Position numbers and translations under genes: made by a program
Part shown: one piece after another, positions 1 to 64,000 of the stretch
Numbering within the stretch: position 1 is the stretch's first letter
Layout: each line of letters begins with the position of its first letter
Source of the DNA: a virus
Virus genome (UHGV): UHGV-0104313
Strand: one strand, 5' to 3'
DNA length: 64,000 bases
Notes under the pieces: generated by a model
Told to the model about the DNA's origin: nothing
Seen by the model: the letters and a program-made list of their open reading frames with translations, nothing else
Database searches by the model: none

Positions 1-19
1 AAACCAACGTTTTTATGCC
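1..19. other. DNA-invertase crossover site (hix/gix/cix-like), truncated by window edge
   Basis: aaaccAAcgtttt core resembles the AAACC-NN-GGTTT centre of Hin/Gin/Cin sites; the same element recurs at every cassette junction (approx. 481-506, 920-945, 1392-1417). Confidence 0.5.
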
Positions 20-489
20 GCCCTTACGATGTAATTAAATGCGATATTTCGTGGACGGGTTTCACTCCCGCCAGTATTACCGATACTCCCTCGTGAATGA
101 AGTGTCGGTGATGGGATCAGACTCCCTCCTGTATTTGTGGCATCAAGTCCCCGTCCTTGTGTGTATGTTTTTTTGAAAATTGTCGCCAGCTCCCATTCAT
201 CTTTTGTGTCGTAACCATCATTGGCTACAACAATATGTCGGTGCTTTTCCAGCATTCCTGTCTGAATGCTCAATAAAGCACGTCCCGCATCCACCCCGCG
301 CCCATCATCCCAGCCGCGAATAAATTCTCCCCGTAAATCCGGTAATTTATTGGTGGGATAAGCCTTTGCCAGATTTGGGTACTTTTCAGAAGAAAATGCT
401 GCACCATTGCATTTCAGCCACCCCGTTGGAGGTGTGGCTGATGGCCACGGAACGGGCACGCCAACGGGCAGTGCAGAGCCTTCCCCCAA
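13..489 (-). CDS. tail-fibre C-terminal cassette 1 (phage tail-collar-like domain), part of invertible region
   Basis: 158-aa ORF; N-terminal 60 aa (GEGSALPVGVPVPWP...LPDLRGEFIRGWDDGRG) and C-terminal RPRNIAFNYIVRAA are shared with two neighbouring ORFs, middle is variable; tail-collar-like motif; first codon is TTG inside the crossover site. Confidence 0.75.
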   Translation of the reverse strand: MGEGSALPVGVPVPWPSATPPTGWLKCNGAAFSSEKYPNLAKAYPTNKLPDLRGEFIRGWDDGRGVDAGRALLSIQTGMLEKHRHIVVANDGYDTKDEWELATIFKKTYTQGRGLDATNTGGSLIPSPTLHSRGSIGNTGGSETRPRNIAFNYIVRAA

Positions 490-506
490 ACCAACGTTTT
501 CATGCC
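481..506. other. DNA-invertase crossover site (hix/gix/cix-like)
   Basis: cccccaaaccAAcgttttcatgcc; imperfect dyad around central AA; overlaps stop of cassette 2 and first codon of cassette 1. Confidence 0.55.
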
Positions 507-928
507 GCCCTTACGATATAATTAAACGCAATGTTACGAGGACGAATGGTTACATAATTAACCCCATCACCTCGTGAAGGCCCTGCAAATGAAAAACGGG
601 AAAATCCTGGTTGGTTAGAAACAATTTGGTCATAGTTATTGATTGAATGACCAGACCCAATGTCGAAATTACCTCCGTAATGAGAAAAACTTGTACCATC
701 CTGCCCTGAAAGCAGGGTACGTCCCGCATCAATCCCGCGCCCATCATCCCAGCCACGGATAAATTCACCGCGTAAATCCGGTAATTTATTGGTGGGGTAG
801 GCTTTTGCCAGTTTGGGATACATTTCAGAAGAAAATGCTGCACCATTGCATTTCAGCCAGCCCGTTGGTGGTGTTTCTAAGGGCCACGGAACGGGCACGC
901 CAACGGGCAATGCTGAGCCTTCCCCCAA
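500..928 (-). CDS. tail-fibre C-terminal cassette 2 (tail-collar-like), invertible region
   Basis: 142-aa ORF with same conserved N- and C-termini as cassettes 1 and 3, divergent central region. Confidence 0.75.
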   Translation of the reverse strand: MGEGSALPVGVPVPWPLETPPTGWLKCNGAAFSSEMYPKLAKAYPTNKLPDLRGEFIRGWDDGRGIDAGRTLLSGQDGTSFSHYGGNFDIGSGHSINNYDQIVSNQPGFSRFSFAGPSRGDGVNYVTIRPRNIAFNYIVRAA

Positions 929-945
929 ACCAACGTTTTTATGCC
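920..945. other. DNA-invertase crossover site (hix/gix/cix-like)
   Basis: same 26-bp element as at 481-506. Confidence 0.55.
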
Positions 946-1370
946 GCCCTTACGATATAATTAAAGGCAATATTACGAGGACGGTTTTCATTAGCTGTTG
1001 GCACGACACGAGAGGCGTCGAATCCAAGGTCATCGGTTTTGTCTATAGTAGTTGTGTTATTCGGCATTCTCGCTGATCGTGTTCCTGCATCGTAAAAAGC
1101 CCCTCTGATTGCATCAAAAGACATACCGATCCCGCCATCTGCGAATCCCTCAATATTTCTTATTGCATCCCCCTGTGAAGATAATAATTGTCGCCCGGCA
1201 TCCACACCACGTCCGTCATCCCAGCCACGAATAAATTCACCGCGTAAATCAGGCAATTTATTAGTAGGGTAAGCCTTTGCCAGATTTGGGTGCTTTTCAG
1301 AAGAAAATGCTGCTCCGTTACATTTCAGCCACCCCGTTGGCGGTGTTTCTAAGGGCCACGGAACGGGCAC
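939..1370 (-). CDS. tail-fibre C-terminal cassette 3 (tail-collar-like), invertible region
   Basis: 143-aa ORF, conserved ends shared with cassettes 1-2. Confidence 0.75.
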   Translation of the reverse strand: MPVPWPLETPPTGWLKCNGAAFSSEKHPNLAKAYPTNKLPDLRGEFIRGWDDGRGVDAGRQLLSSQGDAIRNIEGFADGGIGMSFDAIRGAFYDAGTRSARMPNNTTTIDKTDDLGFDASRVVPTANENRPRNIAFNYIVRAA

Positions 1371-1391
1371 GCCAACGGGCAGCGCCGAGCC

Positions 1392-1417
1392 TTCCCCTAA
1401 ACCAACGTTTTAGTCTT
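1392..1417. other. DNA-invertase crossover site (hix/gix/cix-like), invertase-proximal
   Basis: tcccctaaaccAAcgttttagtctt; same core; lies between cassette 3 and the invertase gene. Confidence 0.55.
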
Positions 1418-1462
1418 AATCCCTACCTATACCAACGATGTATTTTTAACTAAACAAAGAGG

Positions 1463-2044
1463 TTGTTTTTCATGCAAATTGGCTACATTCGTGTGTCAAC
1501 AAATGACCAAAACACAGATTTACAAAGAAATGCACTGAACTGCGCAGGATGTGAACTGATTTTTGAAGATAAAATAAGCGGAACAAAGTCAGCCAGACCA
1601 GGCTTGAAAAAGCTGCTCAGAACGTTATCAGAAGGAGATACGCTGGTTGTCTGGAAGCTGGATAGGCTTGGCAGAAGTATGAAACACCTTATCACGCTTA
1701 TAGAGGAGTTGCGGGAAAAAGGTGTTAATTTCCGTAGTCTGACAGACAGTATTGACACATCAACACCCATGGGGCGTTTCTTTTTTCACGTCATGGGGGC
1801 TTTAGCAGAAATGGAACGTGAATTAATTGTTGAGAGAACACTGGCCGGACTGGCAGCTGCACGCGAACAGGGACGCATTGGCGGACGTCGCCCGAAGTTG
1901 ACAAAAGAACAACATGAGCAAATAGCGAGGTTGATCGAAAATGGCTACAGCAGGAAACAGTTGGCAATTATTTACGATATCGGTGTATCGACGATTTATC
2001 GTTATCATCCTGTAGAGAAGCGCCAAACTCAATCTGAGCTGTAA
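1463..2044 (+). CDS. cin: serine DNA invertase (Cin/Gin/Hin/Pin family)
   Basis: 193 aa; N-terminal catalytic region MQIGYIRVSTNDQNTDLQRNAL with the active-site Ser, C-terminal HTH; sits beside the cassette array as cin does beside the P1 C segment. Confidence 0.9.
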   Translation: MFFMQIGYIRVSTNDQNTDLQRNALNCAGCELIFEDKISGTKSARPGLKKLLRTLSEGDTLVVWKLDRLGRSMKHLITLIEELREKGVNFRSLTDSIDTSTPMGRFFFHVMGALAEMERELIVERTLAGLAAAREQGRIGGRRPKLTKEQHEQIARLIENGYSRKQLAIIYDIGVSTIYRYHPVEKRQTQSEL

Positions 2045-2479
2045 TTCTAATGCCGCGTCGGTGTAATTTATCTTGATAGAATAGGTACATTTATCGCGCG
2101 GCACATCAATTCGATGTATCTAGCGCCTGCTGACCGCTAATGAAAACTGTCCTCGAAATGTTGTCCCTAGCCCGAGACTAGGGTATCACCTCTGGAAAGC
2201 ATACGCAGAACCTTTTTTAACCCAAGGTGCCCAGCCTTTTTGCTGCTCGCCTTATTCGCAAAAATTAGCTCACATCCTGCGCTTTCAAGTGCTTTTCACT
2301 GCATAGCTGTGTTTTGTTCATTTGTCTATATGCGTACATAGCCTATTAGCATATTTTCTGCCCACTATCGTTATTTATTGCAAGCTACAGGTTTTAATTA
2401 ACAAAACCAGTGTGTGTGGAAATCACAAAGTGCATACCGTTCTCAGATGTTGTTCAACTTACTGTTGTATAGGTAAAAA

Positions 2480-2743
2480 ATGACATTTTATGTACATATC
2501 GTGATGTTATCCCTTCTTGGTGGGGTGTATTCGTATTTGAGTGGGCTATGTGAAAACCGTTACGAGTCTTCATGCAAGAAATTGCTGGCCGAATGTATTT
2601 CCGCCGTACTTGCTGGCTTTATTGGCATGTATCTCGCGGAATATAAGGATATGAATGAAAGCCTTCAGAGCTGCATGGTTCTTATTTTCAGCGCCAATAG
2701 CAGGCTTATTATTGAAGGTTCCAAAAGTCGGTTGAATAGGTAA
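2480..2743 (+). CDS. small membrane protein, holin-like (possible Lyd-family)
   Basis: 87 aa with two hydrophobic segments; position between invertase and holin-like gene. Confidence 0.3.
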   Translation: MTFYVHIVMLSLLGGVYSYLSGLCENRYESSCKKLLAECISAVLAGFIGMYLAEYKDMNESLQSCMVLIFSANSRLIIEGSKSRLNR

Positions 2744-2817
2744 GTCTCTTATGCAACATAACCGGTTGAGAAGTTACTTTGCATACCATTACCTCCTGAC
2801 AACGTAGGAGGGAACTT

Positions 2818-3147
2818 GTGCTTGACACACAGGAATTAGCTCCAGTTGCTATTGCGCTCCTGCTTTCAGTAATTGGTGGGATAGGCACGTTCCTGATGGA
2901 TGTCCGAGACGGTCGCCAGTCTGGCAATTTGTTGGGATTGGTTACGGAGATCTTTGTTGCAGTGACAGCTGGCGCGGTGGCGTACCTATTGGGGCAACAC
3001 GAGGGCTGGGAGTTATCAATTACGTACTTAATGGTAACGATAGCCAGCAATAACGGTCATGAGGTGATTTCAGGGATGAAACGAGTGAATATCGATAGCA
3101 TTCTGAATGTTCTTACAAGTTTGGTGAAAAAGGGAGGCGGGAAATGA
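2818..3147 (+). CDS. putative holin (LydA-like)
   Basis: 109 aa, multiple hydrophobic helices, first gene of the darA-type operon as recalled for P1 lydA. Confidence 0.45.
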   Translation: MLDTQELAPVAIALLLSVIGGIGTFLMDVRDGRQSGNLLGLVTEIFVAVTAGAVAYLLGQHEGWELSITYLMVTIASNNGHEVISGMKRVNIDSILNVLTSLVKKGGGK

Positions 3148-3587
3148 TTGGCTGGGGTGTATGCGTTCTTGCGTTAGCCTTAGCCGATCGCTATTTGCTA
3201 AAACGCAAGGACATCACGCATTTAGAACTTGGTGATGTGGAAATTAAACCGGGTTTCATCCGGGTGCCGTTCAAATACCGGTCTAAATTCCCGTTTTTGC
3301 GCGGCGCAACGGTCAGATATTGGATCCGCGATGTTCAGAAGCCGACGACAGTGATTGAAGGCGAACAACGTTGTTTGACGTCGGCTGAACAGGGCGAAAA
3401 CAGTGAATGGTTGTACATACCCACTGAATATATGGGTAAAGGAGAGCGACTGTGGCATTTCAACGTCATGGTTACGCATGGCGACTCGTTCATTAACCCG
3501 TTGTATCGGATTTTCCCTGTTACTCAGCAAATCCGCAGAAGTTACGTAATAAATCTCGCACAGGATGTGTCAGATGACGAAAAATAA
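3144..3587 (+). CDS. putative antiholin (LydB-like)
   Basis: 147 aa, start overlaps previous stop; position matches lydB in P1 as recalled. Confidence 0.35.
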   Translation: MIGWGVCVLALALADRYLLKRKDITHLELGDVEIKPGFIRVPFKYRSKFPFLRGATVRYWIRDVQKPTTVIEGEQRCLTSAEQGENSEWLYIPTEYMGKGERLWHFNVMVTHGDSFINPLYRIFPVTQQIRRSYVINLAQDVSDDEK

Positions 3588-4176
3588 GTATGCAACGGTC
3601 GATTTTGACCAGGTTAATGAAAAGGGGCTGAAATCCCTTATCGCGGCGATCAATAAAACCGGTGTTACGGTAATTGAGGTTGACTCCAGCAACCGCGCAA
3701 CAACGAAAGATGGCGTTAAAGTTAAAACCGCAAAGCTGGTTCTTAACGACGGACAAATTCTTGCCATACAGGTAAACGATACTGGCGATATATCGTCTGT
3801 GAGGCTGAATGGAAAAGCTATTCCTAACGCTCAATCGCCGGATATCAAGACGCTTGGTACCGTCATGGGGCAAGCGGCCCGCAAAAACTCCGCAAAATTC
3901 CAGAAATCACTGATCGCCAAAGCGAAACGTGTTGCCAATCCGGTAGACAAGAAACCGGCAGTAAAATCCAACTTTCAGCGCCTGCAAGAGGCAAAACAGC
4001 GGAATGCTCAGGTGGTTGCCGCTTATAAATCAGCGCAGAACTCGGTGTCTTTCAATCAACAGCAGATCACTGATTTGCGGGCGAAGCTGGATAAGGAGAC
4101 AGGCCGACTCAATAACGAAAAGGCCCGAAATGGCGAACTCAAACGCCGTCTTAAGCAACTGAAAGCAGGAAATTAA
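3565..4176 (+). CDS. hdf: Hdf-like protein (homologue of DarA fragment)
   Basis: 203 aa; shares KNSAKFQ-containing segment with the downstream 639-aa DarA-like ORF; coiled-coil C-terminus. Confidence 0.5.
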   Translation: MCQMTKNKYATVDFDQVNEKGLKSLIAAINKTGVTVIEVDSSNRATTKDGVKVKTAKLVLNDGQILAIQVNDTGDISSVRLNGKAIPNAQSPDIKTLGTVMGQAARKNSAKFQKSLIAKAKRVANPVDKKPAVKSNFQRLQEAKQRNAQVVAAYKSAQNSVSFNQQQITDLRAKLDKETGRLNNEKARNGELKRRLKQLKAGN

Positions 4177-4177
4177 C

Positions 4178-6097
4178 ATGGAACAGTTCAATATCAATAA
4201 AGGGGTGACGATCAAGCCTGGGCTTGACGTGCTTCCCCCGCCAGTGACTGATGATGAATATCGCGCATTAATGGCCGGTGAGGACCGCTATCTGATGACG
4301 GAATCCAACACCCTGGAGGAAATCGAGGCTACGTTCTTCTATGACACGCCGATCCACTGGTGTGCTACGGATTTACTGGAGGCGATTAGTTCTACTCGTT
4401 TGCAGTTACACCGGACCATGCAGGCATTTGTCCGGGCATTGAACCAGAAGCTGAATGGTACCGGAATCTCTGCGGGGAGTGATAAAACGGGGGATGTGGC
4501 CCAGAGCGGCGCGCGCGCGATCGGCGGCGCTGAAATTGGCCGGGCACGTAACGTTAACGGGCTGCCGGTCTTGCCAGCCATTATTCCGCTCAGTGATGGT
4601 CAGACTATCAGCATTCTGTTTCATAGCCCGACAGCGGAAAACCGGATCACCAATAGCGATACGCTGGTTGCTTTCCAGTTCTTACTGAATAAAAAAGACG
4701 TTACTCACACCGTTGCTCCGATGAGTGGACGTGATATGACGCTGGCGCAGGTCACCATGAAACTTGCCAACCTTGCAGAGAAAAACTCGGCAAAATTCCA
4801 GCGTGCGCAGAAGAAGAAAAAAGCCCTTGTTGATGAAATAACCCAACTACAGGCTGACAGTGACCAGAAAGAGGATGCCATGAGCGACCTCGCGGATCAG
4901 GTGGCAGCGGTAGAAGGGCAGAATGCAGATCTGGAGCAGAAAATTAACGCTGTTGCATCGGAAGCGGATTCTCTTTATGAAGAGAATGAGCGTTTGCAGA
5001 CGGAGATTGATCAGCTCAATCGCACTGGTGGGCGCGGTACCATTGCTCCAGCGGGGATGACTGGTGGGCACTCTCGCGCGCTGACGGATCGCCTTGCCAG
5101 TATCAAAAATCGTATGCATATGGACGGGGAAGTGACGCTCAGTAATGGTGCATCAATGAAGCAATTCATTGGGGGCGGCGAAGGGTATATCCAGTTAACC
5201 GATCCGGATGGCAGCGTATACATGATCAAGGCTAAATCCATACAGGGTGTGGACATGGCAGATGCGATCGGCAAGCTGTTTAAAGCCTATAAAGCGGGTA
5301 ATGTATCGGAATACCTGGTCCAACCAGAAGAACATAAACCGGAAAACGTCGAACCTGAACCAGCGGAGGATACCGGTAGCTCTTCGCCTGAACCAGAAGT
5401 CTCTGTAGGTGCATATCGATATGCCCTGCAAATGCGTCCGGCGGCCCCTGGCGCAATACCTGAAGGTAACAAAGCAATTCTGCCGCGCCCTGATGAAGGT
5501 GACCCGTATTATGAATATGCACGCTACGGCATTGCTACTTACGATACCCCGCTTTCTGATCAGCAAATGAGTGAGTACGACCTGAAGTTATTGCCTCGCG
5601 AGGATTCTTTCGACTTCCTGGCGAAGACACTTACTAATGGTCCGTTTGGCAAATATGCACAAAAAGCTCTGGAGCTGGCCACCAGCTCACCAGACGAGTT
5701 CCGCGTAATGCTGAAAACTCAGTTTCAAAAAACTTTCTCCAATATTGCGTTTCCTGGGGGCGCTGGCACCGAGAAAATGGTGCAGAGCATGATCAATGCA
5801 TTGCAGGCCGAAGTCGGTGAGATTACTCAGCCAGAACCGGCCCCGGCACAGCCTGATGAAACGGTTAGCGAAGCAGATGCAGAGGCTAATAAAGCCATTG
5901 AATATCTCAATAACGTGATGGATATACAAAGCACTGACATGGCGGAGATCCGTAACGCCCGGGGCAATGTCCGGGAAGCGATTGCAGCCCTTCAGGCTGC
6001 CGGACGTTTTGAGGAAAACGAAGAGCTGGTTAACGGCGCAGCTCGCCACCTGGCTGATCTGTTGGTAGCAATCCAGAAAGCGGGGGTAGCGGCATGA
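4178..6097 (+). CDS. darA: DarA anti-restriction / capsid-internal protein
   Basis: 639 aa (size I recall for P1 DarA), follows hdf-like gene, precedes ddrA/ddrB-sized ORFs. Confidence 0.65.
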   Translation: MEQFNINKGVTIKPGLDVLPPPVTDDEYRALMAGEDRYLMTESNTLEEIEATFFYDTPIHWCATDLLEAISSTRLQLHRTMQAFVRALNQKLNGTGISAGSDKTGDVAQSGARAIGGAEIGRARNVNGLPVLPAIIPLSDGQTISILFHSPTAENRITNSDTLVAFQFLLNKKDVTHTVAPMSGRDMTLAQVTMKLANLAEKNSAKFQRAQKKKKALVDEITQLQADSDQKEDAMSDLADQVAAVEGQNADLEQKINAVASEADSLYEENERLQTEIDQLNRTGGRGTIAPAGMTGGHSRALTDRLASIKNRMHMDGEVTLSNGASMKQFIGGGEGYIQLTDPDGSVYMIKAKSIQGVDMADAIGKLFKAYKAGNVSEYLVQPEEHKPENVEPEPAEDTGSSSPEPEVSVGAYRYALQMRPAAPGAIPEGNKAILPRPDEGDPYYEYARYGIATYDTPLSDQQMSEYDLKLLPREDSFDFLAKTLTNGPFGKYAQKALELATSSPDEFRVMLKTQFQKTFSNIAFPGGAGTEKMVQSMINALQAEVGEITQPEPAPAQPDETVSEADAEANKAIEYLNNVMDIQSTDMAEIRNARGNVREAIAALQAAGRFEENEELVNGAARHLADLLVAIQKAGVAA

Positions 6098-6459
6098 CAC
6101 TATCAGCTATTGAGTTAATGGATCTCAGCGATAAGTTGGATGCTCTGATGTCCAAAGCGGCTACCGCGAGTGGCATGGAGTTGCTGGATATCAGCGATGA
6201 AATTGACCAGATCATGCAACAGATGGGGTACGGTGTGTCCGGCGGCAGTAGTGGCGAGGAAAAACAACCTTCGGTACATGATGGTGTGCCAAAACTGGTT
6301 GCTGATTTCCTGGCTGATAAATTCGTCGATCAGAGCACCGATGCATTTATCGGTACCTTGCAGGATTTGAGTCAATATGTTGGCACATACATCGACCTGG
6401 ACCAGGTTAAACAGCACACGGCGGCATGGATAGCCGCCAACATTAAAGAGGCAGCATAA
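6094..6459 (+). CDS. ddrA: DdrA-like protein
   Basis: 121 aa, acidic, start overlaps darA stop; synteny. Confidence 0.45.
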   Translation: MTLSAIELMDLSDKLDALMSKAATASGMELLDISDEIDQIMQQMGYGVSGGSSGEEKQPSVHDGVPKLVADFLADKFVDQSTDAFIGTLQDLSQYVGTYIDLDQVKQHTAAWIAANIKEAA

Positions 6460-6471
6460 GGCGTAACAGGG

Positions 6472-9459
6472 ATGAGCTTAAGCGATCAGGTGGTAATGGC
6501 CACCAGCATAGAAACGCTGATCGAGCTGCTAAAGAACCTGCCCGATTATGGGCGGGTTTCGTATGTGGTGACAGCGAAGGGAGACGAGGTAAAAACAGCG
6601 TTTGATATCGTCGATGCCTCAGCTCTTTTGATATCCAATACTCTGGATGGGAAAATTAATCCTGACTATCCCCAGGAACTTCAGCCGCGCGACCGGACCC
6701 GCGCATCCAGCCTTCTTCAGGTTAACCAGATATCCAAAGATTTGCGGCCTGCTCAGCTTACCGATTCCGGTTTATCCAGCCATGGCGCGCCGATAATTGG
6801 TGAGGACAATGCCGTTGAGTCAGGTAATGGACGGACTATGGGGATCATCAAAGCCTATCAGGACGGCAATGCGGATCGGTATCGTGAGTACCTGATTGAA
6901 CATGCGACCGAATTCGGCATACCTCCTGAAAAGGTTGAATCAATGACGGCTCCGGTACTGGTGCGCCGCCGGTTAACTAAGGTTGACCGCGTTCAGTTTG
7001 CCAAGGACTCAAATATTTCTGATCTTCAGGAAATGGCAGCCAGTGAAAAGGCTTTTGTTGATGCCGACAGCATAACACCGGCGATGATGGCGCTGTTTAA
7101 TCCGTCAGAAAGCGGAGATCTGCTTAGCCGCAGTAATGACGCGTTTATTCGCGGATTCATGACGCAAGTTGGTGCCACACAGGCGGCTGGCCTTGTAACT
7201 GAAGATGGGCGACCAACACGGCAACTTGTAGACCGTATACAAAACGCGATCTTTGCCAAGGCATATAAGGATGCGCGCCTGGTAAGGATGGTTGCAGAAG
7301 AACCTGATCCGGATATGCGTAATGTTCTGACGGCGCTTAATGCGGCAGCCAATGATTTTGTCCAGATGCAGGCTTTATCAGGAGAAGCGCACAAGCAGGC
7401 TGTGACAACTATTGTTGATGGCATTGAGACAGCGGATAGCCTCGATAAAAAGGCGCTGGCGGCATTGAAAGATGCGGTAGACCTGGTAAGGCAATCGAAG
7501 GAGTCAGGCCAGCATATTACCGATGTTATTGCTCAGGGGGATATGTTCAGCGAAACGGCCCCGGAAGTGAAAGCACTCGCGTTGTTCATCGTCGCGAATA
7601 ACCGTAGCGCGAAGCGTATGGCCACCGCCTTTAAGTTGATGGCTCAACGTATCAATGATGAGTTACAGCACCAGGGCCAGGCGCTGGGGGATATGTTTGG
7701 CGGCGGCGATGTGTCGTTACAGGATATCCTTCGCCAGGTGTCTCAGGAACTGGAAAACGAAGGCATGCAAGGGATATCCGGCGGTCTTTTCGAGTCCGTT
7801 TCCGGCGGTAGTTACAACGGTGTTGCTCCGTATACCAGTTTGCTATTACATCGGGCATCCGGCATCAAAGACATTATTCATCTGATCAGGCTGCTTTCCC
7901 GCACAGATCCCCAGGATGAACAGCTTGTACAAGTGCTTGCGCATTTTGTTCGAATGCCTGTTGCCGACGTGAAAAAATGGTGCCGATTATTCGGTATCAG
8001 CAATTCGTTACTTCGCGGCTTGTTAAATCACGCATCCTCCCTTGGGCGCGATGGCTTTGACGAGATAGCGCAGGCGATAAAAAACGGAGATATGCCACCA
8101 GCTATTGACTGGTTTTCCATTCGCCCAACCAGGGTGAAAGCATTCCTTAGCGCGGCGCATTCGGCATCACCATTGGCAGAAATGGTTCAGAGGTTGTCGC
8201 TCATATTCACAGACCATACCGCGTTGGGTGATCTGACTCTGGACGAGATGAAAGAAGCCTCCATTCAGTGGGCCGATCAACAAAATGAGGTTAACTCAGA
8301 CTTCTTGCCAGCATTCAGGAAGGCCGTTAGTAAAGCGGATGATGCCCGTGGAATTCTGAAGGCATTTAAGGCATTGCAAAGTCGTGTTAATAAACATGTC
8401 GGTGATATCGATGGGGTAACGGCGGAAGGCCGGGATATCCTTAAAGAGCACGGCATAACGCCAGAGTTTATTGATGAGATCAGGACTGATATGCAGCGTG
8501 AGGTCGTATCGTCCCTGCAAATCGTAGCCAGAGCGTTGGCGGATGCTAATCCGAAGAGTGCGGCCATTGTTAACCGGGTTATTGGTGATATTGAAGCATC
8601 GGAGGGCATGGGGGCGCTGAAACTCTTCCTGTCGCGAGCGTTTAATCCTAACGGCAATATTCTCCCTGGCATTATTGGTGAGGCTAAAAAGTATGTCAGT
8701 GAAGAAGAACTTGAGCAGCTTGACCAACTACTTAAGCGATTCTCATATAACCCGCAGACACGCTGGCAAATGAATCAGCGAAGTATGGGTTCGGTCCACG
8801 AGAAAGTGTTATCTGCCATGAACAGTGCGATCGCAAACTCATCCGTATCTGAAGAAAAAGCTCTTGAGTGGGCCGACTCTTTTATCACGGAAGAAGTGGA
8901 AGAAGCCCGCGCTGGACAGAATGGTGGGATAGACCTGCGCAAGGAACTTGCTGATATTTATCGCCTGACCGGCGGGAAAATATCGACCTTATCAAAAGTG
9001 GTTCACCACCAGGGAAGGGCATATGCAAATCTAAATGGTGTTGTTGCTGTCAATTTGAACGATGAAAATGCAAGTGCACTGTGGCACGAGCTGGGTCATC
9101 ATCTTGAGTACAGTAACCCTGGTTTGTTAGAGAAAGCCCGGTCATTCCTGAAGGCCAATGTTGAAGGGGATAAGCCATCTTTCGTCAATATCGGTGGGCG
9201 TGGCAAGCCTGAATGGTGCTTCAGATCTCGATTGAGTAATATTTATATGGCGAAGGTATACCCGCCAGCCTCAGTAAGTAACACCGGGAAAATTCGGCAG
9301 AAATCACCGACTATTTCCAAAACGTCAGCAACGGAAGTATTCTCTATGGCTCTTCAGTTGTATCATGACAAAGAGGCCGCTGCCGCATCACTGATGAATG
9401 GTGACGGATTGCTGGAACTGTTATTAGGTGTGGCAAAGGAGCTAAATAATGCAGATTAA
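6472..9459 (+). CDS. ddrB: DdrB-like protein (Dar system component)
   Basis: 995-aa ORF downstream of ddrA-like gene; synteny and size only. Confidence 0.5.
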   Translation: MSLSDQVVMATSIETLIELLKNLPDYGRVSYVVTAKGDEVKTAFDIVDASALLISNTLDGKINPDYPQELQPRDRTRASSLLQVNQISKDLRPAQLTDSGLSSHGAPIIGEDNAVESGNGRTMGIIKAYQDGNADRYREYLIEHATEFGIPPEKVESMTAPVLVRRRLTKVDRVQFAKDSNISDLQEMAASEKAFVDADSITPAMMALFNPSESGDLLSRSNDAFIRGFMTQVGATQAAGLVTEDGRPTRQLVDRIQNAIFAKAYKDARLVRMVAEEPDPDMRNVLTALNAAANDFVQMQALSGEAHKQAVTTIVDGIETADSLDKKALAALKDAVDLVRQSKESGQHITDVIAQGDMFSETAPEVKALALFIVANNRSAKRMATAFKLMAQRINDELQHQGQALGDMFGGGDVSLQDILRQVSQELENEGMQGISGGLFESVSGGSYNGVAPYTSLLLHRASGIKDIIHLIRLLSRTDPQDEQLVQVLAHFVRMPVADVKKWCRLFGISNSLLRGLLNHASSLGRDGFDEIAQAIKNGDMPPAIDWFSIRPTRVKAFLSAAHSASPLAEMVQRLSLIFTDHTALGDLTLDEMKEASIQWADQQNEVNSDFLPAFRKAVSKADDARGILKAFKALQSRVNKHVGDIDGVTAEGRDILKEHGITPEFIDEIRTDMQREVVSSLQIVARALADANPKSAAIVNRVIGDIEASEGMGALKLFLSRAFNPNGNILPGIIGEAKKYVSEEELEQLDQLLKRFSYNPQTRWQMNQRSMGSVHEKVLSAMNSAIANSSVSEEKALEWADSFITEEVEEARAGQNGGIDLRKELADIYRLTGGKISTLSKVVHHQGRAYANLNGVVAVNLNDENASALWHELGHHLEYSNPGLLEKARSFLKANVEGDKPSFVNIGGRGKPEWCFRSRLSNIYMAKVYPPASVSNTGKIRQKSPTISKTSATEVFSMALQLYHDKEAAAASLMNGDGLLELLLGVAKELNNAD

Positions 9460-9757
9460 AATCGCAGCGCCATTAGGCGGAGATGCCATTATCGAATTTG
9501 ATGATAATGAAGAAGTTTCCGGGCGTTTAAGCATTATCTCCGGTGACATTACCGAGGACATGATCGCTGAAGCCATAGCTGGGGCAAATCCCAATAGCTA
9601 TATGGGATTCGTTAACACCCTTGATGCTCCCGCAAGTGATGTTCTCCGAACGCTGCATCTTTACGCTGGCTGGTTTGTTGATTGGCCAGCAGTAGATGGT
9701 GGCGATGAGGACGACGACGATGATTTTGGTGATCATGTAGACCAGATCGTATATTGA
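9449..9757 (+). CDS. small acidic protein, last gene of darA-type operon
   Basis: 102 aa with poly-Asp/Glu C-terminus; overlaps ddrB stop by 11 nt. Confidence 0.35.
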   Translation: MQIKIAAPLGGDAIIEFDDNEEVSGRLSIISGDITEDMIAEAIAGANPNSYMGFVNTLDAPASDVLRTLHLYAGWFVDWPAVDGGDEDDDDDFGDHVDQIVY

Positions 9758-9786
9758 AGAAATCCCGCCAATCGGCGGGATTTTTA
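9758..9786. terminator. rho-independent terminator hairpin between convergent operons
   Basis: aaatcccgcc-aatc-ggcgggattt followed by TT; between + strand darA operon and - strand ssb operon. Confidence 0.55.
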
Positions 9787-9788
9787 CC

Positions 9789-10883
9789 TCACGAGAAGCT
9801 TTTTTCTGATGTCAGCCAACAGTGCTCGTGCAAATCTCTTGGTGGTTTTTCGACAAATGCCTCTTCAGCCACATCCTGCCAGGGGATTTGTTTAGCCCAT
9901 TCAGCTATAGCGTTATGGTTTGCCGAGAATAACGGTATTGTATAGGCCTTCAGCCAGTCTAATGTGCTGGAGTTGTGTTTTTGAGCGTGATGTTTCGCAT
10001 GGTGTTTGGCGATCACGATCGTAGGCACTACCCATTTACTACCGTCAGTCATTGTGAAGTGCATATTACGGGGAACAGATGACTTTTCCATCAACTCCCG
10101 AATCCCGGGAAATTTCCCCAAGATCAATCGGCGATATTCATCGCTATTGCGCCCACCAAACTCTTTGGCTTTGAATTCAAGATATGCTTCAGAAACGAGA
10201 GGTGAATCCTCTGTGTTTAGAGTTATCGCCGTGAAAAAACCAGCAGGATTGTTTTTACTATGGGCCAACCGGTGATGCGAATCATAAAAGTACCCTTTCT
10301 CGCGTTCCGATGGTTTCGACAGCAACAGCAGGCGCGAGTCATAATTGGTTAAATTGCCAGTTATCACTGCATGAGCGCGATCGCTGATTTCCGCCGAGTT
10401 AATAACGATGAAAAGATCGTGCGGTCCAGTAAAACCAGCCAGAGACTCTTCGTTATTCAGACAATAGGTTATATAGACGCATCCCCATGTTTCACTGATA
10501 TGCACCAACCCTTTGTCAGGGTGTATTCTGAAATAATTGCCAAGAAAAGGGTGTTTTTGGGTAACTCGCTCCCAATAACGGAACATATAGTCAATTATTG
10601 TTTTTCGACTATCGTTAATCGCAGGAGAAACAACCACTGTACGGGAACACGAATACAGTATTGTTTGCAGGATGCTAATCACTGCCACAATAGAGGTTTC
10701 CCCAATACCATGTGGTGTGGTGGCAGTGACTTTGGCTCCGGTGTTCTTTATCGCGTTAATAATTTTTGCTTGATGAGGTGTTAACTCAATATCAAGCAAC
10801 TCTTTTGCTGCCAGTTCCCAATTGTCTTTATACCGTTCTATCAGTGCTAACCAGGCAGATTCATTCTGTATACGATTAATCAC
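9789..10883 (-). CDS. terminase-large-subunit (PacB)-like paralogue with degenerate ATPase motifs
   Basis: 364 aa; alignable by eye to the PacB ORF at 29908-31392 (e.g. ITGNLTNYDSRLLLLSKPSEREKGYFYDSHHRLA vs [33 protein letters not shown]); Walker A GHGTGKS replaced by PHGIGET, Walker B IIDEASG by VINSAEIS; no nuclease domain. Confidence 0.6.
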   Translation of the reverse strand: MINRIQNESAWLALIERYKDNWELAAKELLDIELTPHQAKIINAIKNTGAKVTATTPHGIGETSIVAVISILQTILYSCSRTVVVSPAINDSRKTIIDYMFRYWERVTQKHPFLGNYFRIHPDKGLVHISETWGCVYITYCLNNEESLAGFTGPHDLFIVINSAEISDRAHAVITGNLTNYDSRLLLLSKPSEREKGYFYDSHHRLAHSKNNPAGFFTAITLNTEDSPLVSEAYLEFKAKEFGGRNSDEYRRLILGKFPGIRELMEKSSVPRNMHFTMTDGSKWVVPTIVIAKHHAKHHAQKHNSSTLDWLKAYTIPLFSANHNAIAEWAKQIPWQDVAEEAFVEKPPRDLHEHCWLTSEKSFS

Positions 10884-11784
10884 TTTCCACCTCTTCCGTG
10901 GTGTTTTCTTGCAGTTCTGTTAATGCAGCACGACATAGGTTCCGGGCATTGGCTATAGCCACACTTTTGACTTCATCCGTCATCGTGCAGGTAATGTACT
11001 GATCGAGTTCTTCAGCGCGGATGATGCTTTTGCCAATCAGAAACTGTATTTGCCATAGCAGATCGGCATCCATAATCAGAATTTCTGCCGGGCCTTCAGG
11101 GCCAGCCGGGAAGGAAACATAAGACTGTTTGCCCAGGCCGACAACTCGACAACTTGCTTCAAGAATTGCGCGCTTGAGGTCTGACTTTATAACGGAAACA
11201 GGTTGATTTTCACCAGTGATTACGCCGTTGACATGGAAAGGCATGTAGCTTGAAATACGCTCCACTTTCCACACGCCAGCAAGCGATCCTTCATGCAGCA
11301 CAATGGGGGTAACCGCGAGTTTCATCTCACCATATAACTGCTGGCAGATAGCTGGATTGCTGAATACATCTAAAGGCTCACATTCAAACAGCGGCGCAAT
11401 CTGCATGAGGTCCATCATGGTCATCCCTGGGGTACGAGCAGTAATGAATTTGCGCATACCAGTATCCATTGCGCTCCAGATTGCTACACCATGCTTTTTG
11501 CTCACTTCTTCAGTAAAGCCAAGGTGGCACATGATGGTTTTTTCGATAGCCAGATCGGAGATAGAAACCTTTTCGCCAGGTACACCATCATTATTGATGG
11601 TCACTTCGACACTCTGGCCATTACGCAGGCGGTATTGAATTGTTTTAGTATTTTGTGCTGCCATAGTCTTTTCTCTGCTTAAAAACTGATGTATTGCGCC
11701 TTCAGGTGGGTCAGGAATGTTTTCCCACCAGCGAAAGCAATATCTCGGGGTGTTCTGTTCGTTAAAAACGCGTTCCATTGCCAA
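10876..11784 (-). CDS. hypothetical protein (ssb operon)
   Basis: 302-aa ORF between ssb and the terminase-like paralogue; true start may be the internal Met (MAAQNTKT). Confidence 0.4.
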   Translation of the reverse strand: MAMERVFNEQNTPRYCFRWWENIPDPPEGAIHQFLSREKTMAAQNTKTIQYRLRNGQSVEVTINNDGVPGEKVSISDLAIEKTIMCHLGFTEEVSKKHGVAIWSAMDTGMRKFITARTPGMTMMDLMQIAPLFECEPLDVFSNPAICQQLYGEMKLAVTPIVLHEGSLAGVWKVERISSYMPFHVNGVITGENQPVSVIKSDLKRAILEASCRVVGLGKQSYVSFPAGPEGPAEILIMDADLLWQIQFLIGKSIIRAEELDQYITCTMTDEVKSVAIANARNLCRAALTELQENTTEEVESD

Positions 11785-11866
11785 CTTTGGCGTTTTTTAG
11801 CGAGTTCGTGCTTTTGTTGGCGTTTGGACCACCGCTTTTCTTTCAGTCGTTTTTTACTCATAAACT

Positions 11867-12355
11867 CTAAAACGGAATATCGTCTTCAAAGTCCATTGGA
11901 GGTTCGTTATTGGCGCTGCTCTGAGGTTTGCCACCACCGCTGTATTGCTGGTGGTTTTGAGGTTGGTTTGACTGCCCCCAGCCATTTGAGGACTGTGAAT
12001 CGTCGCGGCGAGCGCCGATCATTTGCATGGTGCCGCCCTGGCTGACGATAATTTCCGTCGTGTAACGTTCTACACCGGCGTCATCTGTCCACTTACGGGT
12101 TTTAAGTTTCCCTTCGATGTAGACCTGAGAACCTTTTCGTAAATACTCACTCGCAATTTCAGCAAGTTTTCCGAACAAAACGACTTTATGCCATTCTGTT
12201 TGCTCTTTCTGTTGGCCCGTTTGCTTGTCGCGCCATGATTCATTCGTTGCGATGCTGAGTCTTCCGACCGCGCCGCCATTTGGTATATACCTGATCTCCG
12301 GGTCTTGCCCCAGGGTACCAATCAGGATGACTTTGTTTACACCGCGTTGTGCCAC
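11867..12355 (-). CDS. ssb: single-stranded DNA-binding protein
   Basis: 162 aa; OB-fold region, Gly/Gln-rich linker and C-terminal DFEDDIPF tail typical of bacterial SSB. Confidence 0.92.
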
Positions 12356-12374
12356 TTATCTTACCTAATAAAAT

Positions 12375-12391
12375 AAATTAATTAGAGCAAT
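12375..12391. promoter_or_regulatory. C1 repressor operator
   Basis: aaattaattagagcaat = 16/17 to reverse complement of ATTGCTCTAATAAATTT; just upstream of ssb. Confidence 0.55.
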
Positions 12392-12523
12392 AATGTATAT
12401 CTTTGAAACGTAGCTAACAAGTGATTTGCATTATCCTGTGTCTTCTAAAGGGATCGAGTCAGTCGGTATTGGCTGTGAATGGGTGTTTGTCCTGGAGCGT
12501 AAAAATTCGCTTATGAGGTCTTT

Positions 12524-13081
12524 ATGAAGGGAAAAACAGCCGCAGGAGGCGGTGCAATTTGCGCTATCGCGGTGATGATTACCATCGTGATGGGTAATGG
12601 CAATGTGCGAACCAACCAGGCGGGGCTTGAGCTTATCGGAAACGCTGAAGGTTGCCGACGTGACCCATACATGTGCCCGGCGGGTGTATGGACTGACGGG
12701 ATTGGTAATACACACGGGGTAACGCCGGGCGTGCGAAAAACCGACCAGCAAATCGCCGCTGATTGGGAAAAGAATATCCTGATCGCTGAACGCTGTATTA
12801 ACCAGCACTTCCGGGGCAAAGACATGCCCGATAATGCCTTTAGCGCAATGACAAGCGCGGCATTCAATATGGGATGCAATAGTTTACGGACCTACTACAG
12901 CAAAGCGCGAGGCATGCGAGTAGAAACGTCCATCCACAAGTGGGCGCAGAAAGGAGAATGGGTGAATATGTGTAACCATCTCCCTGATTTCGTGAACAGT
13001 AACGGCGTGCCCCTGCGAGGTTTAAAGATTCGCCGTGAAAAAGAACGCCAGCTTTGCCTGACGGGACTGGTCAATGAATAA
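12524..13081 (+). CDS. lyz: endolysin, T4-lysozyme-like with N-terminal hydrophobic (SAR-like) segment
   Basis: 185 aa; hydrophobic N-terminus then E-x8-C/D-x5-T catalytic-triad spacing (ELIGNAEGCRRDPYMCPAGVWTDGIGNTHG). Confidence 0.8.
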   Translation: MKGKTAAGGGAICAIAVMITIVMGNGNVRTNQAGLELIGNAEGCRRDPYMCPAGVWTDGIGNTHGVTPGVRKTDQQIAADWEKNILIAERCINQHFRGKDMPDNAFSAMTSAAFNMGCNSLRTYYSKARGMRVETSIHKWAQKGEWVNMCNHLPDFVNSNGVPLRGLKIRREKERQLCLTGLVNE

Positions 13082-13328
13082 ACTCCGGCAGCTCCGCCGA
13101 CTTTCGACAATGAAGTTATCGCTGGCGGCGATAGTTTTCGACTCGATTTTCATGGCGGTATATGTGCTCAATGAGACGTGGCCACTGGAACCGCTATTAT
13201 ATGCCGGGCTTCGGCTGTGCCTGACATTTTTGAGCATGGCTGCAAGATTGATGCAGCAGAAAGAAACCGCTTCAGATTGCCCACGTCGCGCGGTGCGAAA
13301 ATATATGGCACGCAGACGAAGGCGATAA
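13074..13328 (+). CDS. small membrane protein downstream of lysozyme (lysis accessory?)
   Basis: 84 aa with one hydrophobic helix and Arg-rich C-terminus; overlaps lyz stop. Confidence 0.3.
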   Translation: MNKLRQLRRLSTMKLSLAAIVFDSIFMAVYVLNETWPLEPLLYAGLRLCLTFLSMAARLMQQKETASDCPRRAVRKYMARRRRR

Positions 13329-13341
13329 TAGTTAACGAGAA

Positions 13342-13367
13342 CCCCGGCAGCCGCCGGGGTTATTTTT
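13342..13367 (+). terminator. rho-independent terminator
   Basis: ccccggc-agcc-gccgggg stem-loop followed by ttattttt. Confidence 0.6.
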
Positions 13368-13372
13368 GATGG

Positions 13373-16103
<2,731 letters not shown>

Positions 16104-16169
16104 TTAATTAGAATAATTCGCATCGTGTTTGAACGGAATTTAACACTAGTCACTTGTTAAGGATTACCA

Positions 16170-19100
16170 ATGAACAAGCTATCTATGGGGGTGTTTCGCT
16201 GTTCAAGTGTCAGCGAAATATTGAAATACATTAGGGCAATAACATCTCACCGAGCGCCGATTAGATACGGCGTGGAAAAGGTGGAAGGCAAAAGCTATGA
16301 CCGACTACGCCGGGAGGCGAATCAGAAGGCGATTGATTTGCTTAATTCGCTGGTGGACGGCGCGACACTGACAGATGAACAGCGCCAGATCCTGGCTGGG
16401 TACACCGGTGAAGGCGGCATTGGCGGGTCCGTCTCCGAATATTACACACCAAAGCCGATCGCTGAAGGTGTCTGGGAGATCATGAAGCTCTACGGCGCGG
16501 ACGTAGGTAACACTCTGGAACCATCGGCGGGAACCGGCGTTTTTAATGAGACAAAACCGGTTGGTACGGTGATGACCGCGACTGAGATCAGCAGTGTTTC
16601 CGGTCGTATAAACCAGTTGTTACACCCGGAAGACAGCGTACAGATTTCCCCGTTCGAACAGCTGGCTATAAGCACGCCTAACGATTCATTCGACCATGTT
16701 GTGGGTAACGTTCCGTTCGGCGGTCGTGATAACACACGCAACATCGATAAGCCTTACGCAGAAGAAACGGACATGGGTTCTTACTTCATGCTCCGCATGC
16801 TGGACAAGATAAAGCCAGGCGGATTCATGTGCGTGATTGTGCCGCCGTCCATTGTTTCAGGTTCAAACATGAAGCGGTTACGCCTGCGCCTATCACGGAA
16901 AGCTGAATTTCTTGGTGCCCACCGCTTGCCTACCGGTACTTTTGACGCAAACGGGACCAGTACAGTCGTTGATGTGGTGCTGATGCGCAAACATCCGGCA
17001 GAGATGGCTGAGAAAATCCCCCTGGTGGATGAAAGCACTCTTGAATCGGCAAATGTGCTTTGGCCAACGTTTATTTCTGGCAAGTGGTTTGAAAAGGATG
17101 GCCGCCGGTTTGTTCATGGCACCCAGGAAAAGGGCTTCCAGGGGCGTATTGAGGTTCGTGCCGACGGTCAGATTGATAACCAGGCTCTTAAAGCGAAGCT
17201 GATTCATCGTTTCGAAAGCCGTATCGACTGGTCTTTGCTCGATATGGCTGAACCGTCACTGACCGCAGACGTTGTTGGTGAAGGGGAAATGCGCCTGATT
17301 AATGGCGTATGGCAAAAATATGCTGGTGGTCGCTGGATTGAAGCTGATGCCGGGAAGGAACTTAAAATTGATGCTGCCAGTTATGGCGCGGATAGCTGGG
17401 AGGCTCTTCAGCGTAACCTGACTACAACAGAAGGCCGTCTCGGTATGACATTTACCCAGATGGCAAATGTCCGCGATAAGTACACCACATCAATCAGCGA
17501 CGATATGGTGCAGCTGGTGGACTGGATTAACAGCCAGCCTGAAAAATACCGTGAACGCTTGTATCGTGGGGCGATGATTGGCCGGATGTTAATTGAATAT
17601 CAGGATATGAAGGCCGCCGGGCATAGTGCTGAACAAATCGAACAGCAGCGCCTTTCTCTGGTATCCCGTTTGCAGGCAGAGATTGACCGTTTTGGTAACC
17701 CTGGTCGCGGTCCGATAGCTAAATTATCGGGAAGCGGTGCGCGCGCCTGGTTTGCTTTCCGTGGTGCAATTAAGCTGGATGGCACTATTTCTGACGAGCT
17801 GACAGGAAAGCTGGTTACGCATGATTCCAGCGCCAGTTATGACTCCACCAGCTATCAGGACACCCTGCGTTATCTCTATAGCGATCTTACCCGCGATCCA
17901 ATCCAGCTCGATGATTTCCGCCTTGCGTTTACCGGCGAATTGCCAGCCAGTGATGAAGAGTTGCTTAATTTATTGGCCAGCACTCCTGGTATTGCGGTTT
18001 CACCGTATGGCGGGATTGTTCCGTTCGCCCGCGCCACCAGCGGCGACATTAACGAGATAGTGGCTCCAAAACAGGAATTCCTCGCCACGCTCCCCGACGG
18101 TCCAGTAAAGAACAACGTCCTTAATCAGCTGGCAGCGATCGAAGAGAAGCGCATCAAGACGCCAGCAGAGAATATCCGGTTTAAGCTCAATAGCCGTTGG
18201 TTCGACCGTTCCGTCATTCTGGAGTTTTTGCAGGAAAACGGCTATCCGGATCTGCGCTATGTGCAGTCAGTGCAGCTGGAAGGCGACGAAATGGTTTCTG
18301 ACACCTATCACGGTGGTGATGGCCTGTTCGTCGGGCACCGATACGGTGTCGTCCAGCGCAAGGATAAAGAAACAGGCGAGATCCGCTACGAGTGGGACCG
18401 TAAATCAGGTGAAAACGCGACCGGGTTCCCGGCACAGCTGGAAAAGTATCTCAATGGTGCGCGTATCGGTGGCAAAGATAGCGCGACGGCGAACGGCTAC
18501 CGCGAGCAGATGGCACTGCTTGAGGACCAGTTCAATAAGTGGATCAAGACGCACGATCGCTACGATGAACTGGTTGCCAAATACAACGATGTGTTCAATA
18601 GCAATATCCCGTATGAACACTCTGGCGATCCGCTTGGGTTGAAGGGATTAAGCGGTAAGCGCCAGCCATTTGATTACCAGAATAGCGAAGTGCGCCGACT
18701 GTCCGAAGATGGGCGCGGCATCCTGGGCTTCGGCACCGGGCTGGGTAAAACTACGACCGCGCTGGCGCTTGAGGCGTTCAACTATGAGAACGGTCGCTCC
18801 ACCCGTACTGCGTATGTAGTGCCTAAATCAGTGCTGGAAAACTGGTATTACGAAGCAAAAGAATTCCTGAGTGAAGAGGCATTCAGTAACTACCTGTTCG
18901 TCGGTCTTGATGTGCTGATGGATGGCGATCAGATTCGCCAGGTGCCGGTGCTCGATGAGAACGGTAAACCTGTTCTTGGTACTGATGGCACTCCAGTTAT
19001 GCGCGATGCCCTAAAACTGGCAGATGAAGCCACTATCACGGCGCGGATGAACGCGATCCCGCACTCAAATTACCGTGCAGTCGTGTTTACCAAAGAACAA

Positions 19101-22100
19101 TACGCCCGCATTCCGCTACGTGATGACACCGTAGATGAGCATGCACAGGATATGCTTTATGACTTCGTTGCCGCCGGGCGCGTAGCCAGCGCAATGGACT
19201 CCGACTCCCACCGCAAAGAGGCCGCGCGTCGCCGGGTATTGTCGGAGTATTCAGATACCGGCACCGAAAAAGCAGAGAAGTATCCGTACTTTGAGGATAT
19301 GGGCTTCGATAGTGTGATCGCTGACGAAGGTCACAACTACCGCAATAGCTATAAAAATGGTCGCGAAGCGTCACAACTGGCCTATCTGCCCACCAGCGCG
19401 GTGGCGCAATCGGCGCGGGATATGGCAATTAAAAACGCGTACCTGATGAAAAAGAATGGTGGGCGCGGACCGGTTCTCCTGACTGCAACGCCAGTCGTTA
19501 ACACCCCGATCGATGCATACAACATGCTTTCTCATGTGCTGCCGAAGGAATACTGGCAGAAGATGGGGATCTACGGTCCTGATGACTTCGTTAAATTCTT
19601 CGGCAAGACCAGGCTGGAAACGGTACAGAAAATCAGCGGTGAAGTTGAAGAAAAAATGGCGCTGGTGGGCTTTGAAAACCTTGATGCGCTGCGCGGCATA
19701 TTCCATCGCTGGACAACGCTTAAAACGGCGGAAGACGTTAAGGATACCGTGGAGATCCCGGAACTGGACGAACACCAGCAGGATGCACCACTTACGGAAG
19801 AACAACTGGCGGCGTATGAAGAATTGCGTCAGCAGGCGGAAGCGGCAGCCAAAGCCAACAATGGCGTAACGACCTCGGTCAATGAAGACGGCGTGATTGA
19901 GCACGAGAAAGCCCGTCCGATCTTCTCAATAATCAGGGATATGGACCGCGTATGTACTGACATGGACCTGTACTATCGCAGGATCACCTATCGTTTCCTG
20001 CCGGAGTACGCCGATGCGGTGCAGCAGCTGGCGGACAGTTTGCCTAAACAAGCCACCAGCGAAGACGACGACAGTGATGATTCGATCACGCAGCAATCGC
20101 AATACTCCCTGATAGATAAGGGCGAGTTTATTCAGTTGCAGGTACCGGAAGCATTTGAGCAGGAAGTGAATAAGCGCCTGGCCAAGTTTGGCATTGACGA
20201 ACAGACCGTAACTCACCCCGTTACGCCCAAATACGCGAAGCTGATTGCCACGCTGAAGGAGTTTTTCCCGGAAGGTAAGCAAATCATCTTCACCGATGAA
20301 AAAACGCAACACCAGAAGCTCAAGCGCATTATCTGCAATGCTCTTAACCTTGAACCTTCAAAGGTGGGGATCCTGAATGCTCAGACGGTTGCCGAGGCAG
20401 GTAAAACCGGTAAGAAACTGAAAGCGGTTAAACCGCCGAAAGAGCTACCGGATGAACCAACAGATGCACAGATAGCGAAATACAACGAGCAAATGGCTCT
20501 GTATGACGCCTATATCGCGCAGCAAAATGAAATGTCGCTGGGTGGGCTGGAAAAGATTGCTGCCGACTTCCAGGAGGGCCGGACTCCGATCATCATCTGC
20601 AACAAAAAGGCAGAGGTGGGTATCAACCTGCATCGAGGAACGACGGATATCCACCACCTGACGTTGCCGTGGACACCAGCCAGTATCGCACAACGTAACG
20701 GTCGCGGTGCACGAGTTGGCTCCAACCGTGCAAGCGTTCGCGTTCACTACTACTGCGGCAAGGGGTCTTTCGATGAATACCGACTGAAGACGCTGAAGCG
20801 TAAAGCAGGCTGGATCTCCGATATCCTCCGTTCAGATAAGTCAGAAATGGAGAACGCCGACGCCAATGACATGATCGAAATGCAGATGTATACCGCGAAG
20901 GATGACGGCGAACGTCTGGTAATGATGCAGGTTCAAATGGATAAGGCGAAAGCTGCGAAACGCGCTCGCCAGAAAGAACAGGCTACTATCGACCTTCAGA
21001 ACTACATCAAGGCGCAGCACGCAGCTGGTGAGGATGTGGAGGTACTTACCGCTGAATTGGAGCGAAGCAAAGCGGAACTTGAAAAGACCACCGCCGACGT
21101 CGCCAAATTCAAACAGGCGGTAATGGCCAAAGCAGCTGATAACGCAGACTGGAAAGCCCGCTGGGGTAGCGTCCATCACACAGACCGTATGTTGTTAGCA
21201 CAGTATCGCGCGTCGTTGAAAAGCGCCATTCAGCGCAAGGCTAATATCTCTCAGGCCATCTCCCGCTATGAGAAATTATTGAACCGTACTCAGAAGGCCG
21301 CGACGGATATCAAACGCCTGCGCCCGCTGGTGGAGGATGCAATAAATAAAGGCATTCTGGATGTTGATCCTGATCTGGTTAACCATGCGAATGAGTTCCT
21401 TGTTATCGGCGATCGCTCATGGCGTGTAGGCCAATACTATGATTGTGCCGGTGATATCGTTCGCATTAAGTCGCTGGACTTCGACAGCCAGCGCGCAGAC
21501 GTGGAGATCATCTTTACCTTCAAAGGCACCAAATCGGGTAACTGGGATGTGAAGACGCTGGATAAACAGGTTGATGTAACTCCCGATGAAGATGCTGTTA
21601 TGCAGAAAATCAGTGGTGGCGTCTCCATCGCCGGGATTAACGACATCATTTCCTGTGACGATTTCTACCGTTTCCAGCAGCGCGGCATGATCAAAATCAC
21701 TGACTCATACGGCGTTCAGACTACAGAGTCAGGCTATAGCATTGATTTTGTTGGTTCCTATACGGCCCCACTGAAGCATGCGGTTTACCCGGATCGCCGT
21801 GACGGCGCGCTGAAGTCGTCAATTGCAAAATGGGTGCTTGGTATGATGTCGGAAGGGAATAACCGCCAGATCCGTTCGGCAGAAACATTCCTGGTTGAAT
21901 TGTTTGGCTCCAATTATGGCGATGTAATCGCGTCATACGGAGATACGCTATCCCCTGAAGCAATTCAGGAGAAAATAGCGGATGCGATCGCAAAAATGCC
22001 GGAGAAAACAAGCCAGGGGGCTACTCGTAACGGGGATTCTGAACTTGAGGTCACCAATGCCATTTTCGGTACCCATGAGTTCCGGGCGTCAGATTATGAG

Positions 22101-22937
22101 ATCACCACAGCACAGTTTGGCACCATTGGCATTTACAGCAATAAAGCCGAGATCAAGCAGGCAATGGACTCAGCAAGCGCGCGCATCGCAGCAGAACGGG
22201 AAGCCAATCTGAATCATGCAGTCGCCGCACTGACTCAATCATGGGTAACAGCAATCAGGGAGGCCGCCACCACAGGGAAAATCACACCTGCAATTGCGGA
22301 TGTCGTAAACGACGGCTCTAAATTTATGGATGCCTATCAAATGGATGCGGTGCAGTTGCCATCAGCCTATGGCCAACTCAGCTATCGCATGACCTACAAC
22401 CTGGTATCAATGTTTTCCGACCTTGCCATCCTTGGGCTGGTGGATCTTAACGAGGTTACGCCGGAATTGCTCAGCATGCGCAAGAATCATGTGGAGATAT
22501 TGCAGAGAATTAACACGGTTCTTGCCGGGCGCACCGATGAAGAGAAACAGGCCGACGCTGATCGGATAAACCTGGCCCTTGGCAACATCACGGAGGAAGA
22601 AATTGCCGCCAGAAACGAGAAACAAGAAGAGTTATCATCAATACAGGGTGATGCCACCAGCATAGCTCAGTCTCTTGGTCTGAATTATCGCGTATCCACC
22701 GCCGACCTGAAGATGATGTACGCACCAAAATTCGCCGCTGGCGAGGTATTTGGGCTTCAGGAAGCCTCAGGCATGAAAGGCGTTCTTTTCCGTGCGAAAG
22801 ACGCAATCAAGGCGAAATTCGGCGCTCGCTGGCTGCCAGCGAAGGCGAAGAACAGCGATTTCCCGGGTAACTGGTGGATTATCGAGACAAAACACAACGT
22901 GGCGGACGTTCTGGCCGTCATCCAACAATACGCATAA
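16170..22937 (+). CDS. darB: DarB anti-restriction protein (N6-adenine methyltransferase fused to DExH helicase)
   Basis: 2255 aa (same length I recall for P1 DarB); GNVPFGG MTase motif, GFGTGLGKTT Walker A and DEGHNYRN motif II. Confidence 0.8.
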   Translation: MNKLSMGVFRCSSVSEILKYIRAITSHRAPIRYGVEKVEGKSYDRLRREANQKAIDLLNSLVDGATLTDEQRQILAGYTGEGGIGGSVSEYYTPKPIAEGVWEIMKLYGADVGNTLEPSAGTGVFNETKPVGTVMTATEISSVSGRINQLLHPEDSVQISPFEQLAISTPNDSFDHVVGNVPFGGRDNTRNIDKPYAEETDMGSYFMLRMLDKIKPGGFMCVIVPPSIVSGSNMKRLRLRLSRKAEFLGAHRLPTGTFDANGTSTVVDVVLMRKHPAEMAEKIPLVDESTLESANVLWPTFISGKWFEKDGRRFVHGTQEKGFQGRIEVRADGQIDNQALKAKLIHRFESRIDWSLLDMAEPSLTADVVGEGEMRLINGVWQKYAGGRWIEADAGKELKIDAASYGADSWEALQRNLTTTEGRLGMTFTQMANVRDKYTTSISDDMVQLVDWINSQPEKYRERLYRGAMIGRMLIEYQDMKAAGHSAEQIEQQRLSLVSRLQAEIDRFGNPGRGPIAKLSGSGARAWFAFRGAIKLDGTISDELTGKLVTHDSSASYDSTSYQDTLRYLYSDLTRDPIQLDDFRLAFTGELPASDEELLNLLASTPGIAVSPYGGIVPFARATSGDINEIVAPKQEFLATLPDGPVKNNVLNQLAAIEEKRIKTPAENIRFKLNSRWFDRSVILEFLQENGYPDLRYVQSVQLEGDEMVSDTYHGGDGLFVGHRYGVVQRKDKETGEIRYEWDRKSGENATGFPAQLEKYLNGARIGGKDSATANGYREQMALLEDQFNKWIKTHDRYDELVAKYNDVFNSNIPYEHSGDPLGLKGLSGKRQPFDYQNSEVRRLSEDGRGILGFGTGLGKTTTALALEAFNYENGRSTRTAYVVPKSVLENWYYEAKEFLSEEAFSNYLFVGLDVLMDGDQIRQVPVLDENGKPVLGTDGTPVMRDALKLADEATITARMNAIPHSNYRAVVFTKEQYARIPLRDDTVDEHAQDMLYDFVAAGRVASAMDSDSHRKEAARRRVLSEYSDTGTEKAEKYPYFEDMGFDSVIADEGHNYRNSYKNGREASQLAYLPTSAVAQSARDMAIKNAYLMKKNGGRGPVLLTATPVVNTPIDAYNMLSHVLPKEYWQKMGIYGPDDFVKFFGKTRLETVQKISGEVEEKMALVGFENLDALRGIFHRWTTLKTAEDVKDTVEIPELDEHQQDAPLTEEQLAAYEELRQQAEAAAKANNGVTTSVNEDGVIEHEKARPIFSIIRDMDRVCTDMDLYYRRITYRFLPEYADAVQQLADSLPKQATSEDDDSDDSITQQSQYSLIDKGEFIQLQVPEAFEQEVNKRLAKFGIDEQTVTHPVTPKYAKLIATLKEFFPEGKQIIFTDEKTQHQKLKRIICNALNLEPSKVGILNAQTVAEAGKTGKKLKAVKPPKELPDEPTDAQIAKYNEQMALYDAYIAQQNEMSLGGLEKIAADFQEGRTPIIICNKKAEVGINLHRGTTDIHHLTLPWTPASIAQRNGRGARVGSNRASVRVHYYCGKGSFDEYRLKTLKRKAGWISDILRSDKSEMENADANDMIEMQMYTAKDDGERLVMMQVQMDKAKAAKRARQKEQATIDLQNYIKAQHAAGEDVEVLTAELERSKAELEKTTADVAKFKQAVMAKAADNADWKARWGSVHHTDRMLLAQYRASLKSAIQRKANISQAISRYEKLLNRTQKAATDIKRLRPLVEDAINKGILDVDPDLVNHANEFLVIGDRSWRVGQYYDCAGDIVRIKSLDFDSQRADVEIIFTFKGTKSGNWDVKTLDKQVDVTPDEDAVMQKISGGVSIAGINDIISCDDFYRFQQRGMIKITDSYGVQTTESGYSIDFVGSYTAPLKHAVYPDRRDGALKSSIAKWVLGMMSEGNNRQIRSAETFLVELFGSNYGDVIASYGDTLSPEAIQEKIADAIAKMPEKTSQGATRNGDSELEVTNAIFGTHEFRASDYEITTAQFGTIGIYSNKAEIKQAMDSASARIAAEREANLNHAVAALTQSWVTAIREAATTGKITPAIADVVNDGSKFMDAYQMDAVQLPSAYGQLSYRMTYNLVSMFSDLAILGLVDLNEVTPELLSMRKNHVEILQRINTVLAGRTDEEKQADADRINLALGNITEEEIAARNEKQEELSSIQGDATSIAQSLGLNYRVSTADLKMMYAPKFAAGEVFGLQEASGMKGVLFRAKDAIKAKFGARWLPAKAKNSDFPGNWWIIETKHNVADVLAVIQQYA

Positions 22938-22970
22938 CAGGAGCGCCCGGTTCGCCGGGCGTCGCATAAT

Positions 22971-23411
22971 ATGGCCACACTATCTGATACAATAAAACCG
23001 AATAAAACATATCTTGAGGCGGTACTCCGTACAGCGTTGTTAGGAAAGACAGAAGACGAATACGTTGATTTCTTCCTGTCAGGGCTACGCGGGCGATTAC
23101 TGAAAAATCCCCGCCTGTACCGCAGCTATGGCCCATACTGGCCGGAAATTAAAAAATTATTACTGGAGCGCGGTTATGGTAATTTCGGTCGTCTCGTTGA
23201 CCGTGACGTTCGCAAAATTTACCGTTATGACCGCCCGGCGCTGACACTCATAGCTGCGACGCTCTACAGCCAGGAGCGTTTTGATAATGGTCAGATATAC
23301 TCAGCCTGGCATTTACTGCCAGTACCTGAAGAGGTTGACGACCAGGACTATGAGTTTGAGTCTTACGATTTGGAAGTTGAAGCCTTAGCACAGGCTGGAG
23401 AGAAAACTTGA
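22971..23411 (+). CDS. Ulx-like protein
   Basis: 146-aa ORF immediately after darB; synteny only. Confidence 0.4.
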   Translation: MATLSDTIKPNKTYLEAVLRTALLGKTEDEYVDFFLSGLRGRLLKNPRLYRSYGPYWPEIKKLLLERGYGNFGRLVDRDVRKIYRYDRPALTLIAATLYSQERFDNGQIYSAWHLLPVPEEVDDQDYEFESYDLEVEALAQAGEKT

Positions 23412-23656
23412 AAAAGCGATACTACACAGTAAAGCATGGGACGCTACGAGCATTACAAGAGTTTGCTGACAAGCACAACGTTGAGGTGCGCAGGGAAGGG
23501 GGAAGTAAAGCTCTGCGCATGTACCGCCCGGACGGGAAATGGCGGACGGTCGTCGATTTCAAAACTAACAGTGTTCCCCAAGGTGTCCGCGATCGGGCAT
23601 TCGAAGAATGGGAGCAGATCATCATAGATAACGCATTGCTTCTGAATGCTGATTAA
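23408..23656 (+). CDS. Lxc (Bof)-like small regulatory protein
   Basis: 82-aa basic protein overlapping previous stop; size and position as recalled for P1 lxc. Confidence 0.4.
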   Translation: MKKRYYTVKHGTLRALQEFADKHNVEVRREGGSKALRMYRPDGKWRTVVDFKTNSVPQGVRDRAFEEWEQIIIDNALLLNAD

Positions 23657-23665
23657 TAATCATTT

Positions 23666-23688
23666 AAAGCCCATATGATATGGGCTTA
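23666..23688. terminator. perfect palindromic hairpin at left border of AT-rich insert
   Basis: aaagcccatat-g-atatgggcttaaa; 10-bp perfect inverted repeat, no strong U-tract. Confidence 0.35.
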
Positions 23689-23708
23689 AACAACAGGATC
23701 GATATACA

Positions 23709-24749
23709 GTGTTAGTTAAATATATAGGCGAGAGTTATATGGATAAACCTTGGCCGGGCATGCACATTAGAACATCTTGTCTGGAGGATGGTTTCTTTAG
23801 AGCAACGCAACCAAAGTATCTTAATGATCCGTCGAGTGAGTCGCGACTTCTTCCATTTTTTAATAAATTTTCACCAGCCGATTACGCATGGGCTAGAAAT
23901 GAATTTAAGAAAATGCAACGAGATCCATCTTATGTCCCATCTATACAAGAGTTAGAGTATTATTTAAAACCTTGCGGGAAACGATACGGAGAGGATTTTC
24001 CACACTTGTTAATCAATGAAGGTTTTACCTCAATGGATTCATATGATGAATCTAAACTCCAAGAAATAGTAACGTACCTTAACGATTATTTAGTAGAAGC
24101 CGTAAGCTGTCATCTTGGTGTGTTCTCTCTATCAAAAAGTGATTGCAATCTACACATGTGGACTCATTATGCATCGATAGGAAAGGGGTTTGCTGTAGTT
24201 TTCGATGAAACACACGATTTTTTCAAAATATATCGGCCGTGTGATGTTAGTTATAATCCAGAAGATAGAGCATCTGTAACCTATTATAAAGGCGCTGTGC
24301 GATTTAATGGCTATCCTGCGCCATCGAGGAATATAGATATAAAGAATAAAGATAATACATTGCATGGGATCTTAAATCGAGATTCAGTTCGCGAGCTTTT
24401 TATTAATAGGCTTCTTTATACAAAAGGTGAAGAGTGGCTTCCTGAAAATGAAAGTAGAATTATTTTTCCATTGGCTGATTGCGAGAGAAAAATAGGAAGC
24501 ATTGTCTCTCCATCGATTGATGATTGCCTATTAAATGAGTATCCTGATGTTTTTCATGACTATCATGAAATTAACTTAAAGAAAATTCCTTTTTCTGCAT
24601 TCAAGCAAATTACCTTAGGGTATAACATGACTGAAAAAGATAAAAATATAATTTTAGATAAAGTTAGTTCGAATAAAGAATTGTCTCACCTCAACGTATT
24701 ACAATCAAAACTTGATATATATGGAAAGGTTGTGGTTAATCCCATGTAA
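23709..24749 (+). CDS. hypothetical protein with DUF2971-like motifs; candidate cargo/defence gene at the res-mod locus
   Basis: 346 aa from GTG (alternative ATG at 23739 with better RBS); visibly AT-rich coding sequence; motifs KYIG, PKYLNDPSSE, MWTHYASIGKGFAVVFD; flanked by lxc-like and mat-like genes. Confidence 0.6.
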   Translation: MLVKYIGESYMDKPWPGMHIRTSCLEDGFFRATQPKYLNDPSSESRLLPFFNKFSPADYAWARNEFKKMQRDPSYVPSIQELEYYLKPCGKRYGEDFPHLLINEGFTSMDSYDESKLQEIVTYLNDYLVEAVSCHLGVFSLSKSDCNLHMWTHYASIGKGFAVVFDETHDFFKIYRPCDVSYNPEDRASVTYYKGAVRFNGYPAPSRNIDIKNKDNTLHGILNRDSVRELFINRLLYTKGEEWLPENESRIIFPLADCERKIGSIVSPSIDDCLLNEYPDVFHDYHEINLKKIPFSAFKQITLGYNMTEKDKNIILDKVSSNKELSHLNVLQSKLDIYGKVVVNPM

Positions 24750-24781
24750 TAATACGCTTATGTCTAAACTTCATGATAAAT

Positions 24782-24803
24782 ACCTTCCTTAACTTAGGAA
24801 GGT
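24782..24803. terminator. bidirectional terminator-like hairpin between convergent genes
   Basis: accttcct-taactt-aggaaggt, AT-rich flank on the minus-strand side. Confidence 0.45.
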
Positions 24804-24846
24804 GAGTTGTGGGTTTACGCAGAAAGTAACAAATAACCTTCGTAGG

Positions 24847-25488
24847 TTATAGAATATTATTCTTTCCGGTGAGTATTCCTTGAGGAACTCTAGCGCATCC
24901 CATAATTTGAGTTTTCTTGATGATGTTTATATATGACGCTATCAGCGATGAGTCATCACGACTATCCACTTCACAAGCCATTGCCCTGATGTAGTCGGCG
25001 CTGGCAACGTTGTTGTATTCCGTCGCAAAGCAACATAGTAACGTCAGAACATGCTCTGTCGTTATTTCGCTCCAGTTGATGTTGAAAAATTCATCGCCTT
25101 TTTTATCGTGTTCGGAATCGAAGATGCTTTGGTGGAGGATGTATTTGCCGGATTCCTTGCGCGGTAACTTGATTGCTTTCTGGCGTTCCAGCTCCTTATA
25201 AATCTGCATTGCCTCAATTAGTACCGGCCTGCCGTTCATGAAGGGATCGCGCAACCTTACACGCTGGCCAACTCGACCAGTAATAAAGCTGTTTTCCTCT
25301 TCCACCAGCACGATAAAACCCTTTTCCTCTTTTTCTCGCAATTCGCGCAGCAGCTGGAGTTCCATATCGCGGCGGCGTTCAGGGTAGCTGGTCCGCTCAG
25401 CCATTATCAGCTCGTTGTTGATCCATGCAGCAGTCATTGACGCCGGTTTGCCGACGCTCATCGAAACAACGCATATTTTCTTATCCAT
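24847..25488 (-). CDS. Mat-like protein
   Basis: ORF downstream of ref on minus strand; likely start at MDKKICVV (GTAGGGG RBS); synteny with P1 cre-cra-ref-mat. Confidence 0.35.
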   Translation of the reverse strand: MDKKICVVSMSVGKPASMTAAWINNELIMAERTSYPERRRDMELQLLRELREKEEKGFIVLVEEENSFITGRVGQRVRLRDPFMNGRPVLIEAMQIYKELERQKAIKLPRKESGKYILHQSIFDSEHDKKGDEFFNINWSEITTEHVLTLLCCFATEYNNVASADYIRAMACEVDSRDDSSLIASYINIIKKTQIMGCARVPQGILTGKNNIL

Positions 25489-25676
25489 AGCGCCCCTACA
25501 AAAAAGAAAAGCCACCAGCGGCGGCTTAGCAATACAACTGAAGGTAGCGCCCGGTACTCAGACTGTGCCGTCCATGGAATATTTGAAAAGGGATCCATCC
25601 GTACCGGGCATGTGATGATTCTGACTGAAGTCACTTGTCAGTTGTCAATTATTTCAGATTAAAAATAATATATTTA

Positions 25677-26237
25677 TTAGTGCATGATGTTTGCCATCTC
25701 ATAGGCGTCAGCCAGCAACTCCATCTCTGACTTGTTCAGCAAGGTGAATTCTTTCTTGCCTCCAACCACACCATCGGCATGAACAGGGACCAGCCAGGGG
25801 TATTTTTCTCTTACTTCAGCCGGTGCTGCATGCTGGTGGTGCCATCTACAAAGTGGCAATTGCTTTTTATGACAACCCGGCGCGGTACGACCGGCGATAT
25901 GGTGCAGAGACACCTCATTAGATATTACTCCATGCATATAGCAGGCAATGCAGGGGAGAGCGCCAAGAGCATTGGCGATGCGCCGTTCCTCCGCCGTTGG
26001 TGTTCTCCCCTTCAAGCCACGAGATTTTATTTTTACCGCGCTTTTCCGCGTTTTGCTGGCTGGTGGGCGCTCTTTCTGTTTAGCGATACGGCGGTCGATA
26101 GTATCCCGCATTTTCTGATATTGAGATTCTCGCCAGACCGGATCAGCCAACTTCTCCCGTTGCCGATCGATCGCTCGTTCTCTGGCTGCCTTCTGCCACT
26201 TGCGGCACTGTTCAATTTTTTGTTCGATTGTTTTCAT
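25677..26237 (-). CDS. ref: Ref recombination-enhancement nuclease (HNH)
   Basis: 186 aa; HNH-like HHIAGRTAPGCHKKQLPLCRWHHQH; position next to cra-cre. Confidence 0.7.
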   Translation of the reverse strand: MKTIEQKIEQCRKWQKAARERAIDRQREKLADPVWRESQYQKMRDTIDRRIAKQKERPPASKTRKSAVKIKSRGLKGRTPTAEERRIANALGALPCIACYMHGVISNEVSLHHIAGRTAPGCHKKQLPLCRWHHQHAAPAEVREKYPWLVPVHADGVVGGKKEFTLLNKSEMELLADAYEMANIMH

Positions 26238-26243
26238 ATGGTC

Positions 26244-26268
26244 AAAAAAAAGGCGGCCTAATGGCCGC
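26244..26268 (-). terminator. hairpin plus U-tract abutting ref start (terminator/attenuator-like)
   Basis: minus strand reads ggcggcc-atta-ggccgcc then TTTTTTTT immediately before the ref ATG. Confidence 0.4.
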
Positions 26269-26336
26269 CAATGATGTCAAGGAGTGAAGTAATGGCAACG
26301 TCTTCGTAGTTGACAAAAACTGCGGCTCAATTATAG

Positions 26337-26353
26337 CAATCAATTAGAGCAAT
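26337..26353. promoter_or_regulatory. C1 operator (degenerate) upstream of ref
   Basis: caatcaattagagcaat; ATTAGAGCAAT core intact. Confidence 0.45.
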
Positions 26354-26484
26354 GGTAGATATTTTGTTTATCGCGAATCACATTTTTTCACTTCAGTACC
26401 TGTGTGCTATACTCCTTCTTGATTGATTGGATGCGGAATACAAACCCGCTCTTTTGTGCAGCCTGGCTCCTTGCCAGGCTTTTT

Positions 26485-26796
26485 TTATTTCATCATGGAA
26501 GCTGTTAACGCTTTGGACCTTGCTGAACTGATTGTGAGGGCTTTGTTAACGTGCCCCAGAAATTCGCCAAACTCAGACATCACTTTACCAAGACCGCGCC
26601 GTGCTTCTTCCTCGGTGGCATTCATTACGAAATGTTCAGCACTACGCATACTTTTGACAGGAAACGCAACGGATATTGAGTCAATATCAGGCATTCTATC
26701 GCTCAGCTTTACAGTGACAATGACGGCTGGCGACTGAATATTAGTGCTTACAGACAGCACTACATATTTTCCGTCGATGTTGAAATCCTTTCTCAT
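26485..26796 (-). CDS. Cra-like (cre-associated) protein
   Basis: 103-aa ORF between cre and ref; synteny only. Confidence 0.4.
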   Translation of the reverse strand: MRKDFNIDGKYVVLSVSTNIQSPAVIVTVKLSDRMPDIDSISVAFPVKSMRSAEHFVMNATEEEARRGLGKVMSEFGEFLGHVNKALTISSARSKALTASMMK

Positions 26797-26812
26797 ATGC
26801 CACCATAAATAT

Positions 26813-26829
26813 CAAATAATTAGAGCAAT
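26813..26829. promoter_or_regulatory. C1 operator (degenerate) between cre and cra
   Basis: caaataattagagcaat; core ATTAGAGCAAT. Confidence 0.45.
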
Positions 26830-26846
26830 TTATTATGCGTTGACGG

Positions 26847-27878
26847 CTAATCACCATCTTCCAGCAGGCGCACCATTGCCCCCGTTTCACTATCCAGATT
26901 ACGGATATAGTTCATGACAATATTTACGTTGGTCCAGCCACCAGCTTGCATGATCTCCGGTATTGAAACTCCGGCGCGGGCCATATCTCGCGCGGCTCCG
27001 ACACGGGCACTGTGTCCAGACCAGGCCAGGTACCTCTGACCAGAGTCATCCTTAGCCCCGTAAATCAATCGGTGAGTTGCTTCAAAAATCCCTTCCAGGG
27101 CGCGAGTTGATAGCTGGCTGGTGGATGATGGCGAGGCAACACCATTTTTTCTGACCCGGCAAAACAAGTAGTTATTCGGATCATCAGCCACACCAGAGAC
27201 AGAAATCCATCTCTCGACCAGTTTAGTTACCCCCAGGCTAAGTGCCTTCTCTACACCTGCGGTGCTAACCAGCGTTTTCGTTCTGCCAATATGGATTAAC
27301 ATTCTCCCACCGTCAGTACGTGAGATATCTTTAACCCTGATCCTGGCAATTTCGGCTATACGTAACAGGGTGTTATAAGCAATCCCCAGAAATGCCAGAT
27401 TACGTATATCCTGGCAGCGATCGCTATTTTCCATGAGTGAACGAACCTGGTCGAAATCAGTGCGTTCGAACGCTAGTGCCTGTTTTGCACGTTCACCGGC
27501 ATCAACGTTTTCTTTTCGGATCCGCCGCATGACCAGTGAAACAGCGTTGCTGTCACTTGGTCGTGGCAGCCCGGACCGACGATGAAGCATGTTTAGCTGG
27601 CCCAAATGTTGCTGGATAGTTTTTACTGCCAGACCGCGCGCCTGAAGATATAGAAGATAATCGCGAACATCTTCAGGTTCTGCGGGAAACCATTTCCGGT
27701 TATTCAACTTGCACCATGCCGCCCACGACCGGCAAACGGACAGAAGCATTTTCCAGGTATGCTCAGAAAACGCCTGGCGATCCCTGAACATGTCCATCAG
27801 GTTCTTGCGAACCTCATCACTCGTTGCATCGACCGGTAATGCAGGCAAATTTTGGTGTACGGTCAGTAAATTGGACAT
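26847..27878 (-). CDS. cre: Cre tyrosine recombinase
   Basis: 343 aa; MSNLLTVHQNLPALPVDATSDEVRKNLMDMFRDRQAFSEHTWKMLLSVCRSWAAWCKLNN... matches Cre as I know it along its length with few substitutions; loxP lies 419 bp upstream. Confidence 0.97.
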   Translation of the reverse strand: MSNLLTVHQNLPALPVDATSDEVRKNLMDMFRDRQAFSEHTWKMLLSVCRSWAAWCKLNNRKWFPAEPEDVRDYLLYLQARGLAVKTIQQHLGQLNMLHRRSGLPRPSDSNAVSLVMRRIRKENVDAGERAKQALAFERTDFDQVRSLMENSDRCQDIRNLAFLGIAYNTLLRIAEIARIRVKDISRTDGGRMLIHIGRTKTLVSTAGVEKALSLGVTKLVERWISVSGVADDPNNYLFCRVRKNGVASPSSTSQLSTRALEGIFEATHRLIYGAKDDSGQRYLAWSGHSARVGAARDMARAGVSIPEIMQAGGWTNVNIVMNYIRNLDSETGAMVRLLEDGD

Positions 27879-28203
27879 TTAATACTCAGATAATGGTTTT
27901 AAGTAAAGTGTACAGGATCGGCTCTGCCTTTACCTGTTTATGGTTCTCGTCATAGAAACGCCAGCGACCGCGCGTGCGTTCTATTTTCTCTTCACCGCGC
28001 GATAATGACAGTTGACAACTATCACGATCAAACCCTTTTGCCCGCCAGTAACCACGGTTTTTCTCAAGCTCAAGATGAGTGGACACTTTAGCAGCTGAAT
28101 ATCCCATTTTTCACCTCTGATTGATTGGTGGTGCTAAGTGCGCTACGCGAAATCTGGAGCACTAACACTGCCAACATTTCGCAGATTTTACGTAGCGCAA
28201 CCT

Positions 28204-28283
28204 TGATCAAATGATCAAGTGATCACTATTTGACCTGATAAGGTATTGAACTGTATGGATTTACAGGTAAATTGATCATGTTC
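28204..28283. promoter_or_regulatory. GATC-dense cre promoter region
   Basis: four GATC sites within ~70 bp (cttgatcaaatgatcaagtgatcac ... attgatcatg) between loxP and cre. Confidence 0.4.
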
Positions 28284-28296
28284 AATAACCCTTAAG

Positions 28297-28330
28297 ATAA
28301 CTTCGTATAATGTATGCTATACGAAGTTAT
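28297..28330. other. loxP: loxP site
   Basis: exact ATAACTTCGTATA-ATGTATGC-TATACGAAGTTAT. Confidence 0.98.
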
Positions 28331-28373
28331 TAGGCCCGAAGAGGAGTTTACGTCCAGCTGCGCATAAAAATCA

Positions 28374-28390
28374 AGAATTATTAGAGCAAT
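28374..28390. promoter_or_regulatory. C1 operator (immC region)
   Basis: agaattattagagcaat followed by aaatttt. Confidence 0.55.
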
Positions 28391-28456
28391 AAATTTTGAG
28401 AGAAAAATCCCACTCCACCAGCCAAAAACTGGATTGTTTTTCATAGTTGTTTGACA

Positions 28457-28473
28457 ATTGCTCTAATAAATTA
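28457..28473. promoter_or_regulatory. C1 operator (immC region), overlapped by TTGACA -35-like hexamer
   Basis: attgctctaataaatta = 16/17 to consensus; ttgaca at 28452-28457. Confidence 0.65.
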
Positions 28474-28711
28474 TAGTTTTGCCGCCGTTTCGTAATACGA
28501 CTTTGGATTCACTATTTAATGTGTCTTCAGCGTTGTAGAGCGGCTCAGAAGGAAATGAGCAAACAGGGAAACCTTATACAACGGCATTACAGCTATGCAT
28601 TGCTCATCTTACACACAGCGCAATGTTGTTAGATTACCCCAGCATGGATCATGGGTGAAACAGTAGGTCAGAGCTTCAGGCTCTGTGTTGTCAATACAGT
28701 GAGGCATAATT

Positions 28712-28921
28712 ATGGCTTTCATTCCACCAACCATCGACGACGTTAGACATTGCTCTAACGCTTTATCTGTAGACCCTGCCGAAACCGACGCTGCCCGCGC
28801 CATTGCTGAACACTACTCAAAGATATCCAATCAGGAGTACCGCATCACCCAAGACGACCTGGATGATCTCACTGACACAATCGAATATCTCATGGCCACT
28901 AACCAGCCAGACTCACAATAA
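28712..28921 (+). CDS. coi: Coi-like (C1 inactivator) protein
   Basis: 69-aa acidic ORF immediately upstream of c1-like gene and downstream of operator pair. Confidence 0.5.
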   Translation: MAFIPPTIDDVRHCSNALSVDPAETDAARAIAEHYSKISNQEYRITQDDLDDLTDTIEYLMATNQPDSQ

Positions 28922-29031
28922 ATGCACTAATAAATCTATTATTTTCGTTGGATCCTTCTATAATGGTGGCCAACAACTCCCAGTGTAATCCGCTGTGAGT
29001 TGTTGGCCATGTCAATTCTGGAGGAGGATCA

Positions 29032-29883
29032 ATGATAAATTATGTCTACGGCGAACAACTGTACCAGGAGTTCGTCAGCTTCAGGGATCTCTTTCTAAAA
29101 AAAGCTGTTGCACGCGCCCAACACGTTGATGCCGCCAGCGACGGTCGTCCTGTACGCCCGGTTGTCGTTCTACCGTTCAAAGAAACGGACAGCATTCAGG
29201 CTGAAATTGATAAATGGACTTTAATGGCGCGGGAACTGGAACAGTACCCAGACCTCAATATCCCAAAGACTATTTTATATCCTGTGCCTAACATCCTTCG
29301 CGGTGTGCGTAAGGTTACGACTTATCAGACAGAAGCTGTGAACAGCGTCAACATGACCGCTGGCCGCATTATTCATCTGATTGATAAGGACATTCGCATC
29401 CAGAAAAGCGCGGGGATCAATGAGCACAGTGCGAAATACATAGAGAACCTGGAAGCAACAAAAGAGCTAATGAAGCAGTACCCGGAGGATGAAAAATTCC
29501 GTATGCGTGTACACGGCTTTAGCGAAACAATGCTGCGCGTCCACTACATTTCCAGTAGCCCTAACTACAATGATGGTAAATCAGTTAGTTACCATGTGCC
29601 GCTGTGTGGTGTGTTTATCTGCGATGAAACTCTCCGTGATGGAATCATCATCAACGGTGAATTCGAGAAAGCAAAATTTAGCCTTTATGACTCTATAGAA
29701 CCGATCATCTGCGACCGCTGGCCGCAGGCAAAAATATATCGCCTGGCAGATATTGAACATGTAAAAAAACAAATTGCCATCACTCGCGAAGAGAAAAAGG
29801 TCAAATCAGCCGCATCAGTTACGCGCAGCCGTAAAACTAAGAAGGGGCAGCCAGTAAACGACAACCCCGAAAGCGCGCAATAG
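29032..29883 (+). CDS. c1: C1-like master repressor
   Basis: 283 aa; located in the immC arrangement (loxP - operators - coi - c1, convergent with pacB); its operator sequence is scattered through the window. Confidence 0.75.
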   Translation: MINYVYGEQLYQEFVSFRDLFLKKAVARAQHVDAASDGRPVRPVVVLPFKETDSIQAEIDKWTLMARELEQYPDLNIPKTILYPVPNILRGVRKVTTYQTEAVNSVNMTAGRIIHLIDKDIRIQKSAGINEHSAKYIENLEATKELMKQYPEDEKFRMRVHGFSETMLRVHYISSSPNYNDGKSVSYHVPLCGVFICDETLRDGIIINGEFEKAKFSLYDSIEPIICDRWPQAKIYRLADIEHVKKQIAITREEKKVKSAASVTRSRKTKKGQPVNDNPESAQ

Positions 29884-29907
29884 TTTCTATCCGGCATGGT
29901 CAATGAG

Positions 29908-31392
29908 TTATTCATTAAGCCATGCCAGAGCTTCATCAACCTGCGCTTCGTCTTCGACGCTAAGCACTTCATCCTGGGGAACATAATCAGCCAGCATAGC
30001 GAAACAATATGTATCCCAATGGTCTGGTGAGTGCAGGTTGAGTTTTTTCTTCATATCCTCCTTACTCATCACCTTCCATTGACCTGCGGAGTTAATCCCT
30101 ACAGGGATTTTCGACGCTTCCTCAATAGTTTCATTACCCTTATCCAGTCTCATACGACCAGATTTTACGGCCTCTGCGGCTTGAACGTTGGCATAAGCAC
30201 GTTTATCAAAGTACAGGCTCTTATCTTCACGGCTATGCATCTTTTTACCCCAGCGTATACGCTGTACGGTAATACCATAATACTCGTACATCAGATCCGC
30301 CGTTGCTTTACCCAGGCCATCGCCGTCTATCGCTATGGTGATATTTGGGAATCGCTCAGGATTACATTCTGCGAAAATTTTGGCGGCAAGCTGCGTTTCT
30401 GTAACGTCTGTGTATTCCAGCATTCGATAGTTGATTACACGGCGTTTATTTCGCTGGCCGGACACCATCATGATATTGATAACGGACTTATCCCGTCCCG
30501 TACCACCAGCAACGTCCACACATGCAAGCCAGCCCCATCCTTTTGCAATCTTGACTTTCCGCCGCGTTGCACGTTCAACCTCATCACGTCCAAGAAGGAA
30601 GCCATCCTGTGATTTAGGGAATAGGCCGCGTACCTTAATCATGTACATAGGGTTATCACGCCCGCCGTACTCCGCCAGCTTCATTTTGATAAATGCTGGC
30701 GTTACCAACGGTGATTCCTCACTGTTAAGCGTGATCGCCGTATAAACGCCATCAGGGTTACCAGGACGCTTGGCCAGTTTATGGTGTGTATCGTAGAAAT
30801 AGCCGCTTGGGCGTGTAGGCTGTGACAGCAATAAGATGCGGTTATCCTGTCCGGTAAGAGCACCGGTGATGATACCGAAAGCTCTATCACTGACACCGGA
30901 GGCTTCATCGATAATATACAGAAGATGATCTGCGTGTTCACCGGCGAGAGCTTCTTCACTTCCCAGACGAAAGCCCTTCGGTACTACAGTCCATACACCT
31001 TTACCAGTAATCTCATAGAAAGCGGTTTCTGTCAGAACAAAATAATCAGCAAGCCATGGGAAACGGCTGGTGGCAGTAGCCCAGTTTATCTTGATGTACT
31101 TGAATATACCGGTCATTACCTGCTGAATTTTGTTCGCAACGATAATGGCACGGGCACCTGGATACATGATTATGAACAACATGATCATGATAGAAGTCAT
31201 GTCTGATTTCCCGGTACCGTGACCAGACGAAACAGATGTCTTGCTACCCTGTTCCTGCACAGACTCAATAATCAGATCCTGCTGCCAGGTAGGTGTTTTG
31301 CCGAACAAAACATCAGCGGCCGCAATCCAGTCATAACGATATAGCGCCACCAGCTCGCGCCAACGTGGATCCGTTACGCAACTTCTGGCCAT
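29908..31392 (-). CDS. pacB: terminase large subunit PacB
   Basis: 494 aa; Walker [10 protein letters not shown], Walker [11 protein letters not shown]; C-terminal nuclease-like region; downstream of pacA. Confidence 0.85.
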
Positions 31393-32585
31393 TAATCATC
31401 ATCCCCGTATAGCTTGCGGGTAACTTCTTCGTCTTCCTCCTCGTCTTCGTCCAGGTCTTGTTCCAGCCATGGGTCGTTTGATACACCTTCAGTATCAACA
31501 TCTCCATAACCGCCTGTATCAACGATATCGGCGATTTCTTCCCTACGCTGCTCAATCCACAATGCGGCATCGGCGCGGCGGTTGGCGGCCCGTTCTCGCG
31601 CAACTTTGTCCAGATCTTCAAGAGAAGGGCCACCGACGGCTGTTTGCCTTTCCTCATCATCGGTATTGGTCTTAGGAGCACGCAGATCGGCTTTGATTTG
31701 CTCCAGCATCAGGGGCGGCACTTTCCCGCCATGCGCCTCGATGAATTCAGCTGCTTCCAGCACTGACCAGTTATTTTCACGCTTTCGTTCGTATGCCAGC
31801 TTAACAATGCCAGCTTGCCCCATAGACAAAGCGTGCTTTTCCGCCTCCCGGCTTTCTTTTCGATAGTTATTCCGGATGCTGTAAATGGTGTTGATCAGGC
31901 TGCTTATCTGCGCGGAACAGCTGTTTAGCATGCTCGCGATACGGTATTCAGGCGGAGTACCTTCATCATCGTCTTTTTGCTGATCGCGCATTTCCTGCAC
32001 CAGGCGAATACACGTATCCCTGGCGTTCTCCAGCATAAGGAGATGAGAAAGAGACTTTTCCAGAAGAGTGGTTTCCAGAACATCGGCCCCGGACCGACGC
32101 AACATAGCGCGCGCGGCCTTCCGCGCTTCAACGTTATCTATCAGGTAATCGCCAGCTTCGAATTCAAAGCGTTCACCATCATCATCCAGGGTGTCGCGTT
32201 CCAGGCGATCACGTAAGGTCCGGTGGGCGCGGGTGATCACGTCATGATCATCTGAACGATCATTTATGCGCTTATTTTGGCGCTTCGCATTCTCGACTGC
32301 GGCACTGACAACGGCATTAACTCTTTGTTTTTCCGCTATTTCAGCCGAAATGTGATCACCTGCATGTTGATCATTAGAGTGATCAATGATCATGCTTTTT
32401 AGTGGCTTCCTGACTGGCTTATTTGACTTGCGGCTGTCCGTAGTCCTGGTGTCTTCTTTGAAGGCACGGAGATAACGACGTGCGGTATTAGGGTTAAGAT
32501 TAAACTCGGCGGCATACTGTGCGATGGTGTAACCACCATCTCGCGCCAGGCGAGCAAAATTCTTCTTGTGATCGTCCCAGGTCAC
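31392..32585 (-). CDS. pacA: terminase small/recognition subunit PacA
   Basis: 397 aa, N-terminal HTH-like region; contains the pac hexamer cluster in its coding sequence. Confidence 0.85.
32230..32395. other. pac: pac packaging site (TGATCA hexamer clusters)
   Basis: three TGATCA/CGATCA elements at 32234-32262 and four at 32352-32392, ~90 bp apart, inside pacA; matches the 3+4 Dam-methylatable hexamer layout of P1 pac. Confidence 0.7.
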
Positions 32586-32670
32586 TTATGCTTCCTTTCG
32601 TAAAAACTCTTTTTGACGCGAGGGTAACGAAAGTCACATGTCAAAAGGCCCGGAACGGGCAAGCAATCAA

Positions 32671-33123
32671 TCAGATACGTGCGGATGTGGCATTACCGTA
32701 ATGACGGTGCTGACGGGCCACCTTATTGAAAAGTTGACGCGCCATTACCCAAGGCTGGTGCTCCCGGCGTTCCTTTTCGTCCTGCGTCATATAGAGTTCG
32801 TTCTGGAGTTTTTCATCAAACCGGCGCGGAGCGCGGCTACGGCGAAAGAATTCAGGATTCAGAGAGTGGATCTGAAATCTACGTGGGCGTGTACTGTCAT
32901 CTATCAAAACAGACGAATACTTAGACACAGCGATAGCCTTTAAGCGCAGATAAACATCGCGCTTATCGACATCCAGATGCGGGTATTCCTTTTCAAGAAT
33001 TGCTGCGAGTTCTTTCGCTGATAGAAGAGATTTAGTGCGGATCATGTAATCCGCAATCTCGTACGATGTTATTCGTGAGTGATTTATTTCCATGAAGTGG
33101 CGTCCCTGCCAGTTAAGTAACAT
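32671..33123 (-). CDS. lpa: late promoter activator Lpa-like protein
   Basis: 150-aa ORF directly upstream of pacA with a C1 operator in front; synteny. Confidence 0.45.
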   Translation of the reverse strand: MLLNWQGRHFMEINHSRITSYEIADYMIRTKSLLSAKELAAILEKEYPHLDVDKRDVYLRLKAIAVSKYSSVLIDDSTRPRRFQIHSLNPEFFRRSRAPRRFDEKLQNELYMTQDEKERREHQPWVMARQLFNKVARQHRHYGNATSARI

Positions 33124-33193
33124 CCTGTCACCTACTGATTAGCCCATGTCAACTAATCAACGTGGAATATAATACCCTCGATTAAAGAAATAG

Positions 33194-33210
33194 CAATACA
33201 TTAGAGCAAT
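33194..33210. promoter_or_regulatory. C1 operator upstream of lpa-pacA-pacB operon
   Basis: caatacattagagcaat; core ATTAGAGCAAT. Confidence 0.5.
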
Positions 33211-33211
33211 T

Positions 33212-34255
33212 TTATCTAACACTCGACGAATGACTTGTGATAACGCCCACTCCAAGCGCGTAATCAAAGAACAATCGTTGATGCATCGCCAACCTACCGT
33301 GCGTCTTCTCCCAATTATCGCGGTCACGCTCAATATCACGCTGGCATGACTGGCACAGAGGAATTGCGTAAATGTCATGCGCGCATAATCGACTATGACG
33401 AACGATATAAGGCGTAATGTGAGCGCCAGCTCCCGCAGCTCCACACCCACAGCACGGACGGGAAGCAACAAAGTCCATGTACTCAGGTAATTTTAGCGAT
33501 CGCAGTTTTGGTATTTTGAAATGCGCCATGCCAGGGTCGGAGTCAACATCCACAGGGCATACTTTTGCACGCATCGGCGCGGCGCGTTCTTCCATCATCT
33601 GAACATATGCTGTAGCGCGATCGTCATACGGGCGAATATCCGCCTCTTTCAGAGGTCCGCTATCCTGCGGAGTAGCCTTCATCTTATTTATTGATATGCG
33701 GCAGACTTCTTCCGGCATCAGGTGCATCATGTTGCGCATGAAAGCCCACCAGCACAGCTCCTGAATACTTAAATCATGGCTATTTGAAAGGCCCATTTCC
33801 TGACGGGCGACATCCAGTATCCAGTTAACGCGATTATTGTGCAGCGTTTCTTTCAGCTCATTAAAACCACGCATCCGGTAATGGTTATCGTGATGCCAGC
33901 ACAACAACACCGCGCTATTGTCTCGTTCAGCGTGGACAATATGATTGTCACACCAACTACGATCTGCGGCCTGGCATTGACCCTCTTTCCTACGCAACCA
34001 CGCCACCAGCGCGTCAATTCCGCCAATACGGCGAAACAGTTCATCGCTGTTAAAAAACGGCTGCAACGCCTCATTTGTTGCCATGGTTTGCTCGGTAACA
34101 ACGAGGCCGTCTTCCATGTGCTCGATTAACTCACGCGGCACCGGCTCCATAATAAATTTACGGCCAGCCTCCACCAGCTTTCTGACCTCCTGATCCACTT
34201 TGAACGTGGCGAGGCCAAGCTCTTTCTGTACAAAGGGAGTAATTACGGCTTTCAC
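33212..34255 (-). CDS. hypothetical protein with C-terminal Cys cluster (post-doc region)
   Basis: 347-aa ORF; CCGCG...CQSCQ cysteine motifs near C-terminus. Confidence 0.4.
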
Positions 34256-34282
34256 ATCACACCTTTCATCACTGATTGGGCT

Positions 34283-34483
34283 TTATCTGCTGCCCGGCAT
34301 TCTCTGTTTAAGCACAACCATTTCCTGACGGCATAACACAGCAATAGCGGTCCTGACTCCAATTTGCTTACCAACCAGGTATTGCTTTACCTTGCGGCGA
34401 CTCACGCCATCAAGAAGCATCTTTAACGCTTCACGGGACAATTTGTTGTATTTGCGTGCCATTAATCTACTCCGCAGAACCAT
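34283..34483 (-). CDS. hypothetical small basic protein
   Basis: 66-aa ORF, Lys/Arg-rich. Confidence 0.3.
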   Translation of the reverse strand: MVLRSRLMARKYNKLSREALKMLLDGVSRRKVKQYLVGKQIGVRTAIAVLCRQEMVVLKQRMPGSR

Positions 34484-34742
34484 ACAATCTACGTAGCGTG
34501 GTAGCAGTAGATGCAGATATCGCCCTTAAAACCTCCTCCTTACTTACATCACTGCGGGAGAGGATTTCAGAAGGCGATATTTCCTTTAACGACTTTTGCT
34601 TCTCTTTGCAGTTCTCGACCAGTTCCGCAGGAATAACAAACCTGCTATCAATCGGCACAAGTTCATCAAGCGTTTGTTTGGGTACGTTAAACGTAGGATT
34701 CTTGAACACCGCAGATTCGGTTCTTAAGTTAATTTTCGACAT
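34467..34742 (-). CDS. hypothetical protein downstream of doc
   Basis: 91-aa ORF. Confidence 0.35.
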   Translation of the reverse strand: MSKINLRTESAVFKNPTFNVPKQTLDELVPIDSRFVIPAELVENCKEKQKSLKEISPSEILSRSDVSKEEVLRAISASTATTLRRLYGSAE

Positions 34743-34761
34743 TGTTTCGTAACTCCACTAC

Positions 34762-35142
34762 TCAAGTCTTGGAACCATATAGTTCACGTAGCTTTTCTGC
34801 TACTGAAGATACGGCGATTTCACCAGTCGCAGCGCCTACAGTAAGGTCTGCCAGTTCAGGTGAATCAAATACCTGCACCCCGTTACGGCGTAGAAATAGC
34901 AGCGCACTGTTTAGCGCGGTACGCTTATTGGCATCATTGAATATATGCCCTCTCGCCGTAGCCACCAGGTAGGTGGCGGAGACTTCGAAAAGGTCGGTGA
35001 TCTCTTCGTAGGCAACTCTGGCCTGAACTCTCCCGATAATGGCCTCTGCCCTACCCGGATCTGACATTCCCGGCAGGCCGCCGTAGCGGCTTATATTCGC
35101 ATCATGAAGCGCAATAAGTTCTTCCGGTGATATATGCCTCAT
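34762..35142 (-). CDS. doc: Doc toxin (Fic-fold kinase)
   Basis: 126 aa; [25 protein letters not shown]... and Fic motif [11 protein letters not shown]; matches Doc as I know it. Confidence 0.95.
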
Positions 35143-35363
35143 TATCGGTTAACCAGTTCCTTGTTGGTGGAGTCCAGGGTGTCAAACAGGGATGCAAATT
35201 CAGCATCCAGCGCCGCTTTTTTGTAGGCTTCGAAAGTAGCCTTGCTGACAATTACTGCTGGCTCACGGCCTCTGCGGGTGATTTCAACCTCTTCCCCGGC
35301 TTCAACATTGTTGAGCACTTCAGAAAGGTTGCCACGCGCGGTACGGAAGTTAATGGATTGCAT
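35142..35363 (-). CDS. phd: Phd antitoxin
   Basis: [49 protein letters not shown]...; stop overlaps doc start by 1 nt. Confidence 0.95.
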
Positions 35364-35435
35364 AAACACCTCGTGTACTCGTTATGTGTACACAATTATA
35401 AACTTCACAGGCATAAAGCACCAGCACTTTGCAGC

Positions 35436-35825
35436 TTAAATAACCGGACAATCATCAAATTCCCCACTTCGGGCATCATTGATGACATGAGTGATCACAC
35501 CAAAAACAGCATTACTGCCCGTGTATCCATCGTCATCTACTGGTAACGCCTCTTTCTTCCCGGTGCTTAAGTCCTCCAGGTGCTGGCGCGGATACTTCCT
35601 GTATCTCTTTATGCGATATTCACCCTCCATAGCGCACACAAGCAGAGAACCATCAACCGGAGTAAGCGAGGAATCAACCACCAGCAAAGCACCCTGCAAT
35701 ATTCCCTCACGGTGATGGCTATCAGCTGCCCGCATGAAGTAGGTCGCTGAAGGATGTCTAATTATCTGCTGATCAAGAGAAATTCGGCTTTCAACATAAT
35801 CCGCCGCAGGAGAAGGGAAGCCCAT
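35436..35825 (-). CDS. humD: UmuD homologue (LexA-like S24 peptidase)
   Basis: 129 aa, UmuD'-like fold; LexA box 19 bp upstream. Confidence 0.8.
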   Translation of the reverse strand: MGFPSPAADYVESRISLDQQIIRHPSATYFMRAADSHHREGILQGALLVVDSSLTPVDGSLLVCAMEGEYRIKRYRKYPRQHLEDLSTGKKEALPVDDDGYTGSNAVFGVITHVINDARSGEFDDCPVI

Positions 35826-35843
35826 AGCGTTTTACCTCAATAA

Positions 35844-35863
35844 TACTGTTTATTCATACAGTA
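35844..35863. promoter_or_regulatory. LexA (SOS) box
   Basis: tactgtttattcatacagta = perfect CTGT-N8-ACAG palindrome. Confidence 0.85.
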
Positions 35864-35948
35864 TACATTGAAAAGGCATAGTTTGTGAAAGCGGGGTTTG
35901 TAGGCGCGCCACGCTGGGGGCTAATCACATTTCTCCCCCATCTTGCCG

Positions 35949-36221
35949 TTATTTTTTTGGTGCATCCTCGTTCTGATACACCGGATCGCTCCCTTTTGGC
36001 AACTGGAGGCTTAACTGCCGATAGTGCCGTAACCGTTCCATGAAATAGGTGCGCAGATTCTCTGGTTGCTCGCGGGCTACCTGTTCAGCTATGACAGGTA
36101 TGTTCAATCGCTCTTTGTACGCCACACCGCTGGCAGCCAGATCAACGTTAACCTTATCCCGTTCTTCCTGACTTTTAGCTGCAATATTCCAATCGTGCAT
36201 ATCAAATCCCATCCAGAACAA
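35949..36221 (-). CDS. hot: Hot, homologue of DNA polymerase III theta subunit
   Basis: 90 aa; [43 protein letters not shown] closely resembles E. coli HolE. Confidence 0.8.
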
Positions 36222-36649
36222 TTGCGTAACGACTATTATTTAACCAGCAAAGTAACTTTTAATTTTTTTTCTTTTCCCATTGATTTTTGTGCACAGCTTA
36301 TCTGCCTTGCCGTGCGCAGAATCAACTTTTTTCTTCCTGATTTATCCACAAAGTTATGCACTTGCAAGAGGGCCATTTTCTAAATATTGTGATGTTTCAC
36401 AAATGAAATGAATTTTGATTAATGAAGATAAGGAGAAAATTTGAGATGCAATCATGACGTTAATAGATAGGGTCTGCATTACAGACCCCATCCGCATCAA
36501 GGAATTAGCCGTTCCCTGATGTTGTTCCGAAAACATGTGCCGTAAGCTCACGTTAACGACTTTCTTTCACCGAATCCAACTATATAGGGGTTGGGTTTCT
36601 ACGTCAACGTGAGCAAGTGCTCCTTTACATTTGACAAGGAACCACCTTA

Positions 36650-36787
36650 ATGACTGCTTTTTTTCAGTTCCTGAGTGCATTTTTAGATGCGCCTGTTATT
36701 AGCCAGATTCTGGCGATCATCCTCATCATCGTTTTGATTTTGCTTTTAAGGTCAGTAAAAAATGGAATTATGCACTGGCTTACTTAA
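36650..36787 (+). CDS. small hydrophobic peptide (45 aa), candidate membrane toxin-like ORF
   Basis: MTAFFQFLSAFLDAPVISQILAIILIIVLILLLRSVKNGIMHWLT; opposite strand to neighbours; preceded by 13-bp inverted repeat (36541-36554 / 36602-36614). Confidence 0.3.
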   Translation: MTAFFQFLSAFLDAPVISQILAIILIIVLILLLRSVKNGIMHWLT

Positions 36788-36861
36788 TGTTCAGTGAAAC
36801 ATTAAAATCTCCTTGATGTGGAAACAATCATTTTCTGTATGTGCTGGTGGGTACCTGTAGT

Positions 36862-37224
36862 TCAGCTTTCGTTGGCATTTAACTTCGTCTTTGCTTTCTC
36901 CACCAGCAACTTCCAGATGCCTATTTCATTAGCAGCCGCCTTGATGGCGGCATAAAAAGCATCTTGCTGATCGTAACGCTGAATCTGTTTTTTCAGTTTT
37001 GCCTCCACCAATTTAATTTCATTACGTGCTTTCTGAAGCCGCAGCGCCGCCCGGTTACGTCTGTTCTTGTATAGCGCGTTAATCTCTGATAATTGCTTTA
37101 ATTTACCAGCCTGACTGCGGATTATCGCCTCTCTGACTTCTGCCGTGCGTCTCATCTGATCTCTTAAGAGTTCACCGTTTTCGATAATTCTTTCAAGGTG
37201 TTTGATGTGATCTGCAACTCTCAT
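36862..37224 (-). CDS. hypothetical coiled-coil protein
   Basis: 120-aa ORF. Confidence 0.4.
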   Translation of the reverse strand: MRVADHIKHLERIIENGELLRDQMRRTAEVREAIIRSQAGKLKQLSEINALYKNRRNRAALRLQKARNEIKLVEAKLKKQIQRYDQQDAFYAAIKAAANEIGIWKLLVEKAKTKLNANES

Positions 37225-38153
37225 ACTTCACCCTCGCTTGTATCGCCAGCATCCACCAGCGGCAATAAAGCCCTGGCCATCTTATGAACCAATAGTGCAT
37301 CAATAATGCCAAGCGTATGCCCCGGCTTAATGTTTAATGCCGCCTCAAGGTGACACCTTTCCAGGCCACTTTTCTCGGCTTGTTTATGATGATCTGGTGT
37401 AATAACGTCGCCCAAAACACGGCTAATTCTTTCTCGTAATTGCTGGGTGCCAGCACACTTGATCGCTGTATCGTGGAGACGGTTAACCAGTTCGCGATAA
37501 ACATGCGGCTTAATTCGGATACGTTCACCGGTGACGCCCTTTCCTGGTGCTGGCACCGAACTATCCGGAATATCCGGATAGTTGCCAGCCTCGTAAGCTA
37601 CCCGCAGCCAGTGCATGAATGTTTCAGTGGACACACAACCACAGTCCACATCGATTTTCCCGCGTTGCTGTTCCAGCCATTGCCCAAAATCCAACCTGTA
37701 AGTCTTACTTTCAAGTTCATCACCATTGAACTCGACTTTCTGCGACGCTATGAGAGCTGATTCGTATTGTTCGCGAGTGACAACTGACTGGTATTCATCG
37801 CTATCAAGGTCACCAATTGGAAGCTCAATCTCACAACAAAAATTGCGCCCAAAGAAAGTGTCTTTTTTGTGGTCTGAGCCAAAAGCAAAAGTCGCGCATG
37901 GTGCCATTAAATTGACACTGGGTAGGTAACAATAACTCATTCCATCAGGCCACCCGCCGCACTTAGGCAGTTCCTTCACTAACAAGTCGATAAACTTCAT
38001 TTTTTTATCATCTTTGCAAGCCGCCAAAGCCATTTGGGCAAGTGCCAATACTTCATCTGCCGTATATCCAGCACCGTGACCATACATTTCGATACGGGAA
38101 ATAATCTCTGATATACGCTCTTCAGTGATTCTGGTCATTTCTTTTTGCGCCAT
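37221..38153 (-). CDS. hypothetical protein
   Basis: 310-aa ORF, overlapping stop/start with neighbours. Confidence 0.45.
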   Translation of the reverse strand: MAQKEMTRITEERISEIISRIEMYGHGAGYTADEVLALAQMALAACKDDKKMKFIDLLVKELPKCGGWPDGMSYCYLPSVNLMAPCATFAFGSDHKKDTFFGRNFCCEIELPIGDLDSDEYQSVVTREQYESALIASQKVEFNGDELESKTYRLDFGQWLEQQRGKIDVDCGCVSTETFMHWLRVAYEAGNYPDIPDSSVPAPGKGVTGERIRIKPHVYRELVNRLHDTAIKCAGTQQLRERISRVLGDVITPDHHKQAEKSGLERCHLEAALNIKPGHTLGIIDALLVHKMARALLPLVDAGDTSEGEV

Positions 38154-38509
38154 TTCTTTTCACATTCCTTAGTCCATTTTTCAATGTTCATTTTGGCAAT
38201 ATCAGTCATTCCATCACCTAAGAAATACTTTCTCCGGTACGTCTTGCACTTAAACCACACTACAACAGCCACCAGCCAGAAAATAAAAGGCCATACAGCA
38301 ATACCAACTCCAGCCGCGATAAAGCCCAATAGCCATAAATGAAGCTCTCCAACTTCTGTTTGCGGCAATATTCTTAAAGAATTAAGCAGCAGACTGAAGG
38401 AATAGTCGTATGCATTGGCGGTATAAGACATGCAATCCATATAATTAAAGTCATAGCCTGCGGCTGCCGCCCATAATGGGCGGTCAAGAAAATGTTTTAG
38501 TGTCATCAT
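38135..38509 (-). CDS. hypothetical membrane protein
   Basis: 124 aa, two hydrophobic helices, Lys-rich C-terminus. Confidence 0.4.
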   Translation of the reverse strand: MMTLKHFLDRPLWAAAAGYDFNYMDCMSYTANAYDYSFSLLLNSLRILPQTEVGELHLWLLGFIAAGVGIAVWPFIFWLVAVVVWFKCKTYRRKYFLGDGMTDIAKMNIEKWTKECEKKWRKKK

Positions 38510-38515
38510 ATAAAT

Positions 38516-38905
38516 TTAAGGTTCAGACCAGTTATCTTCAATAGCAATGCTTAATCTTTGTAGCCATTCTGCTAATTTCAGCATTGCTTCTCTTTCGCTT
38601 AAACCACGAGGAAAATCATCAAGCGAAATTGTTGGCTTGAAGCCCCCGTAATTATCTATTTCAACAGTCAGATTTTGCTCCAGCACGGTATTCCTTACGC
38701 GGCTATTGTGCCGAAGCAAATATACTGAACGTGATTTATTGGTTTTATGGTCAAACTGATATTCGGTAAGTATCATCTGGCTTTTGCCATGACTATTACC
38801 TCTCCACATACTTACCTCACTTAATAAAACAACTCCATGCGTAGTTGATGATTTTTTCCCACGTAATATAAATCTGCACTCCGGCAGTAAAACCAAAGCC
38901 AACAA
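38516..38905 (-). CDS. hypothetical protein
   Basis: 129-aa ORF. Confidence 0.35.
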   Translation of the reverse strand: MLALVLLPECRFILRGKKSSTTHGVVLLSEVSMWRGNSHGKSQMILTEYQFDHKTNKSRSVYLLRHNSRVRNTVLEQNLTVEIDNYGGFKPTISLDDFPRGLSEREAMLKLAEWLQRLSIAIEDNWSEP

Positions 38906-38987
38906 TTGCTGAAAAAATCAAAACATTTACTTTTGACATTATAAATTTTCTCTCGGTGTCGTAGGTGATAGCACCATAATTGATAAT

Positions 38988-39239
38988 TTAGTGAGTTAGC
39001 AGTTCCATTTTTTGGATGATTTCCGCATGAGCATCATCGTTATCAACACTTAACTCGTTTAATGCCTCTCGCACTACATCAACTTCTTCTGGTTGGAAGA
39101 AGTCATCTCGGTAGTCACCAAATAGAACCGAAACAAGCCTGCCACCAGCAACATCAAGATTGGCGCTAACAGGTGGCTCTTTACCATCCTCAAATTCGAC
39201 TACAAAAGTTATTTTTCCCATCGTTACCACCAGCGACAA
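38988..39239 (-). CDS. hypothetical small acidic protein
   Basis: 83-aa ORF. Confidence 0.35.
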   Translation of the reverse strand: MSLVVTMGKITFVVEFEDGKEPPVSANLDVAGGRLVSVLFGDYRDDFFQPEEVDVVREALNELSVDNDDAHAEIIQKMELLTH

Positions 39240-39303
39240 ATTGAATACAAACCCAGTGCTGCCGCCATCACAATTCCTACCGTGGTGAATGCTTCAGGCC
39301 AGC

Positions 39304-40209
39304 TCATTGATTCACCTCCTGCGGCGGTTCTGGTAGCGGCATCCAGTGTGACGGTTTCCACGACGCACCAGGAATTATCCACCCATCATTAGCGTCAGGA
39401 TGCCCCGGGATGTAAGTAGCCCATTTCATTCGCCAGTCACCTTTCCTGTCAAACTCCACGGCAACAAGAACGGCTGTTTTGGTATTCGGCATTCGCTCAC
39501 TACAGCTTATCCAACCATCCGGAGTTACCGGAACTTGCGGAATGGCTGTCTGCTCTCGAACGTCATTAGGCGCTATAGGTTCTGCTGCCAACTGACTGGC
39601 ATATTTGTTAATGGTAACGATAAGCTCTTGCTCAGCCTCATCCAGACAATCACCGATACCTCGCCTGTCACCGTCAAAATCATCGAAATCGGCACGAATC
39701 TTGGCAACCTTCAGGATTGCGGACAACACCTCACTAGGAATTACCGGATAGTTGGTTGACGTTTCCGCGATTTCCCGAAAATTATTGGTTGACGAATTCT
39801 TGTTTTCCCGAAAGTTTCCGGACTGAAGCATGGCGGCGCGGCAGGCGTTCCAGCCAGCTGTTCGCCCAAGCGCGTAAACTTCAGATGGCTCAAGATAATC
39901 AATGTCATGCCCGTCCTCATCGTCGTTCTCAGGTAATGCAGCAGGTACTACCGGTACTGGCGGAGCGGTGTAGACCTCAATAATCCCATTATCAATAGGC
40001 CATTCTCCATCCTTGAGATAGTCACTTGTGCCGTCAACTTGCTGTTCAGCAATGTGGAATGCACCAACTGGCTCTGCCTCAAGCGAGGCCAGTGCAATTC
40101 GTGCCAGTTCTTCCGCTTCTTCTGCTGGCAGTACAACGTTGCTACCAGGTCCGTATGTTTCGCGCCACTGCCTGATTGTCAGCAGTCGCTCTTTGGTAAT
40201 AGTGGTCAT
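39304..40209 (-). CDS. hypothetical protein with DUF551-like C-terminus
   Basis: 301 aa; C-terminal WISCSERMP...ANDGW...HWMPLPEPP pattern recalled from phage DUF551 proteins. Confidence 0.45.
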   Translation of the reverse strand: MTTITKERLLTIRQWRETYGPGSNVVLPAEEAEELARIALASLEAEPVGAFHIAEQQVDGTSDYLKDGEWPIDNGIIEVYTAPPVPVVPAALPENDDEDGHDIDYLEPSEVYALGRTAGWNACRAAMLQSGNFRENKNSSTNNFREIAETSTNYPVIPSEVLSAILKVAKIRADFDDFDGDRRGIGDCLDEAEQELIVTINKYASQLAAEPIAPNDVREQTAIPQVPVTPDGWISCSERMPNTKTAVLVAVEFDRKGDWRMKWATYIPGHPDANDGWIIPGASWKPSHWMPLPEPPQEVNQ

Positions 40210-40219
40210 GTGTTAGTCC

Positions 40220-40525
40220 TTATCCTGCTGTACTTTCAACTGATGAGGGGAATAAAATCTTTTCATCAAATCCGGCATTCATATCATGAACAGCAACACA
40301 CCAATCCATTGACGAACGATTATCAAGAGCCTCCATGATTTCATCCATGCGGCGCAGGTCATACAGGTAAATGCTTTTATCGCCAATGGTGTAAAAACCA
40401 ATTTTTTTCGGTGATGGGCAGCGATCAAGAACGTCCTGTAATTCGCTCAACCATGCTTGTTCTTTTTTTGTCAAAGTTGCCATATCACTCTCCTTTGATG
40501 CCAATGCCAGCGGCGCGGGAATCAT
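40220..40525 (-). CDS. hypothetical protein
   Basis: 101-aa ORF. Confidence 0.35.
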   Translation of the reverse strand: MIPAPLALASKESDMATLTKKEQAWLSELQDVLDRCPSPKKIGFYTIGDKSIYLYDLRRMDEIMEALDNRSSMDWCVAVHDMNAGFDEKILFPSSVESTAG

Positions 40526-41042
40526 CCCATCGCTTTACTTCTTCACGAATTACGTCAATGCATTCTTTCGAATCCATTAGGTAATCTTCATCAAAAAGAC
40601 GTTCCTGTTCGTTTTCTATCGCAACAATGATTGCTTCAACTAACTTTTGTGCCTGAGAACCACTTTCTAACTCTGCTATGCGCTTACTCCCATCAGAGAT
40701 AACACCTTCGTAATACTCACGCTGCTCGTTGAGTTTTGATTTTGCTGCTTCCAGCTCAACGCGCAACTTCCCTACCGTTAGTGCAATATCCTCGTTCTCC
40801 TGGTCGCGGGATTTGATGTATTGCTGGTTCCTTTCCCGTTCATCCAGTAGTGCCAAAGCAATCTTTGGATTAAAGGCAGCAATAAATTCAGCGTTGTTTT
40901 TCAGAACGTGTTGCGCAATGGCCTGACTACTTAGTCGGACCTCATAACCACGTGCGCCACGGTGTGGTTTATATGAGTCCCAGTCTCCCCACGTTGCCTT
41001 CTCTGCCGCCTCACGCAGTGCCTGATAGTCAATCTTGTTCAT
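40485..41042 (-). CDS. Ead/Ea22-like phage protein (paralogue A)
   Basis: 185 aa; N-terminus MNKIDYQALREAAEKATWGDW. Confidence 0.45.
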   Translation of the reverse strand: MNKIDYQALREAAEKATWGDWDSYKPHRGARGYEVRLSSQAIAQHVLKNNAEFIAAFNPKIALALLDERERNQQYIKSRDQENEDIALTVGKLRVELEAAKSKLNEQREYYEGVISDGSKRIAELESGSQAQKLVEAIIVAIENEQERLFDEDYLMDSKECIDVIREEVKRWDDSRAAGIGIKGE

Positions 41043-41043
41043 G

Positions 41044-41376
41044 TCACATCACCCTGAATCCGTTGCATTTACGTAAGAAATCGCAGATATAGCCCTTCAT
41101 TTTTTCATGCCAATCTCGATCATTCCCATTGCACCAACCATCAGGTGGAGTCCAGTTTTCTATCAGAGCAGCCATTTTCTTTGCTTTCGCCGGAGTAGCT
41201 GTTGCGGTATCGCAGTAATGACGAGTGTCAACCAACGCATCCATACCATCGATATCAAGTACGCAAAACCATGTGTGATTCGGAATTCCTACAGGTGGTA
41301 TTTGTTGCCCACGTCGACGTTTATCAATAAGATATACACTCACTGCTTGCCTCCTTTGCGAATCTGTTCCGCCCAT
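41044..41376 (-). CDS. hypothetical protein
   Basis: 110-aa ORF. Confidence 0.35.
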   Translation of the reverse strand: MGGTDSQRRQAVSVYLIDKRRRGQQIPPVGIPNHTWFCVLDIDGMDALVDTRHYCDTATATPAKAKKMAALIENWTPPDGWCNGNDRDWHEKMKGYICDFLRKCNGFRVM

Positions 41377-42065
41377 TCTTCAAGGGATTTCTCCGCATAT
41401 TCACCGGACAGGCCATCAATCGGATGCGGTTCATTAGCCAACTCTTCTTTCGCTGACAAAATCATGCGTGTAACGTCGAAAACTTCACGCAAAGATTTAT
41501 TGATAAATCCGTGATTGAACGCAGCAGCAAGACGGCTGGCGGTATAGTTAATCCCCTCGTTGCGTGCTTCCGCACGAATTTCAGCCAGAAAAGCATCGGT
41601 GGCTGAAATATTTCCTGTTGCCTTCATGGCCCCCAAAATAACCAGAACGCCATCTCGCCCAACCTCCTCAGCGATAACCTCGGTGTTGTCGCCAACAACA
41701 TCGCAGAATGCCTGAACTGCCTTACGAGCCAGCTCATTCTCCGCCGCCAGCGCCGCGCACTTGGCCTCAAGAGCGGCAACCACTTCCTGATGGTCTTTGT
41801 ACTTAACGTATGAGCCGGAGATGTCATCACCTTCGGTGTTTAGCCATGCGTCATTGCAATTCACTGCGTAGGTTCTGATGCTCATGTTGATGCTCTCCCG
41901 CCCCTGACAGACGCTAGGCCAGTCAATAAAGTATCCGCAATGCCTACCCTCAGACGTGCGCGCAGGATAAATGCCGTTATGACCCGGCAAAATATATGCT
42001 ACCCATTCATCTTGCGTTGCCTGTTTCGCCGCCTCGCGCAGTTCTTTATAGTTAATTTCGCTCAC
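41340..42065 (-). CDS. Ead/Ea22-like phage protein (paralogue B)
   Basis: 241 aa; N-terminus MSEINYKELREAAKQATQDEW; C-terminus EQIRKGGKQ. Confidence 0.45.
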   Translation of the reverse strand: MSEINYKELREAAKQATQDEWVAYILPGHNGIYPARTSEGRHCGYFIDWPSVCQGRESINMSIRTYAVNCNDAWLNTEGDDISGSYVKYKDHQEVVAALEAKCAALAAENELARKAVQAFCDVVGDNTEVIAEEVGRDGVLVILGAMKATGNISATDAFLAEIRAEARNEGINYTASRLAAAFNHGFINKSLREVFDVTRMILSAKEELANEPHPIDGLSGEYAEKSLEEWAEQIRKGGKQ

Positions 42066-42301
42066 TGGTTGCCTCCTTTACGGATCTGCGCTGCGATGCG
42101 CGAAAAAAAAGACTCCCGCGTATGACTGTTAAGAGCTGGCGCGAACGCTGCGTTAAGAACAGCAGCATCACAGCCGTCATCAATATAGAGCGCAATTTTT
42201 TTCTCCAGGCGCGCTTTGGCTTCCTGCAACTGCATACCCCGGCACGCACGCGGGATATAATCAGCAATTTGAGCGATAGCCTTTTCGTTCTGTTTAAACA
42301 T
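42062..42301 (-). CDS. hypothetical protein sharing C-terminal tail with upstream gene
   Basis: 79 aa ending AAQIRKGGNQ, same tail as the 241-aa ORF. Confidence 0.35.
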   Translation of the reverse strand: MFKQNEKAIAQIADYIPRACRGMQLQEAKARLEKKIALYIDDGCDAAVLNAAFAPALNSHTRESFFSRIAAQIRKGGNQ

Positions 42302-42497
42302 GCTTCACCTCGATAGGCTTGATGGTGTCTAACAGCAGTCGGCGGCGCGTATTTTCTGCAAAATGGCGGCGTCCAGTTTCTTTGTGGTAAAACTCGTTTT
42401 TGCCGACGACCCACATCCGCTCTGTTTGGTGCAGTTTTTTTACCTGCGGACCGTCTTTGGTGATCACGGTGCCGGTATGGGTTTTTACGATTGTCAT
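42294..42497 (-). CDS. hypothetical small protein
   Basis: 67-aa ORF. Confidence 0.3.
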   Translation of the reverse strand: MTIVKTHTGTVITKDGPQVKKLHQTERMWVVGKNEFYHKETGRRHFAENTRRRLLLDTIKPIEVKHV

Positions 42498-42580
42498 GCC
42501 ACTACCTATTCGAACAGATGAACGAGACAGGCCGATGCTCGTCCACCTGAAAAACTGACGATTTGATGCATACTCACGGT

Positions 42581-64000: not shown

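Follow-up and report, generated by a model that had tools for sequence, protein, structure and literature searches.

Positions 1-2044 of the analysed window (64,000 nucleotides of the virus genome UHGV-0104313, from a 6.5x metagenome contig) very probably belong to a P1-like phage-plasmid of the p15B type and form the end of its Min multiple DNA-inversion region that lies nearest the invertase gene. Three silent tip cassettes and the start of a fourth lie on the minus strand of this stretch (1-2044), each bounded by a 26-bp crossover site. The initial annotation had proposed a Min-like multi-cassette invertible fibre region here, a reading upheld by the match of the sites to the mix sites of p15B and by an invertase identical to that of pMCR_SCKP-LL83. 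The system is a common one that has already been described (Sandmeier, Iida, Arber 1990-92), and it was found in about 146 PLSDB plasmids.

ORF calling placed three minus-strand open reading frames at 13-489, 500-928 and 939-1370. Their alignment agrees with the shared ends and differing middle first reported for them: about 75 N-terminal positions are nearly all identical, the last 14 residues are identical (RPRNIAFNYIVRAA), and the middles are unrelated. No stop interrupts the frames as far back as the dinucleotides of crossover (493-494, 932-933 and 1404-1405), and the TTG or GTG "starts" of the called ORFs are a product of ORF calling. Cassette T1 (13..492, minus strand, about 159 aa) contains HRH and has an N-terminal Collar domain, a variable middle and the C-terminus RPRNIAFNYIVRAA, and its stop codon at 13-15 falls within the next mix site. 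T2 (500..931, minus strand, 143 aa) is of the same type as the cassette joined to the constant part of the fibre gene in the relative L038, and T3 (939..1403, minus strand, 154 aa), of the GDAIRNI class, adjoins the invertase gene. Each cassette starts at a 26-bp mix site and has its stop in the following one (GGCATAAAAACG TT GGTTTGGGGGAA on the coding strand). A direct repeat family of 265 nt (three copies, spacing 439 and 472 nt) was detected in 1-2100, and no inverted repeat was found in this interval. When 1-2500 was scanned for promoters and terminators, no signal exceeded those of shuffled sequences, and no promoter-like site was seen before the cassettes.

All three cassettes matched the Pfam Collar family (PF07484, 3e-15 to 6e-14) and PHROG 523, "tail collar fiber protein" (1e-65 to 1e-76). 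They also align at both ends to the T4 gp37 tip (2XGF, E=3e-17), in the N-terminal collar segment and in the C-terminal ...NIAFNYIVR.A, and the single HxH motif of T1 aligns to an HxH motif of gp37. Each cassette (143-159 aa) encodes a short receptor-binding tip, in which the about 75 N-terminal and 14 C-terminal conserved residues correspond, as judged from the alignment, to the collar in a fibre tip like that of T4 gp37, and the variable middle would make up the distal part. The cassettes differ from gp37 in their length (143-169 aa versus the 242 aa crystallised), and about half of the cassette types have no HxH motif and resemble instead a "short tail fiber" chain, 9cuy.

The crossover sites have a half of 12 bp on either side of a central AA, the two halves being imperfectly inverted, and they were compared with the p15B mix sites published in PMC3241671. 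On the plus strand, the site at 481-506 (TTCCCCCAAACC AA CGTTTTCATGCC) has one mismatch to the published list, the site at 920-945 (TTCCCCCAAACC AA CGTTTTTATGCC) is identical to the mix consensus form, and the min-proximal site at 1392-1417 (TTCCCCTAAACC AA CGTTTTAGTCTT) has one mismatch to p15B mixMI''L'. The same imperfect dyad of 26 bp had been noticed at each junction, and it can now be equated with p15B mix, with no or one mismatch. A fourth, truncated plus-strand site at 1-19 retains the last 5 nt of its left half, the right half CGTTTTTATGCC and, between them, the central AA (6-7). A fourth minus-strand cassette, located beyond the contig end, would start from it. When the 26-mer was searched with up to 3 mismatches, 2 matches were found versus 0.00 expected, and the 15-nt core had 3 near-exact matches in 64 kb, all within 1-1417. 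The only further matches to the 15-mer core, at 27264, 34667 and 55545, with 3 mismatches each, were at chance level and were dismissed.

The gene min (1472..2044, plus strand) is transcribed away from the array and encodes a serine DNA invertase of the Din family (190 aa). A serine invertase gene had been announced after the cassettes with a start at 1463; the gene stands, but the start does not, since the most likely one is ATG 1472 rather than TTG 1463, giving 190 aa as in annotated relatives. Its product contains the catalytic Ser9 motif YIRVSTNDQ and the Pfam domains Resolvase (PF00239, 2e-51) and HTH_7 (PF02796, 3e-15), and it matches structures of Mu Gin (4m6f, E=4e-92). In protein sequence it is 100% identical to "pin" of pMCR_SCKP-LL83 and to the invertase of the relative L001, and it shares 81% identity with Pin, 74% with Cin and 72% with Gin. 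The pMCR_SCKP-LL83 segment was reported to be 99% identical to p15B min (PMC5786510). The exact protein, with the UniRef name "DNA-invertase ... RepID=Q05517_ECOLX", occurs on at least 1000 contigs. A putative recombinational enhancer at 1490..1561 (plus strand) is identical at 58 of 72 nt to the annotated enhancer in P1 cin, and is presumed from this similarity to be Fis-dependent; its conservation is weak evidence, because this stretch also codes for the best-conserved part of the protein.

All four sites of the window are in the same, direct orientation, and the array leaves by the left edge, as had been stated before; this edge proves to be the end of the metagenome contig and not merely that of the window. 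The window covers the first 64 kb of this 94-kb contig (ENA ERZ1304119 NODE_205_length_94164, identified through an exact match of the DarA protein), and the first base of both lies within a mix site. Neither the inverted partner site nor the constant part of the fibre can therefore be seen in this element; both were absent from the window and from the 16 kb of the source contig read, and we infer them for this molecule from its relatives. The source sequence had no counterpart in the phage, plasmid or E. coli RefSeq collections, and a 44-mer specific to this isomer (window 467-510) had no match in IMG/VR, GTDB genomes or JGI metagenomes.

Ten complete arrays were compared (L037, L001, L002, L038, L039, L040, L046, L047, L048, and L053). 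Each contains between 7 and 17 cassettes, which converge without exception on a single tfa chaperone gene; at least 12 sequence types occur among the cassettes, and the site at the junction with the constant part was inverted in all ten. The constant fibre gene terminates in TTCTTGATTACC TT GGTTTGGGGGAA in all of the complete relatives examined; this end site is the reverse complement of the published mixQ''R', lies in inverted orientation and is joined in frame to one cassette, so that the junction reads ...SVLDYL/GLGEGS... The cassette fused to the constant part was T2 in L038, T1 in L040, and T3 in both L048 and L053. Since T1, T2 and T3 are each fused in some relative, they are very probably alternative 3' ends of one fibre gene and not independent genes, in line with the role first suggested for them.

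Near-clonal relatives, which differ from the window by 0-3 bases over a backbone of 10.6 kb, carry T1 and T2 with variable parts 100% identical, in other positions and orientations. L053, with one mismatch to the window over the 10.6-kb backbone, contains more than two sites, which lie in both orientations as in every complete relative, and has the order Sc/T3> T2> T7> T6> T1> T5> T9> <T8/min. Its T3 is identical to that of the window at 467 of 467 nt, in opposite orientation and fused to the constant part. The variable part of T1 is 100% identical in L053, L033, L055, and L056, all near-clonal; relative to min, T1 lies in the opposite orientation in L053 and is min-proximal in L033. Outward from min, the order is T1, T2, T3 in L033 versus T3, T2, T1 in the window. 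Identical cassettes that differ in order and orientation among near-clonal plasmids are indirect evidence, drawn from sequence comparison, that suggests shuffling. Six of the eight contigs with the same DarA protein end inside the array.

It is very unlikely that the window holds a locked relic, that is, a Min region by descent that has lost inversion, for example through loss of the partner site or of the constant part. The direct orientation of all four visible sites would fit such a relic, pJIE250-3 has been described with a reduced region, and locked variants exist, such as L055, in which a three-cassette block interrupts min at codon 115. On the other hand, min is intact here and identical to a widespread allele, the crossover sites are intact, complete arrays are present in near-clonal contigs, and the 94-kb contig fits a complete P1-like genome.

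The possibility that shuffling is mainly due to RecA-dependent homologous recombination between the conserved stretches of about 265 nt, and not to Min acting at the 26-bp sites, is even less probable. The repeats are long and 78-91% identical, and cassette number varies from 7 to 17, duplicates included. In T1 and T2, the conserved 5' parts differ by 5-8 nt from those of clonal relatives, whereas the variable parts are identical, a pattern that resembles patchy exchange; these 5' differences may also reflect an assembly chimera. However, whole cassettes stay intact from site to stop in the order changes among near-clonal relatives, the arrays are strictly convergent, as site-specific inversion predicts, and the two reciprocal junctions of the L055 rearrangement both fall on AACGT, the core of crossover. 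Homologous exchange probably has a part in the gain, loss and patching of cassettes, but not in switching.

Finally, that the cassettes are independent small tail-protein genes, each separately expressed, as their calling by PGAP as CDS ("phage tail protein") and an in-frame TTG or GTG near the 5' end of each frame might imply, is hardly credible and was rejected, given that none of the three begins with ATG or follows a promoter-like site, that no Shine-Dalgarno motif was seen upstream by eye, that their frames are open back to the crossover point, that relatives have the same sequences joined in frame to the constant part, and that the cassettes are without the shaft needed for attachment to the virion.

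The Min mechanism was already worked out around 1990, and the present locus leaves its understanding unchanged. As relatives show, the constant fibre gene (R-S operon) would lie to the left of the window and end in a mix site of opposite orientation, and all cassettes would face a central unit in which T9 with tfa stands opposite T8. By analogy with Gin, Hin and Cin, Min, together with host Fis bound at the enhancer in the 5' part of min, would carry out strand exchange at the central AA/TT of two sites, provided that these are inverted and lie on one supercoiled molecule. Every inversion would then span the centre, set another cassette in frame after ...SVLDYL/GLGEGS and reorder the remaining ones. 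Sites in direct repeat, like the four of the window, would not recombine with each other, so that a row of cassettes is expected to be stable. With n sites, 2(n-1)! arrangements and n fibre variants could be formed, resulting in host-range variation.

The closest known system is the Min region of p15B, reportedly described by Sandmeier, Iida, Meyer, Hiestand-Nauer and Arber in 1990 and by Sandmeier et al. in 1991 and 1992, with the sequence X62121. The likeness extends from the sites (0-1 mismatch) and the invertase (identical to that of the 99% p15B-like segment) to the P1-like backbone, in which lydA-darA adjoins min, and to a cin 5' relic downstream of min, common to both according to notes in the P1 record. 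The number of sites differs: p15B was described with six and complete present-day relatives hold 7-17, whereas at least four are found in this contig.

Among two-site systems, the Pin/P segment of the cryptic prophage e14 and the invertible fibre segments of E. coli prophages such as EC958 Phi2 have a gene orientation relative to the segment as in min and Collar-domain cassettes of the same kind; PinE is the closest characterised invertase (81%), and EC958 Phi2 has nearly the same crossover sites. These prophage segments have two sites, two ends and a tfa per arm, whereas the array considered here has many cassettes and one tfa. T1 was found at about 90% nucleotide identity in about 30 IMG/VR prophage contigs. 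P1 Cin and Mu Gin resemble Min in their recombinase family, 12-2-12 sites and alternative fibre ends, and presumably in an enhancer within the 5' part of the invertase gene, but they have only two sites, and their Sv arms, about 1.6 kb long, each carry U/U'. The P1 gene cin runs towards its segment and overlaps cixL with its 3' end, whereas min points away, and nucleotide identity between min and cin is only 70%. A two-arm segment of the Cin/Gin kind was rejected on the basis of at least four sites, short window cassettes without tfa, and one tfa per 7-17 cassettes in the relatives.

The shufflons of R64 (Rci) and of Bifidobacterium prophages (Rin) likewise use multi-site inversions to select one C-terminal end of an adhesin or receptor-binding protein. 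They depend on tyrosine recombinases and on asymmetric 19-bp sfx or 11-bp rix sites, whereas a serine invertase and 26-bp sites are found here. The region had initially been called "shufflon- or Min-like"; the second term holds, but a shufflon in the strict R64 sense, which requires the tyrosine recombinase Rci and asymmetric sfx, was rejected because the recombinase here belongs to the serine class (resolvase/invertase).

Arrays on the scale of 7-17 cassettes were not described for Min in the literature searched. We tentatively propose, at slightly less than even chances, that the Min arrays of present-day P1-like plasmids form a library that is open, still shuffling actively and far larger than the p15B prototype with its six sites. 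Pointing this way are the size of the arrays, which would allow 2(n-1)! arrangements, the one tfa gene for all cassettes, the sharing of cassettes with two-site prophage systems, the rearrangement seen between plasmids 0-3 bases apart over 10 kb, and occasional self-locking by insertion of a cassette block into min at a quasi-site. The largest arrays, reported with 13-17 cassettes (for example in NZ_CP135665.1), may be assembly artefacts of mixed isomer populations, and assemblies tend to break, and possibly to inflate, in the array region, where automatic annotation also turns silent cassettes, wrongly, into genes of their own ("phage tail protein"). The Min system decides to which bacteria a P1-like phage-plasmid can adsorb, and in clinical Enterobacteriaceae resistance genes including mcr-1 and CTX-M are found on P1-like elements. 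Eight or more switchable tips widen the potential host range of such an element, which is relevant to predicting its spread and to the use of P1-type vectors.

The region 1-2044 is a Min multiple-inversion system within a P1-like phage-plasmid, and its reading as a Min-like multi-cassette invertible fibre region was supported by mix-site matches to plasmid p15B, by the identity of the invertase and by the arrays of related loci. ORF calling gave three minus-strand frames, 13-489, 500-928 and 939-1370, in the silent fibre-tip cassettes T1, T2 and T3 (13-492, 500-931 and 939-1403, respectively). Alignment of their products bore out the initial annotation, which had described common ends and differing middles: the first ~75 aligned residues were nearly all identical, the last 14 (RPRNIAFNYIVRAA) were identical, and the middles were unrelated. 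At the DNA level, a repeat scan of 1-2100 found three direct copies of a 265-nt sequence, at spacings of 439 and 472 nt, and no inverted repeat within this interval. The TTG and GTG "starts" of the cassettes are products of ORF calling, since the frames extend uninterrupted as far back as the crossover dinucleotides, and each stop codon sits within the next mix site (GCG GCA TAA in GGCATAAAAACG).

Mix crossover sites of 12-2-12 form were located at 481-506 (TTCCCCCAAACC AA CGTTTTCATGCC), 920-945 (TTCCCCCAAACC AA CGTTTTTATGCC) and, proximal to the invertase, 1392-1417 (TTCCCCTAAACC AA CGTTTTAGTCTT), with a further copy at 1-19 that the window edge truncates. The site search thus agreed with the earlier description of one 26-bp dyad at each junction and four co-oriented sites. 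With up to 3 mismatches allowed, the 26-mer occurred twice against 0.00 expected, and no further credible copy was found on either strand across the 64 kb outside 1-1417. The window sites differ by 0-1 mismatch from the six mix sites of p15B tabulated in the BAMBI paper (PMC3241671), the site at 1392-1417 having one mismatch to the published mixMI''L' (TTCCCCCAAACC AA CGTTTTAGTCTT).

A serine invertase gene had been placed at 1463-2044; the gene was confirmed by its Resolvase and HTH_7 domains and by its match to Mu Gin crystal structures (E=4e-92), but its start was not, the most likely one being ATG at 1472 rather than TTG at 1463. The 190-aa product of this min gene (1472-2044) is intact, with the Ser9 motif present, and is 81% identical to e14 PinE, 74% to P1 Cin and 72% to Mu Gin. 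The exact sequence, recorded on at least 1000 contigs, bears the UniRef name "DNA-invertase ... RepID=Q05517_ECOLX", and min was found at 95% identity or more in ~146 PLSDB plasmids, as against ~228 for cin. The protein is also 100% identical to that of the gene annotated "pin" on pMCR_SCKP-LL83, whose putative invertible segment showed, according to its authors, 99% identity and 92% coverage to p15B min (PMC5786510).

The Cin enhancer is annotated at cin +19 to +90 in the P1 record, and 58 of 72 nt of this stretch are identical at window 1490-1561, within min. This segment may be the Min enhancer, the identity being weak evidence because the stretch also codes for the catalytic N-terminus. 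A dead 5' cin fragment, closely aligned to P1 cin and its promoter region, lies on the minus strand at 2176-2352 (upstream region to ~2415), ~130 bp downstream of min and in the opposite orientation. Its translation, MLIGYVRI*TNEQNTAMQ*KALES..., has two stops, one at the codon preceding the catalytic Ser (VST to I*T), and it contains a second enhancer-homologous stretch. The P1 record mentions the same cin stretch in p15B, and the fragment looks like a scar from a Min-for-Cin substitution.

Base 1 of the window is the start of a metagenomic contig (ENA ERZ1304119 NODE_205_length_94164_cov_6.49; identical over 16,097 bases, same first base), and therefore the array does run off the left edge, as first proposed, this edge being the contig end. 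For the left-side architecture the evidence is indirect and comes from ten complete arrays in related plasmids and genome contigs. In these arrays, which hold 7-17 cassettes, the constant fibre part (Sc) terminates in TTCTTGATTACC TT GGTTTGGGGGAA, the reverse complement of the published mixQ''R' and thus inverted with respect to the window's sites, and the junction into the cassette is in frame (...SVLDYL/GLGEGSALPVGVP...). The expressed, fused position is occupied by T2 in plasmid locus L038, T1 in L040 and T3 in L048 and L053. Every cassette is directed at a central unit, found in both orientations, that consists of T9 and the sole tail-fibre assembly gene, tfa, and faces T8; this convergent layout is exactly what stays conserved if all rearrangements are inversions between two sites lying on opposite sides of the centre.

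The single tfa always follows T9 (L002 7208-8750; L001 7654-8693; L053 5651-7223); the cassette facing it in L001 is not T8 but a T5-like one that ends in RAD. Only about half of the arrangements place tfa in the same direction as the fibre operon, so that most tips may fold unaided by tfa or use it in trans. Some plasmids (L040, NZ_CP135665.1, 1733-10695; L038; L033) carry 17 cassettes and several identical duplicates, or mirror-image duplicates (T2 T1 ... T1 T2 in L038), which could be real expansions via unequal exchange or assembly artefacts of mixed isomer populations.

In the Gin, Hin and Cin systems, invertase dimers at two inverted sites join a Fis-bound enhancer on the same supercoiled molecule. 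By analogy, Min dimers at two inverted sites would assemble with a Fis-bound enhancer on the same supercoiled plasmid and exchange strands at the central AA/TT. Sites in direct repeat would not recombine, which would leave the tandem row of the window stable. The formula 2(n-1)! gives 240 arrangements for six sites, the number reportedly given in a 1990 paper on p15B, and 10,080 for L053 with its eight sites; as many different fibres are possible as there are cassette types present.

All three window cassettes carry a Pfam Collar domain at the N-terminus (E about 1e-14 to 1e-15) and are similar to PHROG "tail collar fiber protein" families at the C-terminal ends of the latter. Among solved structures, the best match was the receptor-binding tip of gp37, from the long tail fibre of T4 (2XGF, E=3e-17), to which both the N-terminal segment and the extreme C-terminus (NIAFNYIVR.A) align. 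The gp37 tip chain exits the collar, extends to the tip and comes back, leaving both ends in the collar. A similar path would explain the conserved ends and variable middle, the latter being, by this analogy, the distal, receptor-contacting part. Among at least 12 cassette types counted across relatives, T1, T5, T8 and T9 have one HxH motif, as in gp37, and others have a GDAIRNI-type motif and are similar to the "short tail fiber" chain 9cuy. T1 also occurs at ~90% nucleotide identity in ~30 other prophage contigs (among L003-L036, IMG/VR), in ordinary two-site invertible segments of ~1.85 kb adjoining pin-like invertases; P1-like arrays and chromosomal prophages therefore use a common tip pool.

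Several observations point to current shuffling. Contigs encoding an identical DarA protein show 0-3 base differences to the window in 10.6 kb of backbone and have the same cassettes in other places. T3 is identical over 467/467 nt in L053, yet lies there in inverted orientation, joined to the constant part (Sc/T3> T2> T7> T6> T1> T5> T9> <T8/min), and the order outward from min is T1, T2, T3 in L033 versus T3, T2, T1 in the window. A hand-worked path of three inversions, each between sites of opposite orientation, could convert the L053 array into one ending <T1 <T2 <T3/min, as in the window. Six of the eight contigs found via DarA (L054-L059 among the relatives) end within the Min array. The first base of the window's contig lies five bases from a crossover dinucleotide, just before the first variable base (G or A) of the cassette-side half-sites; at 6.5x coverage, this is only suggestive of an assembly-graph branch from one cassette end with different partners in the reads. 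The RefSeq plasmid NZ_CP148411.1 is linearised exactly at a crossover dinucleotide (...CCAAACCAA/CGTTTTTATGCC).

Cassettes are probably also gained, lost and patched through homologous recombination between the 265-nt repeats: T1 and T2 are 5-8 nt off the near-clonal copies in their conserved 5' parts (291-480 and 730-919) and 100% identical to them in their variable parts, a pattern due either to inter-cassette gene conversion or to a chimeric consensus in the 6.5x assembly. However, such recombination leaves the site-respecting moves of whole cassettes unexplained. That the array is a locked relic is possible but unlikely, given an intact min, intact sites and a source contig large enough for a whole genome. 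The idea that the cassettes are expressed independently is contradicted by their lack of ATG starts and, in a promoter scan, of promoter-like sites, by frames open back to the crossover point and by the copies fused to the constant part in relatives.

One relative whose backbone is identical (L055 1030-2940; GCA_031519885.1 and 10 similar places) has a three-cassette block, <T5 <T3 <T1, inside min, both reciprocal junctions being at a shared AACGT. The target corresponds to a quasi-site at window 1803-1828 (TAGCAGAAATGG AA CGTGAATTAATT), mix-like around the core. As min is split at codon 115, this array is probably locked and would be a natural self-inactivation via a quasi-site.

The remainder of the window aligns collinearly to phage P1, with 94-99% identity (P1 32,187 down through 1 and 94,800 to 63,995). 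Three stretches are without P1 counterpart: 9756-10874, a 364-aa ORF with no Pfam hit in place of isaA-IS1-isaB; 23657-24964, a 346-aa DUF2971 protein in place of the EcoPI res-mod genes; and 37597-42614, a 5-kb insert at P1 ~85,182 encoding two Ead/Ea22-like proteins, a DUF551 protein and a DUF7739 protein.

The region belongs with p15B Min and works alike, differing only in cassette content and probably number. Unlike in P1 Cin and Mu Gin, its cassettes are short and numerous, there is a single tfa, and the invertase gene is directed away from the segment, whereas R64-type and Rin shufflons differ from it in recombinase class, the window's enzyme being a serine invertase. The Min system itself is already known, with nothing new there; of modest interest are the size that arrays reach in current plasmids and the signs that rearrangement is ongoing.

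Follow-up and report, generated by a model that had tools for sequence, protein, structure and literature searches.

A P1-like phage-plasmid encodes, at the end of its ssb operon, a protein (PT) that combines the ATPase fold of the large terminase (TerL) PacB with degenerate catalytic motifs and with a conserved domain in place of the nuclease domain. We hold this account of the anatomy and descent of PT with high confidence. Taken as a whole, the data lead us to lean toward a non-enzymatic accessory protein that has been kept under selection, would be produced early, and would act by binding.

The window, that is, the entire stretch of 64,000 nucleotides analyzed (UHGV virus genome UHGV-0104313), derives from a P1-like phage-plasmid (Punavirus). 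Its products include DdrB, Hxr, Ssb, Lyz, Pro, PacA, and PacB, and it displays 96 to 99.9% identity to P1-type records.

Gene organization and operon context

PT is the name used here for the 364-residue product of the open reading frame (ORF) at positions 9789 to 10883 of the minus strand, which is present as initially described. The features of the locus are as follows.

9760..9783, no strand assigned: GC-rich hairpin between the convergent PT and hxr genes; RNA fold of -20.7 kcal/mol, z of -4.6
9789..10883, minus strand: PT gene from the ORF list; GTG start, stop codon at 9789-9791, 364 aa
9792..10100, minus strand: PT C-terminal domain, aa 262-364; takes the place of the nuclease domain and belongs to a family of early phage proteins that are small and acidic
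9972..10022, minus strand: His/Lys-rich helix TIVIAKHHAKHHAQKHN, PT aa 288-304; corresponds to the family consensus IAxxRAxxYA
10101..10883, minus strand: PT N-terminal domain, aa 1-261; TerL ATPase fold, AlphaFold2 pLDDT mostly >90
10386..10418, minus strand: degenerate Walker B motif and catalytic Glu position, aa 156-166, DLFIVINSAEI; located by BLASTP against PacB and the TerL alignment
10692..10721, minus strand: degenerate Walker A motif (P-loop), aa 55-64, TTPHGIGETS; located in the same manner
10876..10897, minus strand: overlap of the isaA stop and the PT start, GTGATTAA; read directly in the sequence
10876..11664, minus strand: isaA, 262 aa from a conserved ATG; the mechanical ORF extends to a TTG at 11784
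11867..12355, minus strand: ssb, first gene of the operon; Pfam SSB, E value of 7e-40
12375..12391, minus strand: C1 operator ATTGCTCTAATTAATTT upstream from ssb; one mismatch to the 17-mer consensus

PT closes the co-oriented block ssb-isaA-PT. The original prediction had located the gene behind a C1 operator together with ssb and a 302-residue ORF, and both the co-orientation and the operator, at 12375-12391 on the minus strand with its single mismatch, were recovered. The upstream ORF was likewise found, but its length was probably overestimated: it encodes the IsaA protein of P1, and translation probably starts at the ATG at 11664, giving 262 residues. The window contains eight C1 operator sites for 0.02 expected by chance, and Ossb/Op21 is annotated in reference P1 at the place homologous to the operator of the window's ssb gene. 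From the presence of this operator upstream from ssb, we infer that expression of PT is early and controlled by the C1 repressor.

The stop codon of isaA overlaps the start of the PT gene and a Shine-Dalgarno sequence (GAGG) is located 6 nucleotides upstream from the GTG, indicating that the two genes are likely to be translationally coupled. The stop-start overlap is also annotated in D6-like plasmids, and pacB overlaps the stop codon of pacA in the same way. On the other side, 31 nucleotides separate PT from hxr, which belongs to the flanking dar antirestriction operon (hxr-ddrB). The hairpin located in this gap was not flagged by a simple terminator scan; judged from its predicted fold, it is a probable bidirectional terminator marking the end of the operon.

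Homology to PacB and predicted fold

BLASTP alignment of PT with PacB (positions 29908-31392, minus strand) revealed 95 identities over 266 positions (36%; E value of 6e-55) for PT residues 11 to 272. This result substantiates the similarity over the ATPase domain that had been noticed by eye, and the E value rules out a spurious or chance resemblance. The similarity stops at the boundary between the ATPase and nuclease domains, and none was detected further on. PT also matched PHROG 5902 and PHROG 2. An AlphaFold2 model computed from 119 sequences was predicted with a mean pLDDT of 89.7 and a pTM of 0.86, and the top PDB matches of this model obtained with Foldseek were the ATPase domains of the Sf6 gp2, P74-26, HK97, D6E, and T4 gp17 terminases (E values of 2e-9 to 1e-6). 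Motifs conserved across the family in the distal part of the ATPase domain (GxFYDSHH, SPLV, and GxFP) are retained by PT. Thus, the whole ATPase domain of PacB has a homologue of the same fold in PT.

Although the N-terminal ASCE ATPase domain of TerL proteins is recognizable in PT by both homology and fold, four of the five defining features of these enzymes that were tested are missing, and PT is not a terminase. In comparison to PacB, PT lacks the Walker A Lys, the Walker B Asp, the catalytic Glu, Arg138, and the C-terminal RNase H-like nuclease domain. No remnant of the latter domain was found in the window in another frame or downstream from PT, and a tblastn search of the window with PT returned only PT itself and pacB. 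The locations also differ, since the genuine pacA-pacB pair is 19 kb away and PT lies outside the packaging and head module. PacB is universal and encoded next to pacA, whereas PT is optional and encoded in the early ssb operon.

Loss of the catalytic residues

The catalytic positions of PT were scored in an alignment that included 115 genuine TerL homologues. Destruction of both Walker motifs, which had been proposed from the sequence of PT, was confirmed by this comparison. The Walker A motif GHGTGKS of PacB is replaced by PHGIGET, with Glu at the position of the Lys residue conserved in 114 of the 115 TerLs and Pro at the position of the first Gly of the P-loop (113 of 115). The Walker B motif is IIDEAS in PacB versus IVINSA in PT. 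At the position of the Walker B Asp, which is acidic in every TerL (Asp in 110 and Glu in 5), PT contains Ile; the catalytic Glu, invariant in the 115 sequences, is replaced by Asn, and Arg138 (Arg in 112 of 115) by Ile.

Degeneration of the motifs is not confined to the window. Four PT lineages contain PHGIGET, PHGIGRP, PTGIGHK, and GEGVGTK as Walker A and IVINSA, IIVDSA, IVMDAA, and IVLNAS as Walker B, at positions where conservation reaches 96 to 100% in the 115 TerLs. In lineages other than that of the window, the position of the Walker A Lys is occupied by Arg, His, Gln, or Thr. Since the residues found at the catalytic positions of the window's PT recur in 15 independent P1-type copies and since all the divergent lineages are degenerate at these positions too, sequencing errors are excluded as the source of the changes.

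These substitutions indicate that PT is very probably devoid of catalytic activity. Hydrolysis of nucleotides by a noncanonical active site would be the alternative. The Gln of the Q motif (Gln38) and the H-G-x-G core of the P-loop (His58-Gly59-x-Gly61) are still present and invariant in PT, Lys is found one position past the canonical site in two lineages (GIGHK and GVGTK), and Asp occurs at the position of the catalytic Glu. However, the PT of the window has Glu in place of the Lys and Asn in place of the Glu, the lineages do not share any one replacement residue, three of the four have Pro instead of the first Gly of the P-loop (which is kept only in the ban-linked form described below), and Arg138 has also been lost. 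We therefore regard a residual NTPase activity as very improbable. Given the conserved residues of its Q motif and P-loop, PT might nonetheless bind a nucleotide without hydrolyzing it. The description of PT as an ATPase-dead pseudo-terminase consequently fits a protein that has kept the homology and fold of the TerL ATPase, has lost the canonical catalytic residues, and has had its nuclease domain replaced.

A conserved domain in place of the nuclease

Residues 262 to 364 of PT display no similarity to the nuclease domain of PacB. An unrelated His/Lys-rich C terminus had been proposed to replace the nuclease half of the protein. The replacement was verified, but the region is not a mere His/Lys-rich tail: these ~100 residues form a conserved domain that is found elsewhere as a free-standing early phage protein of ~100 residues. 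Relatives were identified in 151 clusters (E value of ≤1e-3) when 1.84 billion representatives were searched exhaustively with phmmer, and nearly all of these clusters consist of stand-alone proteins of ~100 residues; the fused architecture (366 residues) was present in a single other cluster. The domain matches the C-terminal part of PHROG 17928 (E value of 9e-15) and conforms to the family consensus MPDGSxWxVP..IA..RA..YA ... PLF ... DWA.NNM.W.DV. One example is gp35 of the Cronobacter phage JK004 (35% identity to PT residues 262 to 364; E value of 3e-17). The free-standing acidic proteins and the C-terminal domain of PT have the same predicted fold, a β-hairpin followed by helices; in PT, this domain is joined to a TerL-like one.

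The free-standing relatives are uniformly acidic (median pI of 4.3, all below 5.5, and median net charge of -12), in contrast to the domain of P1- and D6-type PTs, which is neutral, rich in His (pI of 7.3), and not stand-alone. Since the TIVIAKHHAKHHAQKHN stretch aligns with the IAxxRAxxYA helix of the family, the His residues are specific to this lineage and do not constitute a family motif.

The genes encoding the free-standing domain lie in the early regions of many phages, at various positions. In lambdoid prophages, they precede the nin genes and lie a few genes past O and DnaB. In JK004 and in a Salmonella plasmid, they are directly downstream from the DnaB/Ban gene. One phage encodes the domain near ERF and SSB, and others encode it amid small unknown ORFs or glycosyltransferases. 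In Xanthomonas phages, the domain forms the end of a 471-residue coiled-coil protein encoded next to recombinase, exonuclease, and SSB genes.

No Pfam family or solved structural relative was found for the domain, nor was any DNA-binding or helicase-loader signature or fold match. Searches of Pfam, NCBIfam, and PADLOC with PT, its C-terminal domain, IsaA, and the IsaB protein of P1 returned no match. Two candidates were discarded: the only putative second copy of the domain in the window (at 51.1 kb) was a chance match within a tail gene, and comparison with P1 Dbn, encoded downstream from ban, was negative.

Distribution of PT and replacement at the locus

The PT gene is absent from reference P1, a point that the original prediction had left to be checked. 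In P1, isaB and IS1 are present in place of positions 9756-10859 of the window. The sequences diverge exactly at the stop codons of hxr and isaA, and no remnant of PT that would point to a loss mediated by IS1 is detectable. The isaA-IS1-isaB region of P1 corresponds to the published variable region RD-2 (PMC6906374, PMC9603915). PT occupies the same slot as this region, between ssb/isaA and hxr, and isaA is common to both arrangements, the window's IsaA being 95% identical to that of P1 and 46 to 48% identical to those of the D6 type. The 201-residue IsaB protein of P1 is unrelated to PT (BLASTP E value of 0.08), and there is no similarity at the DNA level. Both isaA and isaB were found to be nonessential in P1 by CRISPRi (PMC10695390). 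PT behaves as a cassette whose exchange occurs at gene boundaries.

PT is encoded by about a quarter of P1-like phage-plasmids; roughly three quarters of the P1-type elements lack it, and it is missing from P1, P7, D6, SJ46, and Ro157c2. Three phage records contain the gene, and vB_EcoM-813R1 is one natural carrier. In PLSDB, the P1-type PT is present at ≥90% identity in about 120 plasmids, and an orthologue displaying 49 to 53% identity is present in about 44 D6-like plasmids. In the set of 5,426 complete E. coli genomes, PT is encoded by 100 and pacB by 599; all of the 101 PT genes located in E. coli genomes are full length. Some GenBank records name PT "terminase large subunit." This label is wrong and could mislead terminase-based phage typing.

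Analysis of IMG/VR loci with available upstream sequences showed that PT directly follows an IsaA homologue in all 22 loci of the P1 or D6 type. A Tad2-like gene (PF11195; E value of 1e-22) is inserted between ssb and isaA in two of these loci. IsaA is also produced without PT by P1, D6, SJ46, and Ro157c2. The possibility that IsaA is a diverged PacA, as would be expected for a duplicated terminase operon, was dismissed for lack of similarity in BLASTP and hhalign comparisons. IsaA did not match any PDB sequence, and a search with a fused profile of IsaA and the C-terminal domain, intended to recover both families at once, yielded relatives of the C-terminal domain only.

A third lineage (L036) consists of a PT of 362 residues (37% identity) encoded directly downstream from the DnaB/Ban gene with no IsaA upstream; its C-terminal domain is still acidic. 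PacB from this element is 90% identical to that of the window, although the two PTs are only 38% identical and are encoded at different loci.

Descent and selection

In a neighbor-joining tree of ATPase domains, the N-terminal domains of PT were monophyletic (98 of 100 bootstraps) and formed a sister group to the whole PacB-type clade of P1- and D6-like elements (96 of 100), with longer branches. All lineages have in common a hydrophobic residue at the position of the Walker B Asp, Asn or Asp at the position of the catalytic Glu, and the fusion point G-x-F-P/S-G-I. Because these three features are shared, the simplest history of PT would be one ancient duplication accompanied by inactivation and fusion, a scenario derived in part from a tree-building method that is open to long-branch attraction.

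Conservation across P1-like genomes, which had been suggested as a check, was examined in 27 copies of the gene. Every one is an intact ORF of 362 to 366 codons, in lineages down to 37% identity. The dN/dS ratios determined by the Nei-Gojobori method were between 0.1 and 0.3 for most pairs. They ranged from 0.15 to 0.31 for P1-type PTs, from 0.24 to 0.54 for the D6-B type, and from 0.08 to 0.13 for D6-A pairs separated by ~25 or more differences; noisier values, of up to 0.42, were obtained for D6-A pairs that are nearly identical (about 10 differences). The C-terminal domain is at least as constrained as the N-terminal domain.

These results bear on the view that PT is a functionless decaying pseudogene or an annotation artifact. 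Loss of the catalytic residues, branches longer than those of PacB, and a dN/dS of about 0.5 for one D6-B pair would be expected in that case. The integrity of the ORF in all the copies despite extensive divergence, ratios well below 1, conservation of the coupling to isaA and of a good ribosome-binding site, and the compact and confident AlphaFold2 model all contradict it. We consider that PT has next to no chance of being a pseudogene.

Proposed role of PT

The interpretation that we favor is the following. A large-terminase gene of the P1/D6 type was duplicated and gave rise to PT, which would be a non-enzymatic but functional descendant, the nuclease domain having been exchanged for the ~100-residue domain known in free-standing form from early phage proteins. 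As an optional cassette that closes the C1-repressed ssb operon and is translationally coupled to isaA, PT would be produced early after induction or infection but not in the lysogen. Since the canonical ATPase cycle is impossible and the nuclease is missing, although the gene has been kept by selection, we infer that PT acts by binding.

Of the roles considered, an accessory one in conflict between phage and host or between phages is the most likely, and we put it forward tentatively; PT could then be a terminase look-alike, or an adaptor engaging a factor that recognizes the TerL ATPase fold. The hyper-variable early operon adjoining the dar antirestriction operon, the insertion of Tad2-like genes into this operon in some elements, and the small, acidic, and early character of the relatives of the C-terminal domain all point in this direction. 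By analogy, T4 vs.8 and Ksap1/2 are lineage-restricted TerL-ATPase-like proteins that trigger Avs2 and are suspected of an anti-defense function by the authors of that study (PMC13601566). The neighborhood of ssb or ban is equally compatible with DNA metabolism, and the curated defense and anti-defense models of PADLOC and Pfam did not match PT, its C-terminal domain, or IsaA.

A more specific version, which we regard as speculative and rather improbable, is that PT is a counter-defense terminase mimic. Produced early, it would offer a TerL-fold surface occupying or diverting host sensors (Avs1-3, Upx, or similar). Lacking the ATP site and the nuclease, it would deliver no activating signal to the sensor and would protect PacB, which is made late. 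On this view, adaptation rather than decay would explain the loss of both Walker motifs, and the fused C-terminal domain, perhaps with IsaA, would supply inhibition or tethering. Avs2 and Avs3 contact the ATP bound to the terminase or its active site (PMC13601566), and PT may not engage these sensors since it lacks the P-loop Lys. The idea of a DNA mimic, which the free-standing relatives might evoke, is not transferable to P1- and D6-type PTs because the pI of their C-terminal domain is 7.3 instead of 4.3.

A role in conflict appears more likely than regulation of, or participation in, the packaging motor of P1 itself. According to the latter proposal, PT would keep the surface for PacA binding or oligomerization and bind PacA, PacB, or pac DNA, thereby delaying or tuning pac cleavage early in the cycle or acting as a poison for the terminase of related phages that co-infect the cell. 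We judge both the interaction and either of these outcomes unlikely. PacB-type terminases are the nearest relatives of PT, the two proteins share an N-terminal helix (W..L...Y..(D/N)W..AA..L) that is outside the wider TerL consensus, and early C1-controlled expression would place PT before the late PacA and PacB. This must be set against the patchy, cassette-like distribution of a gene that is dispensable in P1, P7, and D6 and against the absence of co-variation between PT and the terminase, as two elements with 90%-identical PacBs carry PTs that are only 38% identical and lie at different loci. In well-studied phages, the nuclease domain of TerL contacts the portal, and this is the part of the terminase that is absent from PT. 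Finally, the identity between PT and PacB (36 to 43%) makes co-assembly doubtful.

The genomic context would also accommodate an accessory factor of replication or recombination, with the C-terminal domain docking on SSB, Ban/DnaB, or a recombinase and the dead ATPase domain serving as a DNA-binding or scaffolding module. The location of PT in the ssb operon argues for this proposal, as does the position of the L036 PT and of the free-standing domain of JK004 and the Salmonella plasmid directly downstream from DnaB/Ban. The coiled-coil protein of Xanthomonas phages and the lambdoid prophage genes past O and DnaB provide additional links. However, because the domain is elsewhere found amid unrelated small ORFs or glycosyltransferases, the association with replication may only reflect a placement in the early region, and the domain displays neither a DNA-binding or helicase-loader signature nor a fold match. 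Both the docking of the C-terminal domain and the scaffolding by the ATPase domain consequently seem improbable to us.

Comparison with T4 vs.8 and implications

PT, T4 vs.8, and Ksap1/2, which resemble terminases in structure, have in common an additional terminase ATPase fold that is devoid of the nuclease domain and limited to one phage group. PT thus conforms to the vs.8 type, being TerL-ATPase-like, nuclease-free, and restricted to one phage lineage. [quoted passage not shown] They display no sequence similarity (BLASTP E value of 0.023 over 25 residues; hhalign probability of 0.2%), so that PT and vs.8 are likely to result from independent duplications. PT can be regarded as a pseudo-enzyme derived from TerL that has undergone a domain swap. 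No description of a dead terminase paralogue in P1-like elements was found in the searchable literature.

The terminase is the best-established protein pattern by which bacterial immune sensors detect tailed phages, and additional terminase-like proteins, T4 vs.8 among them, have only recently been noticed. PT provides a second, independently evolved example, long inactivated and kept by selection. It is fused to a widespread uncharacterized early-phage domain and is encoded in an accessory hot spot of clinically common phage-plasmids. Through PT, two protein families, the ~100-residue acidic domain and IsaA, become linked to a partner that can be tested. Because related P1-type elements occur with and without PT, they offer a natural experiment that should be easy to exploit.

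Annotation and lineages of the pseudo-terminase

The pseudo-terminase PT (364 residues), a catalytically dead paralogue of the large terminase, is annotated as "terminase large subunit" in GenBank records MH422554.1 (positions 1990 to 3084) and MH445380.1 and as "hypothetical protein" in RefSeq plasmids. Since PT lacks any catalytic residues and the nuclease domain, the GenBank label is misleading.

A third PT lineage was found in an IMG/VR element whose PacB, the genuine large terminase, is 90% identical to that of the window.

IMGVR_UViG_2773857937_000001, 4974-6062: third-lineage PT gene, 362 aa

[quoted passage not shown] The gene immediately follows one that encodes a DnaB/Ban helicase. 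In Cronobacter phage JK004 (4010 to 4306), the slot following DnaB/Ban is occupied by the free-standing form of the C-terminal domain (~98 residues), which is also found in this slot in Salmonella plasmid NZ_CP146848 (3989 to 4285). Comparison of the PT sub-lineages of two D6-like plasmids, NZ_CP029365 and NZ_CP056699, revealed nearly identical C-terminal domains and far more diverged N-domains, suggesting recombination inside the gene.

The ssb operon and other features

In reference P1, the place of PT is taken by IsaB, an unrelated protein with a CxxC motif at its C-terminal end. The region between ssb, the first gene of the operon, and isaA, the gene directly upstream of PT, contains a small open reading frame.

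P1 2070-2675: isaB, 201 aa, PHROG 30162
Window 11665-11866: ssb-isaA spacer, ~200 nt
Window 11679-11861, minus strand: very basic 60-aa open reading frame inside the spacer

Mechanically called IsaA open reading frames (302 residues in the window, 320 in P1) carry 5' extensions that lie within the spacer. These extensions are probably not translated, because D6-type IsaA homologues begin only at the conserved ENTK motif. In SJ46 and two further loci (L013 and L015), the ssb-isaA slot is filled by a Tad2-like gene (PF11195, E = 1e-22).

Matches to the 17-bp consensus of the C1 repressor operator (≤2 mismatches) numbered 8 in the window versus 0.02 expected by chance, those at 59301-59328 forming an overlapping inverted pair.

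Window 12375, 28374, 28457, 43488, 49253, 59301, 59312, 62834: C1 operator matches

Separately, DdrB (995 residues; 6472-9459, plus strand) carries an N-terminal ddrB-type ParB-superfamily domain (PF18763, E = 2e-39).

Free-standing relatives of the C-terminal domain

Stand-alone homologues of PT residues 262 to 364 (alignment A6; n = 103) are uniformly very acidic, with a median pI of 4.3 and a net charge of about -12 per ~100 residues. Neither a Pfam model nor a solved structural relative was found for these proteins, which form a widespread, uncharacterized family of early phage proteins.

Follow-up and report, generated by a model that had tools for sequence, protein, structure and literature searches.

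A probable P1-type pac site in the pacA gene of phage-plasmid UHGV-0104313, with recognition hexamers that are invariant in a hypervariable stretch

The DNA analysed here, hereafter the window, is a stretch of 64,000 nucleotides from UHGV virus genome UHGV-0104313, and within it positions 32234-32392 of the minus strand are very probably a cis-acting pac site, at which a P1-type phage-plasmid starts to package its DNA. This core of 159 bp comprises seven TGATC(A/G) hexamers and a 90 bp spacer, corresponds to positions 90722-90880 of the reference P1 record AF234172 and has one mismatch to it. The P1 pac site is already known and the window copy adds nothing new on P1 biology; an initial annotation of this DNA, made from the sequence alone, had rightly called the feature conventional, the same site being already described in P1. 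That the element carrying the site would methylate, cleave and package its DNA as P1 does is something we infer from the near-identity to P1.

On the plus strand the cluster of three hexamers reads TGATCA (32234-32239), TGATCA (32245-32250) and CGATCA (32257-32262), and the cluster of four reads TGATCA at 32353-32358, 32368-32373, 32380-32385 and 32387-32392. In the pacA sense, which is the minus strand, all seven hexamers take the form TGATC(A/G), four followed by three, and the odd one is TGATCG. The HEX4 cluster (32353-32392, minus strand) has four copies of TGATCA starting at 32387, 32380, 32368 and 32353, equivalent to pacA nucleotides 194, 201, 213 and 228, and the HEX3 cluster (32234-32262, minus strand) has the sense TGATCG at 32257-32262 followed by TGATCA at 32245 and 32234, equivalent to pacA nucleotides 324, 336 and 347. 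The spacer between the two clusters is exactly 90 nt (32263-32352), and the seven hexamers all lie inside pacA, at nucleotides 194-352 of the open reading frame that runs from 31392 to 32585 on the minus strand. The initial annotation had described three plus four hexamers within pacA, at 32230-32395, in clusters about 90 bp apart, and the exact positions bear this description out on each point.

The Dam site GATC is present in all seven hexamers. Seven GATC per 166 bp is the maximum for the 64 kb window, in which the runner-up stretch has four, and the observed maximum of seven YGATCA per 166 bp compares with four or fewer in 500 dinucleotide-preserving shuffles; plain GATC reaches seven per 166 bp stretch in 2 of 300 shuffles. 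The arrangement of seven hexamers is far beyond chance. An eighth sense-strand TGATCG, which went unmentioned in the initial annotation, lies at 32205-32210, 22 bp past hexamer 7. In 11 P1-group sequences it does not vary, and it has no counterpart at the same offset in a more distant group, consisting of Cronobacter phage JK004 and three Salmonella plasmids, that is described below; because its offset is not kept in that group, we treat this hexamer as lying outside the core.

The pac site of P1 is said to have been described in classical work by Sternberg and Coulby in 1987 and 1990 and by Skorupski et al. in 1994. It spans about 161 bp within pacA and has seven TGATCA/G repeats (HEX4 and HEX3) with Dam sites, an IHF site and central cleavage; the hemimethylated site is bound, further methylation permits cutting, and cleavage requires PacA, PacB, IHF and HU (PMC10028697). 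The published account agrees with the initial annotation, according to which the P1 pac site has this hexamer architecture and is controlled by Dam methylation.

Window coordinates were obtained by subtracting the AF234172 record coordinate from 123114. With this conversion, the primary P1 cuts at 90804/5, 90806/7, 90810/11 and 90812/13 give, by homology, an expected pac cleavage zone at 32301-32310, which is covered by a stretch identical to P1 (32296-32314), and the IHF binding site annotated as protein_bind at 90784-90796 falls at 32318-32330 on the minus strand, where the sense sequence AAACAAAGAGTTA is identical to that of P1. The spacer carries both the P1-identical cut positions and the IHF site, and its length of 90 bp and the overall span of 159 bp are as in P1-type pac. 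The sole mismatch of the core, at 32348, is a G to T change in the sense strand that replaces Ala80 of PacA by Ser; it lies 5 nt from hexamer 4 and outside the hexamers, the IHF site and the cut positions. The same base is found in P1 record MH422554, the position is polymorphic in the population, and a core identical to that of the window occurs in 5 of 80 IMG/VR pacA genes. The identification as a P1-type pac site, which the initial annotation had made from the hexamers, is borne out by the one-mismatch core, by the P1-identical cut and IHF sequences and by the annotated P1 features. Mapping of virion DNA ends, which that annotation had proposed as a check, has already been done on P1 itself: when P1 virions were re-sequenced, their DNA had two termini, separated by 6 bp, in agreement with the classical mapping of Sternberg and Coulby (PMC5557969).

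The genes around the site are those of the P1 packaging region. The product of pacA (31392-32585, minus strand) is a pac-recognition, small-terminase-like subunit of 397 aa that matches phrog_1711 ‘terminase’ (E 6e-204), has a weak N-terminal HTH and is 96.5% identical in amino acid sequence to P1 PacA. Downstream in the pacA sense is pacB (29908-31392, minus strand), collinear with its P1 namesake, which encodes the large terminase subunit (phrog_2 ‘terminase large subunit’, E 2.5e-40). Transcription of pacAB is driven by the late promoter LPpac, at 32621-32639 on the minus strand (AF234172 feature 90475-90493), within a stretch from 32584 to 32644 that is identical to P1, and lpa (32671-33123, minus strand), annotated as Lpa in P1 and its relatives, encodes the late-promoter activator needed for LPpac. 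The pac site, in the 5’ third of pacA, upstream of pacB and under LPpac, has the position of a P1-type site. An exact 34 bp match to loxP is found on the plus strand at 28297-28330; going from the cleavage zone in the sense of pacA, it is 3.97 kb away. A phage DNA methyltransferase gene, dmt (59319-61583, minus strand), encodes 754 aa with a match to PF02086 (D12 N6-adenine, Dam-class; E 1e-56) and one to PF00145; it is collinear with the dmt gene of P1, for which AF234172 gives GATC methylation as the function, and its product is predicted to be able to methylate the GATCs of the hexamers. All six of these features, pacA, pacB, lpa, LPpac, loxP and dmt, are present and intact.

Comparison at larger scale points the same way. 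The region 31800-32800 is 99.6-99.7% identical to P1 records, and the kilobase around pac is 96.7-99.1% identical to P7, RCS47, SJ46 and others, in which pacA and lpa are annotated. A blastn search against AF234172 gave eight collinear blocks in reverse orientation at 94-99% identity, which together take up about 54 of the 64 kb and extend from the cin region through lox to upfB, covering the packaging, immunity, lox-cre, morphogenesis and plasmid-maintenance regions. The best plasmid matches to the window are E. coli P1-like plasmids of about 97 kb, and judged by its sequence the carrier of the pac site is a P1-like phage-plasmid (Punavirus). The window shares with P1 (AF234172 / NC_005856) the pacA location of the site, the seven hexamers arranged four plus three, the 90 bp spacer, the cleavage-zone and IHF-site sequences and the layout of pacB, LPpac, lpa, loxP and dmt; it differs in one base of the 159 bp core and in the 3’ part of pacA, which is more diverged.

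If the site works as in P1, initiation of packaging would proceed as follows. Late in lytic growth Lpa would turn on LPpac, and PacA and PacB would be made. The pacase would bind both clusters, HEX4 and HEX3, the 90 bp spacer would be bent by IHF (with HU), and the cut would be made in mid-spacer, within about one helical turn, at 32301-32310. Cutting would need both strands of the hexamer GATCs to carry methylated adenine, whether from host Dam or from phage Dmt; newly replicated, hemimethylated sites would be bound and left uncut, with roughly one pac cut per concatemer as the expected outcome, and headful packaging in one direction would then follow. P1 packages in the pacA sense, towards lox, which in the window is towards lower coordinates. 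Given that direction, loxP would presumably lie in the terminal redundancy of the first headful, and the neighbours expected to be packaged first would be pacB, c1 and lox-cre. The pac site anchors the annotation of the window as the expected start of headful packaging in this P1-like phage-plasmid, and its position should be of use for transduction prediction and for phagemid construction.

A pac site that is genuine by descent could also be carried by an element that is now a defective plasmid prophage and has lost packaging. The 64 kb seen here are only part of the element, and P1 segments are replaced or absent (res/mod and the IS1 region), a 5 kb insert is present and the C-segment is diverged, all of which might be expected of a decaying element. 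Against this, the six features listed above, from pacA to dmt, are all intact, and the blocks of head and tail genes align collinearly with those of P1 at 97-99% identity. The replaced segments are accessory regions, of which at least the 5 kb insert region is common to many similar E. coli plasmids. We therefore consider a relic very unlikely, and the reading as a pac site of a P1-type phage-plasmid is preferred.

Clustered GATC sites have other uses, and instead of a packaging site the clusters could be a Dam- or SeqA-controlled element of transcription or replication, for instance a promoter (internal or antisense) or a sequestration site like that of an origin. P1 does regulate by clustered GATC elsewhere, at oriR and in the regulatory regions of cre and kilA (AF234172 annotation), and TGATCA is next most densely clustered in the window at 28204-28278, which is the cre regulatory region, beside loxP. 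The annotated P1 features in the pac span, however, are cleavage sites and an IHF site, with no promoter, iteron or DnaA box among them, and the termini of P1 virion DNA map at pac (PMC5557969). We found no sigma-70-like promoter in 31900-32750 on either strand, which leaves a promoter reading of the hexamer clusters unsupported. A regulatory role in place of packaging is, in our judgement, extremely improbable.

Conservation among close relatives of the packaging site distinguishes the hexamers from the DNA around them. Across 11 named sequences of the P1 group, all 42 hexamer columns are constant, compared with 18 variable columns among the 117 others of the core (Fisher p = 0.004). We also compared 80 P1-group pacA genes from IMG/VR, the 80 best matches kept from a scan by N-terminal peptide patterns, which selects independently of the hexamers and, with this cut-off, samples distant lineages thinly. 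All seven hexamers are kept in 77 of these 80 genes, which have 36 distinct cores, the window core being one of the 36; the exceptions are two genes with TGATCG at hexamer 4 and one in which the GATC of hexamer 4 is lost. Variable columns number 2 of 42 in the hexamers and 36 of 117 in the rest of the core (p = 5e-4); these conservation statistics, and those given below, take alignment columns as independent and ignore shared ancestry. Among the same 80 genes, pacA nucleotides 121-300 (window 32285-32465) are the most polymorphic part of the gene at both the DNA and the protein level, with pi of 40-61 per thousand compared with 7-35 elsewhere in pacA; half of the codons in nucleotides 181-300 are variable, and the cleavage positions themselves (nucleotides 276-285) are polymorphic. 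Within this hypervariable stretch the hexamers stand out as invariant islands. In P7, RCS47, SJ46, phiW39, JL22 and other Punavirus genomes, and in P1-like plasmids of E. coli and Salmonella, the seven hexamers are invariant in register, whereas polymorphism in the spacer extends to the cut positions and to the N4 part of the IHF site.

The register of the hexamers is kept over a much longer distance. PacA of Cronobacter phage JK004 and of three Salmonella plasmids (CP053320, NZ_CP146848 and NZ_CP077703), which we take to be phage D6-like, is about 70% identical to that of the window. In these four, six hexamers occur at identical pacA offsets (201, 213 and 228; 324, 336 and 347) with 35-36 of 36 bases identical, the HEX3 hexamers matching in sequence as well, while identity over the other 123 core bases is 48-50% (p = 6e-10 to 4e-8). 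This group, too, has a spacer of 90 bp, about 50% different in sequence, and no indel was found in the 90 bp spacer among the P1-group or JK004/Salmonella sequences compared. The group differs further in the absence of hexamer 1 (nucleotide 194), and the Salmonella plasmids have CGATCA as hexamer 3 and an extra TGATCA at nucleotide 275. A scan for the six-hexamer pattern with fixed spacing, which is biased by construction and was used for specificity only, found at least 120 IMG/VR stretches, and all 44 that were examined were pacA of the P1 type or of the JK004/Salmonella type. The invariance of the hexamers in a variable stretch and the conservation of their register in these distant relatives are a modest addition of this comparison, and the latter may already have been published.

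The hexamers lie in a coding sequence, and they might be a by-product of a PacA linker rich in Asp-His, Asp-Gln and Asp-Arg, in which GAT-CAx codons yield GATC. The GAT (Asp) frame is used in five of the seven hexamers, and Asp codons in pacA are preferentially GAT (31, compared with 12 GAC). A five-sequence alignment shows that the PacA segment around the hexamers is a variable linker, and in the HEX4-side half of this linker (aa 54-95) the protein alignment has just four invariant residues, D68, D72, Q73 and D77, for which hexamers 2-4 are the coding sequence. Although the protein segment around them is hypervariable, the residues that the hexamers encode are invariant down to the exact codon; the motif is preserved in two different frames, hexamers 1 and 7 reading ATG-ATC-A and GTG-ATC-A; and in the JK004/Salmonella group the offsets are exact to the base at a background identity of about 49%. 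In P1, moreover, mutating the hexamers synonymously lowered the titre about 9-fold (PMC10028697). The conservation pattern, the use of two frames and the published synonymous mutants rule out an origin as a coding by-product, to which we assign next to no probability. The hexamer motif is selected as DNA, independently of the encoded protein.

More remote homologues retain a related layout. A scan of genome contigs for homologues returned 6 loci, the distant lineages being thinly sampled, and five PacA homologues at about 30% identity are from Xenorhabdus: one on a megaplasmid of X. bovienii (L017, 1644-1855) and four on contigs of four other species (L020-L023). Directly past the part that codes for the HTH they have three TGATCA islands, invariant in otherwise poorly conserved DNA, and one or two further TGATCA islands 140-152 bp downstream of the first three. 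Stop codons are present in two of these genes, L022 and L023, which are apparently decayed.

The constant length of the spacer in the P1 and JK004/Salmonella groups, together with the polymorphic cut positions, would fit a cut placed by distance. We see even chances that the layout of hexamer islands is an old, family-wide feature of PacA terminases, not a peculiarity of P1, and that the pacase finds its cutting point by the distance to the methylated clusters, leaving the sequence at the cut unread. Were this so, pac would be predictable from sequence in these phage-plasmids. The sequence-specific pac sites of other headful phages, such as those of P22 (gene 3) and SPP1 (gene 1), likewise lie within the gene for the small-terminase, or recognition, subunit and direct headful packaging in one direction, as in P1. 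They differ in that they are not known to have clusters of Dam-site hexamers or to be controlled by adenine methylation, and their recognition proteins are not known to be homologues of PacA.

Several smaller differences between the window and reference P1 were seen in the course of the comparison. In the cre regulatory region, the TGACCA of reference P1 (record 89-94) is TGATCA in the window (28220-28225), giving three tandem TGATCA with an 8 bp period compared with the two annotated Dam sites of P1; in P1 those annotated sites adjoin or overlap the -35 of promoter P3cre. The block 28314-34521, from c1 to doc and including pacAB, is 94% identical to reference P1, compared with 96-99% in the other blocks, and pacA in its 3’ part resembles RCS47 more closely than P1. 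Reference P1 has the EcoPI res/mod genes and IS5 (record ~3348-9749), which are absent from the window; in their place, at 23657-24967, is an open reading frame of 346 aa on the plus strand (23709-24749) with a DUF2971 domain. At 37597-42614 the window has a 5 kb stretch with no P1 counterpart, at the point where the P1 pmgT/pmgU region (record ~85182) is interrupted; it encodes two Ead/Ea22-like proteins and a DUF551 protein and is common to many E. coli P1-like plasmids. At 9756-10874 an open reading frame of 364 aa (9789-10883, minus strand) that has no Pfam match takes the place of the P1 IS1 region. The left end of the window (1-2175) carries a Cin-like invertase gene (1463-2044) and a tail-collar open reading frame (13-489), neither of which has a blastn match to AF234172.

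What the first reader, a model, noticed from the sequence alone, without database searches (positions are those of the whole stretch)
36400..36790. Opposite-strand 45-aa hydrophobic peptide preceded by a 13-bp inverted repeat: candidate type I toxin-like module
Seen: in the ~640-bp gap between hot and the next minus-strand gene lies a plus-strand ORF (36650-36787) encoding a single-helix hydrophobic peptide with a basic C-terminus. Upstream, GCTCACGTT(A/G)ACG occurs as an inverted repeat (36541-36554 / 36602-36614) and GGGTCTG-cattaca-CAGACCC forms another hairpin (36471-36492). Inference: a small membrane peptide under RNA-structure or antisense control, like a type I toxin or lysis or superinfection-exclusion peptide.
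Basis: partly seen in the sequence, partly recalled or inferred. Interest (0 to 1): 0.45.

Follow-up and report, generated by a model that had tools for sequence, protein, structure and literature searches.

The report
Overlooked membrane-peptide and antisense cassette in P1
Between the hot and pmgV genes of this P1-type phage-plasmid lies a conserved gene for a 45-residue membrane peptide that the P1 reference record does not annotate; it has a promoter copied from the host nrdA gene and a strong opposing promoter inside its leader, an arrangement like RNA-controlled (type I) toxin-antitoxin modules, though toxicity and transcripts are untested.

Summary
The window is P1-like. The 640-bp hot–pmgV gap carries a plus-strand 45-aa ORF (36650-36787).

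- **ORF conservation.** It is the only ORF in the gap that stays intact in all three known lineages: same length, 58-60% aa identity in the most distant, dN/dS 0.45, no indels. P1's annotated minus-strand upfM, upfN and upfO are broken there.
- **Plus-strand promoter.** It is a homologue of the E. coli nrdA promoter. Both DnaA boxes and the -35 are invariant, but the functional NrdR boxes are missing.
- **Leader.** It is about 253 nt, with a strong SD, a mini-ORF and a 21-codon uORF.
- **Antisense promoter.** Its 3' arm holds the -35 of a near-consensus minus-strand promoter (TTGACG-17-TATAGT), identical in 91/91 loci.
- **Predicted antisense RNA.** About 110 nt, with three stem-loops (z = -5.2).

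No known toxin or RNA family matches; there is only a weak Ldr-like motif.

Best reading (about 0.5): a new type I toxin-antitoxin-like cassette. Main rival: a harmless small protein, with the minus promoter serving hot. No expression data exist.

The parts
36266..36395 (+). Homologue of the E. coli nrdA upstream and promoter region. M95666 annotates it as an 'nrdA-like promoter'. The same DNA read on the minus strand gives P1 upfO / E. coli ypaB.
   Evidence: Every one of 5426 E. coli genomes matches window 36266-36380 at ~83%, upstream of nrdA. Identity to E. coli: P7-type 93.7% over 142 bp, P1-type 82.6% over 115 bp, clade C 77.8%. Annotation.
36342..36362 (+). Two DnaA boxes, TTATCCACA (36342-50) and TTATGCACT (36354-62). 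The second abuts the -35.
   Evidence: Invariant in all clades and in E. coli. Consensus match.
36362..36390 (+). Predicted sigma-70 promoter of the peptide mRNA: -35 TTGCAA 36362-67, 17-nt spacer, -10 TATTGT 36385-90. The inferred start is ~36397.
   Evidence: Colinear with the E. coli nrdA -35/-10. The start site is inferred, not measured.
36430..36457 (+). Leader SD AAGGAG (36430-35) followed by a mini-ORF, ATG CAA TCA TGA (36446-57).
   Evidence: 36426-36448 is invariant in all clades. The mini-ORF is ATG-TAA in clade C and ATG CAT TTA TGA in L064.
36454..36519 (+). 21-codon upstream ORF whose ATG overlaps the mini-ORF stop (ATGA).
   Evidence: Open and 21 codons in 90/91 loci, but with 1 synonymous against 6 amino-acid changes between clades. 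If it is used, the act of translation matters rather than the peptide.
36466..36493 (.). GC hairpin (core 36470-76 / 36482-88). On the minus strand it is a 13-bp stem followed by UAUCUAUU, so it is the terminator-like 3' stem-loop of the antisense RNA.
   Evidence: Compensatory 36473 T>C / 36485 A>G in clade C. On the plus strand no U tract follows the stem.
36495..36521 (.). Second hairpin: 10-bp stem with a 7-nt loop at 36505-11.
   Evidence: Nine of ten stem pairs are invariant. All three clade C changes at 36507, 36508 and 36510 fall in the loop. A G.U pair on the minus strand would be an A.C mismatch on the plus strand.
36546..36614 (+). It encloses an inner hairpin (36573-80 / 36590-97).
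   Evidence: I7. The fold of 36540-36650 gives -30.3 kcal/mol, z -2.75. Near-invariant across clades.
36579..36607 (-). Antisense promoter TTGACG (36607-02) - 17 nt - TATAGT (36584-79). This is P1's annotated 'PupfN'.
   Evidence: Best sigma-70 match in the gap at 10/12, and again in clade C. The surrounding 41 nt differ only at two loop positions in 91/91 loci. Annotation.
36462..36572 (-). Predicted ~110-nt antisense RNA with three stem-loops. It is complementary to the uORF and to the 5' arm of the leader hairpin.
   Evidence: MFE -43.8 kcal/mol, z -5.17, 0/200 shuffles as stable. The same DNA read on the plus strand gives -32.3, z -3.2. The clade C version gives z -3.8. Both ends are inferred.
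36650..36787 (+). 45-aa hydrophobic peptide ORF, with SD AAGGAA at 36636-41.
   Evidence: (PGAP WP_000123562.1).
36788..36850 (+). 3' trailer, conserved up to the point where homology with clade C ends. It contains an AT-rich hairpin at 36784-36805.
   Evidence: No convincing terminator and no fold signal.

Best explanation
The segment ~36335-36850 is a self-contained sense/antisense cassette of the type I toxin-antitoxin kind.

(1) A sigma-70 promoter derived from the host nrdA promoter, with its two DnaA boxes, starts an mRNA at about 36397.

(2) The mRNA has a ~253-nt leader. The leader holds a strong SD, a start-stop or mini-ORF, a 21-codon uORF, two hairpins and a long hairpin. After it come an SD and the 45-aa ORF.

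(3) Inside the long hairpin a near-consensus minus-strand promoter fires toward the plus-strand promoter. The two are face to face, with starts about 175 bp apart. It makes a ~110-nt RNA of three stem-loops that ends at a GC hairpin with an imperfect U tract.

(4) This RNA is fully complementary to the uORF and to the 5' arm of the leader hairpin. It keeps the peptide off by blocking uORF translation, by RNase III cleavage of the duplex, or by transcriptional interference.

(5) When the antisense RNA falls, or the DnaA-controlled promoter rises, the peptide is made. It inserts in the inner membrane as a kinked helix with a basic tail on the cytoplasmic side, and it impairs the cell.

Shown here: the ORF and its conservation, the promoter homology, the conservation of the antisense promoter, and the fold stability and strand asymmetry. 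Inferred: both transcripts and their ends, the repression step, membrane insertion and toxicity.
For: ORF conservation:
- It is the only ORF conserved in all three lineages: 45 aa in 88 of 91 loci.
- Window against clade C: 31 nt changes, dN/dS 0.45.
- All residues 20-33 stay hydrophobic. The joint probability of staying open and being this conservative under random placement of the same changes is 0.036.
- There are no indels in the 138-nt ORF, against at least 7 indel events in 323 nt of flanks.
- upfM, upfN and upfO carry stops or frameshifts in clade C.
- PGAP calls the ORF in some RefSeq plasmids.

Cassette autonomy:
- The P7-type keeps it without hot.
- Clade C keeps it with different right-hand neighbours, including chromosomal islands.

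Plus-strand promoter:
- It is colinear with the E. coli nrdA promoter, and the DnaA boxes and -35 are invariant.

Antisense:
- The promoter scores 10/12 and is the best sigma-70 site in the gap. It is unchanged in 91/91 loci.
- It lies in the most conserved stretch of the gap.
- The RNA fold has z -5.17 and is 11.5 kcal/mol more stable than the plus-strand reading, with 8 G.U pairs.
- Changes between clades fall in loops or are compensatory.
- The terminator-like tail exists only on the minus strand.

Peptide:
- The AlphaFold model is helix-kink-helix with pLDDT 88.
- There is a local LdrD-like motif, L(D/A)APVI..ILA.
Against: - There are no transcript, translation or toxicity data for this locus in the searchable literature.
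- No toxin or RNA family matches: Pfam, NCBIfam, PHROGs, PADLOC, PDB and Rfam.
- Only three lineages exist, so the coding statistics are moderate (an open ORF alone has P = 0.14). Covariation is not significant: 1 compensatory pair, with 84/500 shuffles doing as well.
- The antisense hairpin lacks a canonical U tract, and the scanner found no minus-strand terminator. The minus transcript may therefore read through to hot.
- hot is reported to be expressed in lysogens (title of Chikova & Schaaper 2007, cited), so it needs a sigma-70 promoter.
- The uORF ends 130 nt before the peptide start, and no conserved long-range pairing links them.
- No plus-strand terminator was found.
- The region is dispensable for lytic growth (PMC10695390). 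That result is uninformative for a maintenance function.
Confidence: 0.5

Rival explanations
1. The ORF encodes a harmless small membrane protein, a lysogenic-conversion, exclusion or regulatory 'moron' expressed from the DnaA-box promoter. The minus-strand promoter is mainly the lysogenic promoter and leader of hot. The sense/antisense overlap then gives at most mutual interference, not a toxin-antitoxin pair.
For: - hot lies downstream on the minus strand with no predicted terminator between.
- hot is reported to be expressed in lysogens (reference title seen).
- The only informative comparison for promoter conservation, P1-type against clade C, involves two lineages that both carry hot.
- No toxin family matches.
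- The ORF is intact in 88/91 loci, which fits any useful gene.
Against: - The P7-type keeps the whole cassette, minus promoter included, without hot.
- The minus RNA folds unusually well (z -5.2), and its last stem is kept by a compensatory change and followed by a U-rich tail.
- The layout of small TM peptide, long structured leader with a uORF, and an internal opposing strong promoter is the recurrent type I layout (established knowledge of hok/sok and ldr/rdl).
Confidence: 0.27
2. The ORF is not translated. The conserved block 36426-36615 is a non-coding element: a structured leader or regulatory RNA of hot, or a protein-binding DNA site at the inverted repeat. The downstream ORF is open by chance.
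For: - The non-coding block is more conserved than the ORF.
- Random placement of the observed substitutions leaves the ORF open in 14% of trials.
- dN/dS of 0.45 is only moderate.
- The exact P1-type peptide is absent from a 15-billion-protein collection, so gene callers usually skip it.
Against: - The joint test for staying open and conservative gives P = 0.036.
- There are no indels in the ORF while the flanks have at least 7.
- A proper SD sits 8-9 nt upstream and is conserved as AAGGA/GAGGA.
- The hydrophobic core is strictly hydrophobic in all clades.
- Homology between clades extends through the ORF and stops ~60 nt after it.
Confidence: 0.13
3. The P1 reference annotation is right: the gap encodes the minus-strand proteins UpfM, UpfN and UpfO, and the plus-strand ORF is spurious.
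For: They are annotated in AF234172 / NC_005856. UpfM has its own PHROG family built from P1-like records.
Against: - In clade C, upfM has a frameshift and stops, upfN has several stops plus a 19-nt insertion, and upfO has an internal stop.
- In the P7-type the upfN and upfO frames change.
- upfO is simply the reverse reading of the nrdA-promoter homologue, as ypaB is in E. coli.
- None has a Pfam or NCBIfam match.
Confidence: 0.03

Closest known systems
ldr/rdl (LDR loci of E. coli; Ldr toxins, Pfam PF13940)
   Same: Both have a single-helix peptide of 35-45 aa with an Ala-Pro kink motif and a basic/aromatic C-terminus. The local match to LdrD is LDAPVISQILAIILI against LAAPVIAGILASMIV, 8/15 identical. 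From established knowledge of ldr/rdl, both also have a long 5' leader and a cis-antisense RNA encoded opposite the leader rather than opposite the toxin RBS.
   Different: There is no PF13940 hit, while LdrD itself scores 93.7 bits. The profile-profile probability is only 7%. This peptide is 10 aa longer, the predicted antisense is about twice as long, the promoter carries DnaA boxes, and the cassette sits on a phage-plasmid rather than in chromosomal repeats.
hok/sok/mok (parB of plasmid R1; Hok/Gef, PF01848)
   Same: Both are maintenance-type modules on a low-copy replicon. Both have a highly structured toxin mRNA, an upstream reading frame that the antisense RNA targets, and a strong constitutive antisense promoter inside the leader (established knowledge of hok/sok).
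   Different: There is no sequence match. The uORF ends 130 nt before the peptide start instead of overlapping it. The candidate 5'-3' fold-back pairings (36386-400 / 36794-808 and 36430-36 / 36808-14) are not conserved in clade C.
Stress-promoter type I toxins (tisB/istR-1, dinQ/agrB; LexA-controlled)
   Same: In both cases the toxin promoter is tied to a host DNA-metabolism regulator. Here the link is the DnaA boxes of an nrdA-type promoter.
   Different: Those antitoxin RNAs are transcribed divergently and pair over short stretches. Here the antisense is cis-encoded and fully complementary over ~110 nt. The regulator is DnaA rather than LexA. The LexA box in this window (35844-35863) belongs to humD.
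E. coli nrdAB promoter / ypaB region
   Same: Homology is colinear from ~120 bp upstream through both DnaA boxes, the -35 and the -10.
   Different: Homology stops at the -10. NrdR boxes 1 and 2, which lie downstream of the start site and are the functional NrdR site (PMC12176259), are absent. The transcribed part is unrelated to nrdA.

Membership tests
Type I toxin-antitoxin system (generic) | Toxin is a small (<60 aa) hydrophobic peptide with a membrane helix | tested here: met
   45 aa. The mean Kyte-Doolittle score of residues 14-33 is 3.0. AlphaFold gives helix 2-12 and helix 15-44 with pLDDT 88.
Type I toxin-antitoxin system (generic) | A small RNA gene complementary to the toxin mRNA | tested here: inconclusive
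   A conserved 10/12 promoter on the opposite strand lies inside the leader. The predicted RNA has z -5.17. There is no transcript evidence, the 3' end is uncertain, and covariation is weak.
Type I toxin-antitoxin system (generic) | Peptide overproduction arrests growth or kills the cell | not testable with these tools
   Needs inducible expression. Natural C-terminal disruptions (2 IS1 insertions and 1 frameshift among 91 loci, plus P0001-P0004) are too few to interpret.
Type I toxin-antitoxin system (generic) | The RNA represses toxin translation or mRNA stability | not testable with these tools
   Inferred only from ~110 nt of full complementarity to the uORF and leader.
Ldr toxin family (PF13940) | Match to the family HMM above its gathering score | tested here: not met
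   None of the three peptide variants hits at E<=10. The positive controls LdrD, LdrA and LdrB score 86-94 bits.
Ldr toxin family (PF13940) | Detectable remote homology by profile-profile comparison | tested here: inconclusive
   hhalign gives probability 7%, E 0.005, 20 aligned columns and 55% identity. Pairwise BLASTP gives E 0.001 over 15 residues.
Hok/Gef (PF01848) with mok and fold-back control | HMM match; leader ORF overlapping the toxin ORF; conserved 5'-3' fold-back pairing | tested here: not met
   No HMM hit. The uORF stops at 36519 and the peptide starts at 36650. The candidate fold-back arms are not conserved.
E. coli nrdAB-type promoter | Two DnaA boxes next to the -35, colinear with nrdA | tested here: met
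   TTATCCACAAAGTTATGCACTTGCAA is identical in the window, P7-type, clade C and E. coli.
E. coli nrdAB-type promoter | NrdR box pair (boxes 1 and 2) downstream of the start site | tested here: not met
   Homology ends at the -10. Only a 3-mismatch box-0-like site exists at 36378-91, which is not above chance. The box definition comes from PMC12176259.
P1 upfM / upfN / upfO as protein genes | Reading frame kept in relatives | tested here: not met
   Stops and frameshifts in clade C, and frame changes in the P7-type.

The most novel reading that the evidence does not exclude
A phage-plasmid type I toxin whose transcription is wired to the host replication-initiation sensor. The cassette captured the DnaA-box core of the nrdA promoter, and in the P7 lineage re-acquired it at 94% identity, so peptide synthesis would track DnaA status. 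The repressing antisense transcript may also be the lysogenic leader of hot (the theta-like proofreading subunit). That would couple toxin silencing to expression of a replication-fidelity factor. If so, this would be a replication-status-coupled addiction or abortive module of a kind not yet described.
Probability: 0.12. Interest if true: 0.7.

Novelty: new member of a known kind. Interest (0 to 1): 0.45.

Why it matters
P1 is a reference phage and the prototype of a large group of phage-plasmids that carry resistance genes. In one survey here, 229 plasmid records encode this peptide.

If the reading is right:
- Three ORFs of the P1 reference annotation (upfM, upfN, upfO) should be replaced by one plus-strand small gene and one antisense RNA.
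- P1 would carry a second, RNA-controlled maintenance or stress module about 1.3 kb from phd/doc.
- Type I toxins would gain a new family, with a promoter taken from a host replication-linked gene.

The same cassette sits beside type IC restriction systems in E. coli chromosomal islands, so it may matter for island stability too. All of this can be tested with standard experiments in a P1 lysogen.

Tried and rejected
- **Known families.** Pfam, NCBIfam, PHROGs, PADLOC and PDB for the peptide and Rfam for the RNA gave nothing significant. phrog_1184 at E 0.056 was not pursued.
- **Ldr membership.** Rejected: no HMM hit and hhalign probability 7%. Only a local motif remains.
- **Wider relatives.** A peptide-pattern scan of one genome per species found none. 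phmmer over 1.84 billion representatives found only 4 proteins, all variants of this peptide. A 19-mer from the conserved leader found nothing in genome contigs and only the same three lineages in metagenomes. The family is confined to P1-like DNA.
- **NrdR control.** Rejected. The TATATAGGGG near 36581 resembles nrdA box 1 only in one half-site, and it is the -10 of the antisense promoter.
- **hok-like 5'-3' fold-back, and SD sequestration of the peptide RBS.** The partners differ between clades, so nothing is claimed.
- **uORF as a conserved peptide.** Rejected: 1 synonymous against 6 amino-acid changes.
- **TTGACA at 36631-36 as a plus-strand promoter.** No usable -10 follows.
- **Plus-strand terminator.** The 3' trailer has no fold signal.
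- **Literature.** No paper on this ORF was found. Lobocka 2004 and Chikova & Schaaper 2007 are not held.

Full report
**Identity of the window.** The segment 35900-37300 is 99.9% identical to phage vB_EcoM-813R1 and 98.2% identical to phage P1. Using the P1 record as a guide, the local genes all lie on the minus strand:
- doc, 34762-35142
- phd, 35142-35369
- humD, 35436-35825
- hot, 35949-36221
- pmgV, 36862-37224

The finding lies in the 640-bp gap between hot and pmgV.

**Checking the observation.**
- The plus-strand ORF at 36650-36787 exists and encodes 45 aa. It has an AAGGAA Shine-Dalgarno at 36636-41 and an in-frame stop just upstream.
- The inverted repeat is GCTCACGTTAACG (36546-58) against CGTCAACGTGAGC (36602-14), 12/13 complementary.
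- The GC hairpin is GGGTCTG (36470-76), loop CATTA, CAGACCC (36482-88).
- An inverted repeat of that quality occurs in 6% of shuffles of the gap, so by itself it is not remarkable.

**What P1's record says.** AF234172 fills the gap with three minus-strand ORFs: upfO (window 36236-376), upfN (36354-551) and upfM (36567-680). It also annotates the late promoter LPhot and several predicted promoters. M95666 marks a plus-strand 'nrdA-like promoter' with a DnaA box. The plus-strand 45-aa ORF is not annotated in P1. PGAP does call it in some RefSeq plasmids, as WP_000123562.1.

**Relatives.** DNA and tblastn searches found the region only in P1-like elements. They fall into three lineages:
- P1-type, 99-100% identical.
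- P7-type, about 92% identical. It lacks hot, and homology begins near the DnaA boxes.
- A divergent 'clade C', about 77% identical. Homology ends ~60 nt after the ORF.

Wider searches added nothing. A peptide-pattern scan of one genome per species found none. phmmer over 1.84 billion representatives gave only variants of this peptide. A conserved leader 19-mer added no new lineage.

Clade C is followed by a type IC hsdMSR system. It also occurs in E. coli chromosomal islands with the order metG - mrp - S24 peptidase - theta - 45-aa ORF - hsdMSR. The unit from the DnaA boxes to ~36850 therefore keeps its integrity while both neighbours change.

**Which reading frame is real.**
- The 45-aa ORF is intact and the same length in all three lineages. 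Across 91 loci, 88 are intact, two carry IS1 in the last codons and one is frameshifted.
- Between the window and clade C there are 31 nucleotide changes and 18 amino-acid changes, mostly I/V/L/F swaps and R/K. dN/dS is 0.45.
- Residues 20-33 stay fully hydrophobic.
- If the same substitutions are placed at random, the ORF stays open in 14% of trials. It stays open and equally conservative in 3.6%.
- The ORF has no indels, while 323 nt of flanking non-coding DNA have at least seven indel events.
- In clade C, upfM is frameshifted with stops, upfN has several stops and a 19-nt insertion, and upfO has an internal stop.
- upfO is the reverse reading of the nrdA-promoter homologue, exactly as ypaB is in E. 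coli.

I conclude that the plus-strand ORF is the best-supported gene in the gap and that upfM/N/O are probably not genes. The statistics are moderate because only three lineages exist.

**The plus-strand promoter.**
- Every E. coli chromosome matches window 36266-36380 at ~83%, just upstream of nrdA.
- The alignment is colinear through both DnaA boxes (TTATCCACA 36342-50 and TTATGCACT 36354-62), the -35 (TTGCAA 36362-67) and the -10 (TATTGT 36385-90). It then stops.
- The P7-type is 93.7% identical to E. coli over 142 bp, which points to a recent exchange with the host.
- The functional NrdR site of nrdAB lies downstream of the start (PMC12176259). It is not retained.
- By position, the mRNA should start near 36397. 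This is an inference.

**The leader.** From ~36397 to 36649, about 253 nt, the leader contains:
- an indel-rich AT stretch;
- an invariant strong SD, AAGGAG at 36430-35;
- a mini-ORF, which is ATG CAA TCA TGA in P1-type, ATG TAA in clade C and ATG CAT TTA TGA in L064;
- a 21-codon uORF (36454-36519) whose ATG overlaps the mini-ORF stop.

The uORF is open everywhere, but its amino acids are not conserved. The stretch 36525-36599 is 72/75 identical between the window and clade C. That is better conserved than the ORF itself.

**The antisense element.**
- The best sigma-70 match in the whole gap is on the minus strand: TTGACG (36607-02), 17 nt, TATAGT (36584-79), scoring 10/12. Clade C has the same site. 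This is P1's 'PupfN'.
- It is unchanged in 91 of 91 loci.
- A transcript starting near 36572 folds into three stem-loops: -43.8 kcal/mol, z -5.17, with none of 200 shuffles as stable.
- The same DNA read on the plus strand gives -32.3 kcal/mol and z -3.2. Eight G.U pairs in the minus-strand fold would be A.C mismatches on the plus strand, so the structure is better on the minus strand.
- Differences between clades fall in loops (36507, 36508, 36510; 36587/36588) or are compensatory (36473 T>C with 36485 A>G).
- Formal covariation is nevertheless weak: one compensatory pair, with 84 of 500 shuffles doing as well.
On the minus strand it is followed by UAUCUAUU, an imperfect U tract. On the plus strand nothing U-rich follows it. 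The scanner did not call it a terminator, so read-through toward hot is possible.

**Mechanism proposed.** The two promoters face each other, with starts about 175 bp apart. The minus RNA is complementary to uORF codons 4-21 and to the 5' arm of the leader hairpin. It would block uORF translation, create an RNase III substrate, or interfere with plus-strand transcription, and so keep the peptide off. The peptide would be made when the antisense RNA decays or the DnaA-box promoter is activated.

AlphaFold models the peptide as helix 2-12, a kink at D13-A14-P15, and helix 15-44, with pLDDT 88. This fits a single-pass membrane peptide with a basic tail. Everything after 'two conserved promoters and a conserved ORF' is inference by analogy with hok/sok/mok and ldr/rdl.

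**Comparison with known families.**
- No Pfam, NCBIfam, PHROG, PADLOC or PDB match for the peptide and no Rfam match for the RNA.
- LdrD shares a local motif, 8/15 identical, pairwise E 0.001.
- The Ldr HMM does not hit, although LdrD, LdrA and LdrB score 86-94 bits.
- hhalign gives 7% probability.

The cassette therefore works like a type I module on paper but belongs to no described family.

**Rivals.**
- The strongest rival is that the minus promoter mainly serves hot and that the peptide is harmless. hot is reported to be expressed in lysogens (reference title; the paper is not held).
- The P7-type keeps the cassette without hot. It is too close to P1-type for that to prove selection.
- The two readings are compatible: a leaky terminator would give both a short antisense RNA and a hot transcript.
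- A purely non-coding reading is less likely.
- The reference upf annotation is very unlikely.

**Literature.** CRISPRi and deletion surveys list upfN and upfO as non-essential for lytic growth (PMC10695390). Another paper lists the region as variable among P1-like plasmids (PMC9603915). No paper mentioning this ORF, its accession or a type I system in P1 was found.

**Verdict.** The ORF is the best-supported gene in the gap. The repeats are parts of a conserved sense/antisense arrangement. The type I toxin-antitoxin reading is the best single explanation, at about 0.5, but it rests on architecture and not on expression or toxicity data. It is a new member of a known kind, of moderate interest, and readily testable.

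Noticed in passing
window 35826-35948: This element lacks lxr, the 573-bp plus-strand gene that P1 carries between humD and hot. Only ~120 bp separate humD and hot here. The LexA box TACTGTTTATTCATACAGTA is kept at 35844-35863.
   Followed up: partly
window 36236-36376 (minus strand); L065 668-811: P1 upfO is the positional counterpart of E. coli ypaB. Both are the reverse-strand reading of the nrdA promoter region. upfO has an internal stop in clade C, which raises doubt about ypaB-like ORFs as genes.
   Followed up: partly
L004 / L006 (P7-type), aligned to window 36247-36385: In P7-type elements the promoter region is 93.7% identical to the E. coli chromosome over 142 bp, against 82.6% for P1-type. 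This suggests a recent recombination with the host nrdA upstream region.
   Followed up: partly
L088, L089, L090, L093: The clade C block (S24 peptidase/humD-like, theta/hot, the 45-aa ORF, type IC hsdMSR) is inserted next to metG-mrp on E. coli chromosomal contigs of up to 5.7 Mb. A P1-derived segment therefore travels with a type IC restriction system outside P1.
   Followed up: partly
L066 852-1549 (NZ_AP026785.1); proteins P0001-P0004: The C-terminal tail of the peptide is disrupted independently several times: IS1 in the last codons in a P1-type plasmid and apparently in a clade C contig (P0003), frameshifts in A or T runs (P0001, P0004/L010), and a fusion after residue 31 (P0002). The transmembrane part is always kept. 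These could be sequencing errors, an IS1 hotspot, or selection against the full peptide.
   Followed up: partly
window 36791-36814 (minus strand): This is a mirror image of the leader mini-ORF: AAGGAG, 6 nt, then ATG TTT CAC TGA on the minus strand just downstream of the peptide ORF. It is not conserved in clade C.
   Followed up: no
window 36675-36692: A conserved hairpin, GTGCATTTTTAGATGCGC, lies inside the peptide ORF (codons 9-15). The scanner flags it as terminator-like in both the window and clade C. It might attenuate the plus-strand transcript.
   Followed up: no
L007 934-1284 (phage RCS47): RCS47 has hot but replaces the cassette with an unrelated plus-strand 116-aa ORF, and D6 lacks the region. 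The slot next to hot appears to be a variable cargo site.
   Followed up: no
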